64,000 nucleotides of DNA from Nitrospira japonica (GTDB lineage Bacteria > Nitrospirota > Thermodesulfovibrionia > Thermodesulfovibrionales > SM23-35): contig DYFC01000032.1 in NCBI GenBank assembly GCA_020725385.1, positions 32,001 to 96,000 on the forward strand, given 5' to 3'. The translations under genes were made by a program, and so were the position numbers. Position 1 is the first letter of the stretch; every line of letters begins with the position of its first letter. The notes under the pieces were generated by a model that had not been told where the DNA came from, ran no database searches, and worked only from the letters and a program-made list of their open reading frames with translations. Positions 1 to 64,000 of the stretch are shown here, in pieces.

Positions 1-2655
1 TTTGAGTCAGCAGAAAAATATAAAGACAATGTTGCCTTTAATTATTTTGATGCTGGATGGAAAAGAATAACATATGCTGAACTTACAAAGAACGTTAAAT
101 CCATTGCATCCTATCTTATAAATATTGGTATCAAAAAAGGCGACAGAGTCGCCATATGTTCTGAGAACCGTCCTGAATGGGGCACATCATATCTCGGGCT
201 TTCTCTCGCAGGATGCATAGGTGTTCCTATTGATGTTCAACTCGGGCATAATGAAATAAAAAACCTGCTTGAAGATTCAGAGTCAAAAATTATATTTCAT
301 AGTTTAAGAACCGCTGAAAATGTAAAAAAAGCTATTGAAGGCCTCGAAGAAAAATATAATTTAAAGGTATTGCCAGTTAATTTTGATTCTCCTGTATTCA
401 AAGAGATTCTAACCACACCTGTTAAAGACAAATTTCCTGATATTGAAGAAGAAGATATTGCATCAATTATTTATACATCGGGCACAACAGGCAAGCCAAA
501 AGGAGTTATGCTTTCACATAAGAACTTCTGTTCTGATGCAAAGGCACTTATGGATATTGGAATACTTTCAGATAAAGACAGTGTGATTAGTGTTCTGCCA
601 CTTCACCATACATATCCTTTCCTTGGCAATTGTCTTCTGCCTGTTTTTCTCGGGATACCTGTTTCATTTCCGCCGAGCCTTAAGGGACCGGATATAATGA
701 AAACAATGAAAGAATTCAATGTTACGGTTCTTGTGAGTGTTCCCCAGTTGCTTGAACTTATACGTAACGGTATTTTGAATAAAATAAAACAATTGAAGAG
801 TCCCCTGCCAAAGATTATGTTCGGAATTTTAAATATATCGGGTAAATTGCGAAGAAAATATGATATAAATCCGGGCAAAATTTTCTTCAGTTCTGTTCAT
901 AAATCTTTTGGAAAGAAATTCAGGTTTTCTGCCTGTGGCGGAGCAAAATTAGATACACAGGTTATGAAAGACCTTGAAGCTCTCGGCCTTACGATACTTG
1001 AAGGTTACGGACTAACCGAAACCTCGCCTGTAGTTTCATTCAATCCTATTCATAAAAGAAAACCGGGCTCTGTAGGAATAATTCTTCCTTCTGCAGAAGT
1101 AAAGATTGTTGATCCGGTTACAAATAAAGAAAAAGGTTTAAGGGAAGAAGGAGAGATTATTATCAGAGGTCCGATGGTCATGAAAGGATATTATAAGAAT
1201 CCGGAGGAAACTGCACAGGTACTTAAGGATGGCTGGTTCCATAGCGGTGATCTCGGTTATTTCGATGATGAAGGCTACTTGTTTATAACCGGAAGGATTA
1301 AGGAAGTTATAGTCCTGAGTTCGGGTAAAAATATATATCCTGAAGAAGTTGAAAAGCAATATCAGAAGATTCCGCTTATAAAGGAAATATGTGTATCGGG
1401 AATTGAAACAAAAGGAATGGTTGAATCTTTACACGCAGTAATTGTGCCTGATTTCGAGTATGCGGAAAAAAATAAAATTAGTAATATCCGTGAAGCATTG
1501 AACAAAGAAATTACCAATTTATCAACAGAGTTGCCTTCTTATATGACACTTAAAGGTTTTACTTTATATAATGATCCTCTACCGCGCACTCCTTTGGGTA
1601 AGCTTCGCAGATTTATGGTAAAGAATTTAATAAAAACACCTGTATCAATAAAAGAAGAAATTCCTGAAGAAGAATCTTATATATTAAAAGACGAAACAAG
1701 TGCCAAGATTATTGAATGTTTAAGATCCTTGCAAAAAGAAAAAGTACCTATAAAAAACACCGACAGTCTTGAGCTTGATCTTGGACTTGATTCTCTCTCA
1801 AAATTGGAACTTATTGCTATGCTTGAGAAAGTGTTTATGACCAAACTTCCTGATACTTTTCTCATAGGTGTGCAGACAGTGGAAGAATTAATCTCAAAGG
1901 TAAAAGAATATGGTAAAGGAAAAAGCAGTTCCTTGAAAAAATTACCCGAGTGGAAAGAAATATTATCCGCAGAACCTTCTTTTGAAGACAGAAAAAATAC
2001 AGGGTTTCATCATAATATATTTGAAAAGTTTGTATTATTTTCAGGACTTCAGTTAGTTAAAGCAATCTCAAAGGTATTTTTCAGATTACGTGTAAAAGGC
2101 ATAGAAAACATTCCTTCAAATTTTCCTTTTATAATTGCACCCAATCATGTCAGTTATCTTGACGCATTCATCATAGCTTCGGCAATTCCTTTTGATACAT
2201 TTAATAATCTTTACAGTCTCGGGATTCAAAAATATTTTGCAAATAAAGCTGGAAAGATATTTGCAAGACTTGCTAACGTTATCCCAATAGATCAGGAATT
2301 ATATCTCACAAAAGCTCTTCAAATGTCTGCTTATATCCTGAAAAACAAAAAATCCCTGCTTGTTTTCCCTGAAGGTAGCAGATCTGTCAATGGCGAACTC
2401 ATGGAATTCAAAAAAGGTGTTGGTATTCTTGCAGTTGAGATGAACATTCCTGTTGTGCCTGCTTATATTAAAGGAACTTTCAAAGCCTTACCAAGAGGCG
2501 CGGGCATACCAAAATTTGAAACTGTTGAAGTGATTTTCGGCAAACCCGTAATCCCTGCAGAAATTGATTTTTCAGCCAAACCCGAAGGAATTGACAGGTA
2601 TCAATACTTTGCGAATATATTGAAAAAAGAAGTCGAAAATTTAGGGAACAAATAA
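1..2655 (+). CDS. Long-chain acyl-CoA synthetase / acyl-carrier / PlsC-type acyltransferase fusion (5' end outside window)
   Basis: Frame open from base 1. AMP-binding motifs YTSGTTGKPKGV, EGYGLTE and SGDLG; carrier motif DLGLDSL; acyltransferase motifs NHVSYLD and FPEGSRS. Confidence 0.9.
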   Translation, partial: FESAEKYKDNVAFNYFDAGWKRITYAELTKNVKSIASYLINIGIKKGDRVAICSENRPEWGTSYLGLSLAGCIGVPIDVQLGHNEIKNLLEDSESKIIFHSLRTAENVKKAIEGLEEKYNLKVLPVNFDSPVFKEILTTPVKDKFPDIEEEDIASIIYTSGTTGKPKGVMLSHKNFCSDAKALMDIGILSDKDSVISVLPLHHTYPFLGNCLLPVFLGIPVSFPPSLKGPDIMKTMKEFNVTVLVSVPQLLELIRNGILNKIKQLKSPLPKIMFGILNISGKLRRKYDINPGKIFFSSVHKSFGKKFRFSACGGAKLDTQVMKDLEALGLTILEGYGLTETSPVVSFNPIHKRKPGSVGIILPSAEVKIVDPVTNKEKGLREEGEIIIRGPMVMKGYYKNPEETAQVLKDGWFHSGDLGYFDDEGYLFITGRIKEVIVLSSGKNIYPEEVEKQYQKIPLIKEICVSGIETKGMVESLHAVIVPDFEYAEKNKISNIREALNKEITNLSTELPSYMTLKGFTLYNDPLPRTPLGKLRRFMVKNLIKTPVSIKEEIPEEESYILKDETSAKIIECLRSLQKEKVPIKNTDSLELDLGLDSLSKLELIAMLEKVFMTKLPDTFLIGVQTVEELISKVKEYGKGKSSSLKKLPEWKEILSAEPSFEDRKNTGFHHNIFEKFVLFSGLQLVKAISKVFFRLRVKGIENIPSNFPFIIAPNHVSYLDAFIIASAIPFDTFNNLYSLGIQKYFANKAGKIFARLANVIPIDQELYLTKALQMSAYILKNKKSLLVFPEGSRSVNGELMEFKKGVGILAVEMNIPVVPAYIKGTFKALPRGAGIPKFETVEVIFGKPVIPAEIDFSAKPEGIDRYQYFANILKKEVENLGNK

Positions 2656-2679
2656 TCTCTCAATTATTTAGGTTAGCAA

Positions 2680-3927
2680 CTAATTTGGAAAACTACCGAA
2701 CTTATTTATTACAAGTCCTGTCAGGAGTTTTGGATAGAAATAAGTAGATTTTGGAGGCATTCTTACAGATGATAAAGCAGATTTTTCCACATCCTCAACC
2801 TTTGTGGGATTCAGGAAAAAAGCAGCTTTGTATTGACCGAGTTTTAGTTTATCAAGGGCAAGATTAACATTCATCTCATAGCCTATATCGGCAGTATGCA
2901 ATAATTCCTTGAAAATCAATTCATGCAAGATCATTACATCTATATCCTGAAGGTTTTCAGGAATACCAGCAATTTTGCCGCCTTTATATGTGAGAATATA
3001 CCATTTTTCTTCACTATTTATTATGAAGCCAAAAGCATTTTTCCTTTCCCCGAGTCTTTTTACAATATCGAAGTCATCTTTTACGACTTCAAAATTAAAG
3101 TATTCTGAAAGGAGATTTTCCATTCCCGGAGGAATTTCTTTCAAGAGCCTGTGGGTTGGAAGTATTGTGACACCTTCGTCATACATATTGGCAAGAAACA
3201 TCATTACATATCCGGAGGTTAATTCTGATGAAGGATTTTTATCCGACATTTCCCTGAAAAATTCAAATGCTGTTTCATATCGGTGATGGCCATCAGCAAT
3301 AAAAATCGGCTTATCTTCAAGCTCATTCTGAATTATCTTTATTTCTTCAGGATTATTAATACACCATAATTTATGGGTATCACCTTTAATATCAATAGCA
3401 TTAATATAAGGACTGCCCTGGGTTGATCTTTTAATTATTTCTAAAATACCATCTTCCTTGCTTTTATAAAGTGAGAAAATCGGACTTGTATTTGCTTCAC
3501 AGGAACGCATAAGATTCAATCTGTCCTGTTTCGGCTTTGAATGGGTGCATTCATGAGGATAAATATTACCTTTGCCAAGTTCTTCCAGCTTAACAAGCCC
3601 TATTAAACCTGTAAGTTTTTTTATTTTACCTTCCGTACTAAAAGCCATCTCATAAATATAGAAGGAAGGTTTATCGCTCTGAATAAATATTCCCTCATCA
3701 AGCCATTTATCGAGATAATGGCGGGCCCTTATATATTTATTATCTTTTTCATTATCCCCGGGCAATTCTTTGCCGAAATCAATCCTGACAATATTATAAG
3801 GGCTCTGCATATAAAGGGCTTCTCTATATTCGGGTGTAATAATATCATAAGGGGGTGCAAGAACATCCTCCATAGATACTTTTGATGTATTATAAAGAAT
3901 TCCTTTGAATGGTATTATTCTTTTCAT
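2680..3927 (-). CDS. DUF1015 family protein (ParB/Srx-like fold)
   Basis: APPYDII, IYPHE, IADGHHRYET and MPPKSTYFYPKLLTG motifs. Confidence 0.85.
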   Translation of the reverse strand: MKRIIPFKGILYNTSKVSMEDVLAPPYDIITPEYREALYMQSPYNIVRIDFGKELPGDNEKDNKYIRARHYLDKWLDEGIFIQSDKPSFYIYEMAFSTEGKIKKLTGLIGLVKLEELGKGNIYPHECTHSKPKQDRLNLMRSCEANTSPIFSLYKSKEDGILEIIKRSTQGSPYINAIDIKGDTHKLWCINNPEEIKIIQNELEDKPIFIADGHHRYETAFEFFREMSDKNPSSELTSGYVMMFLANMYDEGVTILPTHRLLKEIPPGMENLLSEYFNFEVVKDDFDIVKRLGERKNAFGFIINSEEKWYILTYKGGKIAGIPENLQDIDVMILHELIFKELLHTADIGYEMNVNLALDKLKLGQYKAAFFLNPTKVEDVEKSALSSVRMPPKSTYFYPKLLTGLVINKFGSFPN

Positions 3928-4039
3928 TTACTTATTTTAATTGTAGAAATACAGAGTTAATATTTTATCACGTCTAAAAAATTATTTTCAAATATATAGT
4001 AGCTTGCGATTTAGACATTCACTCACTATAATTTTAGTT

Positions 4040-4879
4040 ATGTACGAAAAAATTCTCGCAGCAGTTAATGAATTCACAAATTCAGAGCTTGCAGCCCGCT
4101 ATGCTCTGGCTCTTTCGCAATCATGTAATGCAAAACTTTTTCTTGTTTTTGTTGTACAGGAAGGCATTGATAAAAACACTTTTAGAAGAGCTGAATTAGC
4201 TCTTGAAAGGCTTTTTATAGATGCTGAAAATAGAGGAATTGAAGTTAAAAGTATCACAGAAAAAGGAGAGCCGGTTAAGAATATATATAATATTGTCAGG
4301 AAAGAACATATAGATTTGGTTTTTACTGCCACACGAAGGGAAGATGTATCTAAACGTTTTTTTGCAAAAACTGTTGCAAGAGAATTGATATTAAAAATGC
4401 CATGCTCTGTTGCTATGGTAAGGATAGTCCGTATGGGCAGGATTCATCCGGTAAACATACTTGTACCTTTAAAAGGAATTATGAGAGACATAGAAGAAAG
4501 AGCTTTTTTTGTTGGAAAGCTTGCTTCGGGTTTTAATTCTAAAGTAACCATATTTCATTGTCCGGAACCTCTTACTGATTTCTTTCATGGAAAGATATAC
4601 CTTAGTCCTGCTATGAGAGAAAAACATATCCCCGGGGATATTGAAACTTTCACCGAATATTTAAGCAGGCACATGATTATTAATGAGAAAAGAACCAGCT
4701 ATGGCACGATTTCAAAGGCAATAACCATAGAAGCAGCCCACAAAAGAAATGATTTAATTATAATGGGAGCAAGCGAAAGAAGCCTTATAAAAAGCCTTAT
4801 CAGCGGTAATCCGGTTGAGGAAGTACTTAAAGAAACTCCTTGTGATCTGATTGTCTTGAAAGCAAGAAGCAAATCATAA
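4040..4879 (+). CDS. Tandem universal stress protein (USP) domain protein
   Basis: MYEKILAAV N-terminus and DLIIMGA...GNPVEEVLKETPCDLIV C-terminus. ATG at 4040 preferred over TTG at 4004. Confidence 0.85.
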   Translation: MYEKILAAVNEFTNSELAARYALALSQSCNAKLFLVFVVQEGIDKNTFRRAELALERLFIDAENRGIEVKSITEKGEPVKNIYNIVRKEHIDLVFTATRREDVSKRFFAKTVARELILKMPCSVAMVRIVRMGRIHPVNILVPLKGIMRDIEERAFFVGKLASGFNSKVTIFHCPEPLTDFFHGKIYLSPAMREKHIPGDIETFTEYLSRHMIINEKRTSYGTISKAITIEAAHKRNDLIIMGASERSLIKSLISGNPVEEVLKETPCDLIVLKARSKS

Positions 4880-7540
4880 ATGAAGATTCATAATCTTTCC
4901 ATAGATGAAGTTTTCAAGAGTCTTGTAACTTCAGAAGATGGTCTTACCGAACAAGAGGCATTAAGTCGTTTTTCTGAATACGGTTCAAATGAGATTAAAG
5001 AAATAAAGAAAAAACCTTTATATATAAAGTTCCTATCCCAATTTACACATTTTCTGGCTATACTTCTTTGGCTTGCTGCTGTATTAAGTTTTTTGTCCGA
5101 ATATCTGCATCCGGGCGAGGGAATGCTTACACTCGGGATTGCGATTGTAGCTGTAATATTTATAAATGCTGTTTTTTCTTTTATACAGGAATATAAAGCT
5201 GAAAAAGCTCTCGAAGCTTTAAAAAAACTTCTGCCTTTTCATGTAAAAGTACTGAGAGACAGCAAAGAAAAAGAGATTTACGCAAGGGAAATTGTTCCCG
5301 GAGACATTATACTTCTTTCCGAAGGAGATAAGATTCCTGCGGATGCAAGATTAATAGAAGCTTCCGAGCTTAAAGTAAATAATGCTTCTCTTACAGGTGA
5401 ATCCGAGCCTGTTTTAAGAAACAACGAGCCATTTGCCGGAGAATTAATAAGAAGCCCGAACATTGTATTTGCCGGCACAACAGTTACAAACGGCTCAGGA
5501 AAGGCAGTAGTTTTTGCAACAGGCATGAGTACAGAATTCGGCCGCATCGCACATTTAACCGGTGCTGTGAGTTCGGGTCTCAGTCCTCTTCAAAAAGAGA
5601 TCATTAGAACGACAAGAATCCTCGCAACAATAGCTGCTTCTGTTGGCATATTCTTCTTCTTGCTCGGATTCGTAATAGGAAGAAGTTTCTGGCATAATTT
5701 TATCTTTGCGATTGGTATAACAGTCGCCCTTATCCCTGAAGGTTTGCTACCAACAATGACTTTGTCACTTGCTATGGCAAGCCAGAGAATGGCAAAAAGA
5801 AAAGCATTAATAAAAACTCTTACATCTGTCGAGACTCTCGGAGCTGTAACAGTTATCTGCACCGATAAAACAGGCACGCTCACACAAAATAAAATGTCAG
5901 CAGTGAAAATCTACTTTAACAATAAACTTGTTGATGTAAATGAATTAAAAGATGGCATGGCCTTTGAACTGCTCAGGGTTTCCTATTTTTGCAATAATGC
6001 CCGTTTTATAGATGGACAGTATAAAGGTGATCCTACAGAAATTGCTCTTTTAAAACTCGCAAAAGAAAGATTAGGAAATTTAAAAGTAAAACGTTTAAAA
6101 GAATTCCCTTTTGATCCTGATAGAAAAAGAATGACAACAGTTAATATGCTTGAAAATGAAATTATAGCTTTTACAAAGGGAGCGATAGAGGGTCTCCTTC
6201 CTTTATGTAGTAATTTCATTATTGATGGCAAAAAAATACCGTTTGATGAAAATTCAAGCAAATTAATAATGGATACTTGCCACAATATGATGGATACGGG
6301 ATTGAGAGTTCTCGCATTTGCATATAAAGATGCTGTAAATATCGAAAACTTTGACATAAATGAAATTGAAAATAACATGACATTCGCAGGATTGATAGGG
6401 CTTGAAGACCCGCCAAGACCAGAAGTAAAAGAAGCAATTAGAAAATGTAATGAAGCAGGAATAAAGATAATAATGATAACAGGTGATAGTAGTAGAACAG
6501 CAGTAGCTATCTCAAAAGAAATTGGTTTGATAAAAGGCGACCCGATAATAATTGAAGGATATGAATTCAATAAAATGTCTGATAAGGAATTAATAGAAAA
6601 ACTTCAGGCTAAAGAAATTATATTTACAAGAATGACACCGAAACACAAATTAAGGGTTGTTTCATTGCTCAAAGAAGAGGGCGAGATAGTTGCTGTAACA
6701 GGCGATGGAGTAAATGATGCTCCTGCTTTGAAAAAAGCTGATATTGGACTGGCAATGGGAATTACAGGCACAGATGTAGCAAAAGAAGCAGCGGATATTA
6801 TTTTGCTTGATGATAATTTTGCAACTATTGTTAATGCTGTTGAAGAAGGAAGGACTGTTTTTGACAATATAAAAAAATTTATAACTTATATATTTGCTTC
6901 AAATATCCCCGAAGCAGTTCCATATCTTGCTTATATATTGCTCAAAATACCTTTGCCTTTGACAATAATCCAGATACTTGCTGTTGATCTCGGAACAGAT
7001 ATGCTCCCTGCTCTTGCATTGGGCGCTGAAAAACCTTCACCTGATGTTATGAAACAGCCGCCGAGAAAGATGAAGAAAAGGCTTCTGGATTTTCCTTTAA
7101 TTCTCAGGTCATACCTTTTTCTTGGCCCAATCGAAGCAGCAGCATGTATGTTTGGTTTTTTCTGGGTTTTAAATCACGGTGGTTGGCTCTGGGGCACAAT
7201 GCTTGGTCCCAATAACACACTTTATCTTCAGGCTACAACAGCATGTTTGACTGCAATAATTATTACCCAGATAGGTAATGTATTTGCCTGCCGCTCTTCA
7301 AGATCGTCTATCTTCCATACAGATTTTTTTTCAAATAAACTTATATTTCTCGGGATTATGGTTGAAATTCTACTTCTTCTATTTATCGTTTACCATCCAT
7401 TCGGGAATAAAATATTCTTAACTGCTCCTATAAGTTTCGAGACATGGCTTGTACCTGTACCATTTAGCATCGCACTGTTAGTTTTGGAGGAATTGAGAAA
7501 ATTTTATGTACGAAGACAAAAACAAGAAAAATATATTTAA
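4880..7540 (+). CDS. Cation-transporting P-type ATPase (type II, Na/K- or Ca-like)
   Basis: TGES, PEGL, DKTGT phosphorylation site, KGA, DPPR, GDGVNDAPAL and DLGTD motifs. Confidence 0.95.
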   Translation: MKIHNLSIDEVFKSLVTSEDGLTEQEALSRFSEYGSNEIKEIKKKPLYIKFLSQFTHFLAILLWLAAVLSFLSEYLHPGEGMLTLGIAIVAVIFINAVFSFIQEYKAEKALEALKKLLPFHVKVLRDSKEKEIYAREIVPGDIILLSEGDKIPADARLIEASELKVNNASLTGESEPVLRNNEPFAGELIRSPNIVFAGTTVTNGSGKAVVFATGMSTEFGRIAHLTGAVSSGLSPLQKEIIRTTRILATIAASVGIFFFLLGFVIGRSFWHNFIFAIGITVALIPEGLLPTMTLSLAMASQRMAKRKALIKTLTSVETLGAVTVICTDKTGTLTQNKMSAVKIYFNNKLVDVNELKDGMAFELLRVSYFCNNARFIDGQYKGDPTEIALLKLAKERLGNLKVKRLKEFPFDPDRKRMTTVNMLENEIIAFTKGAIEGLLPLCSNFIIDGKKIPFDENSSKLIMDTCHNMMDTGLRVLAFAYKDAVNIENFDINEIENNMTFAGLIGLEDPPRPEVKEAIRKCNEAGIKIIMITGDSSRTAVAISKEIGLIKGDPIIIEGYEFNKMSDKELIEKLQAKEIIFTRMTPKHKLRVVSLLKEEGEIVAVTGDGVNDAPALKKADIGLAMGITGTDVAKEAADIILLDDNFATIVNAVEEGRTVFDNIKKFITYIFASNIPEAVPYLAYILLKIPLPLTIIQILAVDLGTDMLPALALGAEKPSPDVMKQPPRKMKKRLLDFPLILRSYLFLGPIEAAACMFGFFWVLNHGGWLWGTMLGPNNTLYLQATTACLTAIIITQIGNVFACRSSRSSIFHTDFFSNKLIFLGIMVEILLLLFIVYHPFGNKIFLTAPISFETWLVPVPFSIALLVLEELRKFYVRRQKQEKYI

Positions 7541-7566
7541 GAAAATACAGATGTTGCGAAAAATCC

Positions 7567-7589
7567 GTTATCCGTATTAAATACGGACA
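7567..7589. repeat. Short palindromic repeat, copy 1 (GTTATCCGTATTAAATACGGACA)
   Basis: Near-identical copy at 8066-8087; internal palindrome TCCGTATT/AATACGGA. Confidence 0.6.
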
Positions 7590-7745
7590 GGTGGAACGGT
7601 TTTTTCGTGCGATGCCTGCATTAACTGGGTTATTAAATGTTTTGACAAAAGAATTTATATTTAAGTATATTTTGTTAGTGTTTCAGATTTGAAGACATTT
7701 ATGATTACAATCAGACCTAATAGAACTTAGGGAGAGACATTCTAA

Positions 7746-7955
7746 ATGAGGAAGATTAAATATAGCAAAGATGTTGACACCCTTCTTATTGAACTTTCAG
7801 ATAGAAAAATAGACTATGCTGAAGAAGAAGGTCAAATAATTATACATTTTTCAAAAGATGGAGAACCGGTTCTTTTGGAGATATTAGATGCAAAAGACTT
7901 TTTACTCAATTCTCTCGCAAGTCTTGTAAAAGAAAAAGAAGTAGCAATACCTTAA
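7746..7955 (+). CDS. DUF2283 family small protein (putative antitoxin)
   Basis: IKYSKDVDTLLIEL...DGEPVLLEILDA pattern typical of DUF2283; GGAGA RBS. No intact partner toxin upstream. Confidence 0.7.
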   Translation: MRKIKYSKDVDTLLIELSDRKIDYAEEEGQIIIHFSKDGEPVLLEILDAKDFLLNSLASLVKEKEVAIP

Positions 7956-8065
7956 ATAACAAAAAACACAGACAACTATACATATTAACAGTTTACAGTT
8001 TACTTTTAACGCTTTACTTATTTACAGCTTTTCACGTTTTTCTTTTTTATACGTAAGCATTGTTT

Positions 8066-8091
8066 GTTACCCGTATAAATACGGACACGAT
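8066..8091. repeat. Short palindromic repeat, copy 2
   Basis: GTTACCCGTATAAATACGGACACGAT; its end is the reverse complement of ATCGTGTCCGTA at 27917. Confidence 0.55.
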
Positions 8092-8129
8092 GAATACAAT
8101 TATTTATTGCCGAGTTAATAATATATATA

Positions 8130-8490
8130 TTATTTTTGGAGGGTCTTTAAATATTCTAAAATTGCTTCTTTAAATCTATCAAAATCTCCAGGATATTTCT
8201 TTAGGATTGTAACAATTATTTCTGCATCTATCTGCTCATACTGGTGCACTAAAATATTCCTGAATTTTGACATCTTCTTAAGACTTATAAAAAGTTCTTC
8301 TCCGAATTTTATTTTCATATAAAATTTTAAATATATCTGCATAACTCCCAGGTGCTCTCATGTTTCCACATGAAATAATGTGCTTCGCAATATCAGCACA
8401 TGTCTCTATCATTATCTGCAAAGTCATCTCAATTATACGCTGTTTCTTCCAGTCTTCTTTATACTCTCTAACTGTTATCTCAGAATACTC
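8130..8490 (-). pseudogene. Frameshifted, N-truncated DUF86/HEPN RNase toxin
   Basis: EYSEITVREYKEDWKKQRIIEMTLQIMIETCADIAKHIIS...YADIFKILYENKI is in one frame; GEELFISLKKMSKFRNILVHQY (RX4H) is in another. Frameshift near 8305. Confidence 0.8.
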
Positions 8491-8666
8491 CTGTCCGTGT
8501 TCTGTAAATAAATAGCAATATCTACATCTGATAAATTTGTTTGACTACCGGATGCCATGCTTCCAAAAAGATATGCAAAAATAATATTATCCTCAGCTTC
8601 AATAACTTTTTTTACCTCATTAATAATCATCAGTCTATTTGATAATATAGGCCTAAATTTAATCAT
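8475..8666 (-). pseudogene. Truncated MNT (minimal nucleotidyltransferase) antitoxin
   Basis: AYLFGSMASG...SDVDIAI motif; only the N-terminal half remains and runs directly into the HEPN remnant. Confidence 0.75.
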
Positions 8667-8791
8667 GTTTAACTATTGCGTAGTAAATAAAAGTTGTCAA
8701 CTTTGAATTTTTCTTTATCGTTTTTATCTTGCCATTTATCAAAAGTATATAGCTGACACCTTTATTTTTATTTACCCGAAAGATGCAATTG

Positions 8792-8842
8792 GAGATGCTG
8801 AACCAACCCTGAAACAAGTTCATGGCATGGTTTATGATGACA
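8792..8842. repeat. Degenerate REP-like palindromic element (GATGCTGAA...CCTGAAACAAGTTCA...ATGAC)
   Basis: Nested imperfect hairpin ending in ATGAC, like the REP copies at 54408-54491. Confidence 0.45.
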
Positions 8843-9247
8843 ATTTTCGACCCTTTACGCATAAGCAATTTCACACTAACGGCACCAGGGTTAGGAAACC
8901 TAATCAGGGGTTTTTACAAGTGCTTGAATATACCACTTAAAAGCTTTTTAATCAAGTATTCCTGTTGGTTTCATAGTTGTATATAGTTTGATTTGTTTTG
9001 ATGTTTTTTGATATATTCATTTCACGATTTTTTCATGTGAAAAATTTAACAATCTAAGGTGTGCCTGCTGCGCCCGCCCGCCACTCCGCAGGCACGAGTT
9101 TTTCCATAGCCCCCGTCGCTCAGGCACTATGCTTGCGTTATCCCGCAAAAGCTGCGCCAGTCACTAAACTTGCTTTTTGACTGCAAGCAAGCCCGTGCCT
9201 TCGCTCCACCACCCTATAATAATATTGTGTTTAGTTCGGGTGATATG

Positions 9248-9532
9248 TCAGTTCCATGTTACATCTTGTTCATCATAAGCATCTTCCATTGCTTCAAGTA
9301 CTAACCGAAAAAATTCTGGATTTTCTCCAAGAAAATTAACAAGAAGTTCCGCTAAAACATAGGGTTCTTCCATCGAAAATAACCATATGTCTTTTTCAAA
9401 ATCACCGTTCATTAAAACGATAAAATTCTTTGCCTTCCCATTTTGTTCACCTCTTAATTTGCCCAGAACCTTTCCTGTAGAAAATAGTTCAAAGTTGATG
9501 TTATAAAGCTTTTTCTCTTTGTTCTTTATCAT
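9248..9532 (-). CDS. Hypothetical protein (94 aa, acidic C-terminus) downstream of SAM-I/IV riboswitch
   Basis: GGAGGT RBS 5 nt before ATG; no family recognised. Confidence 0.7.
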   Translation of the reverse strand: MIKNKEKKLYNINFELFSTGKVLGKLRGEQNGKAKNFIVLMNGDFEKDIWLFSMEEPYVLAELLVNFLGENPEFFRLVLEAMEDAYDEQDVTWN

Positions 9533-9673
9533 TTTTTACCTCCGATTTTTGTTTTCTTGAGTGGATTAAGGCTCTGCCTGATATTGTTTTATGGTGGTAG
9601 CTTGGATATAAGAGAAAATTGCGGTTTCATCGATGCAAGCACCTCCTTTTCGAGATGATTACATCAGGGCAAT

Positions 9674-9699
9674 AAAAAAACCGCCACATCAGGGCGGTT
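9674..9699 (-). terminator. Intrinsic terminator (riboswitch expression platform)
   Basis: AACCGCC-CTGATGT-GGCGGTT stem-loop running into a 7-T tract on the minus strand. Confidence 0.85.
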
Positions 9700-9707
9700 A
9701 GTTCATT

Positions 9708-9818
9708 TGGAGATCTTTTTTTCGGAAAACTCAGTCCGCACATCGAGTGGTTTCCCACTCAGGCACCGTAGCATCTCCACGCTCGGTTGCCGAATCCTCC
9801 TCGGATTGCTCCTGATGT
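9708..9818 (-). ncRNA. SAM-I/IV variant riboswitch
   Basis: Minus strand: P1 ACAUC/GAUGU; AUCAGGAG junction; short P2 AAUCC/GGAUU; P3 GGCAACCG/CGGUGCC; P4 GAGUGG-GAAA-CCACUC; P5 CGGA/UCCG; PK-2 between L3 UGGAGAU (9773-9779) and 3' AUCUCCA (9708-9714). Confidence 0.88.
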
Positions 9819-9824
9819 TATGTT

Positions 9825-9833
9825 ATTTTAACA
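9825..9833 (-). promoter_or_regulatory. Extended -10 promoter for the riboswitch transcript
   Basis: TG-T-TAAAAT lies 6 nt upstream of the first P1 base (9818). Confidence 0.55.
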
Positions 9834-10090
9834 TATTTCCATTCAGAAAAGCTTCAATATTTTTTTTGATTTTATCTTCTCTTTTGCCTTAATATATGCT
9901 TCGTTAGGTCTAATGGATTTGTAATGATAAGTAAATCTTTTAGAGAATCTTGTTTGAAATCTTAACTATGAAATTTTAAGTGCCCAAACCAATTGAAATG
10001 ATTTTTACTTTAAGACTTCCTCTTGTTAATTCGACAAATGTAAAGATTTATGATTGTTCTCTAAAAAGTTGTTGAATAAATAGACACACT

Positions 10091-10144
10091 GTCATTCCCC
10101 GATTTACCTGCCCACTGTTTTTGTGGCGGGATCGGGGAATCCAG
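10091..10144. repeat. REP-like palindrome with inserted hairpin
   Basis: GTCATTCCCCGAT...ATCGGGGAATCCAG, same family as 54408-54491. Confidence 0.7.
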
Positions 10145-10238
10145 TTTTAGCCTTATTACCGGTTACTGCGCCATGTCTTTTTAAAGTTTCAAGCATGCCC
10201 TCTGGTTTTACTGGAGGGTTGTGGTATGACAGAAACTT

Positions 10239-10313
10239 TGGATTCTCCGGTCAAGTAAGCCCACTGGCTTGCTTGACCGCCATTTGTTTGGCGGAACCGA
10301 AGGGCCAGAGAAT
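10239..10313. repeat. REP-like palindrome with nested hairpins
   Basis: TGGATTCTCCGGTCAAG...GCCAGAGAAT encloses additional stems (CAAGTAAGC/GCTTGCTTG, CCGCCA/TGGCGG). Confidence 0.55.
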
Positions 10314-10368
10314 TTCATTTTTAATCTCTCACTTTCACGTTCGTCTTTCACTCTGCCAAAGGCAGCCC
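10313..10368 (-). repeat. Truncated second copy of the array-embedded cassette end (stem arm + ATGAAA)
   Basis: Matches 10870-10926 with 2 substitutions and a 1-nt indel; abuts the terminal repeat in the same position. Confidence 0.9.
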
Positions 10369-10471
10369 GTCGCAGTCCTTTATTCATCAAGGCTTATTTT
10401 CTCTCTGACGAATTACTTAACGGTGAATTAAAAAAACGGATTGAAAGTCGCAGTCCTTTATTCATCAAGGC

Positions 10472-10926
10472 AGGCTGGCATGGCCAGAGTGAACGTTAAA
10501 AGTTGAAAGTGATAAAAATTATTTTTTCAATGAATCAATCATTTTACTAAGCATTGCTCGTATCTCCTGACAGGTTAATTCTCTCATTTCAAATATGTTG
10601 CTATCAATAAAATTTAATCGCTTTATCTTCTCATACCAGTCAATTGTCTCATTGGTTGAGCCCCTCGCAATATATAAATAATGTTCAAATTCTCTGCCTT
10701 TACGCCTTCCATATCCTTCAGCTATATTCGCTGTTATTGATGAGACACTTCTTAATACTTGATTCGCAATAATTCTGGCAACCTCTGTCTTTGGAAAAGT
10801 TTCAATGTCTTTTAAAACATCTTCAAATAATTTCATCCCTGCTTGCCATACCTTTAGCTCTCTAAAGTCTTTCATTTTTTAATCACTCACTTTCACTTTC
10901 GTCTTTCACTCTGCCAAAGGCAGCCC
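10472..10926 (-). mobile_element. IVS-like insertion cassette inside the CRISPR array
   Basis: Imperfect terminal inverted repeats at 10473-10518 and 10876-10925; flanked by a 25-bp direct duplication of the repeat 3' part; no transposase. Confidence 0.6.
10519..10875 (-). CDS. Four-helix bundle protein (TIGR02436 / 23S rRNA-IVS protein / Avd-like)
   Basis: FRELKVWQ...QVLRSVSSITANIAEGYGR...FEHYLYIARGSTNE family signature. Confidence 0.92.
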   Translation of the reverse strand: MKDFRELKVWQAGMKLFEDVLKDIETFPKTEVARIIANQVLRSVSSITANIAEGYGRRKGREFEHYLYIARGSTNETIDWYEKIKRLNFIDSNIFEMRELTCQEIRAMLSKMIDSLKK

Positions 10927-11354
10927 GTCGCAGTCCTTTATTCATCAAGGCTTATTTTCTCTCCCTACATACAGTTATCCAGTATTTCCAAAAGGGAATG
11001 CTAAGAAAGTCGCAGTCCTTTATTCATCAAGGCTTATTTTCTCTCATGTACTTGCAGAACTTACTGCTAATCCTACTCTTAGTCGCAGTCCTTTATTCAT
11101 CAAGGCTTATTTTCTCTCATTAAAAGTATAAATTTCTGCGGTCTGTTTTTGTTTTGTTATAAGTCGCAGTCCTTTATTCATCAAGGCTTATTTTCTCTCG
11201 TTTCAAAATTGTACGTGACTTTCATTGTTAATAACTCTGGGTCGCAGTCCTTTATTCATCAAGGCTTATTTTCTCTCGCATTCTGACGATCGATTCGTCT
11301 TTGCTCGTCGCAAGAAAGTCGCAGTCCTTTATTCATCAAGGCTTATTTTCTCTC

Positions 11355-11552
11355 CGCACCTCCATATTATTCAATAAAATCATGAAGTTAAAATGCTTAT
11401 TTCTGTAACATTGAGTTATCAACAACTTAATCATACATGAAAAGTTGGTTTTTCTATTTTCAAAGAACAAAAATATATTAATTTTCAATCTGTTAGCTTA
11501 TTTTCTGTAACCTTCTATATTTTTTATTATCCACAAAACTTCGTATAACTAC
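11355..11552 (-). promoter_or_regulatory. CRISPR leader with IHF-like sites
   Basis: AT-rich region between cas2 and first repeat. TATCAACAACTTA (11417-11429) is an exact WATCAANNNNTTR match; AATCATGAAGTTA (11378-11390) has one mismatch. Confidence 0.75.
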
Positions 11553-11825
11553 TTATAATATAAAGACATTTTTGTCTTTTGAGATTTCTCCTTTGCCAAA
11601 AACCTTTGCAACGCCCTCACACTTTGCACATAGTGCATATATTCTCACGCTGTCTTCGTCAGATACTATTCTTTCCAGCTTATTTATCATCTTCTGAAGT
11701 AGTTTATTGTCAAGAATACATTCGAATACACTATATTGTACTCTTGTGCCAAAGTCAAGCATAACTTTAGCAATTTTATCACGTTTCTTATCATCAGGAA
11801 TGTCATATGAAACAATATAAAACAT
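11553..11825 (-). CDS. cas2: CRISPR-associated endoribonuclease Cas2
   Basis: YIVSYDI...FGTRVQYSVFEC...DSVRIY. Confidence 0.97.
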   Translation of the reverse strand: MFYIVSYDIPDDKKRDKIAKVMLDFGTRVQYSVFECILDNKLLQKMINKLERIVSDEDSVRIYALCAKCEGVAKVFGKGEISKDKNVFIL

Positions 11826-11889
11826 TCTAACCTCAATCAGATAATAACCCTCTCTTATACCAAGAGGGAGAATTTATTTGACATTATTC

Positions 11890-12888
11890 TCATACCTGTA
11901 ACAAAAAAGGTGTATATGCTGAACCACCCTTAATATAATTTGCCAGCTTCTCTGCCTGAATCCTGAAACATTTTCTAAATGTTGTGTTTTCGCTTGTTTC
12001 GGGATGTTTGAATTCATTGGCAAAAAACCTTTCATATTCTTCAAAGTATCTTTTCATTGACTCTCTCTTAAGGTACATGCCTTCAGCTTTGGGATTAACA
12101 TAAAAATCATCTTTTTTAAATATGCCATAGTTAATAAGATATAAAGTAAATCTATCAATAACAGCCCTGAATTCTTCCTGTAAATCAGAGGCAAGTGAAG
12201 CTCTTCCATATTCGGCACTATGAAAATATCCAAGATACGGGTCGAAACCGAGGCCATCAAGTAATGACATAATTTCATTGAATACCAGCGTATAACCGAA
12301 GGATAAGAGTGCATTGACAGGATCGGTTGACGGGTGTTTTTTTCTTCCATTAAAAGTGAATTCCTTTAAAATCATTTTGCCAAAGGCTGTAAAATAAACC
12401 TTAGCAATTATACCCTCGATACCCATTAGAGAATTAATATCAATGCCTGTCACAATGCTGTCAAAGAACTTCTTCATCTCATTTGTTTCTCCTGAAAAGT
12501 CAATCTGTGGATGATTATAGGAAAAAGACCTGATAACGTTGAGACAATTTGTGATTTTTACTCTAAGAATAATTTTTGATAAATTCAATCTGAATTCTAT
12601 ATCCCAGTATTTTTTAAATTGTTCTATTCTTAATTCGATATTTTTTGTTGATGGAGACGTTATTTGACCGATGAGTCTCCCTGTTCTCGATAGAATGGCC
12701 ATTTCAATGCCATGTTCAAAAAGTTCATGAATTGCCTGAGTTGTAAACTGAACGTTGCCGAATATCATGACAGACTCAATCTTGTTGCAAGGAACATCAA
12801 GGAGCACATCGTTTTCCTTACGAACTATGAGTCTGTCCCCTGTTTTACAAAGAATTGCGCCCTGTTCGGTTATGTAAAGATTTGCCAT
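11890..12888 (-). CDS. cas1: CRISPR-associated integrase Cas1
   Basis: LYITEQGA, LMGIEG, DPVNALLSFGY, GYFH and LASDLQEEFR motifs. Confidence 0.97.
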   Translation of the reverse strand: MANLYITEQGAILCKTGDRLIVRKENDVLLDVPCNKIESVMIFGNVQFTTQAIHELFEHGIEMAILSRTGRLIGQITSPSTKNIELRIEQFKKYWDIEFRLNLSKIILRVKITNCLNVIRSFSYNHPQIDFSGETNEMKKFFDSIVTGIDINSLMGIEGIIAKVYFTAFGKMILKEFTFNGRKKHPSTDPVNALLSFGYTLVFNEIMSLLDGLGFDPYLGYFHSAEYGRASLASDLQEEFRAVIDRFTLYLINYGIFKKDDFYVNPKAEGMYLKRESMKRYFEEYERFFANEFKHPETSENTTFRKCFRIQAEKLANYIKGGSAYTPFLLQV

Positions 12889-13821
12889 CTACCAGCCTCT
12901 TTTTTTCTTAAGATAATATGCTTCCATATTCAAAGGCGGCGGGTAGTATAGAACCTTCCGCTCTCTTTTCGGTCTGTCAAACGGTACCATAATTAAGCTT
13001 TTTACAAAAGTAACGCCAAGATATTTGAAGCCTTGCTCAAAGCTAACAATATCGGATTCATCAAGTTTTAATAAAAGCCTGTCAAGAATTTCATTAGTAA
13101 ATTCAAGGGATTGTTTTGCTTTTTCAGGACTTTTGCATAGAACCAGAAAATCATCTGCATATCTCACATATCTTTGATTATTTTTTAGCATTGCTTCATC
13201 CAACTCATCAAGAAAAAGATTAGCAAGGACAGGAGACAAAGGCGATCCCTGAGGTATCCCTTTATCTATTATTTCTAAATTTTTTCCATCCCATACTTCG
13301 GATTTAACCCATAATTTTATAAGCATTTCAATGTGTTCATTATTAATATATTTGTGCACTTTTTGAAAAAGGAGTTCATGATTAACACTATCAAAAAAAG
13401 CATCAATATCAGCATCAATCACCCATTTATATCCTTCCTCATAATATTCCTTAATTTTGTAAACAGCATTTCTGACAGAACGCCCTTTTCTAAAAGCAAA
13501 ACTGCATTCCTCAAATTCTTTTTCGAGTAAAGGTTCAATAATATGCAAAACCAGAGTTTGTGCAACTCTATCGCGAACAGCAGGAACCGAAAGAGCTCTT
13601 GCTTCGCCATTACCCTTGTCCACAAGAATTTTAAGAAGCGGAAGAGGGAAATAGGTTTTTTGTCTCAATTCGTTCTCAAGCATTGCAAGATTTTTTGGCA
13701 GGTCATTCTCAAACTCTCCAATTGTTACCCCATCCACACCCGCACAACCATGGTTTTCCTTAACCTGAAAGAAGGCGGTGGAGAGAGAGTTATAATCCCA
13801 CTTTGTCAATTTCTGTAGCAT
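12889..13821 (-). CDS. CRISPR-associated reverse transcriptase (group II intron-like, no maturase/En domain)
   Basis: AGVDG, RALSVPAVRDRVAQ, DADIDAFFD, GIPQGSPLSP, RYADD and FKYLG motifs; immediately upstream of cas1. Confidence 0.95.
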   Translation of the reverse strand: MLQKLTKWDYNSLSTAFFQVKENHGCAGVDGVTIGEFENDLPKNLAMLENELRQKTYFPLPLLKILVDKGNGEARALSVPAVRDRVAQTLVLHIIEPLLEKEFEECSFAFRKGRSVRNAVYKIKEYYEEGYKWVIDADIDAFFDSVNHELLFQKVHKYINNEHIEMLIKLWVKSEVWDGKNLEIIDKGIPQGSPLSPVLANLFLDELDEAMLKNNQRYVRYADDFLVLCKSPEKAKQSLEFTNEILDRLLLKLDESDIVSFEQGFKYLGVTFVKSLIMVPFDRPKRERKVLYYPPPLNMEAYYLKKKRGW

Positions 13822-14569
13822 TTATCCACAGTCTCTCAAAATTATTTTTAAAAGCATCAAAAGGGCTCGTAAACCGCTCATTCTTTCCTATTACAAGAAC
13901 CGGTGAATCACTCCCGCGTTTTCCTTTTTCGAGAATTCCAATATAAGCTTTTCTATCATCAATTAAATACATCCACCATGGAATAAATTCACTATAAAGC
14001 TTTATATTTATCCGCCCTTCCTTATAAGGAATTGTGTTTTTTAGTATAGATATTGCTCCTCTGATTCTTTTACTTGTTGCCTCTACTGCTTCATCAATAA
14101 CTTTTTTTGCATCAGCAGAAAGACTTTCCAGCTTAACATTAAGGTCATGCCCTTTTTGATAGGCTTCCTGTCTTTTTAAGGATTCGGAATCAGGATTCAT
14201 GAGAAGTATTCTATAACTTGCAATGGGATTTTTTTCAATCCATCTTCTGAAGTGTTCTAAAATTGAATCAGAGCTAATTCCAAGATAGCAAAATGAATTT
14301 CTTGCTTCCTGCCAGACTTTCGGGTTTTCATTGAGGTCAAAGCTGTAATAATACCCTGCATTTGCTGAAAGTAAAAGCTTTATCATTCTCTCATACTTTT
14401 TCCAGATCCAGAAGGAAAACAAAACTGTCAGGATGATACAAAATGAAAATATTCCGAGCCAAAGTTTTCCTGAAAAAATACCGACCAAAGCTCCTCCTGC
14501 TATACCAGAAATGAAGTTGATGAATAGGTCGCGGAAAAAGAGTTTCGGGCTAAGAAAATGCTCTGACAT
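13790..14569 (-). CDS. Membrane protein: two N-terminal TM helices + DUF5919-like (degenerate PLD-like) domain
   Basis: Hydrophobic residues ~16-56, then LGIS, RILLMNPDS, IKLY...P, IDD, G.DSP and FERLW..A pattern. Family assignment is from recollection of the pattern. Confidence 0.6.
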   Translation of the reverse strand: MSEHFLSPKLFFRDLFINFISGIAGGALVGIFSGKLWLGIFSFCIILTVLFSFWIWKKYERMIKLLLSANAGYYYSFDLNENPKVWQEARNSFCYLGISSDSILEHFRRWIEKNPIASYRILLMNPDSESLKRQEAYQKGHDLNVKLESLSADAKKVIDEAVEATSKRIRGAISILKNTIPYKEGRINIKLYSEFIPWWMYLIDDRKAYIGILEKGKRGSDSPVLVIGKNERFTSPFDAFKNNFERLWINATEIDKVGL

Positions 14570-14571
14570 TT

Positions 14572-15510
14572 TTACTCCTTTACCAATATTCCATAATGCC
14601 CGATAGTTAGAGTATTATCTTCAGTCTCCTCTAAAATTGACCCAGGCATCCAGCAGATAATAGCATCACTGATTTTTTGTCCGGAACCGATCTTCTTATT
14701 CCCTTTACTATCCTGTATTTCACCCCATTCTCGTCCAACCAGAGGTTCGATGTCACCTTTTAGATTCAAACTGCTATTAATAGGTAAATGAGCTGGTATT
14801 GGTTTGTTTTTTGTAATTTTGATTTTCTTTTCTCCCGAAACAATCTCATGCTCAAAAAAGTTATTATCAATGACTTCTCCTGTTTTTTCATTATCCAGAA
14901 TAAGTCGCCCCCAACCATATTTCCTGTCTCCACCGACAAATATCTCAGAAAATATTTCTTTAAGTCTTATGTCTTTGCTACCATTCCATCCTACAGATTT
15001 TGTATTTACTGTTGCACTTTCTTCTATAAATATATACCCGACAAAGTAAACAGGCATTTGATTTTTTGTATCTTCGTCCTCGATTATAGGCGCAATAAAT
15101 TCTGATTCGTGCAATGATTCATCTTCGGCAGTATTGCTTTCGGGCAGAACAGCGGTTTGGCCATAAGATTTGATAAAAAGACGTTCAAATTCAGAGGCAG
15201 AATAATCTCCATAGTATAGTCCTTTACCGGTATATTCAGGCATTAATAGCTTAAGCTCATCATTTTGAAAAAGCGCAGGGTAAAAGTAGCTAATAAAAAT
15301 ACTTTTGTTTAATAATTCTTCTCCATATATTTTATAATTTGTTGTGTCTTTTATAGACCCATCTGCTCTTGCCAGATTATCTGTAAAAGACGCCCACATA
15401 TTCTTACCTGTAATGTAGTAACGTGTGAGTTTTATATACCCGAGCGTATGCCAGCCAATATGTACATGGCTTTTTGCCTGATAAACCAGTCTATAAGCTT
15501 TCCAGCCCAT
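14572..15510 (-). CDS. cmr3: Type III-C Cas5-group RAMP (Cmr3-like)
   Basis: YRLVYQAKSHVHIG N-terminus, GGDRKYGWG glycine loop, position after cmr5. Confidence 0.7.
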   Translation of the reverse strand: MGWKAYRLVYQAKSHVHIGWHTLGYIKLTRYYITGKNMWASFTDNLARADGSIKDTTNYKIYGEELLNKSIFISYFYPALFQNDELKLLMPEYTGKGLYYGDYSASEFERLFIKSYGQTAVLPESNTAEDESLHESEFIAPIIEDEDTKNQMPVYFVGYIFIEESATVNTKSVGWNGSKDIRLKEIFSEIFVGGDRKYGWGRLILDNEKTGEVIDNNFFEHEIVSGEKKIKITKNKPIPAHLPINSSLNLKGDIEPLVGREWGEIQDSKGNKKIGSGQKISDAIICWMPGSILEETEDNTLTIGHYGILVKE

Positions 15511-15890
15511 TAGTCACTACTCCCTTCTGCAACGGGTTCCTGAGCTTGTTCTACTTTAGCCTTAGCCTTTGCATGATAGCGGGCATAAACAAGCGTACGC
15601 TCAAGGAGTTCTTTGGCGAAGAGAAGATGATCGAGATTATCCTTTAATTTATTTCTTATTGCCTGAAGCGGTTCAACTTCGTCTTGAAGAATGTTTTTCA
15701 TAATCACTTCTTCTTTTAGAAAATTAAACGATTCTTCTTGAATTTTTACTGCCTTCGATGCACACCATAAGAAAAAAGCATATACGCCGTCTTCCTGAAG
15801 AACGCCAAGAGATTTTCGAATTATATCTTCACTTGCAGATTGTCCAATCTTATATCCAAACTCAGCACATTTCAAATCAAGTATTTCCAT
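15510..15890 (-). CDS. cmr5: Type III small subunit Cmr5-like
   Basis: 126-aa helical protein with LGVLQEDGVYAFFLW and LERTLVYARYHAKA, between cmr4 and cmr3. Confidence 0.8.
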   Translation of the reverse strand: MEILDLKCAEFGYKIGQSASEDIIRKSLGVLQEDGVYAFFLWCASKAVKIQEESFNFLKEEVIMKNILQDEVEPLQAIRNKLKDNLDHLLFAKELLERTLVYARYHAKAKAKVEQAQEPVAEGSSD

Positions 15891-15893
15891 ATC

Positions 15894-17030
15894 TTATCCT
15901 CCTATGTTGAGGACTTTTAGCCGTCCCATTCCTCTTGTACCCATTCCTCCGATGCCCAGTGACTCAAAATAGTTAAGCCCCTTTTCTACATTAAATGCAA
16001 TAAAACCAATTTGTTCATTATCATCAACTGCTGGATTTTTTAAGGGGTTTTGATAACTTGCCGGTTTTTCTAAATTGATTGGCTTGCTACCTTCTATTCT
16101 GAAATACCCCGGGTTGTTGTAAACAACGTCAAACCACATCACGGTCGCTCTTGGAATTGCTTCATATGTATAGAGAGCTCTATCTTCAGCAGCACCAGTG
16201 GCAGGGTCAATGGCAACAGATGTACGAACTTCAAGGTTATCGTTGACAATGCGTGAGAAGAGTTTGTCAGAGACAAGCAGAAGACGACTTTTTATTTCAG
16301 CCGGAACATCGTCAAATACAGCTGGCAAGCTTAAATCAGCCCCGTCATCCTTTTCTAACATCAGCCATCCAAAGTTGAGCTTGTTCTGGACGCCAAGGCC
16401 AAAGCTTTTGAATTTGTCATCCGATGATATTGACACCGATAACCCATGCTCACTTAACACGCGGGGGGATGTTACCCACACCGGCCCGATCATTGAATGA
16501 ACAGGGAAAAATAGAATTCTTGCATCGTAGAATTGTGCAAGCCCCTGAAAACTTGAGCCGCTTTTACCCTTTGAAAATCCAAAAGGAATACATACCTCGC
16601 AATCAGGTCTTCCGCAATGCCCTTCTCCATCATCAGCACCTTTGCCCGCACAGCTGTAATATTTTGGTTCAAGGGGATTATCATTATCATAAAATGGTTT
16701 ATTGTTTGATACATCAAAAGTTATTATGGCTTTGTCACCTTCAATTTTTGATACTTTATAAAGAGGCCTCTGGTATTTCCATTTAAGATATTTTTTATAA
16801 TCAATCTTGAAATCTGCTTCTATTGCAGTTTGATTTTCACTCTGTACTGCCATTGCGGTATATGCCCTTGCAACCCCGGCAATGCTTGAGCCGGGTATTT
16901 TGGGAAGATTTGTTCCTGGCTCTCTGGTGATTGTATTATCTACTCTCCCGAGCCTGTATCCGCCTGTGCCGATATGCACAGGGTCAAGAGTTAAAGCAAA
17001 ATAAGTCTTCTTTTCGAAAGGTTTACTCAT
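15894..17030 (-). CDS. cmr4: Type III RAMP Cmr4 (Cas7 group)
   Basis: DPVHIGTG...VDNTITRE (catalytic Asp present), KIPGSSIAG, YTYEAIP, GIGGMGTRGMG. ATG at 17030 preferred. Confidence 0.93.
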   Translation of the reverse strand: MSKPFEKKTYFALTLDPVHIGTGGYRLGRVDNTITREPGTNLPKIPGSSIAGVARAYTAMAVQSENQTAIEADFKIDYKKYLKWKYQRPLYKVSKIEGDKAIITFDVSNNKPFYDNDNPLEPKYYSCAGKGADDGEGHCGRPDCEVCIPFGFSKGKSGSSFQGLAQFYDARILFFPVHSMIGPVWVTSPRVLSEHGLSVSISSDDKFKSFGLGVQNKLNFGWLMLEKDDGADLSLPAVFDDVPAEIKSRLLLVSDKLFSRIVNDNLEVRTSVAIDPATGAAEDRALYTYEAIPRATVMWFDVVYNNPGYFRIEGSKPINLEKPASYQNPLKNPAVDDNEQIGFIAFNVEKGLNYFESLGIGGMGTRGMGRLKVLNIGG

Positions 17031-17031
17031 A

Positions 17032-20000
17032 CTACACACCTCCTTTATTTTGTTCATCTATTCTTTCCTTCAATATGCCAGGATAAAGCTCAAGCGTATC
17101 AAAAAATAAACCATTATCAATGGTTTCAAGAAGCAAACTCTGCTGCTTATCATCAACTTTAAATTCTTTTTGAATTGAAGCAGTTATGAGACTTATCCAT
17201 ATCTGATAACTATCCGAGGTTTTATCTTCTAAACTTACTCCCCATTCCTTATACTTTGTTAACCAGAGGGACTGCAAATCTCTAAGTTTGGTATCTGTTA
17301 TCCCCTCAAGCTGTTTTCCTTTTAAAAGTTCATCCCAAATGTACATTATCTTTTGGCTCAATTCATCAAGTAAAAATGGCTTTGATTTGAAATCACCCAC
17401 ATTGGATTTGCGTCTGTTATCTTTATTAAGGTGTATATCATGCCTTCTCGTATTACAGTCAAGAAATTCAAAATCATAGTAATTGGGGTAAACCCTTACT
17501 TTGTAGCCACTTTTAAGATCGGAAATATGAACAAGGTCACCCATAAAACTTTTTACAAAAGAAGCTTCTTCTTTATGTGTATCTCCTTCACTGCTTTTTT
17601 TGACCATATATGGATGAAAATAGTCTTCCTTACACATGCCCAAATTGTAATTTATATCCCATGATATATTTTGCTTGTCGAAGGTTATTTTTGTTTTACA
17701 ATCTTCGTTCTTGACGTCCTTAATAGTCCATGTATTTTTGCTTTTTTCCTTCCAGTAATCTTTATTCAAATTCTCAAAGTTCTTAAGCATTCTTTTACCA
17801 GAGTCGAGTATGACAAACATGGGAACTTTTTTATGAAAGAAGATATTTCCTATATTAAAAGAAAGCCTTCCTATGACCTTTCCGAAATATTCTTTATACT
17901 GGGAATATATATAATCTGAGATAGGTATGGCTTTATCAGCTGGAACTATAGCCATCATAATGTCAGGTGTTGTTGTAATAACTCTGAGCGGATAAATTTC
18001 TTTATCATCTATTAACACTTCCCTGATAGTTGTTTCCTGTATTTCATTTTTCTCTTTTTCAAATTCCGATGCCTTGATTCTTATTAGCTTTCCTTCCCAT
18101 TCCTGCCTTTTAACCTCAAAATCTGTTTCTTTATATCCTTCATTCACCACAAAAATGTTATCTCCAGCCCTGTAAATATCTATTTTTATCCCATTTATTT
18201 CAGCTTCATAAATAGCATTTTCCAACTGCAATTGACCAGAATTTTTAAGCTTTAGTTTTAATCTCCTGAAAGGTGCAATGAGTTTTTTATTTTCAAGTGT
18301 CCTCAAATCAAACAGATTCTCAAGGAACTTCCTTGTGGTATTCCAAACATTCAGCAAACGAGATGGAGTATGATTTTTTGTAAGCAAAAAATTGCATAGG
18401 TTAGGTTTATTTCCAAATCTTTTTTCTATTTCAAGCTTCTTATCAATGTTCTTTATCCAATCTTTTATTTTCTGCCAGTTTTCAGGCAGTTGCAGTTCTT
18501 TTCTATGTTTGTCGAATAAATATGATATAGCCTTTAAAAAGTCTTTTTCCTTATTGGTTATAGGTGATTTTCCATCTATTGCTTTATTGATCCTATCAAT
18601 CCACTCACTTATTTTTTCATAATTTATTACAATATCTTTACCTTCATTTTTTTCAATTATGTCCTTACGATTTTTATCATTTTCTTTAAAATCATTAATT
18701 TTTTCGAGATGTTGAATTGCTTCTTTAATGCTTTTTGCTTCTTTTACAAAAAGACTCCACAACATATCGCCACTCAACCATGGTTCAAGTGAAAATTTTG
18801 CAACAATAAGAGCCAGTTTGCCATTTTTATCAGCTATCTCATCACTAAAGATGCTATGGCAGTCGTTTCTTTGCTTTTGTTCCCAAATTCTTCTTTCCTT
18901 ACAGATATTACAGACACTATACTGTGTTGATATAGAAGGTCTCTTGCGGCATACACTGCAAATGGTCTTCTCTTTGACATTATCCCATTGTCTCATCCAT
19001 GATAGTTTATGATTTAACCTTTGATAGGGATATTTGCTTTTTTCTGATATTCTCTTGATAGTATGAACAATCTCCATAACAAAATTTGTCTCTTGCATAT
19101 CTGAAATATCAGTAAATACAGGCTGAATTTCTCCGCCTGTAATTTCATCCGCAGCATCATCAACCACTGTTTTTATTTCTGATAAAAGTTTTATATATTC
19201 AGATGCGGATTCTCTTATTGCCGGGGCTATGAAATATATACCATTATCATCGTCGTAAATATTTGCACATATAGGATATTGATATTCGCAGATTTGTTTT
19301 ATTTTCTCCTTTAAGAGCTTGATTGTTCTTTTTTTAGCAACAATATCGCCGATCTTTTGCCCATCCGATATAAAGGCCATGCCATCCCAGCCAAAACCAA
19401 TAAGGGAGAATTTGGCCCTGTCAAGACTTTGTATCTTTTCGCCGTAAATTAGAAAATGATTAAAAAAGACCTTTGAGAGCGCTGCTGTAACATAGGAATG
19501 CTGCCATAATGTTATATCATTTGCAGGCCTGTTTGTATCAGTCAGTGCAAAATTAAAAGCTTCTTCAACAGCCTTAAATATTTCTATCCTTTCCTTATAA
19601 TGAAAGCTATCAAGATATTTAGGAAGCATATAGTTCAATTTGTTGTATAAAATTTTTCTGATATTATCAAAATCTTCTACGTTCAAAAGGGTCTCATAGC
19701 CAAATACTGTTGAGCCAAATGTCTGCTCTGTAGTTTGCTCCATTACCATAAGAGGATTGTTCCGGTCATCCCTTGTATCAACTGCATCTCCAAGTTTTAA
19801 AAACTGCGCTATTTCATCTTTCGGTTTTGTATGTTGGTACATCAGGTTTTTTAATGAAATTACCGTATTTATCTGAAAACCGCTTCTATATATATTTGTG
19901 CTCCCGGCATAAGAACTGATTTTCTTATTAAGGCATTCGTTGAGGGGTCTCAAATATTCATTGCTTAATAAATTGTCTTTGTCAAAGAAATTATCCTCAT

Positions 20001-20148
20001 GAGGGTCATTCATCCCTGTTTTCTTCTGCCACCTTCTCCGATAATATATGAATTCGGATGAAAGCTTTCCTGTATCGTGCAATAAACCTGCTAACTCCAA
20101 AATGAAAATCAGTCTTTTGTTTTTTTCAATATTTTCTATCAATGACAT
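17032..20148 (-). CDS. cas10: Cas10, type III-C (Csx11/MTH326-like): HD motif present, no GGDD cyclase motif
   Basis: LAGLLHDTGK; DTNRPANDITLWQHSY; CSVC...CNIC Zn finger; PSRL; GGDD position apparently replaced by TTPD; YPNYYDFEFLD. Confidence 0.88.
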   Translation of the reverse strand: MSLIENIEKNKRLIFILELAGLLHDTGKLSSEFIYYRRRWQKKTGMNDPHEDNFFDKDNLLSNEYLRPLNECLNKKISSYAGSTNIYRSGFQINTVISLKNLMYQHTKPKDEIAQFLKLGDAVDTRDDRNNPLMVMEQTTEQTFGSTVFGYETLLNVEDFDNIRKILYNKLNYMLPKYLDSFHYKERIEIFKAVEEAFNFALTDTNRPANDITLWQHSYVTAALSKVFFNHFLIYGEKIQSLDRAKFSLIGFGWDGMAFISDGQKIGDIVAKKRTIKLLKEKIKQICEYQYPICANIYDDDNGIYFIAPAIRESASEYIKLLSEIKTVVDDAADEITGGEIQPVFTDISDMQETNFVMEIVHTIKRISEKSKYPYQRLNHKLSWMRQWDNVKEKTICSVCRKRPSISTQYSVCNICKERRIWEQKQRNDCHSIFSDEIADKNGKLALIVAKFSLEPWLSGDMLWSLFVKEAKSIKEAIQHLEKINDFKENDKNRKDIIEKNEGKDIVINYEKISEWIDRINKAIDGKSPITNKEKDFLKAISYLFDKHRKELQLPENWQKIKDWIKNIDKKLEIEKRFGNKPNLCNFLLTKNHTPSRLLNVWNTTRKFLENLFDLRTLENKKLIAPFRRLKLKLKNSGQLQLENAIYEAEINGIKIDIYRAGDNIFVVNEGYKETDFEVKRQEWEGKLIRIKASEFEKEKNEIQETTIREVLIDDKEIYPLRVITTTPDIMMAIVPADKAIPISDYIYSQYKEYFGKVIGRLSFNIGNIFFHKKVPMFVILDSGKRMLKNFENLNKDYWKEKSKNTWTIKDVKNEDCKTKITFDKQNISWDINYNLGMCKEDYFHPYMVKKSSEGDTHKEEASFVKSFMGDLVHISDLKSGYKVRVYPNYYDFEFLDCNTRRHDIHLNKDNRRKSNVGDFKSKPFLLDELSQKIMYIWDELLKGKQLEGITDTKLRDLQSLWLTKYKEWGVSLEDKTSDSYQIWISLITASIQKEFKVDDKQQSLLLETIDNGLFFDTLELYPGILKERIDEQNKGGV

Positions 20149-20161
20149 AACATTACCCCTA

Positions 20162-21331
20162 CTAATCGTCTTTGTTCACAAGGCTAACCGCATTTGCAAT
20201 TATCTTTTCAAGCCCGTCAAAATCATTATAATTCTTTTCTGTTAGAGGAATGCCTGACATATCAAATAATCCCTCTGAAAATGAATCAAAAATTATTCCA
20301 AACCCGCTGCTTTTCTTGGCAGAAAAGCCATAGGTAAGCATCATATCTTTCAAAGAGTTATAAACAATATCTAAATCTTCAATAACATCTTTTCTGAGCT
20401 TATCAGGCTTTCCTATCAGGTCAAACGGGACATAAAGAATGCTGAAAGTGCCTGTTGCATTTTCAGGCACACATTCGATATAAATGGGCAGAGTTCCTGC
20501 CTTTGTCTTTCTGTCATGCGGATTGATAACTTCAAGACCAATCTGATTGAAAAATGTGGGATGAAAATTAAGTCTGCCCCGCCGTCCTTCGACCTTTGGA
20601 TCTATATATCCTTTATCTTTAAGCAGCTTCTGAAAATTTTCTGATATATATTTTCTTTTCTCTTTAAAAAGCTCAACATTCTGCTTTTCATCTTCAGTAC
20701 AAAATGCTTCGGCTAATATGGTATCAAGATAATTTTCTATTGAGTCTTTTTCATAACCGAAGAGACGAACCATCTGTGCCCTGCAATAGAGAAAATCTTT
20801 AATCTCTTCTTGAGTTAGTGTTTCTGGCAAGCTGTCTGCAAAAAGTTTCATCGCTACCCATCGCATATTTCCTTTCCACGAACTTCCCGATACCATTGGA
20901 ACCTTGAATACTTTATCTTTCCTGACAGGATTGTCAATGATATAAAACTCCTCATCGTCTCTGGAAATATATGGCTTTGAAAGAGTAAAGGTGAATTGGA
21001 GGAAAAAGGAAAATCTGGGTAGTTTATAAATATTCTCTATAAAATAAGGTCTATAAAGGTTTAAGTTTTTCAGTTTTGTTATTTCATCATTTATTAAATT
21101 ATTATATTTCCCTCTGTGGATTATGAATTTATGACCTTTTGGATCTCTAATGTTATCCCCATTTTTTGCATAGTTTCTGATGTTGTTGTTTTTATTAAGG
21201 CAGGTTGCCAATAATTTTACCCGAGAATATATATTTATAATTTCCCCAAATTTATCATTTCCATTAACGCATTTATCTATATCAGATTTATCATGAATGA
21301 CATCATATTCTAAAAACCAATCAAAGCTCAT
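20162..21331 (-). CDS. cmr6: Type III-C RAMP Cmr6-like
   Basis: LSKPYISRDD, PMVSGSSWKGNMR, RLFG, EVINPHDR and YGFSAKKSSGFG motifs. Confidence 0.8.
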   Translation of the reverse strand: MSFDWFLEYDVIHDKSDIDKCVNGNDKFGEIINIYSRVKLLATCLNKNNNIRNYAKNGDNIRDPKGHKFIIHRGKYNNLINDEITKLKNLNLYRPYFIENIYKLPRFSFFLQFTFTLSKPYISRDDEEFYIIDNPVRKDKVFKVPMVSGSSWKGNMRWVAMKLFADSLPETLTQEEIKDFLYCRAQMVRLFGYEKDSIENYLDTILAEAFCTEDEKQNVELFKEKRKYISENFQKLLKDKGYIDPKVEGRRGRLNFHPTFFNQIGLEVINPHDRKTKAGTLPIYIECVPENATGTFSILYVPFDLIGKPDKLRKDVIEDLDIVYNSLKDMMLTYGFSAKKSSGFGIIFDSFSEGLFDMSGIPLTEKNYNDFDGLEKIIANAVSLVNKDD

Positions 21332-22445
21332 TCAACACCTCCTCGCCTGTCTTTATAATGCATTCACTCTTCTTTTCATTCAATTGTGCTTCTATCATTT
21401 TTTTAACATCATCTCTTTCCTCTTGGCTTCTCCCATATCCAAAACATCGCTTTATACCTGGAATCTCTTTGTTGCAATCTTTAGGATCAATTCCATGGAA
21501 AGAAAATATTTTTTTACTCTCATTCTGAGTTTTTTCAATACCACGTCTTTGAATTTCATTAAGTAAACAGGGAGAAAAATATTTTTTATCTTCGTCTCCA
21601 TATCCACCCCAAAAAGCTTGCATTTCAGATGGATCATCTATATAACATCCGTCAAATTTTCCCTTGCTATAAGGCGTTGGGGTATTATTACGGCAGATGA
21701 TTTTGTTATGCGTTTCTCTATCAATACAACAATCTTTTATAAACCAGAAATACTTTAAGTCAGGCCAATCTTTATTATTTTTTTTCTCAAGATTAACTTT
21801 ATTCTGGTTGATGTAAGCCAAGACTGTTTTGCAATCTGTATCGGAAGACGGCTTATCAGAAAGAAATGCGATAAGTCCATAATCAAAATGATGTTTTTTA
21901 ATTCTTCTGTTTTTATCTGTATATTGTTCTGTATTTTTAACAATTTCTTCAGAAGGCTTTTGTGTTGTCTTTCCCCCTATGGCTCCATAGTTAACAATTA
22001 ATTTTAAGATCATTTTTAATAAATTTTTTTCAGCTTCCTCAAATGCCTTTTTTTCTATAAAATGTAAATCAAACAGAATATCTCTTGAATTAAGGGAAAC
22101 TAAATTTGTCATTTTATCTGGTTCGGTTATTCTCAGAATAAATTTTCCGCTCCATCCGGTGCAACCAAACAAATAGCAGGCAGGACAGATTTTTTGTTTA
22201 ACTTTTTTGTTTAGTAGTTCCCTTTCTTTTTTTTCTTTGTCTGTAAGTTTTAGTTCACAACGTTTGAATTCAAGCGAATCATCTGTAGGATCACAGGCAT
22301 ACCCTCCTAATCCCCTTATCAATGCTTCATACCACCATCTTATTGACCCCCTAATTCCTGTTATGTGAAGTTTGTCAGGTTTCCCGTCCACACCTCCTGT
22401 CCAGATCGGGGTCAATGTTTTTAATTTAAATACCAAACCATTCAT
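21321..22445 (-). CDS. cmr1: Type III RAMP Cmr1
   Basis: LKTLTPIWTGG, GIRGSIRWWYEALIRG, CPACYLFGCTGW and GAIGGKT motifs. Confidence 0.9.
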   Translation of the reverse strand: MNGLVFKLKTLTPIWTGGVDGKPDKLHITGIRGSIRWWYEALIRGLGGYACDPTDDSLEFKRCELKLTDKEKKERELLNKKVKQKICPACYLFGCTGWSGKFILRITEPDKMTNLVSLNSRDILFDLHFIEKKAFEEAEKNLLKMILKLIVNYGAIGGKTTQKPSEEIVKNTEQYTDKNRRIKKHHFDYGLIAFLSDKPSSDTDCKTVLAYINQNKVNLEKKNNKDWPDLKYFWFIKDCCIDRETHNKIICRNNTPTPYSKGKFDGCYIDDPSEMQAFWGGYGDEDKKYFSPCLLNEIQRRGIEKTQNESKKIFSFHGIDPKDCNKEIPGIKRCFGYGRSQEERDDVKKMIEAQLNEKKSECIIKTGEEVLNEL

Positions 22446-22522
22446 TTGTCCTCCTTCCCAATATCGTGCAGTAATGCAGCCAGAACAACTGTGTTATATT
22501 CCCTCTGATCAAACCCATTCAT
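22442..22522 (-). pseudogene. 26-codon remnant of a Csm1-like Cas10 N-terminus
   Basis: MNGFDQREYNTVVLAALLHDIGKEDK*; GGGAG RBS; stop overlaps cmr1 start (ATGA). Not in the ORF track. Confidence 0.75.
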
Positions 22523-22540
22523 AAGCTTCTCCCTATAAAA

Positions 22541-22750
22541 ACAATTCAAAATTCAAGATTCAATATTCAAGAATCGGAAGAAAGACCACAGAATTATATT
22601 CTCTTTCGTCTATCTCTATCCTGCCTCCGATAAGAATAAATTCAATATGCAAAATTCAAAACCTCAAATTTATGATTCAAAACCGGCAGATTTAAAATTC
22701 AAAAAACTAATCCCGCTCATTCCTGAATCTTGAATTTTGAATCTTGAATT
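22541..22750. repeat. Heptamer-periodic tracts (TTCAAAA/TTCAAGA) in both orientations, downstream of four-helix gene 2
   Basis: Examples: AATTCAAAATTCAAGATTCAATATTCAAG at ~22543 and TGAATCTTGAATTTTGAATCTTGAATT at ~22724. Confidence 0.8.
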
Positions 22751-23183
22751 GTTTTGTTATTTCTTCAACTTCGTCTCTCATACTCTTGTATTCTTTTTTA
22801 TATTTCTCGCCCTTTAGTTTCGACCCCTTTAAATAATCGATAAATCCGCTTAACTGACTGGATACGTCCCTTGCCAATGCGATGCCATTCTGAAATTCCC
22901 GTTCTGTGATGTAATCCTGATCCTTTGCGATATAGAGCTGGGTTCTTGTCTCGCCTGCCGACCCTTTTGCGATGAAGAGGAACTGGATGAACTCTGTGTT
23001 CGAGCCGCGTTCAAAGCCTTCGGCGATATTGGACATGACAGAGGCCGATGCACGCCTGATCTGATCTACAAGGCTGAAGTCTTTGCTGAACGCATGTTTT
23101 TTCGTGAGGTTATAAACATACCGGACCAATTCACGCGCCTTTTGCCAGACAGGAAGTTCCTCGAAACTTTTCGGCATATCCAC
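22707..23183 (-). CDS. Four-helix bundle protein (TIGR02436 / Avd-like), second homolog
   Basis: FEELPVWQKA...DQIRRASASVMSNIAEGFERG...FLFIAKGSAGE; core is GC-richer than neighbours. Confidence 0.93.
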   Translation of the reverse strand: MDMPKSFEELPVWQKARELVRYVYNLTKKHAFSKDFSLVDQIRRASASVMSNIAEGFERGSNTEFIQFLFIAKGSAGETRTQLYIAKDQDYITEREFQNGIALARDVSSQLSGFIDYLKGSKLKGEKYKKEYKSMRDEVEEITKQFKIQNSRFRNERD

Positions 23184-23190
23184 TCCTTAA

Positions 23191-23326
23191 TAAAACTCAA
23201 GATTCAAGATTTAATATTCAAAACTTAAAGCTCGAAACTCAAGGCCAAACCTTAAACATGAAATTCAACATTTAAAAATCAAATTAGGAACCGGTATCTT
23301 GAATTTTGAGTTTTGAATTTTGAATG
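23191..23326. repeat. Heptamer-periodic tracts upstream of four-helix gene 2 and in the cas6 3' end
   Basis: AACTCAAGATTCAAGATTTAATATTCAAAACTTAAAG... and inverted TCTTGAATTTTGAGTTTTGAATTTTGAAT. Confidence 0.8.
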
Positions 23327-24288
23327 CTATACTTTCCCAATCCAAACCCCGTTCCTTTCCCTATATGCAAAACTTCACCCGCTTTTATTATGGGTATAAA
23401 CGGTTCAATCTTCCCTTCAAAAGTAATTTCTCCGACAAAACCACCCATATTTATCTTTGTATTCTGTCTGGCTGAATATCTCTTCCATCTGTACCATCTT
23501 AGTTTATTTTCTTTTACTTTTATGTTTTTTGACTTTTCGATTAGACCGTTGAAATTCCATCCAGATGGATCACCATTACAATGAAAGTAGTAAAGAAGAG
23601 ACAATCTTCGTAAAAGATTTCTTATTAAAATATGAAATTCAAGATCAAGGGTGAGCCGACCATCGTAAAGAATTCTTGCGGGAGTCAAAAATGAAAGTGA
23701 GATTGTCATGTTGCGCCACTCTGAATCAGAGTCATTCACAACAGTATTATCTAAAATCAGAGAAGAAGTTTTGAAAGACTTCAGGGTTTTAGTCTCAGAA
23801 TCGTAAATCTTTTCACCATTGCAGGAAACATTTTTCAATTCATATTTTGTTTTGTCTTTAGTTATTCCGGTTCTGCCGAGTTCATCAAAGGTATAAATAA
23901 AATATGGCAGGTATTCTATTGCTTTCCCGATTAATATTAAACCGAATTTTATTTCATCGCCCGGCTTATATCCCCTTCTTTTTTCAGGAGGCGGTTCTAT
24001 TACAAAAGGGTGGGGTGTAGCTTCATATTTCCTCATAATTTCTGTACCGGGTGGCGGCGGGGTTTCAAATATGTATGAATAAGCACATTTTTCTTTGAGA
24101 AAACATACAGCGCATTCATTATTTTTTGCAATACAGACCAAACGTTTGAAAACAGACCCGAAACCTCCCCTGAATGTCGAGCCTTTGTAGGCAGGTAGAA
24201 TTAGCGGATTGTTTGGAACAATAGTGAATAAGAAATTCCCGAACTTAAGTAAAATAGGTTTTGTATTAGTCTCTGCCAAACTTTCCAC
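23284..24288 (-). CDS. cas6: CRISPR pre-crRNA endoribonuclease Cas6
   Basis: YKGSTFRGGFG, CxxCxxxxxC.YSYIFE, PHPFVIEP and C-terminal HIGKGTGFGLG glycine loop. Confidence 0.93.
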   Translation of the reverse strand: MESLAETNTKPILLKFGNFLFTIVPNNPLILPAYKGSTFRGGFGSVFKRLVCIAKNNECAVCFLKEKCAYSYIFETPPPPGTEIMRKYEATPHPFVIEPPPEKRRGYKPGDEIKFGLILIGKAIEYLPYFIYTFDELGRTGITKDKTKYELKNVSCNGEKIYDSETKTLKSFKTSSLILDNTVVNDSDSEWRNMTISLSFLTPARILYDGRLTLDLEFHILIRNLLRRLSLLYYFHCNGDPSGWNFNGLIEKSKNIKVKENKLRWYRWKRYSARQNTKINMGGFVGEITFEGKIEPFIPIIKAGEVLHIGKGTGFGLGKYSIQNSKLKIQDTGS

Positions 24289-24374
24289 CTATTTATAATT
24301 CCCCCGCTAAAAACAATAGCGGTTAAATAATATCATAAATAGGCTTATGAAATCATCAAATATCTTGTTTAATC

Positions 24375-25625
24375 TTACAATGCATCTTTTGCGGTAGCTT
24401 TTATTACCTCCTTGATGTTTTTATCAAGAAATTCCGGGATATATGGAATATCCAGATTTAAAAAGCCTGAAGTAATGACCGAAACTGCGTCATCTTTTGA
24501 TATTCCTCTTGACATTAGATATTCAACCTGTTCTTCTGCAATTGGACCTATGGATGCTTCATGCGAAAGCTCTGATTTCATGGAACCTTCAGAAACAAGT
24601 TCCGGTATAGCGAATATTTTTGATTTTTTAGAGAATAGTATGCCTCTACAATCAAGATGGGCAAGACAATATCCTTTTGTTGTTGCTATGAGGTCTCCTC
24701 TTGAATAAATAACACTCTCATCAGCCCCGATTGTTCTGGCAACAGATTCACCTCTTGTATTCTCACCTTCAAGAATTATCCTCGAACCGAGATCAATATA
24801 TGAATCCTTCAATCCGTAAATTACTGTGTTGAATTTTGCAGAGGAACGGTCTCCTTTTAAATGAGCAACAGGAAAAGATTGAATTGATTTTACAGGTTTA
24901 AGAAGAACATAGTTATTAATATACGAGCCATCTTCTTCAACTATGATTTTTGTTCTTGGCCTCACATGAAAATTATCTGCCCAGTTATGTATCATTGTGA
25001 AAAATAGTTTTCCACCCTTTTTGATATAAAATTCTGAGATTCCAAGATGTATTCCTTCAGCATCATTTTTTGATAAGGAACATCCTGTAATTACCTGCAA
25101 TTCAGCACCTTCTTCAACAATTATTATATTGTGGACATTCTGGCTTACGTAGTTTTCAGCTACGAGCAAACAGGATTGTACCGGATATTGGGGTTTCTGA
25201 TTCGGAAAAACACGTATAAAATATCCATGAGTCATGTTTAAAGCGACCTGTGCTGTATATTTATCCATATCAACAGGAACAGCTTTCCAGAAGTACTCTT
25301 CCATCCAGTCGTATTTTTCAAGAGCATCCGGCGTACTCATTATCTCAAGCTGTCCTTCGTAAGATTTATTCAGGCTCTCATAAACTACAGACTGGTCTAT
25401 CTGCATATAGGAGCCAGCACGCTCTTTTTCCTCAAGACTGATGCCGGTTAAAATTGCAGCTTCTTTAACCTGTCTTGAAAGGCTTTCAAGACTCTCGATT
25501 TTGCCTCTTTCGATATGTTGTGTATATTTTTCAATGTCAATGTCAGGTCCGTAAAGCGCTTTTTTATCCTTTGCTTTTAATGCTTTTTCCTCTATCTCTT
25601 TTAAATATTCCCTTCTTACCGGCAT
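24375..25625 (-). CDS. SufB/SufD family Fe-S scaffold protein (SmsB-like)
   Basis: QNVHNIIIVEEGAELQVITGC, HLDCRGIL, ELSHEASIG and YLMSRG motifs. ATG at 25625 follows AGGAGG. Confidence 0.9.
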   Translation of the reverse strand: MPVRREYLKEIEEKALKAKDKKALYGPDIDIEKYTQHIERGKIESLESLSRQVKEAAILTGISLEEKERAGSYMQIDQSVVYESLNKSYEGQLEIMSTPDALEKYDWMEEYFWKAVPVDMDKYTAQVALNMTHGYFIRVFPNQKPQYPVQSCLLVAENYVSQNVHNIIIVEEGAELQVITGCSLSKNDAEGIHLGISEFYIKKGGKLFFTMIHNWADNFHVRPRTKIIVEEDGSYINNYVLLKPVKSIQSFPVAHLKGDRSSAKFNTVIYGLKDSYIDLGSRIILEGENTRGESVARTIGADESVIYSRGDLIATTKGYCLAHLDCRGILFSKKSKIFAIPELVSEGSMKSELSHEASIGPIAEEQVEYLMSRGISKDDAVSVITSGFLNLDIPYIPEFLDKNIKEVIKATAKDAL

Positions 25626-26353
25626 TCTGCGCACCTCCTGTACCCGTGCTTTTTAATTTCTGAAAGAATATCCCTCGGATTTCCCCTGCAAAGAAGTTTG
25701 CCATCAAAAACAATATATCCCTTATCAGCATTTACAAAATCAAGAATGTATCCTGTATGGGTGATGATTATTGCACTACGTTTTTTATCTTTTACTTTGT
25801 CTTTTCCGAGCAAAGAATTTATTGCCTCACCAACTAAAGCAATATTTTCAATATCAACACCTGACTCGGGTTCATCTATTAATACAAGATCCGGCCTCTG
25901 CACCATTAATTGAAGCAATTCAGAGCGCTTCATCTCTCCACCTGAAAAGCCGTCATTCAAACCTCTGTGCATATGCCCGGAGAGATTTAACTTATCTATT
26001 ATAGAATCAAGATATTCTCTGCTCCGTCCATTTGTATTAATGATTCCAATCAATTTTTCAAGGCTTACACCTTTAACTGTAGGCGGTCTTTGAAAAGATA
26101 TTCCAAGCCCGAGTTTTGCCCTTTCATACAGGTCAAGATGAGTTATATCTTCGCCCTTGAAATATATCTTTCCCTGCTCGACTTTGTATTTCGGGAATCC
26201 CATTAATGTCATCATTAAAGTTGTTTTTCCAGCGCCATTTGGACCAAAAAGCACATTTATCTCTCCATAATTCATTGAAAAATAAACGCCTTTTAATACC
26301 TGTCTATCTTCGATAGAAACCCACAGGTCTTCGGTTTTTAACATTTCTTCCAT
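25616..26353 (-). CDS. sufC: SufC-like Fe-S assembly ABC ATPase (SmsC-like)
   Basis: GPNGAGKT, GFSGGEMKR, DEPESGVD and C-terminal CxxC. ATG at 26353 follows AGGAGG. Confidence 0.9.
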   Translation of the reverse strand: MEEMLKTEDLWVSIEDRQVLKGVYFSMNYGEINVLFGPNGAGKTTLMMTLMGFPKYKVEQGKIYFKGEDITHLDLYERAKLGLGISFQRPPTVKGVSLEKLIGIINTNGRSREYLDSIIDKLNLSGHMHRGLNDGFSGGEMKRSELLQLMVQRPDLVLIDEPESGVDIENIALVGEAINSLLGKDKVKDKKRSAIIITHTGYILDFVNADKGYIVFDGKLLCRGNPRDILSEIKKHGYRRCAECR

Positions 26354-26624
26354 TTTAATACCTCCTAAAAACTTAACAGGAAAGGACATTTTATAATCTT
26401 ACCTTTTTTATTTTCTTAGTATATAATTAAACTTATCTTTTTATAAAGAAAATATTTTATAAATTAATTTGTCTTTCTTGCGGGCTATTGACAAATTCTT
26501 TAATATTTTTGTATGTTATGAAAAGAACATCTACTTTAAATAAATGTATAAACCTTCCTGGATAGGCAAAGTCCTACCGGGTTACAAAACCACCAAAACA
26601 TAATCCAATAGGAGTTAATTAATT

Positions 26625-27911
26625 ATGGATAATCCAAAGAAAAATGTTATGACAGAAAACATGCCTATTTCTGCACTCAAAGAAAAAACAATTGATGAAT
26701 TGACAGAAGTCGCCCGTGAACTGAATGTCGAGGGTGCAAGCAGTATGCGCAAACAGGACCTTATATTCGCAATACTTCAAGCTCAAACAGAAAAAACAGG
26801 ATATGTTTTCTCAGAAGGAGTGCTTGAAATATTACCCGATGGTTTTGGCTTTTTAAGATCCCCTGATTACAGTTATTTGCCGGGACCTGACGATATATAT
26901 GTTTCTCCATCACAGATCAGGCGTTTTAATCTCAGAACAGGAGATCTTGTTTCTGGCCAGATAAGACCACCGAAAGAAAGCGAGCGTTATTTTGCTCTAC
27001 TTAAAGTTGAAGCAATAAACCATGAATCTCCCGATGAAAACATAAAAAGACCTTTGTTTGACAATCTAATTCCTTATTATCCGACAGAAAAAATAAAACT
27101 CGATTACGATCCAAATGATTACTGCACAAGAGTTATGGATTTAATTACTCCAATCGGTATGGGACAGAGAGGGATGATTGTTGCAGCACCAAGAACCGGT
27201 AAAACAATGCTTTTACAATCTATAGCAAAAGCAATCAAGAAAAATCACCGTGATATACATTTAATAATACTTCTAATCGATGAAAGACCTGAAGAAGTTA
27301 CGGACTGGAAAAGACAAGTACCCACTGCTGAAATTATAAGCTCAACATTCGATGAGCCACCGCAGCGTCATTGTCAGGTATCCGAGATGGTTGTTGAAAG
27401 AGCAAAAAGGCTTGTTGAATGCAAGAAAAATGTAGTAATTCTTCTTGATAGTATAACAAGATTGGCACGTGCATATAACTCTGTAATCCCAGCAAGCGGT
27501 AAAGTACTGTCAGGAGGTCTTGATTCTAATGCATTGCAGAGGCCCAAGAGGTTTTTCGGTACAGCAAGAAATATCGAAGATGGGGGTAGTCTTACAATTC
27601 TTGCTACAGCATTGGTTGATACAGGTAGCAGGATGGATGACGTTATATTTGAAGAATTTAAAGGCACTGGCAACATGGAATTGCATCTCGACAGAAAACT
27701 CGTTGACAAAAGAATATTCCCGAGCATTGATATTAATGCTTCCGGCACCCGTAAAGAAGAACTGCTTGTTGATAAAGATGTTCTTAACAAGATGTGGATT
27801 CTTAGAAAAGTTTTAACACCTCTGAGCACTGTTGAAAGCATGGAATTTTTACTCGGCAAGCTTATGGGCACGAAAAATAATAAAGAATTCCTTGATAAAA
27901 TGAATAAATAA
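26625..27911 (+). CDS. rho: Transcription termination factor Rho
   Basis: [41 protein letters not shown] and [10 protein letters not shown] motifs. Confidence 0.99.
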
Positions 27912-27916
27912 CTTTA

Positions 27917-28320
27917 ATCGTGTCCGTAAAAGACAAGCTGCTAAGTTCCCAAGACACAAGTCTCCAAGCGAAGAGCAAGGAGCAGAGAGAAACTACACAC
28001 ACCCCTGCTCCCCTCTTTATAGAGGGGAAGTCAGGAGCCGTACCCGTTAACCGTGTCCGTAAAAACAAGATGCTCAGTTGTGAAGATACTAAGACACAAG
28101 CTAACAAGCGGCAAAGCCGACTGTTCTATGTTCAATGTTCTATGTAAAAAGCGGAGAGCAAAGAGCAATGAGCAAAGAGCTATAAAGACCATAAAGCGTA
28201 AGGCGTAAACTGTAACAACCGTAAGGTTTAAATCAATAAACGCGTGAAATGTTAAACAGGCTGCAAAGTAACAAAGAAACCAAGAAACAAAACCATTAAG
28301 CGTAAAATGTAAAAAAATAC
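27917..28320. repeat. Intergenic composite repeat: two CGTGTCCGTAAAA starts, CCCCTCT/AGAGGGG hairpin, 7-8-nt periodic tracts
   Basis: CGTGTCCGTAAAA at 27919 and 28052; GAGAGCA AAGAGCA ATGAGCA AAGAGCT at ~28154. Confidence 0.65.
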
Positions 28321-28324
28321 TAAA

Positions 28325-28729
28325 ATGATCTCAAAGAATATCATCCTTGAAGATGACCATTATTGTTTCGTTTGCGGGAAAAATAATACTTTTGGACTAC
28401 AACTTGAATTTTCACTCCATAACGGTAAAGTTATAAGTGAGTTTGTTTTAAAAAAAGCACAACAGGGCTATAAGGATATAGTTCATGGCGGCATAATATC
28501 TACAATCCTTGATGAAGCAATGGTTAAAACAGCTTTATTGCAAAATATGCCTGCTGTCACTGCAGAAATCACTATTAGATTTCGCAATCCTTTAATGGTT
28601 GATGAACCTGCATTTGTTGAGGCATTTATAGAAAAAAACAGGAAGAAAATTATCGAAACACGTTCGGAAATAAGAAAAAAAGACAACACAATTATTGCAG
28701 AAGGTCATGCAAAATTAATCAGAATTTGA
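28325..28729 (+). CDS. PaaI family (hot-dog fold) thioesterase
   Basis: CFVCG.NN..GL and HGGIISTILDEAM motifs. Confidence 0.9.
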   Translation: MISKNIILEDDHYCFVCGKNNTFGLQLEFSLHNGKVISEFVLKKAQQGYKDIVHGGIISTILDEAMVKTALLQNMPAVTAEITIRFRNPLMVDEPAFVEAFIEKNRKKIIETRSEIRKKDNTIIAEGHAKLIRI

Positions 28730-29368
28730 AAGAAACAGAACAATTATATTTCTTGTAATATCGGTTAACGGTAAGGAAACAGATATAATTTTACTCCTCA
28801 CATCTTTAAGTTCTTTAAGTTCTTCCCCGGTTTTTGGTCCTTTGCTCAAAACCAGAAAGCCATTTTTTTTGATTATATGAGAAGTCTTCTTTAAAAAATC
28901 CCGGGAACCGAATAGTGCCCTTGTAACAGCAACATCAACAGGTTGTTCTATGTCTTGATTGACCCTGACTTTTTCAATTCGATTCTGTATTATACTTATG
29001 TCCTTAAGGCCGAGTTTCCATATAATGTGTTTGAGAAAAGTTATTTTTTTAAGCGTAGGCTCTATTAAAAACATCTTTATTTCAGGTCTTACAATCTTTA
29101 TAGGTATTCCAGGGAATCCGGCTCCGCTACCAATATCAGCAACCTTAATTTCCTCCCCGGGGAGTGCTTTAAGATAAAGCAATGAATCAAAAAAATGCTT
29201 GATAATTATCTCTCTGTCATCTACTATTCTGGTAAGATTATATGCTTTATTCCATTTTTTGAGTTCGCCAAGGTAAATAATAAAACTTTGTATCTGGTTT
29301 TCGGACAAAGAAAGATTTAATTCTGAAAAGCCATTTTTTAAAAGTTCAACAATATGTTCTTTATTCAT
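28715..29368 (-). CDS. rsmG: 16S rRNA m7G527 methyltransferase
   Basis: WNKAYNLT, HFFDSL, DIGSGAGFPGIP and TRA motifs. Confidence 0.96.
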   Translation of the reverse strand: MNKEHIVELLKNGFSELNLSLSENQIQSFIIYLGELKKWNKAYNLTRIVDDREIIIKHFFDSLLYLKALPGEEIKVADIGSGAGFPGIPIKIVRPEIKMFLIEPTLKKITFLKHIIWKLGLKDISIIQNRIEKVRVNQDIEQPVDVAVTRALFGSRDFLKKTSHIIKKNGFLVLSKGPKTGEELKELKDVRSKIISVSLPLTDITRNIIVLFLSNSD

Positions 29369-29408
29369 TCATTTATATAAACAAAATACATTTCACCAGC
29401 GTCTTAAA

Positions 29409-30032
29409 CTACCTGCCTTTCATTGATTCTTTGCCTTTTCTTTTATCCCATCTGCCGGTAATTGTATTCCATACAGATAGAAACATTAATTTTATATCGA
29501 GCCATAAGGACATTTTCTCAATATACTCCAGGTCATATTTTATTTTCAAAATCGGATCATCCTCAGGATTATAGACCTGTGCAAGTCCTGTAAGTCCGGG
29601 TCTTACGCTTAGTCTTTTCGCAAAATCAGGGATTTTGTTTTCGAGAAGTTTTTGCTCATCAATTGCAAGGGCTCTCGGTCCAACAAAACTCATATCACCC
29701 CTGAAAATACTCAATAAGCTTGGTAATTCATCAAGAGCTGTTTTCCTTAGAATTTTCCCAACTTTTGTTAATCTTGGATCATCTTCTATTGTCCATGAAG
29801 GTCCGATTTTATCAGCTCCCTTAATCATTGTCCGGAATTTATAAACAGGAAATTCTTTTCTTCCCATCCCGGCTCTTTTCTGGCCATAAAAAATGGGAAA
29901 GCCATCTTCAAGAAAAATCAGTAGCGGGATAATTATCCAGAGGGCAAGCCAGAGGGGAAATAGAATCACATGCGCTAAAATTAGAACGCTAAGATCGAAT
30001 ATCCGTTTGTATGAGGGAGATTTCAATTCCAT
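29409..30032 (-). CDS. Bacterial sugar transferase (priming phosphoglycosyl transferase)
   Basis: KRIFD, YKFRTM, DDPRLT, LDELP, GDMSFVGPR and RPGLTGLAQV. The ORF-track start at 30125 runs through the tRNA, so ATG 30032 is used. Confidence 0.92.
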   Translation of the reverse strand: MELKSPSYKRIFDLSVLILAHVILFPLWLALWIIIPLLIFLEDGFPIFYGQKRAGMGRKEFPVYKFRTMIKGADKIGPSWTIEDDPRLTKVGKILRKTALDELPSLLSIFRGDMSFVGPRALAIDEQKLLENKIPDFAKRLSVRPGLTGLAQVYNPEDDPILKIKYDLEYIEKMSLWLDIKLMFLSVWNTITGRWDKRKGKESMKGR

Positions 30033-30036
30033 TTTT

Positions 30037-30123
30037 TGGTGCCGGTGGTGGGAGTCGAACCCACACGGAGTTGCCCCCACCGGATTTTGAGTCCGGCGCG
30101 TCTGCCAATTCCACCACACCGGC
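30037..30123 (-). tRNA. tRNA-Leu (CAA)
   Basis: GCCGGTG acceptor stem, anticodon arm CCGGA-CTCAAAA-TCCGG, long variable arm, GGTTCGACTCC T arm, encoded CCA. Confidence 0.97.
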
Positions 30124-30205
30124 AAAGAATATAAATTTTCAAAATTTTATATTTAAAACTTTGATTCGAAAATATATCTTTTAAAAAGTTTAGAACCAGT
30201 AATTG

Positions 30206-30400
30206 CTATTTTTTATGCATTCGTAAAAAGTTTGCGATCGAACGGTCGTATGTTTTCTCGTATTCTTTGTTAAAAAAACATCCCGGCAATTCGCCCTGAC
30301 GTCTATGATAAAGAATACATTCGCAACATTTACCTTTTCGTTCGCATGGTTCATATGTACATGTGCATAATTTTAAATTCTTACTCTGTATGCATTCCAT
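30206..30400 (-). CDS. Small Cys-rich protein (DUF6485-like)
   Basis: [21 protein letters not shown]...ELPGCFF pattern. Confidence 0.7.
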
Positions 30401-30475
30401 ATTTCACACCATCCAATTAATCAAGAGATTCTAAATTGTACCTTATAAATTTCGCAATTTACAATATAAAGATTT

Positions 30476-31864
30476 TTATTTTCCTATACAGAATTCACTG
30501 AAAATTTTATTAAGAATATCCTCGGTTGTTATTATTCCAACGATTTGACCTAAAGCATCCAATGCTTCTCTTAATTCAATTGATATTATTTCAAGAGGTT
30601 GATTTTCTGACAATGCTAAAGCTGCTCTTTCAAGTGCTGATACTGCCTTTTCTATTGATATTTTATGCCGTATGTTGGAAATAACAACTCCTTCTCTTTC
30701 TTCAGGCCAGTCTTTAATGCAATTTTCAAAAATTGTTTCTTTAAGCTCTTCTAACCCTATACTATTAATTGCGGATATTTTAAGAATTTTAGTTCGGTTA
30801 TGTATGAATCCGGAAATGGTTTCTTCATTAATTGAAGCTGGCAAATCACACTTATTTAGAACATAAATTGTATTTTTATTTTTTACCTTTTCGATAACTT
30901 CTTTATCTTCTTTTGTTAAAGCCTGGCTGCAATCAAAAATCGCTATAACAAGGTCAGCGTTTTCAATACTTTTCAGACTTCTTCTGACGCCTTCTTTTTC
31001 AGCAGAATCTTCAACATCTCTGATTCCAGCTGTATCCATTATTCTCAAAGGGAGCCCTTTAATATTAAGGTATTCTTCAATTACATCTCTTGTTGTCCCG
31101 GGAGTTGATGTTACTATAGCTCTGTCTTTCATCAACAATGCATTCAATAAGGACGATTTTCCAACATTGGGTCTTCCTACTATAGCTGTTGCAAGACCTT
31201 CCCTGAAAAATCTGGCCTCTTCGTAAGTCTTTAGCAAATTTTTCAGTTCATTGCAGATTGCATTTGTTGATTGTAATATTTCTTCTTTTGAAGAAGTTTC
31301 AATCTCATCTTCCGGAAAATCTATATAAGCCTCAAGGTGAACGCACACTTCTGTGATTCTATTCCTGATTCGGGTAATCTTTTCGGACAAGCCGCCCTGA
31401 AGCTGCTCAAGAGCGATGCGCCTGCTTTCATCGGTCTTTGAACGAATTAGATCTATAACTGCTTCTGCCTGAGTTAAATCAATTCTGCCGTTTAAAAATG
31501 CTCTTTTTGTAAATTCCCCGGGTTCAGCGAGTCTTGCACCTGATTGAAGTACAAGATTAAGAATTCTTTTTAAGGTAATCATGCCACTATGGCAATTTAT
31601 TTCAACAACATCTTCTTTTGTATAAGAATAAGGAGCTTTCATTAAGGTTATCAGGACCTCATCAATTTTTCTTTGAGAAGAAGGGTCAATTATAAAACCA
31701 TAAATTATTCTACGGGATTTTAAACCGGAAAGGGTTTTGTTTTTAGGTGATAGGAATATTTTTTCAACGATACTTACAGCATTGCTTCCGCTTAACCTTA
31801 TTATACCAATTCCACCTTCTCCAAGAGGGGTGGAAATAGCAGCTATTGTATCTTCATCAAACAT
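30476..31864 (-). CDS. mnmE: tRNA modification GTPase MnmE
   Basis: DTIAAISTP, GEFTKRAFLNG, GRPNVGKSSL, GTTRD and FCIGK C-terminus. Confidence 0.98.
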   Translation of the reverse strand: MFDEDTIAAISTPLGEGGIGIIRLSGSNAVSIVEKIFLSPKNKTLSGLKSRRIIYGFIIDPSSQRKIDEVLITLMKAPYSYTKEDVVEINCHSGMITLKRILNLVLQSGARLAEPGEFTKRAFLNGRIDLTQAEAVIDLIRSKTDESRRIALEQLQGGLSEKITRIRNRITEVCVHLEAYIDFPEDEIETSSKEEILQSTNAICNELKNLLKTYEEARFFREGLATAIVGRPNVGKSSLLNALLMKDRAIVTSTPGTTRDVIEEYLNIKGLPLRIMDTAGIRDVEDSAEKEGVRRSLKSIENADLVIAIFDCSQALTKEDKEVIEKVKNKNTIYVLNKCDLPASINEETISGFIHNRTKILKISAINSIGLEELKETIFENCIKDWPEEREGVVISNIRHKISIEKAVSALERAALALSENQPLEIISIELREALDALGQIVGIITTEDILNKIFSEFCIGK

Positions 31865-31897
31865 CAATATTTAGTATATATCAAAATGATATGAGTA

Positions 31898-33490
31898 TTA
31901 AGATGAGGATTCTTTTGCCATTTTCTGATTAACATATACTTGCTGTGCGATGCCAAAAATATTGTTGACGAGCCAGTACAACACAAGACCGGATGCAAAA
32001 TTAAGGAAGAGAAAAGTGAAAATAACAGGCATAAACAGCATCAATCTGTTTTGCATAGGATCCATACTTGTAGGGGTCATCTTCTGTTGTATGAGCATGG
32101 TTGCTCCCATAAGGATTGGAAGCGGTCCAACAGCAAATCCGCCTATTAATGGAAGCCACGCAGGAAGATGGCCGAATAAAGTATCCGGAGCAGAGAGGTC
32201 TTTAATCCAGAAAATAAAAGGAGCGCCTCTTAATTCAATTGAAATGAGTAGTATTTTATAAAGAGCAAAAAATACAGGGATTTGAAGCAAAATCGGCAGA
32301 CAACCACCGAGCGGATTAACTTTGTGTGTTTTATAAATTTCCATCATCTCACGCTGCATTCTCTGCGGGTCTTTTTTGTATTTTTCACGAATTTCAGCCA
32401 TTCTCGGTTGAATTTCCTGAAGCTTTTTCATTGATTTCTGGCTTTTGTTAATTAAAGGTATAAATGGAATTCTCACAATAATTGTGAGTAACACAATGGC
32501 CCATCCATAATTACCACCTATTTTATAAAGCATTTTTAATACCCAGAAAAGTGGAACAGCAAGGATTGAAAAGAACCCGAAATCAATAATGTGTTCGAGA
32601 CCTCTGTTTAAGGCTTTAAGTGTATCGTATTCTTTAGGACCGGCATAAAGCATGAAATTATTTGTTCCTGCTTTTCCTTTAAGCGCAATTACCGGGGAAT
32701 CTTTTGCTTTCCAGACTTTTACTTCATCCATTGGATTAAGCGGTACAATCGATGCAAAAAAATATTTATCTTCCTGTGCAATCCACTTAATCTGACCTTT
32801 AAAAGTTTTTGGTTCATTTAAGTTTTTTAATGAAAATTCAAGTCTGTCAGTATCATCTTTTAAAAGAACAGGTCCAAAATGGGTAGAAGCATCTGTTTTA
32901 TCGTGGATTCCAAAATCAGTTCCAACAGTAATCCAGTATTCAGATGGCCCGGAAAGGTCATCTTTAACATCAATTTTGTAACTATCATTATAAAAAGTAA
33001 ATGTTCTTCTCACACTAAAACCTGAAGAAGCGTATTCAAAAGTTAATGAATCGGATTTCTTGTTATTGTCAAGTTTTATATTTTTACCCGTTGAACTGAA
33101 GAAAATATTTGAGAGTTCGAATTCTTCCTTTGAACCAATTCCAAGGGCAGGAATTTCGCCTGTTGATTTTAATAAAACAACGTTATTGCCTTTATTGTCT
33201 TTGTATTTTTTAAGTTCAAAATGTTTAATGGTAGCTCCTTTATTAGAAAATACCGCTGAATATAGATCAGTTTCTACTTTAATTTCTTTTTCTTCGGAAG
33301 GAATATTTTTTGGTTGTATTTCCAATAAAGTTTTTGGTTGAACCTCTGGAGTTGACTCTACAGGTTTTTGTTCGCTGGTTGAAGGTTTTTGAACCTGCTG
33401 CGGCTGTGGTTCTGGTTTAACGAAAAAGTATTGATATGCAAAAAGTATTAAAAAAGAAAGCGCAACAGCTATTAATGCTCTTTTTTCCAT
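31898..33490 (-). CDS. yidC: Membrane protein insertase YidC
   Basis: NYGWAI, NPLGGCLPILLQIPVF, WIKDLS and GLVLYW motifs. Confidence 0.97.
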   Translation of the reverse strand: MEKRALIAVALSFLILFAYQYFFVKPEPQPQQVQKPSTSEQKPVESTPEVQPKTLLEIQPKNIPSEEKEIKVETDLYSAVFSNKGATIKHFELKKYKDNKGNNVVLLKSTGEIPALGIGSKEEFELSNIFFSSTGKNIKLDNNKKSDSLTFEYASSGFSVRRTFTFYNDSYKIDVKDDLSGPSEYWITVGTDFGIHDKTDASTHFGPVLLKDDTDRLEFSLKNLNEPKTFKGQIKWIAQEDKYFFASIVPLNPMDEVKVWKAKDSPVIALKGKAGTNNFMLYAGPKEYDTLKALNRGLEHIIDFGFFSILAVPLFWVLKMLYKIGGNYGWAIVLLTIIVRIPFIPLINKSQKSMKKLQEIQPRMAEIREKYKKDPQRMQREMMEIYKTHKVNPLGGCLPILLQIPVFFALYKILLISIELRGAPFIFWIKDLSAPDTLFGHLPAWLPLIGGFAVGPLPILMGATMLIQQKMTPTSMDPMQNRLMLFMPVIFTFLFLNFASGLVLYWLVNNIFGIAQQVYVNQKMAKESSS

Positions 33491-33493
33491 AGT

Positions 33494-33703
33494 TTATTTA
33501 ACAGGGTCATACCCGCCGGGATGGAACGGGTGACACCTTAATATCCTCCTCAGAGATAGAAAAATTCCTTTAAAAGCTCCATACTTCCGAATAGCCTCTA
33601 TAGAATATTGCGAGCACGAAGGAAAAAAACGACAGCTTGAAGGAAAAATCGGAGATATACAATATCTATAACATTTAATCAGCAGTATTAAAAATGCCTT
33701 CAT
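33494..33703 (-). CDS. yidD: Membrane protein insertion efficiency factor YidD
   Basis: [10 protein letters not shown]...[16 protein letters not shown]. Confidence 0.96.
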
Positions 33704-34034
33704 CTTTAAACCTTAACAGAGCCATCTTAATGTCATTAATAAAATCATTGAGTGTGCCTTCCGGAGCTAATTTCCGGGCGACAATAACAATATCACATGG
33801 CACCGGAATTTCTTTTGTCAAAGCTCTCAGGGATTCCCTCAGAAGGCGCTTTAATCTGTTTCTTACAACTGCTTTGCCGATTTTTTTCCCAACAGCAAGT
33901 CCCAAACGGCTAAAATTCAGGCTATTCGGCATCGCATAAATTACGAGATATTTTGAACTTTGATTTTTGCCTTTCTTAAATACTAAATCAAAGTCCCGTC
34001 TTTTCGTTAAGGTTCTTAATGACTGCTGATTCAT
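33675..34034 (-). CDS. rnpA: RNase P protein component
   Basis: [25 protein letters not shown]. Confidence 0.96.
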
Positions 34035-34174
34035 CAGACAGTCAGTCTCTTGCGTCCTTTGTCCCTTCTTCTTTTGAGAACCTTGCGACCGCCTGAAGAG
34101 CTCATTCTCTCCAAAAAGCCGTGTGTCTTTTTCCTTTTACGGTTATGTGGATGATATGTTGTATATGTTGCCAT
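34034..34174 (-). CDS. rpmH: 50S ribosomal protein L34
   Basis: Manual translation [46 protein letters not shown]; below ORF-track cutoff. Confidence 0.96.
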
Positions 34175-34237
34175 AATTCAGAATTAATATTTTAGTTTTT
34201 TCTTGAAAATAAAGTCAAGGTTGTTTAAGATGATTAT

Positions 34238-34615
34238 ATGAAATATGGTGAAAAGGCGATTAAAAAAGCTGAACTTGAAATATGGAATAATCCTGAACCC
34301 GAACGCGATTATGAAATAAATATTTCTTTTTCTGAATTTACCTGTCTTTGTCCACGTTCAGGTTATCCTGATTTTGCAACAATAAAAATCACTTATATTC
34401 CTGACAAAAAGATTGTAGAGTTGAAATCACTAAAACTCTATCTTAATTCGTATCGTGATATTCATATATCTCATGAGGAAGTTACCAATAGAATTTACAC
34501 TGAATTAGAGAAGAAACTCAAACCAAGATTTCTTGAAGTTATAGGAGATTTTAACCCGAGGGGTAATGTAAAGACTATCGTGAAAGTATGTTCGGATTTA
34601 AAAAGACTTAAATGA
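34238..34615 (+). CDS. queF: NADPH-dependent preQ0 reductase QueF (type I)
   Basis: [31 protein letters not shown] and PRG motifs. Confidence 0.96.
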
Positions 34616-34616
34616 A

Positions 34617-35234
34617 CTATGCAGCTTTTGCTCTTTCAATGAATAATTTTAGTTTCTTTAAATCTTTCTTGCCTTTTTCAGCTTCAACACCACCACTTAC
34701 ATCAACGCCATAAGGTCTTACATGTCTAACTGCTTCGGAAATATTTTCAGGAGTCAAACCTCCTGCAAGGATAATATTTCCAAATTTTTTTGCTTCAACA
34801 GCTATATCCCAGTTGAAAATCTTGCCTGTACCGCCAAGTGAATCCGGTGAATATGCATCAAGCAAGAAAGCAGAAACATTGTCTTTATAATTAATTAGAG
34901 GTTCGAGACTCTGAAGGGATTTAATTCTAATGACTTTTACTATTTGCCTTGAAAAAGTGCTCAGTTTTGCAATTTCCTGTTCATAAATCTGTACAGCATC
35001 TATCCTGACACTTGATACAACTTCTTCAATCTGCGCCGGGCTCTGGTCAACAAAAACACCAATTGTAGTTACAAAAGGAGGAAGTTTTTTAATAATTAAT
35101 TCAGCATCTTTATAGGAAATCCAGCGGGGGCTCTTTTCGAAGAACACAAAACCAATTGCATCAGCTCCGGAATCTATTGCTGCAAGGGCATCATCAAGAT
35201 TAGTAATGCCGCATATTTTAACTCTTACTGCCAC
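34617..35234 (-). CDS. trpF: Phosphoribosylanthranilate isomerase
   Basis: VKICGIT, GGTG, LAGGLTPEN and GVDVSGGVE motifs. Confidence 0.96.
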   Translation of the reverse strand: MAVRVKICGITNLDDALAAIDSGADAIGFVFFEKSPRWISYKDAELIIKKLPPFVTTIGVFVDQSPAQIEEVVSSVRIDAVQIYEQEIAKLSTFSRQIVKVIRIKSLQSLEPLINYKDNVSAFLLDAYSPDSLGGTGKIFNWDIAVEAKKFGNIILAGGLTPENISEAVRHVRPYGVDVSGGVEAEKGKKDLKKLKLFIERAKAA

Positions 35235-35245
35235 GTATTATTTTA

Positions 35246-36031
35246 TCATAATCTCCCTTTTAGCTCATCAATTTTTTTACCAATATCGGGGGATTCCATA
35301 AATGCTGTGCCAATAAGCATTGCATCTATGCCATATTCCTGAAGCCTCTCTACATCCCTGTAATTTTTTATACCGCTTTCACTCACAACAATTCTCTCAG
35401 GCGGGATTTCTTTTTTCAGTTCAAAAGTTGTATTAATATCTATTTGTAAAGTCTTCAGATTTCTGTTATTAATTCCAATAATCTGGCAATCGATATGAAG
35501 GGCAACCTCGAGTTCCTTAAAATCATGCACTTCAAATAGAACCGATAGCCCGAGTTCTTTTGAAAGATGAATGTATTCGGAAGCCTGACTTTTTTCGAGT
35601 AGTCCGGCTATAAGTAATATTGCATCAGCCTGATATGCCCTTGCTTCATATATCTGATATTCATCAAAGATAAAATCCTTTCTTAAAACAGGCCTTGTTA
35701 AAATATTTTTAACTTCAGGAATAAATAATAAGTTTCCCTGAAAATAATCTTCTTCAGTAAGCACGGAAACTGCATCAACGGCTTTTTCTTCATAGATTTC
35801 TGCTATCTTCAGAGGATCAAAATCTTTCCGTATAATCCCTTTCGACGGGGAAGCCTTTTTTATCTCTGCGATAAGTTTTATATTATCCGAATTTCGTTTA
35901 ATTGTACTACTAAAGTCCAGAGGATTCTTAATATCAGCTATTTTTTCTTTCAGGTGGTAAAGAGGTGTTTTGTATTTTGTCTGTATAAGCCTTTCCTTTT
36001 TTCTATCGACAATTGTTTTTAAAATAGACAT
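35246..36031 (-). CDS. trpC: Indole-3-glycerol phosphate synthase
   Basis: IAEIKKASPSKG, LRKDF, GINNRNL and SESGI motifs. Confidence 0.97.
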   Translation of the reverse strand: MSILKTIVDRKKERLIQTKYKTPLYHLKEKIADIKNPLDFSSTIKRNSDNIKLIAEIKKASPSKGIIRKDFDPLKIAEIYEEKAVDAVSVLTEEDYFQGNLLFIPEVKNILTRPVLRKDFIFDEYQIYEARAYQADAILLIAGLLEKSQASEYIHLSKELGLSVLFEVHDFKELEVALHIDCQIIGINNRNLKTLQIDINTTFELKKEIPPERIVVSESGIKNYRDVERLQEYGIDAMLIGTAFMESPDIGKKIDELKGRL

Positions 36032-36088
36032 AGAAAATTTTAAAGCTTATACATTTGCTTTTTCAAGCTATCCATATCGAATCTTCGA

Positions 36089-37753
36089 TTATTTTGACCA
36101 TGATAATGAGTTATTTATATAATATGACAATTCTGAATAAACCATCTCGATTACCGAATCCCAGTCACCGGGTTTAGGCTGGCGAAACAACTTCATCGTT
36201 GGGTACCACGGACTATCATCTCTATTAATCATCCATCTCCAATCAGATGAAAATGGCAATAATGTCCAGACTTTTTTGCCTAAAGCACCTGCAAGATGCA
36301 CTATTACTGTATCCACCGATATGACAAGATCGAGATTTTCAATTAAAGCTGCTGTATCTGAAAAATCTTTTATGTCTTCCGTTAAATCAATAATATTAAT
36401 TCCTTCCGGTTTCTCAATTTTTTTCAAAGAAGACGCGCCTACCTGTAGGCTATAAAATTCAACATTCTTTAACTTGAATAAAGGCAAAAATTTTTCTAAA
36501 GGGCATGACCTATTTTTATCATTTTCGTGCTCCGGATTCCCTGCCCATGTTAAACCAACTTTGAAATGCTTTTCTGAATTTAATTTATTCCTCCAATAGT
36601 TGATAAGAACTTGAGCAACTGATATGTAAGGAACATCCGATGGTATATTATTTAAATCTGTTCTAAAAATCAAAGGCAATTTACTAAGAGTGCAATGAAA
36701 ATCAAATTCAGGTAATTGTTCTTTATAACTATAAACCCCGGCGATCCCCTTAACATTTTCCATTATTGATTTAAGAGATTCAGAACATAAAAGGACTATT
36801 TTTACACCTTTGTTAGCAACTATATTACAATATCTAACAAATTGTATCGTGTCACCGAACCCCTGTTCTTCGTAAAGCAATAAACAACAATCATTTATAG
36901 TTCCTTCCCATTCCGGTTCTTTAAATTCGAAAGAGTGATTTTTTAATTTTGTTCTCCATTGATACTCTATCCATCCTTCTTCAAAATTACCAATACTTAA
37001 AAGTGCAAATGCAAGATCAAAATGTATTTCTGCTAAATTGTAATTCAAAGATATGGCTTTTTTATAATATTTTATGGCTTCTTCAATTAGTCCCTTATTA
37101 TGGAGCAATATGCCGATATTATGATATAAATCTATATTTGCCGGTTCTAATTGTAATGCTTTTTTATAAAGTATTATAGCTTCGTCATTCTGTTCTCTTT
37201 CTTTAAGAATATTTGCAAGGTTATAATATGCTGCTGTGAATCTCGGATTCAATTTAATAGCATTGCGATAAGATATTATGGCTTCCTCTATAAACCCCAT
37301 ATCATAAAATGCATTTCCAAGATTGAAGTGCACATTAAAAAGGTTTGGATTTATCTGAATCGCTTTTTGGTAACATTTAATTGCATCATTAAGCCGGCCT
37401 ATTTCTTGATATAAAACACCGAGGTTATAAAAGGCGTCAACAAAATCAGGGTAATAATTGATAGCTTTCTGGTAGCAATCTATTGCTTCATTGTAGCATT
37501 TGTTATCACGATAAATATTTGCAAGGTTATAAAAAGCATGGTAATTTGAAGGGTTAATATTGATAGTTTTTTTAATAAGCCTAACAGCGGAGTCGAAATC
37601 GCCCCTTGCTGCGTAAATGAGTCCTAACATATGAAGTATATCAACATTGTCAGGTTGTTTTTTTAGTATTCTTTTATAGAGAATTTCAGCCTGCGAGAGA
37701 TCTCCGTTTCGATGGTACTCTAAAGCTGTATAAATCATTCTATTTATGTTCAT
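36089..37753 (-). CDS. TPR-repeat protein with C-terminal GT9-like glycosyltransferase domain
   Basis: Multiple TPRs, then EQGFGDTIQF, WAGNP, DLVISVDT..HLAGALG, DWRW and SPWYP. Confidence 0.88.
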   Translation of the reverse strand: MNINRMIYTALEYHRNGDLSQAEILYKRILKKQPDNVDILHMLGLIYAARGDFDSAVRLIKKTININPSNYHAFYNLANIYRDNKCYNEAIDCYQKAINYYPDFVDAFYNLGVLYQEIGRLNDAIKCYQKAIQINPNLFNVHFNLGNAFYDMGFIEEAIISYRNAIKLNPRFTAAYYNLANILKEREQNDEAIILYKKALQLEPANIDLYHNIGILLHNKGLIEEAIKYYKKAISLNYNLAEIHFDLAFALLSIGNFEEGWIEYQWRTKLKNHSFEFKEPEWEGTINDCCLLLYEEQGFGDTIQFVRYCNIVANKGVKIVLLCSESLKSIMENVKGIAGVYSYKEQLPEFDFHCTLSKLPLIFRTDLNNIPSDVPYISVAQVLINYWRNKLNSEKHFKVGLTWAGNPEHENDKNRSCPLEKFLPLFKLKNVEFYSLQVGASSLKKIEKPEGINIIDLTEDIKDFSDTAALIENLDLVISVDTVIVHLAGALGKKVWTLLPFSSDWRWMINRDDSPWYPTMKLFRQPKPGDWDSVIEMVYSELSYYINNSLSWSK

Positions 37754-38042
37754 GGTTTTGAATTATTATATAACAGGTTGTTATATTCTTTTAACCCGGA
37801 TAATACAGATATTGACCCAAAAAACGTGAAGTATAAAAGGCAAATTGTAAACAGTCAGTTTATCATTCTCGGTCTGGCTTGCCCCGGGAATCTATAAAAC
37901 TCAAAATCGGACCTGGGTGATTAAAAAGAAAAATGGAAAATTTTTGCTAAAAGAAAGAGAAATATTTGATAATATAAACATTATGATTCTAAACGCTTTA
38001 ATCGCATATTTAGAGTAAAATGAGCTATTAAGGAAGGATTAG

Positions 38043-40526
38043 ATGCAAAACAAAAAGGAAAATCCAGAATCACCGGATAAGTATAAAGCAAATTTTAATG
38101 AAAAGACAGATGTACAGGCGATTAAACAATCAATTTTAAATAATCTTTTTTATAATCTCGCAAGACTCCCGCATTCTGCTACTGTTAATGACTGGTATCT
38201 TGCTGTCTCTTATACAATCAGAGACATGATGGTTAAAAGGTGGGTTAATTCAGTTCAGGAATTTACTGAAGATGTAAAGGTTGTTGTTTTGTTATCCGAT
38301 GAATTTCTTTTAGGTCCACAGCTTGAAATGAATATAATTAATCTTGATGTTTATTCAGAAATATCTCAAGCGGTTCTGGAATTAGGACTCAATCTGAATG
38401 AAATTACAATGGCAGAGATTGAACCGGGTCTCGGATCTGGAAGAACCGGAAGTTTTGCAGCTTCCTCTTGTGATTCACTCGCTACACTCGGGATTCCTGC
38501 TATAGGATACGGTATCAGGTATGAATTTGGACAATTTGAACAGGATTTTCAAGACGGGTGGCAGATTGAAAAAACAGGCAAATGGCTTGCTTCGGGAAAT
38601 CCCTGGGAGATTTTGAGGAGCGATATTTCTTATACAGTAAAACTTGGTGGTAGCACGGAATCATATTATGATAAACATAATAATTTCAAAGTTAAATGGA
38701 CGCCGAAATTTGCTATAAAAGGAATCGCTTATGATGTTCCTGTCACAGGTTATAAGACCGATAAAATAAATTTACTTCGTCTCTGGAAGGCCGAAGCTAT
38801 TGAATCTTTTGATTATGATGCTTTCAATATAGGGGATTACCTAAGCCGTTTGAATGAAAAAATTGCCTCTGAATCAATAGGAAAAATTCTTTATCCCGAT
38901 GATGAGCCATATCTCGGAAAGCACCTTAGATTGTCCCAGCAATACTTTTTCGTCTCCTGTAGCCTTCAGGATTTGATCCGCCTCCATCTTTTGCGGTGGA
39001 AAAACATACATTCATTCTCTGACTCGTTTGCGATTCAGTTGAATAGTGCAAATCCGGCAATAGCAGTTGCAGAATTAATGAGACTCTTAATTGATGAACA
39101 CGGGGTTGATTGGGATAAAGCATGGTATATTACACAGAATAGTTTTTCATATACCAATTATGCTGTTGTTCAGGAGGCTCTTAAAAAGTGGCCGTTGCCT
39201 GTGTTTGCAAGCATCCTTCCAAGACATCTTGAAATTATTTATGAAATAAACAAAAGGTTTTTAGATGAGATATGGCTGAAATATCCGAATAACAATGAAA
39301 AACTCTCAAGTCTTTCAATAATTGATGAAAGTGACCAGAAATATGTGAAAATGGCACATCTTGCTTCTCTTGGCAGTCATATTATTTGTGGCATCTCGGA
39401 AAATCACACTAAATTACTAAAAGAAACACTTATCCCAGATATTTATGAACTCTACCCCGAGAGGTTTCGCAATATCACAGGTGGTGTCACACATAGAAGA
39501 TGGTTGCTTTTAAGTAATCCAGAACTTGCCGGGCTTATTTCCAGGACAATTGGAGAGAAATGGATAAAAAACTTTGGTGAAATTAAACATCTTGAAGCTT
39601 TCTCAAATGACCCGGAACTTATAAAAAAATGGCAGGAAGTAAGATTCAGTAATAAAAATAAACTTGCGACTCTTATTAAACAACATAATGGCAATTTAAT
39701 TGATAATTCAGCAATTTTTAATGTGCAGGCCGGTAAGATACATGAACAAAAAAGACAGCATTTGAATTTATTACATATAATAACTCTCTATAACCGCATA
39801 AAGAAGAACCCGGGAATTGATTTAAATCCACGTGTCTTTATCTTCAGCGGAAAAGCAGCACCCGGATATTTCATTGCAAATCTTATTGTTAAACTTATAA
39901 ATTCTGTTGCTGAAATAATCAACAAAGACCTTGATGTTGCCGGAAGGCTTAAAGTTTTTTTCCTGCCGGATCTTAATGTTAAGAAAGCACAGATAATTTT
40001 TCCAGCTACTGATATTGCGGTGCAGATCTCAACAGCAGGCAAGGAATCGTTTTCTTCGAGTCTAATTAAGTTCTTAATGAATGGTGCGCTGGCTATTAGC
40101 ACATTTAATGGTGGAATAGATGAAATTTACAGAGAAATTGGAGATGATAATTTCTTTAGGTTTGGGTTAAGTCCACAACAGATAAGTGAAAAGAAAACCG
40201 GCGGATATAATCCAATGGAATACTATAATTCTAACTTCGAACTCAAAGAAGCAATAGATTTAATAAGTTCTGGATTCTTCTTCAAGAAAGACCCGGCGCT
40301 TTTTAAACCATTAATTGACTCTTTGTTATGTAGGGATGAACAAATGGTACTTGCGGATTATCAATCATACATTGAGAGTCAGACACTTGTAGAGAAGATA
40401 TTCAAAGACAAGAAAGCCTGGACAAAAAGGTCAATATTAACAGTAGCCGGAACAGGCTATTTTTCATCCGATCGTATGATTTCAGAGTACAATAATTTAA
40501 TCTGGTATGCATCAGCGAACCCTTAA
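38043..40526 (+). CDS. Glycogen/alpha-glucan phosphorylase homolog with degenerate active-site motifs
   Basis: GYGIRYEFG, LRLW, LYPDD, GKAAPGY and FSSDR are conserved; many catalytic motifs are substituted (see findings). Confidence 0.9.
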   Translation: MQNKKENPESPDKYKANFNEKTDVQAIKQSILNNLFYNLARLPHSATVNDWYLAVSYTIRDMMVKRWVNSVQEFTEDVKVVVLLSDEFLLGPQLEMNIINLDVYSEISQAVLELGLNLNEITMAEIEPGLGSGRTGSFAASSCDSLATLGIPAIGYGIRYEFGQFEQDFQDGWQIEKTGKWLASGNPWEILRSDISYTVKLGGSTESYYDKHNNFKVKWTPKFAIKGIAYDVPVTGYKTDKINLLRLWKAEAIESFDYDAFNIGDYLSRLNEKIASESIGKILYPDDEPYLGKHLRLSQQYFFVSCSLQDLIRLHLLRWKNIHSFSDSFAIQLNSANPAIAVAELMRLLIDEHGVDWDKAWYITQNSFSYTNYAVVQEALKKWPLPVFASILPRHLEIIYEINKRFLDEIWLKYPNNNEKLSSLSIIDESDQKYVKMAHLASLGSHIICGISENHTKLLKETLIPDIYELYPERFRNITGGVTHRRWLLLSNPELAGLISRTIGEKWIKNFGEIKHLEAFSNDPELIKKWQEVRFSNKNKLATLIKQHNGNLIDNSAIFNVQAGKIHEQKRQHLNLLHIITLYNRIKKNPGIDLNPRVFIFSGKAAPGYFIANLIVKLINSVAEIINKDLDVAGRLKVFFLPDLNVKKAQIIFPATDIAVQISTAGKESFSSSLIKFLMNGALAISTFNGGIDEIYREIGDDNFFRFGLSPQQISEKKTGGYNPMEYYNSNFELKEAIDLISSGFFFKKDPALFKPLIDSLLCRDEQMVLADYQSYIESQTLVEKIFKDKKAWTKRSILTVAGTGYFSSDRMISEYNNLIWYASANP

Positions 40527-40551
40527 CCCTGTGTACCCGAATGTGGAGGGG

Positions 40552-40581
40552 GAGGGGCCTTTTAGGGGGAAAGGCCCCTCT
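40552..40581. terminator. GC-rich hairpin between convergent phosphorylase and ftsZ genes
   Basis: GAGGGGCCTTT...AAAGGCCCCTC inverted repeat; no clear U-tract. Confidence 0.45.
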
Positions 40582-40592
40582 CTGGAGGGAAA

Positions 40593-41771
40593 TTATGCTT
40601 CCTGTTGGGGTTGGGGAGCTTTTCGCAAAAATGTCGGGACGTCAATATGATCGTCGTACGACATTATGTCAGACGTTTTTAAATCAATGCCGTATTTTGT
40701 TTTGAGATCCTTTGATAAAACCCTTTCAGAACCTCTCAAGCTAATCGTCTGTTTTACCGGCTGGGGTGCTGGAGTCCATTTCTTAACCTGCGGCAGGTCA
40801 ACTTTTTCTTTCTGGTCATTGAATCCTGTTGCTATAACCGTTACCCTAACTTCATCTGTTATATCAGGATCAATAACTGCACCGAATATTAAATGGACTT
40901 CTTCATGTGCGGAATCATAAATGTAAGAAACAGCTTCCTGCACATCATTAAGGGCAAGTTCCATTCCTCCTGTTATATTAACTAAAATTCCTTTTGCGCC
41001 TTCGATAGATGATTCTTCAAGTAATGGGTTTAATATGGCTTTTTTAGCTGCATCAAGTGCGCCTGTGTCTCCTCTGCCAACACCTGTTCCCATTACACCT
41101 CTACCCTGATTCTGAATAATAGTTTTCACGTCTGCAAAGTCAACATTTATAAGACCGGGAATAAGAATAATATCAGAAATTCCCTGTACCGCTTGTTTTA
41201 AAACATCATTTGCTACAGCAAAGGATTTAAGCAAAGGAGTGCCTTTTTCAACTACAAGCCCTATTTTATCGTTTGGTATTACTATCAAAGTATCGACGTA
41301 TTTACGAAGTTCTTTAATGCCTTCCTCAGCATTGTTGTATCTGATTTTACCTTCATAGAAAAAAGGTCTTGTTATTACAGCGATAGTAATCGCACCAAGA
41401 TCTCTTGCAATGCTTGCAATAACAGGACCCGCGCCTGTACCTGTCCCTCCTCCCATTCCTGCAGTAATGAAGACCATGTCAGAACCTTCAAGATATTCGG
41501 CAATCAAACTGCTGTCTTCAAGTGCAGCTTCTCTGCCAATCTGGGGATTAGAGCCGGCGCCAAGACCTCTTGTAAGATTTGCTCCAATCTGAACTTTTAC
41601 GGGAGCAAGTGAGGTTTCAAGAGCCTGCATATCTGTATTTATTGCTATAAATTCAACTCCATGCAGGTTGCCTGCTATCATGTTATTAATAGCATTCCCT
41701 CCTGCTCCTCCAACACCTACTACTTTGATTTTTGCTGCCTGTCCTTTTGTTTCTTCAATTTCGAATATCAT
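40593..41771 (-). CDS. ftsZ: Cell division protein FtsZ
   Basis: [24 protein letters not shown] and DVPTFLRK tail. Confidence 0.99.
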
Positions 41772-41798
41772 CTTTCCCCTCCTTCTTTAAATTTATTT

Positions 41799-43022
41799 TC
41801 ATCTGAAAATTCCTTTAACCCAATCTTTCATTTTTCCGAATATACCTGTAAATGTTGCAGGATAAATTTCCACATCTTTTTCTTCATTGTAACCATAAAG
41901 AACCAGACCTATTCCTGTTGAGTACATGGGATTACCCGTAATTTCTTTCGGACCGTAAATTTTTAACGGCATCCCTATCCTTACAGGAAGCCCAAATATT
42001 TCTGCAGCAAGTATATCAATGCCAGAAAGTAAAGAGCCCCCTCCTGTTAGGACAACTCCTGATGATGCAACTTCATATCCCGAACATGTTTTTAATTCAT
42101 TGCTTATAATTTCTATCAGTTCTTCTGTTCGTGAATAAATAATTTCGCATAGTTGTAATCTTGGTATGACTGCTATTTCACCTGACCGTGAAATCTTTAT
42201 TTCCTCGGCTTCATCAATTGCTGTTAAAACAGCATGACCGTATTTCTTCTTTATCTTTTCAGCTTCATTGATCGATATACCGAGTCCTACAGCTATATCG
42301 TTTGTAAAATGGTTTCCTCCAACAGCAAGAACAGATGTATGTCTCAGCCATCCATCCCTGTAAAGGATTACATCTGTCGTACCACCACCAATATCTACAA
42401 CAGCAACACCGAATTCTTTTTCTTCTTCTGTTAATATTGCTTCAGCAGAAGCAAGGGGCTCAAATATAATGTCTATTACCTCAAGTCCTGCTTTTTCGCA
42501 GCATTTAAGTAAATTCTGAACAGATGTAATTGCCCCGGTAAGAATATATACTTTTGCCTCAAGCTTTGTACCAATCATTCCGACAGGATCTTTTATGCCA
42601 TTTAACCCATCAAGACTATATCCGGTTGGAATTACATGTAAGACTTCTCTATCAAGTGGAACATATACTGCTTTCGCAGAATCAATAACTCTTTCAACAT
42701 CATCATTTGTGACTTCTTTTCCACGCACACCTGAAGCACCAACACTGTTAAATCCCTTGATATGACCTCCTGAGATTCCAACATAAACAGAGTTTATTTC
42801 AACTCCTGAAACACTTTCTGCTGTTTCAACTGCCTTGCGTATAGAGTTAATAGTTGCCTCAATATTAACTACAACTCCTTTTCTAAGTCCTGTTGATGGC
42901 GATGAACTGACACCGAGTATCTCAATCTTATTGTTTATTACTTCACCGACAACAACACATATCTTTGTTGTGCCAACATCAAGTCCAACAATTATGTTTC
43001 CATGTGAGATTCTACTACCCAT
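41799..43022 (-). CDS. ftsA: Cell division protein FtsA
   Basis: GLDVGTTKI, DIGGGTTD, GGNHFTNDIA and VLTGGG motifs. Confidence 0.97.
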   Translation of the reverse strand: MGSRISHGNIIVGLDVGTTKICVVVGEVINNKIEILGVSSSPSTGLRKGVVVNIEATINSIRKAVETAESVSGVEINSVYVGISGGHIKGFNSVGASGVRGKEVTNDDVERVIDSAKAVYVPLDREVLHVIPTGYSLDGLNGIKDPVGMIGTKLEAKVYILTGAITSVQNLLKCCEKAGLEVIDIIFEPLASAEAILTEEEKEFGVAVVDIGGGTTDVILYRDGWLRHTSVLAVGGNHFTNDIAVGLGISINEAEKIKKKYGHAVLTAIDEAEEIKISRSGEIAVIPRLQLCEIIYSRTEELIEIISNELKTCSGYEVASSGVVLTGGGSLLSGIDILAAEIFGLPVRIGMPLKIYGPKEITGNPMYSTGIGLVLYGYNEEKDVEIYPATFTGIFGKMKDWVKGIFR

Positions 43023-43777
43023 TATTTAATTACCTTTTCAATTACAGGTTTTACAAATGCTCTGCCTGAAAATCTGAGGTCAATATAAGCAACATTTATA
43101 CCCATATTTTTTATGTCCTCTTCAAGCTTGAGTAATTTATCAAGCTTTTCTTCATATTGTCCTTCACCGATTTTTACTTCAAGTCCGTCAATTACTGCTG
43201 TTATTTCATGAGGCTTATATGCTTTAATCTCTATGTGTTCTCTTTGCGTTGACAGACCTTTGCGATTCATTGCATTTGCAAGATTAATTGCTTCTTTGAG
43301 CCCCTGTTTGTCCCTGAACGGATCACCTGTTATTACAGGAAGAAAAGGAACCGATTTATTCTTAATCTCTTCAAGAAGATTACCCTGATCATCTATAAGG
43401 AAAAGATGTTCGTTCATCTCAAGAAGTGCAAAAGGCTCTGCTTCTTTGATTGTCATTAAAAGAGTGTCAGGGAATATTTTTTTAATATTCACTGATTTTA
43501 TCCATGGTGATTTCAACATTCTGTTGCAAATATCTTCGCCTGAGAACGAAAGGAGGCTATCACCCTTTTTGATGCATGAAAATGTTCTTAGTTCATCATC
43601 TGTAAGATGTTTGTTCCCTGAAAAAAGAAAATGTTTTACCGGAAATATAAATTTAAACGGGTTTGAATAAATTAGAAGATACAAAGAAACTGCAGCAGAT
43701 ATTATCAGTATCATAGAAACTGCATTCCTTGCTATTATTAGAATATTCCTGTGTTTCTTAAATCTATTTATTTTCAT
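43022..43777 (-). CDS. ftsQ: Cell division protein FtsQ/DivIB
   Basis: N-terminal TM, POTRA (SPWIKSV...FPDTL), YIDLRF; position in dcw. Confidence 0.9.
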
Positions 43778-44681
43778 CTTCTATGCTTTTCAAAATCTCT
43801 TCAACCAATTCTTGAAAACTCAAACCTGCTTGCATAGCTATCTTTGGAAGCAGGCTTGTTTCTGTCATTCCGGGTATCGTATTTACTTCAAGCACAAATG
43901 GATTACCTTTGTTGTCTATCCTTAAATCGACTCTTGTAGCTCCTCTACAGCCGAGAGCAAGATGGGCTTTTAAAGCTTCTTCTGCTGCTCTTTCATAAAC
44001 ATTTTGTTCAAGTTCGGGAGGAAGTATATATTGAGTAAGACCTGCTGTATATTTTGCTTCATAACTGTAAAACTCCAGCGATGGCCTGACTTCTACTCCA
44101 CCAAGAATTTTGTTTCTTAAGATACCTATCTGAACTTCTTTTCCTTCTATATATTTTTCGATAATCACCCGATTCCCAAAAGAAAATGCATTTTCAAGAG
44201 CAGCACCAAGTTTTTCCTTGTCTTTTAAGATAGTAACACCGATGCTTGAGCCTTCTGTTGCCGGTTTAACAACCCATGGCATTTCGAAAGGCACATCAAA
44301 TTTAATAGAAGGTTTTTTTATGATGATAAATTCAGGAACCTGAACTTTATGATATATAAAAATCTGTTTTGATGCTTCTTTATCCATTGCGAGTGCAGAT
44401 GCAAGCACGCCGGAACCTGTATAAGGAATGTCCATAACTTCAAGCATTCCCTGAACAGCTCCATTCTCACCCCATCCGCCATGTAGAACAGGAAATGCTA
44501 TTTCAATGCCTTCTTTAATTAATAAAGCACATAAATCTTTTTGAGCATCTATTAAAACCACATTATAGCCCATGTTTTTTAATGCATTAAAAACTGCTGT
44601 ACCACTTCTTAGAGATACTTCTCTTTCAGCCGAGATCCCTCCAAATAATACACCTATTTTTTTATCCTTCAACAAACTCAT
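43764..44681 (-). CDS. ddl: D-alanine--D-alanine ligase
   Basis: [23 protein letters not shown] and EVNTIPGMT motifs. Confidence 0.97.
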
Positions 44682-45600
44682 CTCTCCCTATTATTTTTAT
44701 TTCCGGTTCAAGAATAAGTCCTGTCTTTTTTTTAACTTTATATGAAACAATTTCCATAAGTTTCAGAAAATCAGCAGCTTTTGCTCTGCCCCTGTTTATA
44801 AAAAAGTTCGCATGTAAATTGCTGACTTCAACATCTCCAACCCTTAGTCCTTTACACCCTGCTTCTTCTATTAATTGTCCTGCATAAAATCCAGGAGGAT
44901 TTTTAAATACGCATCCTGCTGATGGCTCCCAGATAGGTTGTTTCTCTTTTTTAATTTTCAGAAAATTTTCAATGTTTTTGGTAATCTCTTCTTTATCGCC
45001 TTTTTTTAGTTTTATCTCAGCACCGATAATTATATTCCCCGAATTTATTCCGGAAGTTCTGTATCCAAAGTTAAGAGAATCCGTGGTAAATCTTTTTATT
45101 AAACCTGCTTCATTCATAATGTCGATTGAATAAAGAATATCTTTTATTTCACGTCCAAAAGAGCCTGCATTCCCGTATATCGCTCCTCCGATAGTGCCCG
45201 GAATTCCTGCAAGTTCCTCGGTTCCTGAGTATCCATTTTCTTTGCAATAAGTAATAAAACGTTGTAATAAAACTCCTGATCCGGTATAGATTATTACTGA
45301 ATCTCCATCTTCTTTTATCCTGGTTATATTTTTAAACGACTTTAATGATATTACCGCGCCTTCGATCCCGTTATCCCTGACAAGAATATTTGTTCCGCCA
45401 CCCAGGGCGATAAAGGGGATCCCGTTATTCTTTAAATTGATTAAAAGCCCGATTAATGAAGGAATATCAGCCGGCAAAGCATATATATCGGCATTGCCCC
45501 CTATTCTTAAAGATGTGTGACTGCTCATTGGTTCCATGAACTTAACTTCACCCTCAAAAAGGCTACCCGAAAATATTTTTCTAAATTCGAGTTCAACCAT
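44662..45600 (-). CDS. murB: UDP-N-acetylenolpyruvoylglucosamine reductase
   Basis: [22 protein letters not shown] and HANF motifs. Confidence 0.96.
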
Positions 45601-47009
45601 TATCTGAAATCTTTCCTGTTTAATATATGAAGAATTTCTTCACCTATCTTCCAGACATCGCCAGCCCCGAGTGTGAGAAGGACATCTCCTTCTTTTAATT
45701 CTGATGCGATTTGCAAGGCTGCATTCTGCCTGTTCTGTAAATAAAAGACATCATTCATGCCTTTATTTTTTATGCTTTCAACAAGTCTATCCGAGTTTAC
45801 CCCTTCAATAGGTTTTTCTCCTGCAGGATATATATCAATAACAAAAAGTCTGTCTGCATCATTAAAGGATTCGGAAAATTCATCCATAAGATCAGTTGTT
45901 CTTGAATAACGGTGAGGCTGAAATAATACAACAAGACTTCCAGATTTTCTATTTAATGGCAGGTTCTCGAAAATACCTTCTTTGACTGCTCTTAAAGTCG
46001 CTTTTATTTCAGCAGGATGATGGCCGTAATCATCATAAATCATAATTCCATTTTGTTCGCCTTTAAATTCAAGTCTCCTCTGTATGCCGCTGAAATTTTT
46101 TAATGCGTTTTTGATTATTTCTATATCCATCTTTAAAGTTAGACCGCAGCCGATTGCTGCAAGTGCATTCAAGACATTATGAATACCCGGCAAGCAAATC
46201 TTAAATTCACCGAGATATTTGCCCTTATGGAAGACGTCAAAATTTATGGACATGAAACCTTTTTTAATATTTACTGCCCGCAATTCAGCTTCTTCTGAAA
46301 AACCATATGTCATATACTTTCTATGTATAGAAGGCAAAAGTTCTTTTATATGCTGATTTTCAATACAAACTATTGCTGTTCCATAAAATGGCACTTTATT
46401 TATAAATTCAAGAAAAGCCTTTTTCAGGGAATCCATATTCTTGAAAAAATCCATATGTTCCCTGTCAATATTTGTAACAACTCCGATAGTTGGTGAAAGT
46501 TTCAGGAAAGAGCCATCACTTTCATCAGCTTCTGCAACAAGAAATTCACCTTTACCCAGCACAGCATTCTTGCCTGTAGCCTTAAGCCTTCCACCAATAA
46601 CAACTGTTGGGTCAAAATTTCCTTCTGTCAATAAAGTTGATATTAATGAGGTAGTCGTTGTTTTTCCGTGCGCTCCGGCAACAAGCACTGAATATTTCAA
46701 ACGGGCTAATTCAGCTAACATTTCTGCTCTTGGTATAACAGGTATTGATTTTTTCTTTGCTTCGAGAACCTCTGGATTATCATCTTTAACAGCAGAAGAA
46801 ATAACGAGAACATGTGCATCATCAACATTTTTTCCATCATGTCCTATGTAAATTTTTATTCCGAGAGTCTGAAGCCTTTTTGTTGTTTGAGACTCATTCA
46901 AATCAGAACCTGTTACTTCATACCCGAGATTGTGAAGTAGTTCAGCGATACCCGACATTCCGATACCACCTATACCAACAAAATGTATTATTCTATACCG
47001 TTCAAACAC
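45600..47009 (-). CDS. murC: UDP-N-acetylmuramate--L-alanine ligase
   Basis: GIGGIGMSG, GAHGKTTT, EADESD and DDYGHHP motifs. Confidence 0.97.
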   Translation of the reverse strand: MFERYRIIHFVGIGGIGMSGIAELLHNLGYEVTGSDLNESQTTKRLQTLGIKIYIGHDGKNVDDAHVLVISSAVKDDNPEVLEAKKKSIPVIPRAEMLAELARLKYSVLVAGAHGKTTTTSLISTLLTEGNFDPTVVIGGRLKATGKNAVLGKGEFLVAEADESDGSFLKLSPTIGVVTNIDREHMDFFKNMDSLKKAFLEFINKVPFYGTAIVCIENQHIKELLPSIHRKYMTYGFSEEAELRAVNIKKGFMSINFDVFHKGKYLGEFKICLPGIHNVLNALAAIGCGLTLKMDIEIIKNALKNFSGIQRRLEFKGEQNGIMIYDDYGHHPAEIKATLRAVKEGIFENLPLNRKSGSLVVLFQPHRYSRTTDLMDEFSESFNDADRLFVIDIYPAGEKPIEGVNSDRLVESIKNKGMNDVFYLQNRQNAALQIASELKEGDVLLTLGAGDVWKIGEEILHILNRKDFR

Positions 47010-48168
47010 TTGTAACCCCGTTTTTGAATTTTGAATCTTGAGTTTTGAGTTTTGAATCTTGAGTTTTGAGTTTTGAATTCTTTATTATGCTCATTGCTAT
47101 ATCAACAACTTTCTCTGATGCATCAGGCTTGCTTACTGAAATGCAGCTTTTTCTCATATCATTCCTTAGATTCTCATTAAAAAATAATTCTTTTATTTCT
47201 CCGGCAAGTTTTTCTCCACCGAGGTCTTTATCGGCTATCAGCTTCGCTGCTCCTATTTCCTTAAGTTTTTTTGCATTTAATTCCTGATGATTACCGGCAG
47301 CATAGGGGTAAGGAATTAATATCGCGGGTTTCCCCAAAGATGTAATCTCCGCAAGTGTTGTTGCTCCTGCCCGTGAGATTACAATATCCGATACAACATA
47401 AGCTTCACCCATTTGATAAATAAATGGTGCTACAACTCCTTTAAACCCTGCATTTCTATACGCATCTCTGATATATTCATAATCAGAAGAGCCTGTTTGA
47501 TGAATAAACTGAATACTATCTTTAATTTCTTTTAGAAAATTGAATGCATCAATAATCGCAAGATTTATACTCCTTGCGCCTGAACTTCCTCCAAAGACTA
47601 ATATTGTAAAAAGATTCCTTTCAATCGGGAAAATCTTATAAGCTGATTCAATACTTCCTTTAAAAACCTGAAGTCTTACAGGATTCCCTGTAAGAAAGGT
47701 GTTGCCTTTAGGAAAATGTGAGATGCTTTCCTGGTATGTTATACATATTGCATCAACAAATTTTCCGAGTTGTTTATTTGTAAATCCGGGTGTTAAATTC
47801 TGCTCGAGTATCATTGTAGGGAATGACATAAAATATGCGATCATCAGTATTACTCCTGATGCATACCCTCCAACTCCGATCACAATATCCGGTTTTACAG
47901 ATGTTAATATGTTGTATGAATCAAATACTGCATAAACCATTTTAATTAAAGATTTAACCTTTCTCTTAATTGACACTCCAACAAATCCCTCGGCTCTTAA
48001 GAACTTAATCGGGTAACCTTCTCTTGGCACAACCCTCGATTCTATCCCGTGCTCTGTGCCTACAAAAATAATTTCATTAGACTCATCCCTTCTTTTAAAT
48101 TCCTCTGCAACCGCTAAACCGGGAAACAAATGTCCACCGGTTCCACCCCCGGCTATTATTATTCTCAT
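47002..48168 (-). CDS. murG: Lipid II GlcNAc transferase MurG
   Basis: GGGTGGH, GGY, GNPVR, FGGSSGA and SRAGA motifs. Confidence 0.97.
   Translation of the reverse strand: MRIIIAGGGTGGHLFPGLAVAEEFKRRDESNEIIFVGTEHGIESRVVPREGYPIKFLRAEGFVGVSIKRKVKSLIKMVYAVFDSYNILTSVKPDIVIGVGGYASGVILMIAYFMSFPTMILEQNLTPGFTNKQLGKFVDAICITYQESISHFPKGNTFLTGNPVRLQVFKGSIESAYKIFPIERNLFTILVFGGSSGARSINLAIIDAFNFLKEIKDSIQFIHQTGSSDYEYIRDAYRNAGFKGVVAPFIYQMGEAYVVSDIVISRAGATTLAEITSLGKPAILIPYPYAAGNHQELNAKKLKEIGAAKLIADKDLGGEKLAGEIKELFFNENLRNDMRKSCISVSKPDASEKVVDIAMSIIKNSKLKTQDSKLKTQDSKFKNGVTSV
47023..47079. repeat. Tandem heptamer array (TTTTGAG/TCTTGAG/TTTTGAA) in the murG 3' end
   Basis: About 8 units; encodes KNSKLKTQDSKLKTQDSKFKN. 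Confidence 0.9.
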
Positions 48169-49364
48169 CTTTCGAAAATTATCCTGTTGCCTTTAAAATT
48201 TTTTCTTAAATTCCTGGATTCAACCTTTCTTTTAATTATCTTTCTCTTAATAATATTCTTGTCTTCAGCTTCTTCATTTTCATCGTTCTTTGAAAGTCTT
48301 AAAAGCATCCCGATTGTAGCCATATTAACAAGCAAAGAAGACCCGCCATAACTTATAAAAGGAAGCGGAAGTCCTTTTGTAGGAATCATCCCGGTAACAA
48401 CAGCAAAATTTATAAGAGCCTGTAAAGCAATCATTAATGAAAGCCCTGTGACAAGATAACTTGTAAACAAATCTTTTCTTGAAGCAGCAATCTTTATTCC
48501 CCTGTAAAATAGAAATGTAAAAAGGACAATGACAAAAATTGCTCCTATAAGTCCGAATTCTTCCCCGATAATTGAAAATATAAAGTCTGTATGTGATTCC
48601 GGCAGATAGGATAATTTTTGTTTTGAACTGCCAAGCCCTACACCTGTTAGCCCCCCGCTTCCCAGTGCGATAAAAGATTGAATAAGTTGAAAACCGGTTT
48701 TTTGAGGGTCTTCCCATGGATTAAGAAAAGAAGTAATTCTCCTGAACCTATAAGGTTCCATCGCAAGTTTTATTATTACGGGGATAGCTGCAAGAAGAAG
48801 AATCCCGATATATCTTATCTTTGTTCCTGAAAGAAAAAGCATAGCAATCGTAATGAATGTCAGACTCATTACAGCACCAAAATCAGGCTGTAAGATTATG
48901 ATTAACTGAAAGATAACCATAACTCCTATTGGTTTTATGAAAGAAATGAAACTATCTGTTCTGTAATCAGGCATTGAAATATATTTTGCAAGAAATATGA
49001 CCATTGCCATTTTTACGAGTTCAGATGGTTGAAATGTCGATGGCCAGAGTCTAATCCATCTTCTCGCACCGCCTGCAGATATACCAATCCCGGGTATAAA
49101 GACAAGTAAAAGAAGGATTAGAGAAATTATAAGTAAAGGTATCGCAAGCTTTTCAATAAAAGAAGGCTTCAGTCTATAAGCAATTGCCATAATAATAAAA
49201 CCCGCGACTATTGTGAAGAGATGTCTTTTAAAAAAGAAGAATTCGGTTGCTCCCTTTTTTATCAATACAGGAGTCAGAACAGATGTAGTACTGTAAATCA
49301 TCAGGGCTCCGAACCCTGTGAGTATCAAAGTAATAATCAGTAGATATTTATCCTGTCTTTCCAT
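48165..49364 (-). CDS. ftsW: Peptidoglycan polymerase FtsW
   Basis: GARRWI, FQPSE, QPDFG, LPESHTDFIF and PFISYGGSS motifs. Confidence 0.96.
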   Translation of the reverse strand: MERQDKYLLIITLILTGFGALMIYSTTSVLTPVLIKKGATEFFFFKRHLFTIVAGFIIMAIAYRLKPSFIEKLAIPLLIISLILLLLVFIPGIGISAGGARRWIRLWPSTFQPSELVKMAMVIFLAKYISMPDYRTDSFISFIKPIGVMVIFQLIIILQPDFGAVMSLTFITIAMLFLSGTKIRYIGILLLAAIPVIIKLAMEPYRFRRITSFLNPWEDPQKTGFQLIQSFIALGSGGLTGVGLGSSKQKLSYLPESHTDFIFSIIGEEFGLIGAIFVIVLFTFLFYRGIKIAASRKDLFTSYLVTGLSLMIALQALINFAVVTGMIPTKGLPLPFISYGGSSLLVNMATIGMLLRLSKNDENEEAEDKNIIKRKIIKRKVESRNLRKNFKGNRIIFER

Positions 49365-50851
49365 TATTTAAGCTTCCTGACTATATCTTTGAATTGTCTT
49401 CCTCTGTCTTCAAAATCTCTGAACATATCAAAACTTGCACATGCAGGTGATAGAAGAACAACATCTCCTTTTTCAGCTTCTCTTTGGGCAATTTCAACCG
49501 CATCTTTAAGACTTGCAGCCATATGAGTTTTAACAAAATCACCGAGCGCTTTTTTAATTTTCCCGGACGCTTCGCCAATAAGTATCAGGGATTTTACTTT
49601 ATCTTTTACCAAATCTTTCAAAGCACTGAAATCTCCTGCCTTATCTCTTCCACCTGCTATTAAAATCACAGGAGATTTGAATCCCTCAAGTGACTTCATT
49701 ACTGCGGCAACATTTGTGCCTTTCGAATCATTGATGTAACTCACACCATTTAACTCTCTGACAAATTCAAGCCGGTGTTCTAATCCCCCAAACTCTTTAA
49801 GTGAATCTATTACTGCATTTACAGGACAACCTGCAAGGAGAGCCATGGCAGAAGCAGCCATGGCATTCTCCAGGTTATGTACTCCTTTAATTCTTATCTC
49901 ACCGGTATTAATTAAACTAAATGGAATTTTTTCTCCAAATATATCCGGAATATTACAATAAATATATCCATCTTTGAGATATAGACCTTTAACCTCATTT
50001 TTCCTGCTGAAAAAATAGACTTGTGGTTTTATTGATTCCAATTTTGAATAATATAGTTTTTTTGTTTCATCATCGTCATAATTAAGAACAAGATAATCTT
50101 CTTCTGTCTGATTCATAAATATTCTTGATTTTGCGTCTATGTATTCTTTCATTGAATGGTATCTATCGAGATGGTCCGGAGTTATATTTAATAAAGAAGC
50201 AACAACTGGTTTAAACTTATCAATTGCCTCAAGCTGAAAACTCGAGACTTCAACTACAACAAAATCAACAGTCTTTTTATTATCCTTAATGCTTGCAAGT
50301 CTTAGTATTTCTTCTGTTAAAGCATTGCCAATATTGCCTCCTAAAATGCTTTTAAATCCTCCTTTATTAATCATAAAATCGAGCAAAGTTGTTGTAGTTG
50401 ATTTTCCGTTTGTGCCTGTAACAGCAAGAAACCCTTTATTGCAATTAATTAGTTGTTCTTCTTCATTGACAGACATTATTATTCTGTAAGCTAGTTCAAG
50501 CTCACCTATTATAGGAATTCCTCTTGCCCTCGCAAGAGATAGCGGGCTTATATCAAGAGGAACACCCGGGCTGACAACCACAAGATCAGAGTCTTTAAAT
50601 AGATAGTCCGGATGAGAACCTAATATAAGCTTTACTTCTTTATTGATATTCTGAATATAAGATTCTAATTTGTCTTCTTGTTTTATATCAGTTACAGTTA
50701 CATCAGCGCCCATTAAAGAAAGCAGATTGGCTGCGCCAACTCCGCTTCTTGCGAGTCCTACTATTGTTACTCTTTTCCCTTTAACTTCTTTCAACTCCTG
50801 TCCTTTTTGCAAATTTATAAGATTTCTTTTTATTTGTTTTTGATTTTGCAA
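49364..50851 (-). CDS. murD: UDP-MurNAc-L-Ala--D-Glu ligase (start uncertain)
   Basis: GLARSG, GTNGKST, EVSSFQLE, NDSKGTN and LSPACASFD motifs. Confidence 0.96.
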   Translation of the reverse strand: MQNQKQIKRNLINLQKGQELKEVKGKRVTIVGLARSGVGAANLLSLMGADVTVTDIKQEDKLESYIQNINKEVKLILGSHPDYLFKDSDLVVVSPGVPLDISPLSLARARGIPIIGELELAYRIIMSVNEEEQLINCNKGFLAVTGTNGKSTTTTLLDFMINKGGFKSILGGNIGNALTEEILRLASIKDNKKTVDFVVVEVSSFQLEAIDKFKPVVASLLNITPDHLDRYHSMKEYIDAKSRIFMNQTEEDYLVLNYDDDETKKLYYSKLESIKPQVYFFSRKNEVKGLYLKDGYIYCNIPDIFGEKIPFSLINTGEIRIKGVHNLENAMAASAMALLAGCPVNAVIDSLKEFGGLEHRLEFVRELNGVSYINDSKGTNVAAVMKSLEGFKSPVILIAGGRDKAGDFSALKDLVKDKVKSLILIGEASGKIKKALGDFVKTHMAASLKDAVEIAQREAEKGDVVLLSPACASFDMFRDFEDRGRQFKDIVRKLK

Positions 50852-51899
50852 TGTTATATTTTTTGACTTTTTTCTTTGTATATATCTTTTCTTCCGGGGA
50901 TTTGCTTTTTGATTTTTTAGCGAGTAAATATTTTTTGCTGGATTTTTTTATTTTATGAATTCTTTTTGATGGCGTAACGATACTATAATCATCATCAATC
51001 TCTGTATTCGTTACATAAAATACAGGATTTTCTCTATTATTCAAGACATCAAATCCTTTTGTTATAAGTAATTCTGTCTCGCGCCAGAGTTCTTCCCTGC
51101 TTGGACTGCCAAGAACAGCAACAACTACGGTGTCGTTTTTTCTTTCAGCAGCACATACAAAACAATGTCTTGCTTTGTTTGTATATCCTGTCTTTCCTCC
51201 GACAAGATCATCTTCAGACCATAAAAGTCTATTTGTATTTCTTATTAATTTTGAGTTGCCATTGGTTGAAGAAACTTGAGTTATTCTTGTGCCTATAATT
51301 TCGCGAATCTTCGGGTATTTAAGAGCATAGCTCATAATTCTTGAAAGATCATTTGCGGTTATATGCTGGCCGCTACCGGGAAGTCCTGTTGCATTTATGA
51401 AAAATGTGTTTGAGGCTCCAATTGAAAGAGCTTTCATATTCATAAGTTCTACGAATTTTTCTTCTGAACCGGCAACAGCTTCTGCCAGAGCTACTGCCGC
51501 ATCATTTGCAGAACCTATTAAAGCTGCATTTAATAGCTCTTCGACAGTGATTCTGTCACCTGCCTTAAACCCTGCCTTATGTGGTTGAACACGGGCAGCA
51601 TTTTTGCTTATTGTAACAATGTCATTCAGATTAGCTCTTTCGAGTGTAACTATTGCTGTCATGAGTTTTGTAGTACTTGCCGGAGGACATCTAAGGTCAG
51701 GATTTTTGGCATATAATAGCCTGCCTGTTGACGCATCCATTACAACGACTGCCCTTGAAAGTATATCCTGGGAGTAAGAGAATACAGGTAAAAGAAAAAT
51801 GGATAGGAAGACAATTATTAAAGATAACGTATTATTTTTTAACAAATATCCTGCTGTTTTTCTACCCTGAATCCACGTATTTTTAAGCATAATTGTCAC
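50781..51899 (-). CDS. D-Ala-D-Ala carboxypeptidase/endopeptidase (peptidase S11) with Lys-rich tail
   Basis: PASTTK (SxxK), SAN and GKTG motifs. Confidence 0.9.
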   Translation of the reverse strand: MTIMLKNTWIQGRKTAGYLLKNNTLSLIIVFLSIFLLPVFSYSQDILSRAVVVMDASTGRLLYAKNPDLRCPPASTTKLMTAIVTLERANLNDIVTISKNAARVQPHKAGFKAGDRITVEELLNAALIGSANDAAVALAEAVAGSEEKFVELMNMKALSIGASNTFFINATGLPGSGQHITANDLSRIMSYALKYPKIREIIGTRITQVSSTNGNSKLIRNTNRLLWSEDDLVGGKTGYTNKARHCFVCAAERKNDTVVVAVLGSPSREELWRETELLITKGFDVLNNRENPVFYVTNTEIDDDYSIVTPSKRIHKIKKSSKKYLLAKKSKSKSPEEKIYTKKKVKKYNIAKSKTNKKKSYKFAKRTGVERS

Positions 51900-52978
51900 C
51901 TCACTTTTAAAGTTGCCAGACTCAATAAAGCAAGAACTATTCCAATAATCCAGAATCTTACAATAACTTTGGGCTCAGGCCATCCTTTTAGTTCGAAATG
52001 ATGATGTATTGGAGCCATCTTAAAAACTCTTTTCCCTGTTAATTTAAAAGAAGAAACCTGAATTATTACCGATAATGTCTCAATTACAAATATCCCGCCA
52101 ACTACAGCAAGAACAATTTCATGTTTTGTTATTACAGCTAATGTTCCAAGAGCGCCTCCAAGACTAAGTGAACCTACATCACCCATAAAAACATCTGCAG
52201 GATAGGAATTAAACCATAGAAATCCTAATGCTGCTCCAAACATGGCTCCACAAAATACAGTAAGTTCTCCTGTGCCCGGAAGATAAAGAACCTGCAGATA
52301 TTGAGCCAATCCTTTATGTCCTGAAAGATAAACAAGAACTCCGTTTGCAAGTGCTGCGACAGCTACAAGTCCTATTGCGAGGCCATCAATTCCATCTGTG
52401 AGATTTACAGCATTTGAAGAACCAACTATGACAATTATCGAAAAAGGTATATAAATCCAGCCAAGCTCAAAAAGCCATTTCTTGAAAAAAGGTACACTAA
52501 GAACGTCTGAATAAGGATCCTTTGGGTTTAAATAAAGGAAAACTCCTATTATGACTGCAAGTCCGATCTGAAGTCCGAATTTTTGATATGCTCTTAACCC
52601 TCTATGGTTATGGCGATGTACTTTGAGATAATCATCAAGAAATCCGATAAAACCAAAACCTAAGAGAGAGACAATCATTATCCATATATAAATATTTTTA
52701 AGATCACCCCACATTAACATTGAAACCATAATACATGTAATAATTAAAATTCCACCCATTGTCGGAGTGCCTGCTTTCCCGAGATGCGCTTTCGGGCCAT
52801 CATCTCTTATTTGCTGGGTAAGACTAAGGTTCCTTAATTTATTAATCATCCATGGCCCTAATAGCAAAGAAAGAAAAAGAGCTGTCAAAATAGCCAGAGA
52901 TGTTCTAAAAGTAATATATCTGAATACATTTAAAGGGGAAAACCAGTCATGAAGGCTGTATATTAAACTGTACAGCAT
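51896..52978 (-). CDS. mraY: Phospho-MurNAc-pentapeptide transferase
   Basis: GTPTMGG, DD, NLTDGIDGL, FMGDVGS and APIHHHFE motifs. Confidence 0.98.
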   Translation of the reverse strand: MLYSLIYSLHDWFSPLNVFRYITFRTSLAILTALFLSLLLGPWMINKLRNLSLTQQIRDDGPKAHLGKAGTPTMGGILIITCIMVSMLMWGDLKNIYIWIMIVSLLGFGFIGFLDDYLKVHRHNHRGLRAYQKFGLQIGLAVIIGVFLYLNPKDPYSDVLSVPFFKKWLFELGWIYIPFSIIVIVGSSNAVNLTDGIDGLAIGLVAVAALANGVLVYLSGHKGLAQYLQVLYLPGTGELTVFCGAMFGAALGFLWFNSYPADVFMGDVGSLSLGGALGTLAVITKHEIVLAVVGGIFVIETLSVIIQVSSFKLTGKRVFKMAPIHHHFELKGWPEPKVIVRFWIIGIVLALLSLATLKVR

Positions 52979-54315
52979 ATTTCCTCCATAACTTTTTCCA
53001 TTCCCATTCCCCTTGAACCTTTAATAAGTACAGAATCGCCTTCTCTTAATATTTTGCTTAGAATCTTTCCAGCTTCAGAAGCATTGTCTGATGTGTAAAC
53101 AATTCCTTTGAATTCATCTGAAGCTATTTTCATTAAATTTCCTACTGCTATAAAAACATCTATGTTAAGTTTTGATAGAACTCTTCCAATATTTCTGTGT
53201 GCTTCTTCAGCATATGAGCCAAGTTCGAGCATATCTCCTAAGACTGCTATTGCTCTTGTCTTTTTAATTCTCGAAAGTTCTTCCAGAGCGCCTTGAACCG
53301 AACCTGGATTGGCATTATACATATCCTTAATAAAAGTAATTCCATCAATATAAGTATATTCCAGCCTCATTGGAACACCTTTAAAAGTATGTACAGCTTC
53401 CCGAATATCTTTTAAAGGAATTCCTATCTTGTAAGCAATAGAAGAAGCAGCAAGTATGTTATAAACATTAAACATCCCTGATATTGAAGATTCTATCCTT
53501 GTACTTTCTTTTCCTTTAATATGCATCTCAAAACCCAGACCTTTTTCATGGAGTCTAACATCTTTTGCATAAACATCAGCAATTTCCTTTGCAGAATAAT
53601 AGATAATCTCTCCATTGAAATTTGAATTTCTTATCCCTTCAACCATAAATTTATCATCAAAATTAACCACAATAGTCTTTACAAATTCAAGCATCTCAAG
53701 TTTTGTTGAACGTATTGTTTCAATATCCCCGAATCCTGAGATATGAGCATATCCAATATTTGTTAATACTCCATAATCAGGCAACGCTATTTCGCAAAGC
53801 TGCTTTATTTCACCCTTGCCGCTTGCACCCATTTCAAGAACAATAGCTTCATCTTTCCGTGTTAAATTTGACAGACTTAGAGGAAGCCCGATGTGATTAT
53901 TAAGGTTACCTTCATTTTTTAAAACTCTACGACTTCTACCAAGAATGGCTGCTGTCAGTTCTTTTGTTGTTGTTTTGCCATTTGTTCCCGTAATTGCAAT
54001 AACAGGAATATCTCTTTTTAAACGCAAGAAACGGGCTAAGTCCTGCAAAGCTTTCAAAGTGTCTTTTACAAATATAATGGTTTTATCTGTAATCTGCCTT
54101 GATGGCTTTATACTTACGAATGCACCAATCCCGATTTTTATTGCTTCGAGCAAAAACTCATGACCATCACTTTTAGTTCCTTTTAAAGGCACAAATAATT
54201 CTCCATGTTTGATCTTTCTGGAATCAATACAAACTCCTGTAAAAACATCTGCACCTTTAAAGAGAATTTCTCCTCCTGTAGCTTTCAAAATGTCTTCTAA
54301 TGTTATGAATCCCAT
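52963..54315 (-). CDS. murF: UDP-MurNAc-tripeptide--D-Ala-D-Ala ligase
   Basis: GTNGKTTTKE, NNHIGLP, YNANP, LGDMLELG and KGSRG motifs. Confidence 0.96.
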   Translation of the reverse strand: MGFITLEDILKATGGEILFKGADVFTGVCIDSRKIKHGELFVPLKGTKSDGHEFLLEAIKIGIGAFVSIKPSRQITDKTIIFVKDTLKALQDLARFLRLKRDIPVIAITGTNGKTTTKELTAAILGRSRRVLKNEGNLNNHIGLPLSLSNLTRKDEAIVLEMGASGKGEIKQLCEIALPDYGVLTNIGYAHISGFGDIETIRSTKLEMLEFVKTIVVNFDDKFMVEGIRNSNFNGEIIYYSAKEIADVYAKDVRLHEKGLGFEMHIKGKESTRIESSISGMFNVYNILAASSIAYKIGIPLKDIREAVHTFKGVPMRLEYTYIDGITFIKDMYNANPGSVQGALEELSRIKKTRAIAVLGDMLELGSYAEEAHRNIGRVLSKLNIDVFIAVGNLMKIASDEFKGIVYTSDNASEAGKILSKILREGDSVLIKGSRGMGMEKVMEEICCTV

Positions 54316-54407
54316 AATTTAAATATGTTTATCCTTTAAATTTTTAGGTTCTTCTCTAATTTAGTTGCTCCAAAACTCTCTTTTGTCACTCTTTCTAAAA
54401 CCTTCTG

Positions 54408-54491
54408 TGTCATTCCCGCGCAAGCGGGAATCCAGTTTATTTATAATTTTTCATATTTTTCTGGATTCCCCGATCAAGTCGGGGAATGACA
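54408..54491. repeat. Inverted pair of REP-like palindromes
   Basis: TGTCATTCCCGCGCAAGCGGGAATCCAG and CTGGATTCCCCGATCAAGTCGGGGAATGACA between murE and murF. Confidence 0.85.
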
Positions 54492-54571
54492 GTTTGTCTA
54501 CTTATTCAGCAACTTTTTTGGAGAAGAACAAATTTTTTATAATTATTCATCCCATTAAAGTGAATACGAAC

Positions 54572-56149
54572 TTATTCTGTACTTTTATTAAGTCTTTTTT
54601 CTATTGCCTGTCTTGCAATTTCTTTATCGCTAAAATGTTTTTTTACACCTTCTATTTCCTGATAATCTTCATGTCCCTTCCCTGCTATCAATATAATGTC
54701 CCCTGTTTTTGCCATATTTATGGCATGTTTAATAGCCTTTTCACGATCAGGCTCAACAATATAATTTTTATTTACAGTACCTTTTTCAATATCATCAATA
54801 ATTTGCAAAGGGTCTTCTGTTCTTGGATTATCCGATGTAATAACCACAAAATCACTAAGGGATGTTGCTGCTCTACCCATTGCAGGTCTTTTACCTCTGT
54901 CCCTGTCACCACCGCATCCAAATACTGTAATTATTGAACCTTTCTTTGTAATAAGCCGACCTTCAGGAGCATTGAAATTAAGAAGTTCTCTTGCAGTGAT
55001 TATAAGTCTTTCAAGAGCATCTTCGGTGTGGGCATAGTCAATAATACATAGAAAGTCCTGGCCAATGTCAACTTTTTCAAATCTTCCGGGAACAGTTTTA
55101 GTATTTTTAATTCCTTCTGCAATTATATTTAAAGGAACATTCATTGATTTTGCTGCTCCGGCAGCAGCCATAATATTATAAACATTGAACATACCGATTA
55201 AAGATGTATCTATCTGTATAGTCTCATTGTTGATTTGAAGCAAGAAATTCATTCCATTATATGAGAAATTAATTTTTGATGCTGTTATATCGGACCCCGG
55301 TTGAAGTCCAAAAGTAAGAATATTCAAGGTAGAGGTAAGCCATCTAACAGGAAGTAATTCAGAATAAAGTTGTTTTCCAAAAATATCATCAATATTTATT
55401 ATTGCAGTACCATCGGAAGAAAGCAATTCGACAAATAATCTTCTTTTTGCATAGAAATAATTTTCCATTGTTTTATGAAAATCGAGATGATCCCTTGTTA
55501 AATTTGTAAATACAGCGACTTTAAACTTTGCTCCATCAACCCTATATTGTGCAAGTGCGTGTGATGAAACTTCCGAGATAACATCTGTACAACCCGCATC
55601 AAACATATCTTTCAAAAGATGCTGGAATTCAGGCGATTCAGGTGTCGTATGTATTGCCGGTATTATATTATCACCAATCATATATTGTATTGTACCTATA
55701 AGGCCAACCTTACGTTGCCATGCTTCGAGAATTGATTTTAATATATATGTGATGGTTGTCTTTCCATTAGTCCCTGTTATTCCTATTAGATTTAGTTTTT
55801 CCGATGGTCTTCCATAAAAATTATTTGACATGCAGGCAAGTTCTTTCCTGGTGTTTTCAACATGAATAAATACAATAGAATCGGGCTTGTTACCCGAGGC
55901 AGTAAATAAATTTATCTGTTCTTTATCAAGTTGTTTTTCATGTACAATCGCAACAGCGCCTTTTTGTATAGCATCTTGAATAAAATTATGTCCATCAAAT
56001 TTTTCTCCATGAATCGCTACAAAAATCCAGTCTTTTTTAACCTGCCGTGAATTATAAGTAATACCTGAAATATTAATTACATTCAGGACATTATTTGTAT
56101 TAATACTATTAGAAATTTTACAGTTTTCTATTATTTCCCTTAAAATCAT
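54572..56149 (-). CDS. murE: UDP-MurNAc-dipeptide--mDAP ligase
   Basis: GTNGKTT, TTPES, EVSSH, DHLDFH, DYAHT and SDNPR (DAP-specific) motifs. Confidence 0.97.
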   Translation of the reverse strand: MILREIIENCKISNSINTNNVLNVINISGITYNSRQVKKDWIFVAIHGEKFDGHNFIQDAIQKGAVAIVHEKQLDKEQINLFTASGNKPDSIVFIHVENTRKELACMSNNFYGRPSEKLNLIGITGTNGKTTITYILKSILEAWQRKVGLIGTIQYMIGDNIIPAIHTTPESPEFQHLLKDMFDAGCTDVISEVSSHALAQYRVDGAKFKVAVFTNLTRDHLDFHKTMENYFYAKRRLFVELLSSDGTAIINIDDIFGKQLYSELLPVRWLTSTLNILTFGLQPGSDITASKINFSYNGMNFLLQINNETIQIDTSLIGMFNVYNIMAAAGAAKSMNVPLNIIAEGIKNTKTVPGRFEKVDIGQDFLCIIDYAHTEDALERLIITARELLNFNAPEGRLITKKGSIITVFGCGGDRDRGKRPAMGRAATSLSDFVVITSDNPRTEDPLQIIDDIEKGTVNKNYIVEPDREKAIKHAINMAKTGDIILIAGKGHEDYQEIEGVKKHFSDKEIARQAIEKRLNKSTE

Positions 56150-57852
56150 CTCATTACCAGAATATCAGGCTTGTTTTGTTTTTCTTCAATTGGCACATTC
56201 AGATAAGAGAGTGCCTGATTTGCTATATCACGAAATACTGGAGCAGCAACTGTTCCACCATAAATCTGACCTTTGGGCTCATAAACTACGACTATCATCG
56301 CTATTCGCGGGTTATTTGCCGGAACGAATCCCACGAAAGAACTTACATATTTTTCTTTTGAATATCTTTTTGTAACAGGATTAATCATTTGTGCGGTTCC
56401 TGTTTTGCCCGCGACATCATTGCCGTCTATAGATGCAAGAGTGCCTGTGCCACCTTCTTCGGTGACGCTTTTCAGAATTTCTCTGAAAGTTTCTGCTGTT
56501 TTACTGGATATTATGCGTATTTTTTCTGTGTCATTGAACGAAGCAATTATACGGCCTTCAGGAGATATAATTTCTTTGACCACATGTGGTGTTATAAGAA
56601 AGCCTCCATTTGCAACAGCAGAATATGCACGCAACATTTGTAATGGCGTAACAGCAACTTCCTGTCCGATAGGAATAGCGCCTATAGAAGTCGCAGACCA
56701 TTTTTCAGGTGGACGAATCCAGCCCGATACTTCGCCGGGCAAGTCAATTCCTGTTTTTTCTCCGATGCCGAGTAGTTTTGCATATTTATATAACCTTTCT
56801 TTTCCAAGTCTCATACCAACCATTATCGAACCAACATTGGACGATTTCTGGATAACTTCTTTGAATGTCAGGACTCCATATTTATGAACATCCCTGATTG
56901 TCTTGCCACCAACTTCTATGCCACCTCTACTTACATCAAAAAGACTATTTGGTTTGACAATTTTTTCTTCTATAGCACCAACCCCAATCACAATCTTAAA
57001 AGTCGAACCAGGTTCATAGCAGTCTGTAATTGCCCTGTTACGTCTTTCAGATGCATTTGCACTGCTTCCCTTATTCAGGTCATAGTCAGGCATATTTGCG
57101 AGAGCAAGAATTTCACCATTAAACGGATCCATCATTATTACAGAGCCTGCAACAGCCCTCCATTTAGACATTGCTTTATCAAGTTCTTTTTCGACTATAC
57201 GTTGTAGAACCTCATCGATTGTCAAAATTATGTTATTTCCTTTTATTTCGGTATTGACGCCTGAAGAAAGAATTCTCCCTCCGGCATCTCTTTCTACAAT
57301 CACTTTTCCACCGTTTGCTTTAAGATATTTATCATATTTAAGTTCTATTCCTTCCAGAGACTGATTGTCAACACCAACGAAACCGATAACATGGGATGCG
57401 AGATTAGATTTTGGATAATATCTTTTTGCCTCTGTTAAAAATCCGAGTCCATTTATTTTTAATTCCTTTATTTTTTCTGCTTTTTCAGGTTCGATTTTCC
57501 TTCCGAGCCAGACAAACCTTCCCTGTTCTGGTATTTTTGCTAAAATAGCTTCAGGCTTTTGGTTCATTAATGAAGCAAGAATTCCTAATTTTTCATTTTC
57601 ACGTATAAAATTCTGTGGATCACAATAAACTGAATCAAAATCTAAGTTAAGGGCGAATTCTCTTCCGCGTCGATCTACGATAATTCCTCTCCTTGCCTGG
57701 ATGTCCTCAACCTTAATGTATTGTTTCTTTGCGCTATTAGCAAGAATTTTATGGTCGAAAATCATTAAATCCACGAGACGAAATATAACTATGAAAAAGC
57801 TAAAAATTATAACAGTATTGAGGATTACAGCCCTTTTTTTATTCAACCCCAC
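56146..57852 (-). CDS. ftsI: Class B penicillin-binding protein FtsI
   Basis: EPGSTFK, SSN and GKTGTAQ motifs; dcw position. Confidence 0.95.
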   Translation of the reverse strand: MGLNKKRAVILNTVIIFSFFIVIFRLVDLMIFDHKILANSAKKQYIKVEDIQARRGIIVDRRGREFALNLDFDSVYCDPQNFIRENEKLGILASLMNQKPEAILAKIPEQGRFVWLGRKIEPEKAEKIKELKINGLGFLTEAKRYYPKSNLASHVIGFVGVDNQSLEGIELKYDKYLKANGGKVIVERDAGGRILSSGVNTEIKGNNIILTIDEVLQRIVEKELDKAMSKWRAVAGSVIMMDPFNGEILALANMPDYDLNKGSSANASERRNRAITDCYEPGSTFKIVIGVGAIEEKIVKPNSLFDVSRGGIEVGGKTIRDVHKYGVLTFKEVIQKSSNVGSIMVGMRLGKERLYKYAKLLGIGEKTGIDLPGEVSGWIRPPEKWSATSIGAIPIGQEVAVTPLQMLRAYSAVANGGFLITPHVVKEIISPEGRIIASFNDTEKIRIISSKTAETFREILKSVTEEGGTGTLASIDGNDVAGKTGTAQMINPVTKRYSKEKYVSSFVGFVPANNPRIAMIVVVYEPKGQIYGGTVAAPVFRDIANQALSYLNVPIEEKQNKPDILVMR

Positions 57853-57861
57853 CTCACAATT

Positions 57862-58209
57862 TTAGGGCTCGTTCAGGTTTCTTTTCTCCAGAGAAGCCCT
57901 GTAAGGCATATATTTTTTATTCTTATCAATACTCATTACTTTGATTCTATCCGGTATGATGAAGCCTTCTTCAGAAGGTTGAGTTGTAGTAATTTTTGCG
58001 AAAGATAGAATATTCGTTCTTTCTGCAAGAAGAAGTTTTCTTTCCCTTAAAGCATTCGTCTTTTTATTTTCTAATTCACCAATGCTATATTCAAGTTTGA
58101 GAAAATCGGAACGTAATTTAACTATACCAAACACACATAGTACGAGGAGAATTACAAGAAAACTTTTAAGCATAAAAGATAGGAATCCGGATCTTTTTCT
58201 TCGCATCAT
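57862..58209 (-). CDS. ftsL: FtsL-like cell division protein
   Basis: Single TM plus coiled coil, between rsmH and ftsI. Confidence 0.7.
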   Translation of the reverse strand: MMRRKRSGFLSFMLKSFLVILLVLCVFGIVKLRSDFLKLEYSIGELENKKTNALRERKLLLAERTNILSFAKITTTQPSEEGFIIPDRIKVMSIDKNKKYMPYRASLEKRNLNEP

Positions 58210-59081
58210 ATTTTCTCCGCAACCCTTAATTTTGCACTTCTTGAAGCAGGATTCATTTCAATTTCTTCTAAAGAAGCTGTTACGGGTTTTTTAGTTATTT
58301 TTCTAAAAGTTTCTTTTTTTACTTTATCTGCTATAAACTGTTTTACAATTCTGTCTTCGAGAGAATGATATGAAATTACACATAATCTACCTGTTCTTTT
58401 CAGAAGACTCTCTGCAGCGCATAGGCCTGCATTTAAATTTTCGAGTTCTTTGTTTACTTCAATTCTTAAGGCCTGAAAAGTTTTCGTAGCAGGATGTATT
58501 TTCCCTCTTTTTCTATATACACTTTCCACAATTTTCGCGAGTTCCGCACATGTATCAATCGGACTTCTTTCTCTATTTTTTACTATTAATCGTGCTATCT
58601 TGCGCGAATGTCTTTCTTCTCCATATTCCCAGAGAATCCTGCTTAAATCTTTTTCAGAATAATTATTAATTACATCCCATGCAGATAGTATCTGTGTCAT
58701 ATCCATTCTCATATCCAGTTTTTCATCAGATGAAAAACTGAACCCCCTTTCAGCATCTTTCATCTGAATCATTGAAATACCGAGGTCAAATAATATTCCA
58801 TCAACTTCAGAGATGCCTTCTTCAAGAAGGATATTCCCCATATCTTTAAAATTCCCCCTTCTCAAAATGACCCTGCTGTCAGAAAATTTTTTAGCTGCAA
58901 ATTCGATTGCTCTAATATCTTTATCTATGCCTATTAATTTTCCCTTGCTATTAAGATGCTTCAAAATAAGCTCTGAATGACCGCCGGGTCCTAATGTAGC
59001 ATCAACATAAACTCCGTCTTTTTTAATTTTTAAAGCATCTAAAACTTCTCTATGCAAAACAGGAAAATGTACTTTCTCCAT
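58206..59081 (-). CDS. rsmH: 16S rRNA m4C1402 methyltransferase
   Basis: DATLGPGGHS, DLGIS, FQALRIEVN, SYHSLEDR and RSAKLR motifs. Confidence 0.98.
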   Translation of the reverse strand: MEKVHFPVLHREVLDALKIKKDGVYVDATLGPGGHSELILKHLNSKGKLIGIDKDIRAIEFAAKKFSDSRVILRRGNFKDMGNILLEEGISEVDGILFDLGISMIQMKDAERGFSFSSDEKLDMRMDMTQILSAWDVINNYSEKDLSRILWEYGEERHSRKIARLIVKNRERSPIDTCAELAKIVESVYRKRGKIHPATKTFQALRIEVNKELENLNAGLCAAESLLKRTGRLCVISYHSLEDRIVKQFIADKVKKETFRKITKKPVTASLEEIEMNPASRSAKLRVAEKI

Positions 59082-59092
59082 AAAAATAATAT

Positions 59093-59557
59093 CTATATTT
59101 CATACGACGACAGCCTCTCTGCATATGCTTTCCAGTCAATTTTTGCAGGATCAAATGAATTGTTCCATGAATCTCTGTCCCATAGTTCTATTTTTTCTAT
59201 TTGACCTGCAATAACTACATCGGAATTCAGTCCTGCATCTTCACGTAAAGAAGCGGGAACCAAGATTCTTCCTTGTTTATCCATTTCTGTTTCAACTGCT
59301 GATGCGACAACTCTTCTTAAATAGTAACGTACTGCTTCATCAGAACGTGGTTTAGAACGGATATTTTCGAGGTGTTTGTTCCATTCCTCAAGTGGATAAA
59401 TTAATAAACAGGCATCAAAAGGAGCATTTGTAATATATAATTTAGTGCTATAATTACTTGTAATAATTTCTCTGAAAGGAGCCGGTATAATTAATCTGCC
59501 CTTTTGGTCTAATGTGTAATAATATTTTCCAGAGAAAGATGGCACTTTTCCCTCCAC
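59093..59557 (-). CDS. mraZ: Transcriptional regulator MraZ (true start possibly GTG 59545)
   Basis: Two DxKGR/DxQGR motifs and IELWD. Confidence 0.96.
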   Translation of the reverse strand: MEGKVPSFSGKYYYTLDQKGRLIIPAPFREIITSNYSTKLYITNAPFDACLLIYPLEEWNKHLENIRSKPRSDEAVRYYLRRVVASAVETEMDKQGRILVPASLREDAGLNSDVVIAGQIEKIELWDRDSWNNSFDPAKIDWKAYAERLSSYEI

Positions 59558-59578
59558 TTTTTACCACTTTCTACCACT
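59554..59578 (-). promoter_or_regulatory. MraZ-binding repeats
   Basis: GTGG repeated three times at 10-nt period (GTGGTAGAAAGTGGTAAAAAGTGG). Confidence 0.8.
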
Positions 59579-59580
59579 AA

Positions 59581-59609
59581 ATAATAATTTGATATAGAAA
59601 TATTGTCAA
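59581..59609 (-). promoter_or_regulatory. Sigma70 promoter of the dcw operon
   Basis: TTGACA-17 nt-TATTAT immediately upstream of the MraZ boxes. Confidence 0.75.
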
Positions 59610-59889
59610 GTAAAAAAATCATATTCCTATATTATGTATATGTTTATACCTATAACTACAATATGTTGGATATGTATATATAAATTAGACCAAAGAAATA
59701 AAATTGAGATTAGGTTGTGTAATGGTAATCTTTATTATGTTATTTTTTAACTTGTTTCTGAGGCAGCTGACATAACAAAATGCAAATGTGAAACAGTTCA
59801 AACTGTCCAAAAAGTTTTTATAGGTTTAATTAAAAACGTGAAATACAGGATTCCTCACATTTATTTGAAATGGCAGAAAAACTGTTCAT

Positions 59890-59990
59890 ACTTTACGTTT
59901 TCTATACTATTTACTTTTCGCTCTTTGTTCTATGCTCTCTGCTCTTCGCTATTTGCTCTTTGCTATTTGCTTGTTAGCTTGACTTCTTGG
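59890..59990. repeat. Degenerate heptamer array (TGCTCTT/TGCTATT)
   Basis: Reverse-complement family of AAGAGCA at ~28154; GCTTGTTAGCTTG matches 28097-28109 inverted. Confidence 0.7.
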
Positions 59991-60113
59991 AATTTTTGCA
60001 TCTTATTTTTCATATAATTTTTGTCTTGACAAAAAGATTTCTTACTTGATACTGTTATTTCAGGCTTTATTTTCCATTTATTAAAATCCAAAAACAAAGA
60101 GGGGGGTGATTAG

Positions 60114-60386
60114 ATGACAAAAGCTGAGTTAATCGACAAAATCGCAACGAGTACAGGTTTAACCAAAGCTGTTGCATCAAGGGCACTTGAAGCTACTTTA
60201 AATTCAATAAGAACTGCACTCAAAAAAGGACAAAAAGTTACTCTTATAGGTTTTGGCACTTTTTCAGTCACAAAAAGAAAATCCAGAAAAGGCCGCAATC
60301 CTCGTACCGGCGCTATTATTACAATTCCTGCTGCTAAGATACCAAAGTTTACAGCCGGAAAAGCTCTCAAAGACGCAATTAAATAA
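60114..60386 (+). CDS. hup: Histone-like DNA-binding protein HU
   Basis: MTKAELI, GFGTF, GRNPRTG and PKFTAGKALKDA motifs. Confidence 0.97.
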   Translation: MTKAELIDKIATSTGLTKAVASRALEATLNSIRTALKKGQKVTLIGFGTFSVTKRKSRKGRNPRTGAIITIPAAKIPKFTAGKALKDAIK

Positions 60387-60401
60387 TCATATTTATAATA
60401 A

Positions 60402-60433
60402 ATTAAAGGGGCAAATTGAATTGCCCCTTTAAT
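60402..60433 (+). terminator. Probable intrinsic terminator after hup
   Basis: ATTAAAGGGGCAA...TTGCCCCTTTAAT inverted repeat. Confidence 0.7.
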
Positions 60434-60474
60434 GGAATTTCTTTCATTAATCTATTTTTACAAAGGAGGTATTT

Positions 60475-60780
60475 ATGTTAGCGGAATTTAGTATAGTTCC
60501 GGTAGGCTCTGGTAGTAGTATTGGAACAAGACTTGCTGAAGTCCTTGATATTGTTGATTCAAGCGGAATACCATATAAAATCAATCCTATGGGTACTGTA
60601 GTTGAAGGTGAGTGGGATGATATTATGAAACTGATAAAAAAGTGTCACAAAACTGTAATGAAATCTGAAGAAAGAGCAGTAACAACTATTACAATTGATG
60701 ATCGTAAAGGAAAACCAAACAGGATAGAAGAAAAAGTAAAATCTATTGAGAAGAGGCTCGGTAAATCCCTCAAAAAGTAA
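60475..60780 (+). CDS. MTH1187 family thiamine-binding protein
   Basis: EFSIVPVG, PMGTVVEGEWD and IDDRK...KVKS pattern. Confidence 0.88.
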   Translation: MLAEFSIVPVGSGSSIGTRLAEVLDIVDSSGIPYKINPMGTVVEGEWDDIMKLIKKCHKTVMKSEERAVTTITIDDRKGKPNRIEEKVKSIEKRLGKSLKK

Positions 60781-60789
60781 GGAGGTCTT

Positions 60790-61887
60790 ATGTCTTCAAA
60801 AATAACCATTTCTGTGATCAAAGCCGATGTTGGTGGTTATGTAGGACACTCGAGTATTCATAATGATATAATCCAGACAGCAAAGGAAAAATTGAATAAT
60901 GCTATAGAACAGGATATCCTTATAGATTTTCATGTAACCCGGTGTGGAGATGATCTCGAGCTAATAATGACTCACAAATACGGAACAGATGCTCAGAATA
61001 TTCATAAACTCGCATGGAATACATTTGTTGCATGTACTGAAGTTGCGAAAGATTTAAAATTATATGGTGCCGGACAGGATCTTCTTTCAGATGCTTTTAC
61101 AGGAACAGTGAAAGGCATGGGTCCTGGAGTTGCAGAAATGGAATTTGAAGAAAGAAAAAGCGAGCCGATAATTATTTTTATGGCAGACAAAACTTCTCCG
61201 GGAGCATGGAATCTTCCTTTATATAAAATATTTGCAGACCCTTTCAATACAGCAGGACTTGTAATAGACACTGCAATGCATGAAGGCTTTATATTCGAAG
61301 TTCTTGACGTTTATAAACGCAGGAAAATAACTTTTAGTTGCCCGGAAGAATTATACAATCTATTAATGTTTATAGGTGCCCTACGAAGATTTATGATTAA
61401 AAGTGTTTACAGAAAAGATGGTGTGATTGCAGCTACAGCATCCACTCAAAAGCTCAGTCTTATTGCAGGCAAATACGTGGGCAAAGATGATCCTGTATTG
61501 ATCGTTCGTTGTCAGTCAGGTCTTCCTGCGATTGGCGAGGTTCTTGAACCATTTGCATTTCCGCATACAGTCGAGGGATGGATGCGGGGTTCACACAGAG
61601 GCCCGTTAATGCCGGTTGCCTTTTATGAAGCAAATCCTTCAAGATTTGATGGACCGCCAAGAGTTATCGCAGCAGGTTTCCAGTTATGTAACGGGAAACT
61701 CATAGGGCCAAGAGATCTTTTTGATGACCCTGCATTTGATGAAGCAAGAAGAAAAGCAAATGAAATTGCAAATTATTATAGACAGCATGGATCATTTGAA
61801 CCTCATAGACTCGGACTTGAAGATCTTGAATATACTACAATGGATAAACTTATGAAAAATCTCGAAAGCAGATTTATTCCTGAATAA
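60790..61887 (+). CDS. Bifunctional fructose-1,6-bisphosphate aldolase/phosphatase (class V FBPase)
   Basis: KADVGGYVGH, CGDD, LYGAGQDLL, DKTSPGAWN, YVGKDDP, GWMRGSH and RFDGPP motifs. Confidence 0.95.
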   Translation: MSSKITISVIKADVGGYVGHSSIHNDIIQTAKEKLNNAIEQDILIDFHVTRCGDDLELIMTHKYGTDAQNIHKLAWNTFVACTEVAKDLKLYGAGQDLLSDAFTGTVKGMGPGVAEMEFEERKSEPIIIFMADKTSPGAWNLPLYKIFADPFNTAGLVIDTAMHEGFIFEVLDVYKRRKITFSCPEELYNLLMFIGALRRFMIKSVYRKDGVIAATASTQKLSLIAGKYVGKDDPVLIVRCQSGLPAIGEVLEPFAFPHTVEGWMRGSHRGPLMPVAFYEANPSRFDGPPRVIAAGFQLCNGKLIGPRDLFDDPAFDEARRKANEIANYYRQHGSFEPHRLGLEDLEYTTMDKLMKNLESRFIPE

Positions 61888-64000
61888 TTCTTTTTACGAA
61901 TTCTTCTTCATCCATGCGTGTTTTTAATTTACCCTTAAGTTTTTCTTCTAACAATTGATTCAATATTTTTGAGTATATAGGACCTGGTTTTATCCCCAAG
62001 TTTTTCAGGTCATTGCCATTTAAAATTGTTTTAATATTTCTTAATTCTGTAAGATATCTTGAAATAATTTTTTGCTTTTTTCTATCTCTACAAATTGCCA
62101 TAAGATATAATATGATTTCTATGCTTAGATGTTTAAAGCAATTATAAATTTCAACAGGGTCATCGGAAGGGAATTTCTTCAAAATTTCTCTTGCATTGTT
62201 AATGCCTTTAATTATTAACTCCTTTATTTTTGAAGGTGGAGAAAGTCTCTCGATAGACGCTTCCAATTCTTCATTTGTAAGTCTTGAAAGCAAAACCATT
62301 AAATATAGCAAACTACTATCAGGTTTTTCATCAAGAAAAAGAAGTTTGAACCATGCTAAAGTTTCCTGAAGGGACTTTAACAGAGCTTCAAGTTCTTCAT
62401 TGAATATTAGACGATTATGTATAACTTTCAAAAGCCCGTAGTCAGAGAGTTTCTTCAAAGTATTCACAGGTTCGGTCTCTTTAAAAGAAAGCAAAAGTTC
62501 TTCATAAATTCTTGGACCTGAAAGCATATTGAAAAGATTCATCTCAAGAGCAGACTTAATCAGGTTTTCGGTATGCTTACTAATTTTGAAACCAAATCTT
62601 TGTGCAAATCTCACAGCTCTAAAAGCCCTTGTTGGATCCTCAATAAAACTCAGGTTATGTAGCACACGAATAGTTTTTTCTCTTAGATCTCTCTGACCAC
62701 CAAAAAAATCTATTAATATCCCGAAATCTTTTGAATTAAGTTTAATGGCAAGCGTATTGATAGTAAAGTCTCTTCTATATAGATCTTTTTTTATTGAAGA
62801 TGTTTCGACTTTTGGGAGTGCTGCGGGTGATTCATAATACTCGGTTCTTGCAGTAGCGACATCAAGTTTAAGCGCACTTGTGAATACCTGAGCGGTTCCG
62901 AATTTTTCATGCGTTCTAACTTTTGCTCCGAGAATTTCACCAAGTTTTTTTGCAAAAGCTATACCATCACCTTCAATAACAATATCAATATCGAGATTTT
63001 CTTCTCCCCTGAGCATGTCCCTGACCGAGCCTCCAACAAGATAGGCATTATAACGCAATTCATCGGCAACCTGTCCCGATAGTTTTAATAAATTATATAT
63101 TTCTGACGGAAATTTTTCTTTTAACCATGAAGATAAATTCCTGCCCATAGTTGGCTTCTCTTTAGTAATCGTTTCCTCTATTTTCCTCCTCCTTAGAAAT
63201 TCTTCGTAAAGAGTCCGAAGAAGATCGGTTCTTGTTATAGCACCTACAATTTTTTCTTTTTCTATAACAGGCATAAATCTCTGGTTCTGTTCAATCATTA
63301 GTGTTTCAATTTCTCTAATTGGAGTTCCGGGCTCCACTGTCATTGCATCTGTTGTTGAAAAATCAATGGCTTTGCTTTTTCCAAAACCATGAAATAATGC
63401 TTTTTCGACTATTTCACGCGCGATAAGGCCGGTATACTTACCTTCCTTAAGTATAGGAAGAACATTAACTCCATATCTTGTCATTACAGACTCTGCTTCT
63501 TTAATAGTCATATCATAAGGGATAGTTATGACAGGTCTTGTCATTATATCAGAAGCAACTTTTCCTGGTTGAACAGAAGCATTTAGAATATTTAGTATGC
63601 GTTCTTCAATAATCTCAAGAGAGGCTTCTTTAATGGTTGCAGATGCAGCGGTCGGGTGACCGCCTCCGCCAAATTCTGCCATAATAGAAGCCACATTCAA
63701 TTCCGGTACCCTGCTTCTTCCGACAACAAGAATTTTGCCTTCCATACTTAGAATAACGATTACTGCATCAATATCTTCCATATCCATTATCCTGTGTGCA
63801 AGATGGGCTGCATCACCTATGTAAAATTCCCTTGCTGCTTTTGCTATTTTTATTCTGATTCCTTTTATCACAATATCCTTTGATGACTGTAAAAGTTCAT
63901 TCAATATATCAAGTTCTTCGGTGCTTAATTCCATCTTTAAAAAATTCGCGGCTATATTTAAATTTGCCCCTCTTTTAAGAAGATAAGCTGCGGCAAGCAT
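61874..64000 (-). CDS. CCA/A-adding tRNA nucleotidyltransferase with DHHA1 and CBS domains (5' end outside window)
   Basis: GGGGHPTAAS (DHHA1), two CBS domains, VGGSVRD...DID, RRDFTIN and EDPTR motifs. Confidence 0.92.
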   Translation of the reverse strand: MLAAAYLLKRGANLNIAANFLKMELSTEELDILNELLQSSKDIVIKGIRIKIAKAAREFYIGDAAHLAHRIMDMEDIDAVIVILSMEGKILVVGRSRVPELNVASIMAEFGGGGHPTAASATIKEASLEIIEERILNILNASVQPGKVASDIMTRPVITIPYDMTIKEAESVMTRYGVNVLPILKEGKYTGLIAREIVEKALFHGFGKSKAIDFSTTDAMTVEPGTPIREIETLMIEQNQRFMPVIEKEKIVGAITRTDLLRTLYEEFLRRRKIEETITKEKPTMGRNLSSWLKEKFPSEIYNLLKLSGQVADELRYNAYLVGGSVRDMLRGEENLDIDIVIEGDGIAFAKKLGEILGAKVRTHEKFGTAQVFTSALKLDVATARTEYYESPAALPKVETSSIKKDLYRRDFTINTLAIKLNSKDFGILIDFFGGQRDLREKTIRVLHNLSFIEDPTRAFRAVRFAQRFGFKISKHTENLIKSALEMNLFNMLSGPRIYEELLLSFKETEPVNTLKKLSDYGLLKVIHNRLIFNEELEALLKSLQETLAWFKLLFLDEKPDSSLLYLMVLLSRLTNEELEASIERLSPPSKIKELIIKGINNAREILKKFPSDDPVEIYNCFKHLSIEIILYLMAICRDRKKQKIISRYLTELRNIKTILNGNDLKNLGIKPGPIYSKILNQLLEEKLKGKLKTRMDEEEFVKRIIQE

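What the first reader, a model, noticed from the sequence alone, without database searches (positions are those of the whole stretch)
10447..10963. Protein-coding Avd/IVS-like cassette inserted into a CRISPR repeat without breaking crRNA processing
Seen (minus strand order): spacer5, full repeat (10927-10963), 455-bp insert (10472-10926), last 25 nt of the repeat (10447-10471), spacer6. The insert holds an intact 118-aa four-helix-bundle ORF bracketed by ~46-50-nt imperfect inverted repeats (GGCTG, CAGAGTGAA, TGAAAGTGA and TAAAAA blocks pair). Deleting the insert plus one 25-bp copy restores a perfect array with no lost spacer. The duplicated 25 nt are the CCTT/AAGG hairpin plus the 8-nt ACTGCGAC handle. 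Known: this family occurs in stem-closed 23S rRNA intervening sequences and shares its fold with DGR Avd, an RT-binding RNA-binding protein; Cas6 cuts 8 nt from the repeat 3' end. Inference: Cas6 would excise a ~480-nt stem-closed mRNA (10455-10934) while spacer6 still gets its handle. This suggests a 'CRISPR intervening sequence': either a parasite of repeats or an array-encoded accessory for the adjacent RT-Cas1. I know of no described system like this.
Basis: partly seen in the sequence, partly recalled or inferred. Interest (0 to 1): 0.92.

Follow-up and report, generated by a model that had tools for sequence, protein, structure and literature searches.

The report
Protein gene cassette living inside CRISPR arrays

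Summary
On the minus strand the array has 7 full 37-nt repeats. A 455-nt insert (10472-10926) follows repeat 6 and is followed by the last 25 nt of the repeat (hairpin plus 8-nt tag), then spacer 6 and repeat 7. The insert holds a 118-aa PF05635 four-helix-bundle ORF under purifying selection, closed by complementary arms.

It is neither a one-off nor a mis-assembly. Contigs from three independent studies carry the cassette between repeat segments. I found the same layout at 28 loci: 12 genomes and 12 metagenome contigs, at least 5 repeat families, always in crRNA sense. Many have ORF-less miniatures beside them. All three arrays of this genome carry such a cassette or its remnant.

Best reading: an IVS-type cassette adapted to CRISPR arrays, co-transcribed with the pre-crRNA and freed by Cas6 at the flanking repeat and partial repeat, possibly also by RNase III. 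It probably spreads by recombination at repeats.

The idea that it serves the adjacent RT is not supported: an RT homologue occurs in 2 of 9 cassette-bearing genomes and 5 of 26 without. No RNA data exist, so processing is inferred. IVP genes in cas loci were already published. I found no description of the array-embedded layout.

The parts
11355..11552 (-). Presumed leader between cas2 and repeat 1
   Evidence: By position only. No promoter was called on the minus strand here.
10964..11354 (-). Repeats 1-5 with spacers 1-5 (leader-proximal part of the array)
10927..10963 (-). Repeat 6, complete 37 nt, directly followed by the cassette
10876..10926 (-). Left arm (LE). It starts at the first base after the repeat tag. 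It has a GC hairpin (stem CTGCC/GGCAG) at +4, then GTGAAAG-type short repeats.
10519..10875 (-). 118-aa ORF of the PF05635 (23S rRNA IVP) family, a four-helix bundle
   Evidence: dN/dS is 0.09-0.14 in the 3 relative pairs where dS is unsaturated.
10472..10518 (-). Right arm (RE), the imperfect inverse of LE
10447..10471 (-). Partial repeat: the last 25 nt of the repeat (CCTT/AAGG hairpin plus ACTGCGAC tag)
10406..10446 (-). Spacer 6 (41 nt)
10369..10405 (-). Repeat 7, complete, the last repeat
10312..10368 (-). Second copy of LE plus ATGAAA: remnant of an older cassette at the trailer end
   Evidence: family D1, 98% over 88 nt including the repeat.
10100..10311 (.). Cluster of genome-wide palindromic REP/MITE-like elements that replaced the rest of the older cassette
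   Evidence: 54 approximate matches of one 17-nt core in the genome; pieces occur in other contexts in other runs.
11553..13821 (-). Adaptation genes: cas2 (11553-11825), cas1 (11890-12888), group-II-intron-like RT (12889-13821)
13790..22445 (-). Type III effector genes: Csx11-type large subunit (17032-20148), Cmr4/Cmr6/Cmr1-like RAMPs, and three ORFs without a family
22707..23183 (-). Second PF05635 gene, between cas6 and the first RAMP gene, with its own TTCAAAATTCAAGAT-type arms
23284..24288 (-). Cas6 (PF10040), first gene of the cas operon

Best explanation
What it is. The insert is an intervening-sequence-type gene cassette that has adapted to living in CRISPR arrays. The unit is: left arm, PF05635 ORF, right arm. 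The two arms are complementary and close the cassette as a long stem, as in the ORF-bearing intervening sequences of 23S rRNA.

Layout. In this lineage the cassette always lies in crRNA sense. It starts at the first base after a complete repeat. It is usually followed by a 3' partial repeat that keeps the repeat hairpin and the 8-nt tag.

Inferred mechanism:
1. The cassette has no promoter or terminator of its own and is transcribed as part of the pre-crRNA from the leader.
2. The locus's Cas6 cuts at the base of the hairpin in repeat 6 and in the partial repeat. This releases a ~480-nt RNA with a 5' tag and a 3' hairpin. The neighbouring crRNAs for spacer 5 and spacer 6 are still made.
3. The closing stem and the conserved GC hairpin just after the tag hold and protect the RNA ends. 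They may be a further RNase III site, and may keep the tag-bearing RNA out of the type III effector.
4. The ORF is translated. Its product is selected at the protein level.

DNA level. The cassette behaves as a duplicating, horizontally moving element that uses the repeats themselves as landing and recombination sites. A Campbell-type or gene-conversion event through the 24-25-nt repeat segment reproduces exactly the full-repeat / cassette / partial-repeat layout. Decayed and ORF-less copies pile up at the trailer end. On this reading it is a commensal or parasite of arrays that keeps its host array working, not a helper of the RT.
For: Shown:
- Anatomy and closing stem in the window.
- Family and fold of the protein.
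- Purifying selection. dN/dS is 0.09, 0.12 and 0.14 in the 3 of 8 pairs where dS is unsaturated. In the other 5 pairs pN is 0.09-0.20 against pS 0.78-0.91.
- The locus has a Cas6 gene.
- On the minus strand there is no terminator-like site and only one promoter-like site, inside the ORF. The total is within chance: 5 sites found against 4.9 +/- 1.9 in shuffles.

Recurrence, 28 loci in all:
- Own genome: 4 (window, C4, C27, C9 remnant). All 3 recognisable arrays of this assembly carry one.
- Other genomes: 12 loci in 11 genomes, including another order of the same class and a third lineage of the phylum.
- Metagenome contigs: 12, plus one near-duplicate, out of 80 loci examined.
- At least 5 distinct repeat families are involved.

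Recurring features:
- Every embedded ORF is co-oriented with the repeat. No antisense case appeared among the 30 + 80 loci screened.
- LE:RE complementarity holds in 10 of 10 cassettes measured. In 7 of 10, 0 of 200 shuffles reach it. In the other 3, 2-5 of 200 do.
- A hairpin at +3/+4 after the repeat is present in 13 of 15 cassettes, with at least 6 different stem sequences, which is covariation.
- ORF-less miniatures (LE + RE) sit beside or instead of full cassettes in L032, L033, L035, L036, L079, L080, L082, L084, L086, L088, L089 and G006. G006 has three near-identical copies within one complete genome.
- The partial repeat is intact in 6 of 6 cassettes followed by a further spacer. It is intact in 4 of 11 that end the array (my tally).

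Mobility and horizontal spread:
- Two IVP subclades of about 50% identity each occupy the same two repeat variants.
- Hybrid or variant repeats lie on one side of the cassette only (L032, L039, L086, L095, G006).
- A population variant in run X5 joins the partial repeat directly to LE-type sequence (only 29 nt on the short side).

Clustering on the protein tree: array-embedded proteins need fewer label changes than any of 500 shuffles. The window's starred subclade of 10 rows holds 8 embedded, 1 probable, and 1 at a contig edge.

Precedent for RNase III excision of stem-closed IVP-bearing IVS: PMC4990558 (abstract and passages read).
Against: - No RNA evidence of any kind. No RNA run holds the stretch, so co-transcription, Cas6 cuts, RNase III cuts and translation are all inferred.
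- The 8-nt cleavage position is general knowledge about Cas6, not tested for this PF10040-type enzyme. Some Cas6 enzymes also need the repeat's 5' part, which the partial repeat lacks.
- In some lineages the partial repeat is only 10-13 nt (L034, L035, L089, G006) or absent (L079, L093). It is therefore not an obligatory Cas6 site.
- In two other repeat families the junction lies 3-6 nt inside the tag rather than after it.
- The window ORF has no clear Shine-Dalgarno sequence.
- No recombinase or transposase is encoded in the cassette, and no empty/filled polymorphism at one repeat was seen. The DNA-level route is a model.
- Most cassettes sit at the trailer end (my tally: about 14 of about 20 where both ends are visible). 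This fits old vertical residents as well as it fits mobility.
- The strong concentration in CRISPR-Cas loci fits a function in CRISPR biology equally well. In this genome 4 of 8 PF05635 hits lie in an array or a cas operon.
- The tree is FastTree on 127 columns, with 44 of 108 inner branches unresolved.
- The loci are relatives of one another, so counts are not independent events.
Confidence: 0.6

Rival explanations
1. Domesticated CRISPR accessory. The PF05635 protein works in CRISPR biology (for example with Cas6 or crRNA maturation, or in adaptation). It is encoded in or beside arrays because that couples its expression to the array.
For: - Strong concentration in CRISPR-Cas loci. In this genome 4 of 8 PF05635 hits lie in arrays or in the cas operon.
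- A PF05635 gene lies directly after cas6 in the window. The same is true in type I-D loci of two cyanobacterial plasmids, Pseudanabaena galeata pPg_01 and Anabaena sp. 90 pANA02.
- One lies between cas2 and cas1 in G038.
- Published gene-neighbourhood associations: PMC3936711 (18 genes in cas loci, passages read) and PMC10910872 (Fig. 6B legend).
- Purifying selection on the ORF.
- A whole protein clade is tied to arrays.
Against: - ORF-less miniatures and decayed ORFs are common in arrays.
- Only 9 of 35 genomes with this repeat family carry a cassette.
- Close relatives with the same arms sit between ordinary genes, in tRNA clusters and after rpmG.
- One carrier is an orphan array without cas genes nearby.
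- Family members live in 23S rRNA and in restriction-modification operons (PMC4990558).
Confidence: 0.2
2. Avd-like helper of the neighbouring reverse transcriptase. The protein binds the RT as Avd binds the DGR RT, and aids RNA-spacer uptake.
For: - Fold likeness to Avd in the DGR RT complex (8UBE, 4DWL; TM 0.80).
- RT and Cas1 lie next to the array in the window and on metagenome contig L082.
Against: - An RT homologue (E <= 1e-30) is present in only 2 of 9 cassette-bearing genomes of the order sample, against 5 of 26 genomes with the repeat family but no cassette.
- L080 has type III RAMP genes but no RT in the 3.9 kb upstream of the array.
- Sequence identity to Avd is 9-10%.
- MAGs are incomplete, so some RTs may have been missed.
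Confidence: 0.05
3. Giant spacer. The cassette DNA was put into the array by the Cas1-Cas2 integrase itself. That would explain why the left junction is exactly the repeat-spacer boundary. The downstream repeat was later trimmed.
For: - The left junction lies at the last base of the repeat in the main lineage.
- In L084 a miniature lies between two full repeats, like a spacer.
- Repeat duplication is what the integrase does (general knowledge).
Against: - Inserts of 115-510 nt are far beyond the known length ruler (general knowledge).
- The partial repeat has the same start in many lineages, which is not what random trimming would give.
- Most insertions are at the trailer, not the leader end.
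- The same cassettes occur outside arrays.
- This is an alternative for the DNA step only and is compatible with the RNA-level model.
Confidence: 0.1
4. Accident or artefact: a single chance insertion, or a chimeric assembly at repeats.
For: The genome is a 71-contig assembly, and arrays are hard to assemble.
Against: - Contigs from three independent studies carry the cassette between the same repeat segments.
- 27 further loci share the layout.
- The ORF is intact and under selection.
Confidence: 0.02

Closest known systems
ORF-bearing intervening sequences (IVS) of 23S rRNA (Leptospira, Coxiella, Xanthomonas group)
   Same: - Same protein family (PF05635).
- Same size class: 428-444 nt in Coxiella (PMC4990558) against 456-510 nt here.
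- Complementary ends forming a closing stem.
- Residence inside a highly processed, non-coding host transcript whose function survives the insertion.
   Different: - The host RNA is a pre-crRNA, not 23S rRNA.
- The flanks are a full and a partial CRISPR repeat, so the natural excision enzyme would be Cas6 rather than, or in addition to, RNase III.
- The arms are built of 7-9-nt short repeats.
- ORF-less miniatures and tandem copies occur.
- Excision has not been shown here.
PF05635 ('23S_rRNA_IVP') genes in cas loci. Zhang, Doak and Ye 2014, PMC3936711, passages read. Altae-Tran et al. 2023, PMC10910872, figure legend read.
   Same: - Same family linked to CRISPR-Cas loci, often next to cas6 or cas4.
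- Reproduced here for the window's second copy and for two cyanobacterial plasmids.
   Different: - Those reports, as far as I could read them, place the genes among cas genes.
- They do not describe cassettes inside the repeat-spacer array, the partial repeat, the arms or the miniatures.
DGR accessory protein Avd
   Same: Four-helix-bundle fold (TM 0.80 to 4DWL and 8UBE). A weak bAvd Pfam match for the window's second copy (E = 3.4e-4, below cut-off).
   Different: 9-10% identity. No co-occurrence with an RT. No template or variable repeats were looked for.
Temperate phage PhiAP1.1 of Streptococcus pyogenes, which integrates into CRISPR repeats (bioRxiv 10.1101/2020.10.09.333658, passages read)
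   Same: A mobile element that uses the CRISPR repeat as its attachment site, can sit in any repeat, and carries repeat-identical sequence.
   Different: That element is a whole phage with its own integrase and an 8-bp core, and it splits and erodes the array. Here there is a ~0.5-kb cassette without a recombinase gene, a 24-25-nt duplicated segment, sense orientation, and apparently preserved array function.
MITEs and IS elements inserted in CRISPR-Cas loci
   Same: Imperfect terminal inverted repeats, a flanking direct repeat, and non-autonomous miniatures.
   Different: There is no transposase. The duplicated segment is 24-25 nt and is a defined functional part of the repeat. The arm sequences differ widely between cassettes while their complementarity is kept, which points to pairing rather than to a transposase binding site.

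Membership tests
PF05635 / 23S rRNA IVP (four-helix-bundle protein) | Match to the family profile above the curated cut-off | tested here: met
   97.9 bits against 33.8, E = 4.9e-28.
PF05635 / 23S rRNA IVP (four-helix-bundle protein) | Four-helix-bundle fold like Xcc0516 (2GSC) and BT_0352 (2RLD) | tested here: met
   pLDDT 94.3 with four helices. TM 0.88-0.91 to 2GSC. Profile hits to 2rld and 2gsc at E ~1e-13.
PF05635 / 23S rRNA IVP (four-helix-bundle protein) | Conserved motif R-x3-S-x3-N-x2-E (motif as quoted in PMC3936711) | tested here: met
   S46, N50 and E53 are invariant and R42 nearly invariant in 10 array-embedded members. The leading G of the quoted motif is not present in the window protein.
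PF05635 / 23S rRNA IVP (four-helix-bundle protein) | Homopentameric ring | not tested
   No multimer prediction was run.
23S rRNA intervening sequence (the element) | Lies in helix 25 or 45 of 23S rRNA | tested here: not met
   It lies in a CRISPR array.
23S rRNA intervening sequence (the element) | Complementary termini forming a closing stem | tested here: met
23S rRNA intervening sequence (the element) | Excised from the host RNA by RNase III | not testable with these tools
   No RNA run available.
CRISPR array with type III cas genes | Regular repeats and unique spacers next to cas1, cas2, cas6 and effector genes | tested here: met
DGR Avd | Encoded beside a DGR reverse transcriptase with template and variable repeats | tested here: not met
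   The RT here is group-II-intron-like and sits next to cas1. RT co-occurrence is 2 of 9. Template and variable repeats were not searched for.
MITE / IS-type transposable element | Terminal inverted repeats | tested here: met
MITE / IS-type transposable element | Short target-site duplication made on insertion | tested here: inconclusive
   There is a 24-25-nt flanking repeat segment. In L032 and G006 the downstream copy differs from the local repeat, so it can be carried or be a fossil rather than made on insertion.
MITE / IS-type transposable element | Transposase in the autonomous copy | tested here: not met
   The only ORF is the PF05635 protein.
Integrase-driven element with its attachment site in a CRISPR repeat (PhiAP1.1-like) | Own integrase gene | tested here: not met
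   None in the 455-nt insert.

The most novel reading that the evidence does not exclude
CRISPR arrays host a dedicated class of protein-coding 'CRISPR intervening sequences'.
- Their mRNA would be matured by Cas6: the tag at the 5' end and the Cas6 hairpin at the 3' end.
- The protein, a pentameric four-helix bundle, would bind the heptamer-like repeats of its own arms.
- Spread would use CRISPR machinery itself. One route is the Cas6-cut RNA, whose 5'-OH and cyclic-phosphate ends could be ligated into a circle that rebuilds the 24-nt repeat segment and is then copied back into a repeat. The other is Cas1-Cas2 cutting at the repeat-spacer boundary.
- More broadly, PF05635 cassettes would be a general kind of element specialised for processed host transcripts: rRNA, tRNA clusters and CRISPR arrays.
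Probability: 0.25. Interest if true: 0.9.

Novelty: new variant of a known kind. Interest (0 to 1): 0.8.

Why it matters
- It would be a natural case of a protein-coding gene carried inside a CRISPR array and released by the crRNA-processing enzyme. That gives Cas6 a role in mRNA maturation.
- It gives a concrete, testable handle on PF05635/IVS proteins, whose function has been unknown since the 1990s. They appear as cassettes that ride on processed transcripts.
- It explains published statistical links between this family and CRISPR loci.
- It matters for annotation. Array finders will split or truncate such arrays and miss the spacers beyond the cassette.
- The layout is a natural precedent for Cas6-processed polycistronic designs that mix guides and genes.

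Tried and rejected
RNA evidence. The look-up of sequencing runs listed no RNA holder, so expression and processing could not be examined.

Read laying.
- No joint skipping the cassette (an empty repeat 6) was listed in the 4 runs laid.
- Runs X3 and X5 gave no cover over spacers 1-5.
- Neither blank is used as evidence.

Rfam (7000-12500, E <= 1). Nothing significant on the cassette: a thermometer family at E = 0.67, 22 bits against 88. Nothing on the GC-rich stretch after repeat 7. That stretch turned out to be REP/MITE-like repeats, not a structured RNA gene as I first suspected.

The 25-nt direct repeat of the C27 copy. I first read it as a target duplication at a non-CRISPR site. Searches showed that it is a degenerate CRISPR repeat of a third family plus the end of another right arm.

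Collection scans.
- The viral-contig scan found no relative.
- The plasmid search found 9 cyanobacterial records. Of the 4 I opened, none is array-embedded. 2 lie between cas6 and cas4.

C27 flanks in the family. The search gave no clean empty site.

Cross-pairing matrix of arms. It is not a clean covariation test, because arms of one subfamily share motifs.

Literature searches for a prior description.
- 'PF05635': 1 paper.
- 'TIGR02436': 0 papers.
- 'intervening sequence protein' + CRISPR: 2 papers.
- 'S23 ribosomal' + CRISPR: 0 papers.
- IVS / 23S / four-helix / Avd: 6 papers.
- 'CRISPR array' / 'intervening sequence' / 'partial repeat': 405 papers, 15 listed, none relevant by title or abstract.
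- Family-name variants: mostly noise.
- 'CRISPR array' / MITE / 'inserted into the repeat': 22 papers.
- None describes an array-embedded PF05635 cassette. The library holds open-access papers only, and supplements were closed.

Full report
THE OBSERVATION

Read on the minus strand, the region runs: cas2, a ~200-nt presumed leader, then seven complete 37-nt repeats. These lie at 11318-11354, 11241-11277, 11163-11199, 11082-11118, 11009-11045, 10927-10963 and 10369-10405. The spacers are 36-45 nt.

Between repeat 6 and spacer 6 lie a 455-nt insert (10472-10926) and a copy of the last 25 nt of the repeat (10447-10471). That copy is the CCTT/AAGG hairpin plus the ACTGCGAC tag. Taking out 10447-10926 leaves a regular array.

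The insert holds one ORF (10519-10875, 118 aa).
- It matches PF05635 at E = 4.9e-28.
- It folds with high confidence into four helices (pLDDT 94.3).
- Its nearest solved structures are Xcc0516 (2GSC, TM 0.88-0.91) and BT_0352 (2RLD). The DGR protein Avd follows at TM 0.80 with 9-10% identity.

The 51 nt before and 47 nt after the ORF are complementary.
- Duplex energy is -45.4 kcal/mol, against -18.9 +/- 4.1 for shuffles. 0 of 200 shuffles reach it.
- The MFE fold of the whole stretch closes the cassette with this stem and leaves both repeat hairpins formed (z = -2.96).

Contigs from three independent studies contain the cassette bounded by the repeat segment on both sides, with 2-6 differences. 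A mis-assembly is therefore very unlikely.

- Repeat 7 is followed by a second copy of the left arm (10318-10368, 2 mismatches) and the first two codons of the ORF. The sequence then runs into a cluster of palindromic repeat elements that occur all over this genome (54 approximate matches). An older cassette at the trailer end was overwritten.
- The RT and Cas1 are separate ORFs split by one in-frame TAG.
- The operon starts with a Cas6 gene (23284-24288, PF10040), directly followed by a second PF05635 gene (22707-23183). After that come RAMP genes and a Csx11-type large subunit. By recall this marks a type III-D-like system.

IT IS RECURRENT

The genome has 8 PF05635 matches.
- One, on contig C4, lies in a second array with the same layout: full repeat, left arm with hairpin, ORF, right arm, 24-nt degenerate partial repeat.
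- A third array, on C9 (8 repeats, no cas genes within 12 kb upstream), ends in a decayed cassette.
- The C27 copy sits in degenerate repeats of that same third family.
- So all 3 recognisable arrays of this assembly carry a cassette or a remnant.

In a sample of 201 genomes of the same order, the 8 best non-self matches to the window protein (42-79% identity) all lie in arrays. The other 21 loci fetched do not.

A profile search over 401 genomes of the phylum added one genome of another order and one more distant genome. A complete genome, G006, has two arrays. Between them they hold three near-identical ORF-less miniatures, a decayed ORF, and a 13-nt partial repeat.

Among the best 80 of 584 relatives on metagenome contigs, 13 loci (one a near-duplicate) are array-embedded on inspection. 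My strict script rule flagged 10 of them, plus one false positive, L124.

In total there are 28 loci, covering at least 5 distinct repeat families with tags ending GCGAC, GCAAC, GAAAC or GAAAG.

Common features:
- The ORF is always in crRNA sense. No antisense case appeared among the loci screened.
- In the main lineage the left arm begins at the first base after the repeat.
- The right arm is followed by a partial repeat that starts at the 5' base of the repeat hairpin. It is 22-26 nt in most lineages, 10-13 nt in one lineage, and missing in a few trailer copies.
- Arms pair in 10 of 10 cassettes measured.
- A GC hairpin lies at +3/+4 in 13 of 15, with at least 6 different stems.

WHAT KIND OF THING IT IS

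- The arms and the ORF travel together. Arm motifs (GTGAAAG-type, GTGAATTAG-type and others) follow the protein subclades, whether the cassette sits in an array or between ordinary genes.
- The ORF is under purifying selection. dN/dS is 0.09-0.14 where dS is measurable. Elsewhere pS is saturated while pN is 0.09-0.20.
- ORF-less miniatures (left + right arm, about 115-190 nt) and tandem copies are frequent.
- On a FastTree of 111 proteins, embedded members cluster. 0 of 500 label shuffles are as low, and the window's starred subclade of 10 rows has 8 embedded, 1 probable and 1 at a contig edge. Resolution is poor.
- Two subclades of about 50% identity each occupy the same two repeat variants.
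- Several cassettes have a variant or hybrid repeat on one side only (L032, L039, L086, L095, G006).
- Both of these last points speak for movement between arrays.
- A variant in run X5 joins the partial repeat straight to left-arm sequence, that is, without spacer 6 and repeat 7, or as a tandem. Only 29 nt lie on the short side.

Other family members in these data sit in other transcribed units:
- inside cas operons: cas6-IVP in the window and in two cyanobacterial type I-D plasmids, and cas2-IVP-cas1 in G038;
- between hsdS and hsdR;
- in tRNA gene clusters, and after rpmG.

The family was defined from stem-closed, RNase III-excised inserts in 23S rRNA (PMC4990558, abstract and passages read).

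HOW IT MOST LIKELY WORKS

Shown:
- the anatomy, the closing stem, the conserved hairpin and the sense orientation;
- the retained hairpin-plus-tag segment, selection on the protein, and a Cas6 gene in the locus;
- no terminator-like site on the cassette's strand, and promoter-like sites no more frequent than chance.

Inferred:
- The cassette is transcribed within the pre-crRNA.
- Cas6 cuts 8 nt from the end of repeat 6 and of the partial repeat. The 8-nt position is general knowledge and was not tested for this enzyme.
- A ~480-nt RNA is released with a 5' tag and a 3' hairpin, and spacer 6 still gets its tag.
- The closing stem may be a further RNase III site, as in rRNA.
- The hairpin just after the tag may protect the 5' end or keep this tag-bearing RNA out of the type III complex.

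In my tally, the partial repeat is intact in 6 of 6 cassettes that are followed by a further spacer. It is intact in only 4 of 11 that end the array. This fits either selection for downstream crRNA processing or simple decay at the trailer.

At the DNA level, a single crossover between a circle (or a donor array) carrying the 24-25-nt segment and any repeat reproduces exactly the layout of full repeat, cassette, partial repeat. I cannot tell this apart from integrase-type cutting at the repeat-spacer boundary or from an unknown transposition route. No recombinase is encoded in the cassette.

THE RT IDEA

Among the 201 genomes, 35 hold this repeat family, defined as >= 4 matches of a 14-nt pattern. 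The reversed-pattern control reached that level in one genome.
- 9 of the 35 carry a cassette or a decayed ORF. A tenth, G025, has a junction-pattern hit.
- An RT homologue at E <= 1e-30 is present in 2 of the 9 and in 5 of the other 26.
- Metagenome contig L082 repeats the window's order of RT, Cas1, array, cassette. L080 shows type III genes without an RT.
- The cassette therefore does not track the RT.

COMPARISON WITH WHAT IS KNOWN, AND NOVELTY

- The protein is a clear member of PF05635.
- The element works like a 23S rRNA IVS but fails that element's defining location.
- Links between this family and cas loci are in print. PMC3936711 reports 18 genes in cas loci, often with cas4 or cas6 (passages read). 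PMC10910872 lists '23S rRNA IVP' among novel associations of adaptation modules (Fig. 6B legend read; nothing in the main text).
- A phage that integrates into CRISPR repeats is known (bioRxiv 10.1101/2020.10.09.333658, passages read).
- I found no description of PF05635 cassettes inside the repeat-spacer array, of the partial repeat, or of the miniatures. The searches were made, over open-access text only, with supplements closed.
- I rate it a new variant of a known kind: an IVS-type cassette in a new host RNA with a new presumed excision enzyme.

LIMITS

- There is no RNA or protein evidence.
- Most genomes are fragmented MAGs whose contigs break in arrays.
- The loci are related, so counts are not independent events.
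- The tree is weak.
- The mobility route is a model.

Noticed in passing
window 10100-10317 (and about 54 places genome-wide): A family of short palindromic REP/MITE-like elements (cores such as CTTGACCGGAGAATCCA with inverted partners). It occurs in many intergenic places of this genome and in other contexts in other metagenomes. A cluster of them overwrote the older trailer cassette.
   Followed up: partly
window 12886-12894 (-): RT and Cas1 are in the same frame and separated by a single TAG. Relatives in the same order have open frames of about 700-760 aa across RT and Cas1. This is therefore a split, a recent stop, or a read-through fusion.
   Followed up: partly
window 22707-23183 (-): A second PF05635 gene lies directly after cas6, with its own TTCAAAATTCAAGAT-type arms. 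The same cas6-IVP adjacency occurs in type I-D loci on plasmids of Pseudanabaena galeata CCNP1313 and Anabaena sp. 90.
   Followed up: partly
window 9707-9823 (-): SAM-I/IV riboswitch match above the gathering score (52.4 bits against 41.1). A hairpin plus T-run and a 94-aa ORF (9248-9532) follow it.
   Followed up: no
window 9060-9245 (-): A GC-rich stretch that looks structured, set in an AT-rich surrounding, with no Rfam match at E <= 1.
   Followed up: no
L094, L101, L107, L122 (metagenome contigs); L097: PF05635 cassettes with their arms lie between tRNA genes. In L122 two partial copies of the tRNA 5' half, each with a left-arm-type hairpin, precede the complete tRNA. In L097 the cassette follows rpmG. 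This suggests the family generally rides on processed or highly expressed transcripts.
   Followed up: partly
G000 contig C31:122668-122976 (L021): A PF05635 gene lies between what look like the end of hsdS and the start of hsdR of a type I restriction system. I judged this by eye from the translated flanks and did not test it.
   Followed up: no
G000 contig C9:35906-36650 (L166): An orphan CRISPR array (8 repeats of a third family, no cas genes within 12 kb upstream). Its last repeat is cut 6 nt before its end by a decayed cassette that keeps only the last ~25 codons of the ORF.
   Followed up: yes
L162, L163 (cyanobacterial plasmids): The PF05635 genes there are flanked by long runs of tandem heptamers (AGCTAAA-type; CAGGTGA/CAGGGAA-type) instead of short arms. 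The short-repeat make-up of the arms seems to be a general trait of the family.
   Followed up: no
L160, L161 (G006, complete genome): Two arrays share an identical leader and trailer. The trailer holds a second-type PF05635 gene broken by a TAA in both copies, followed by what looks like the 3' part of yet another repeat type.
   Followed up: partly
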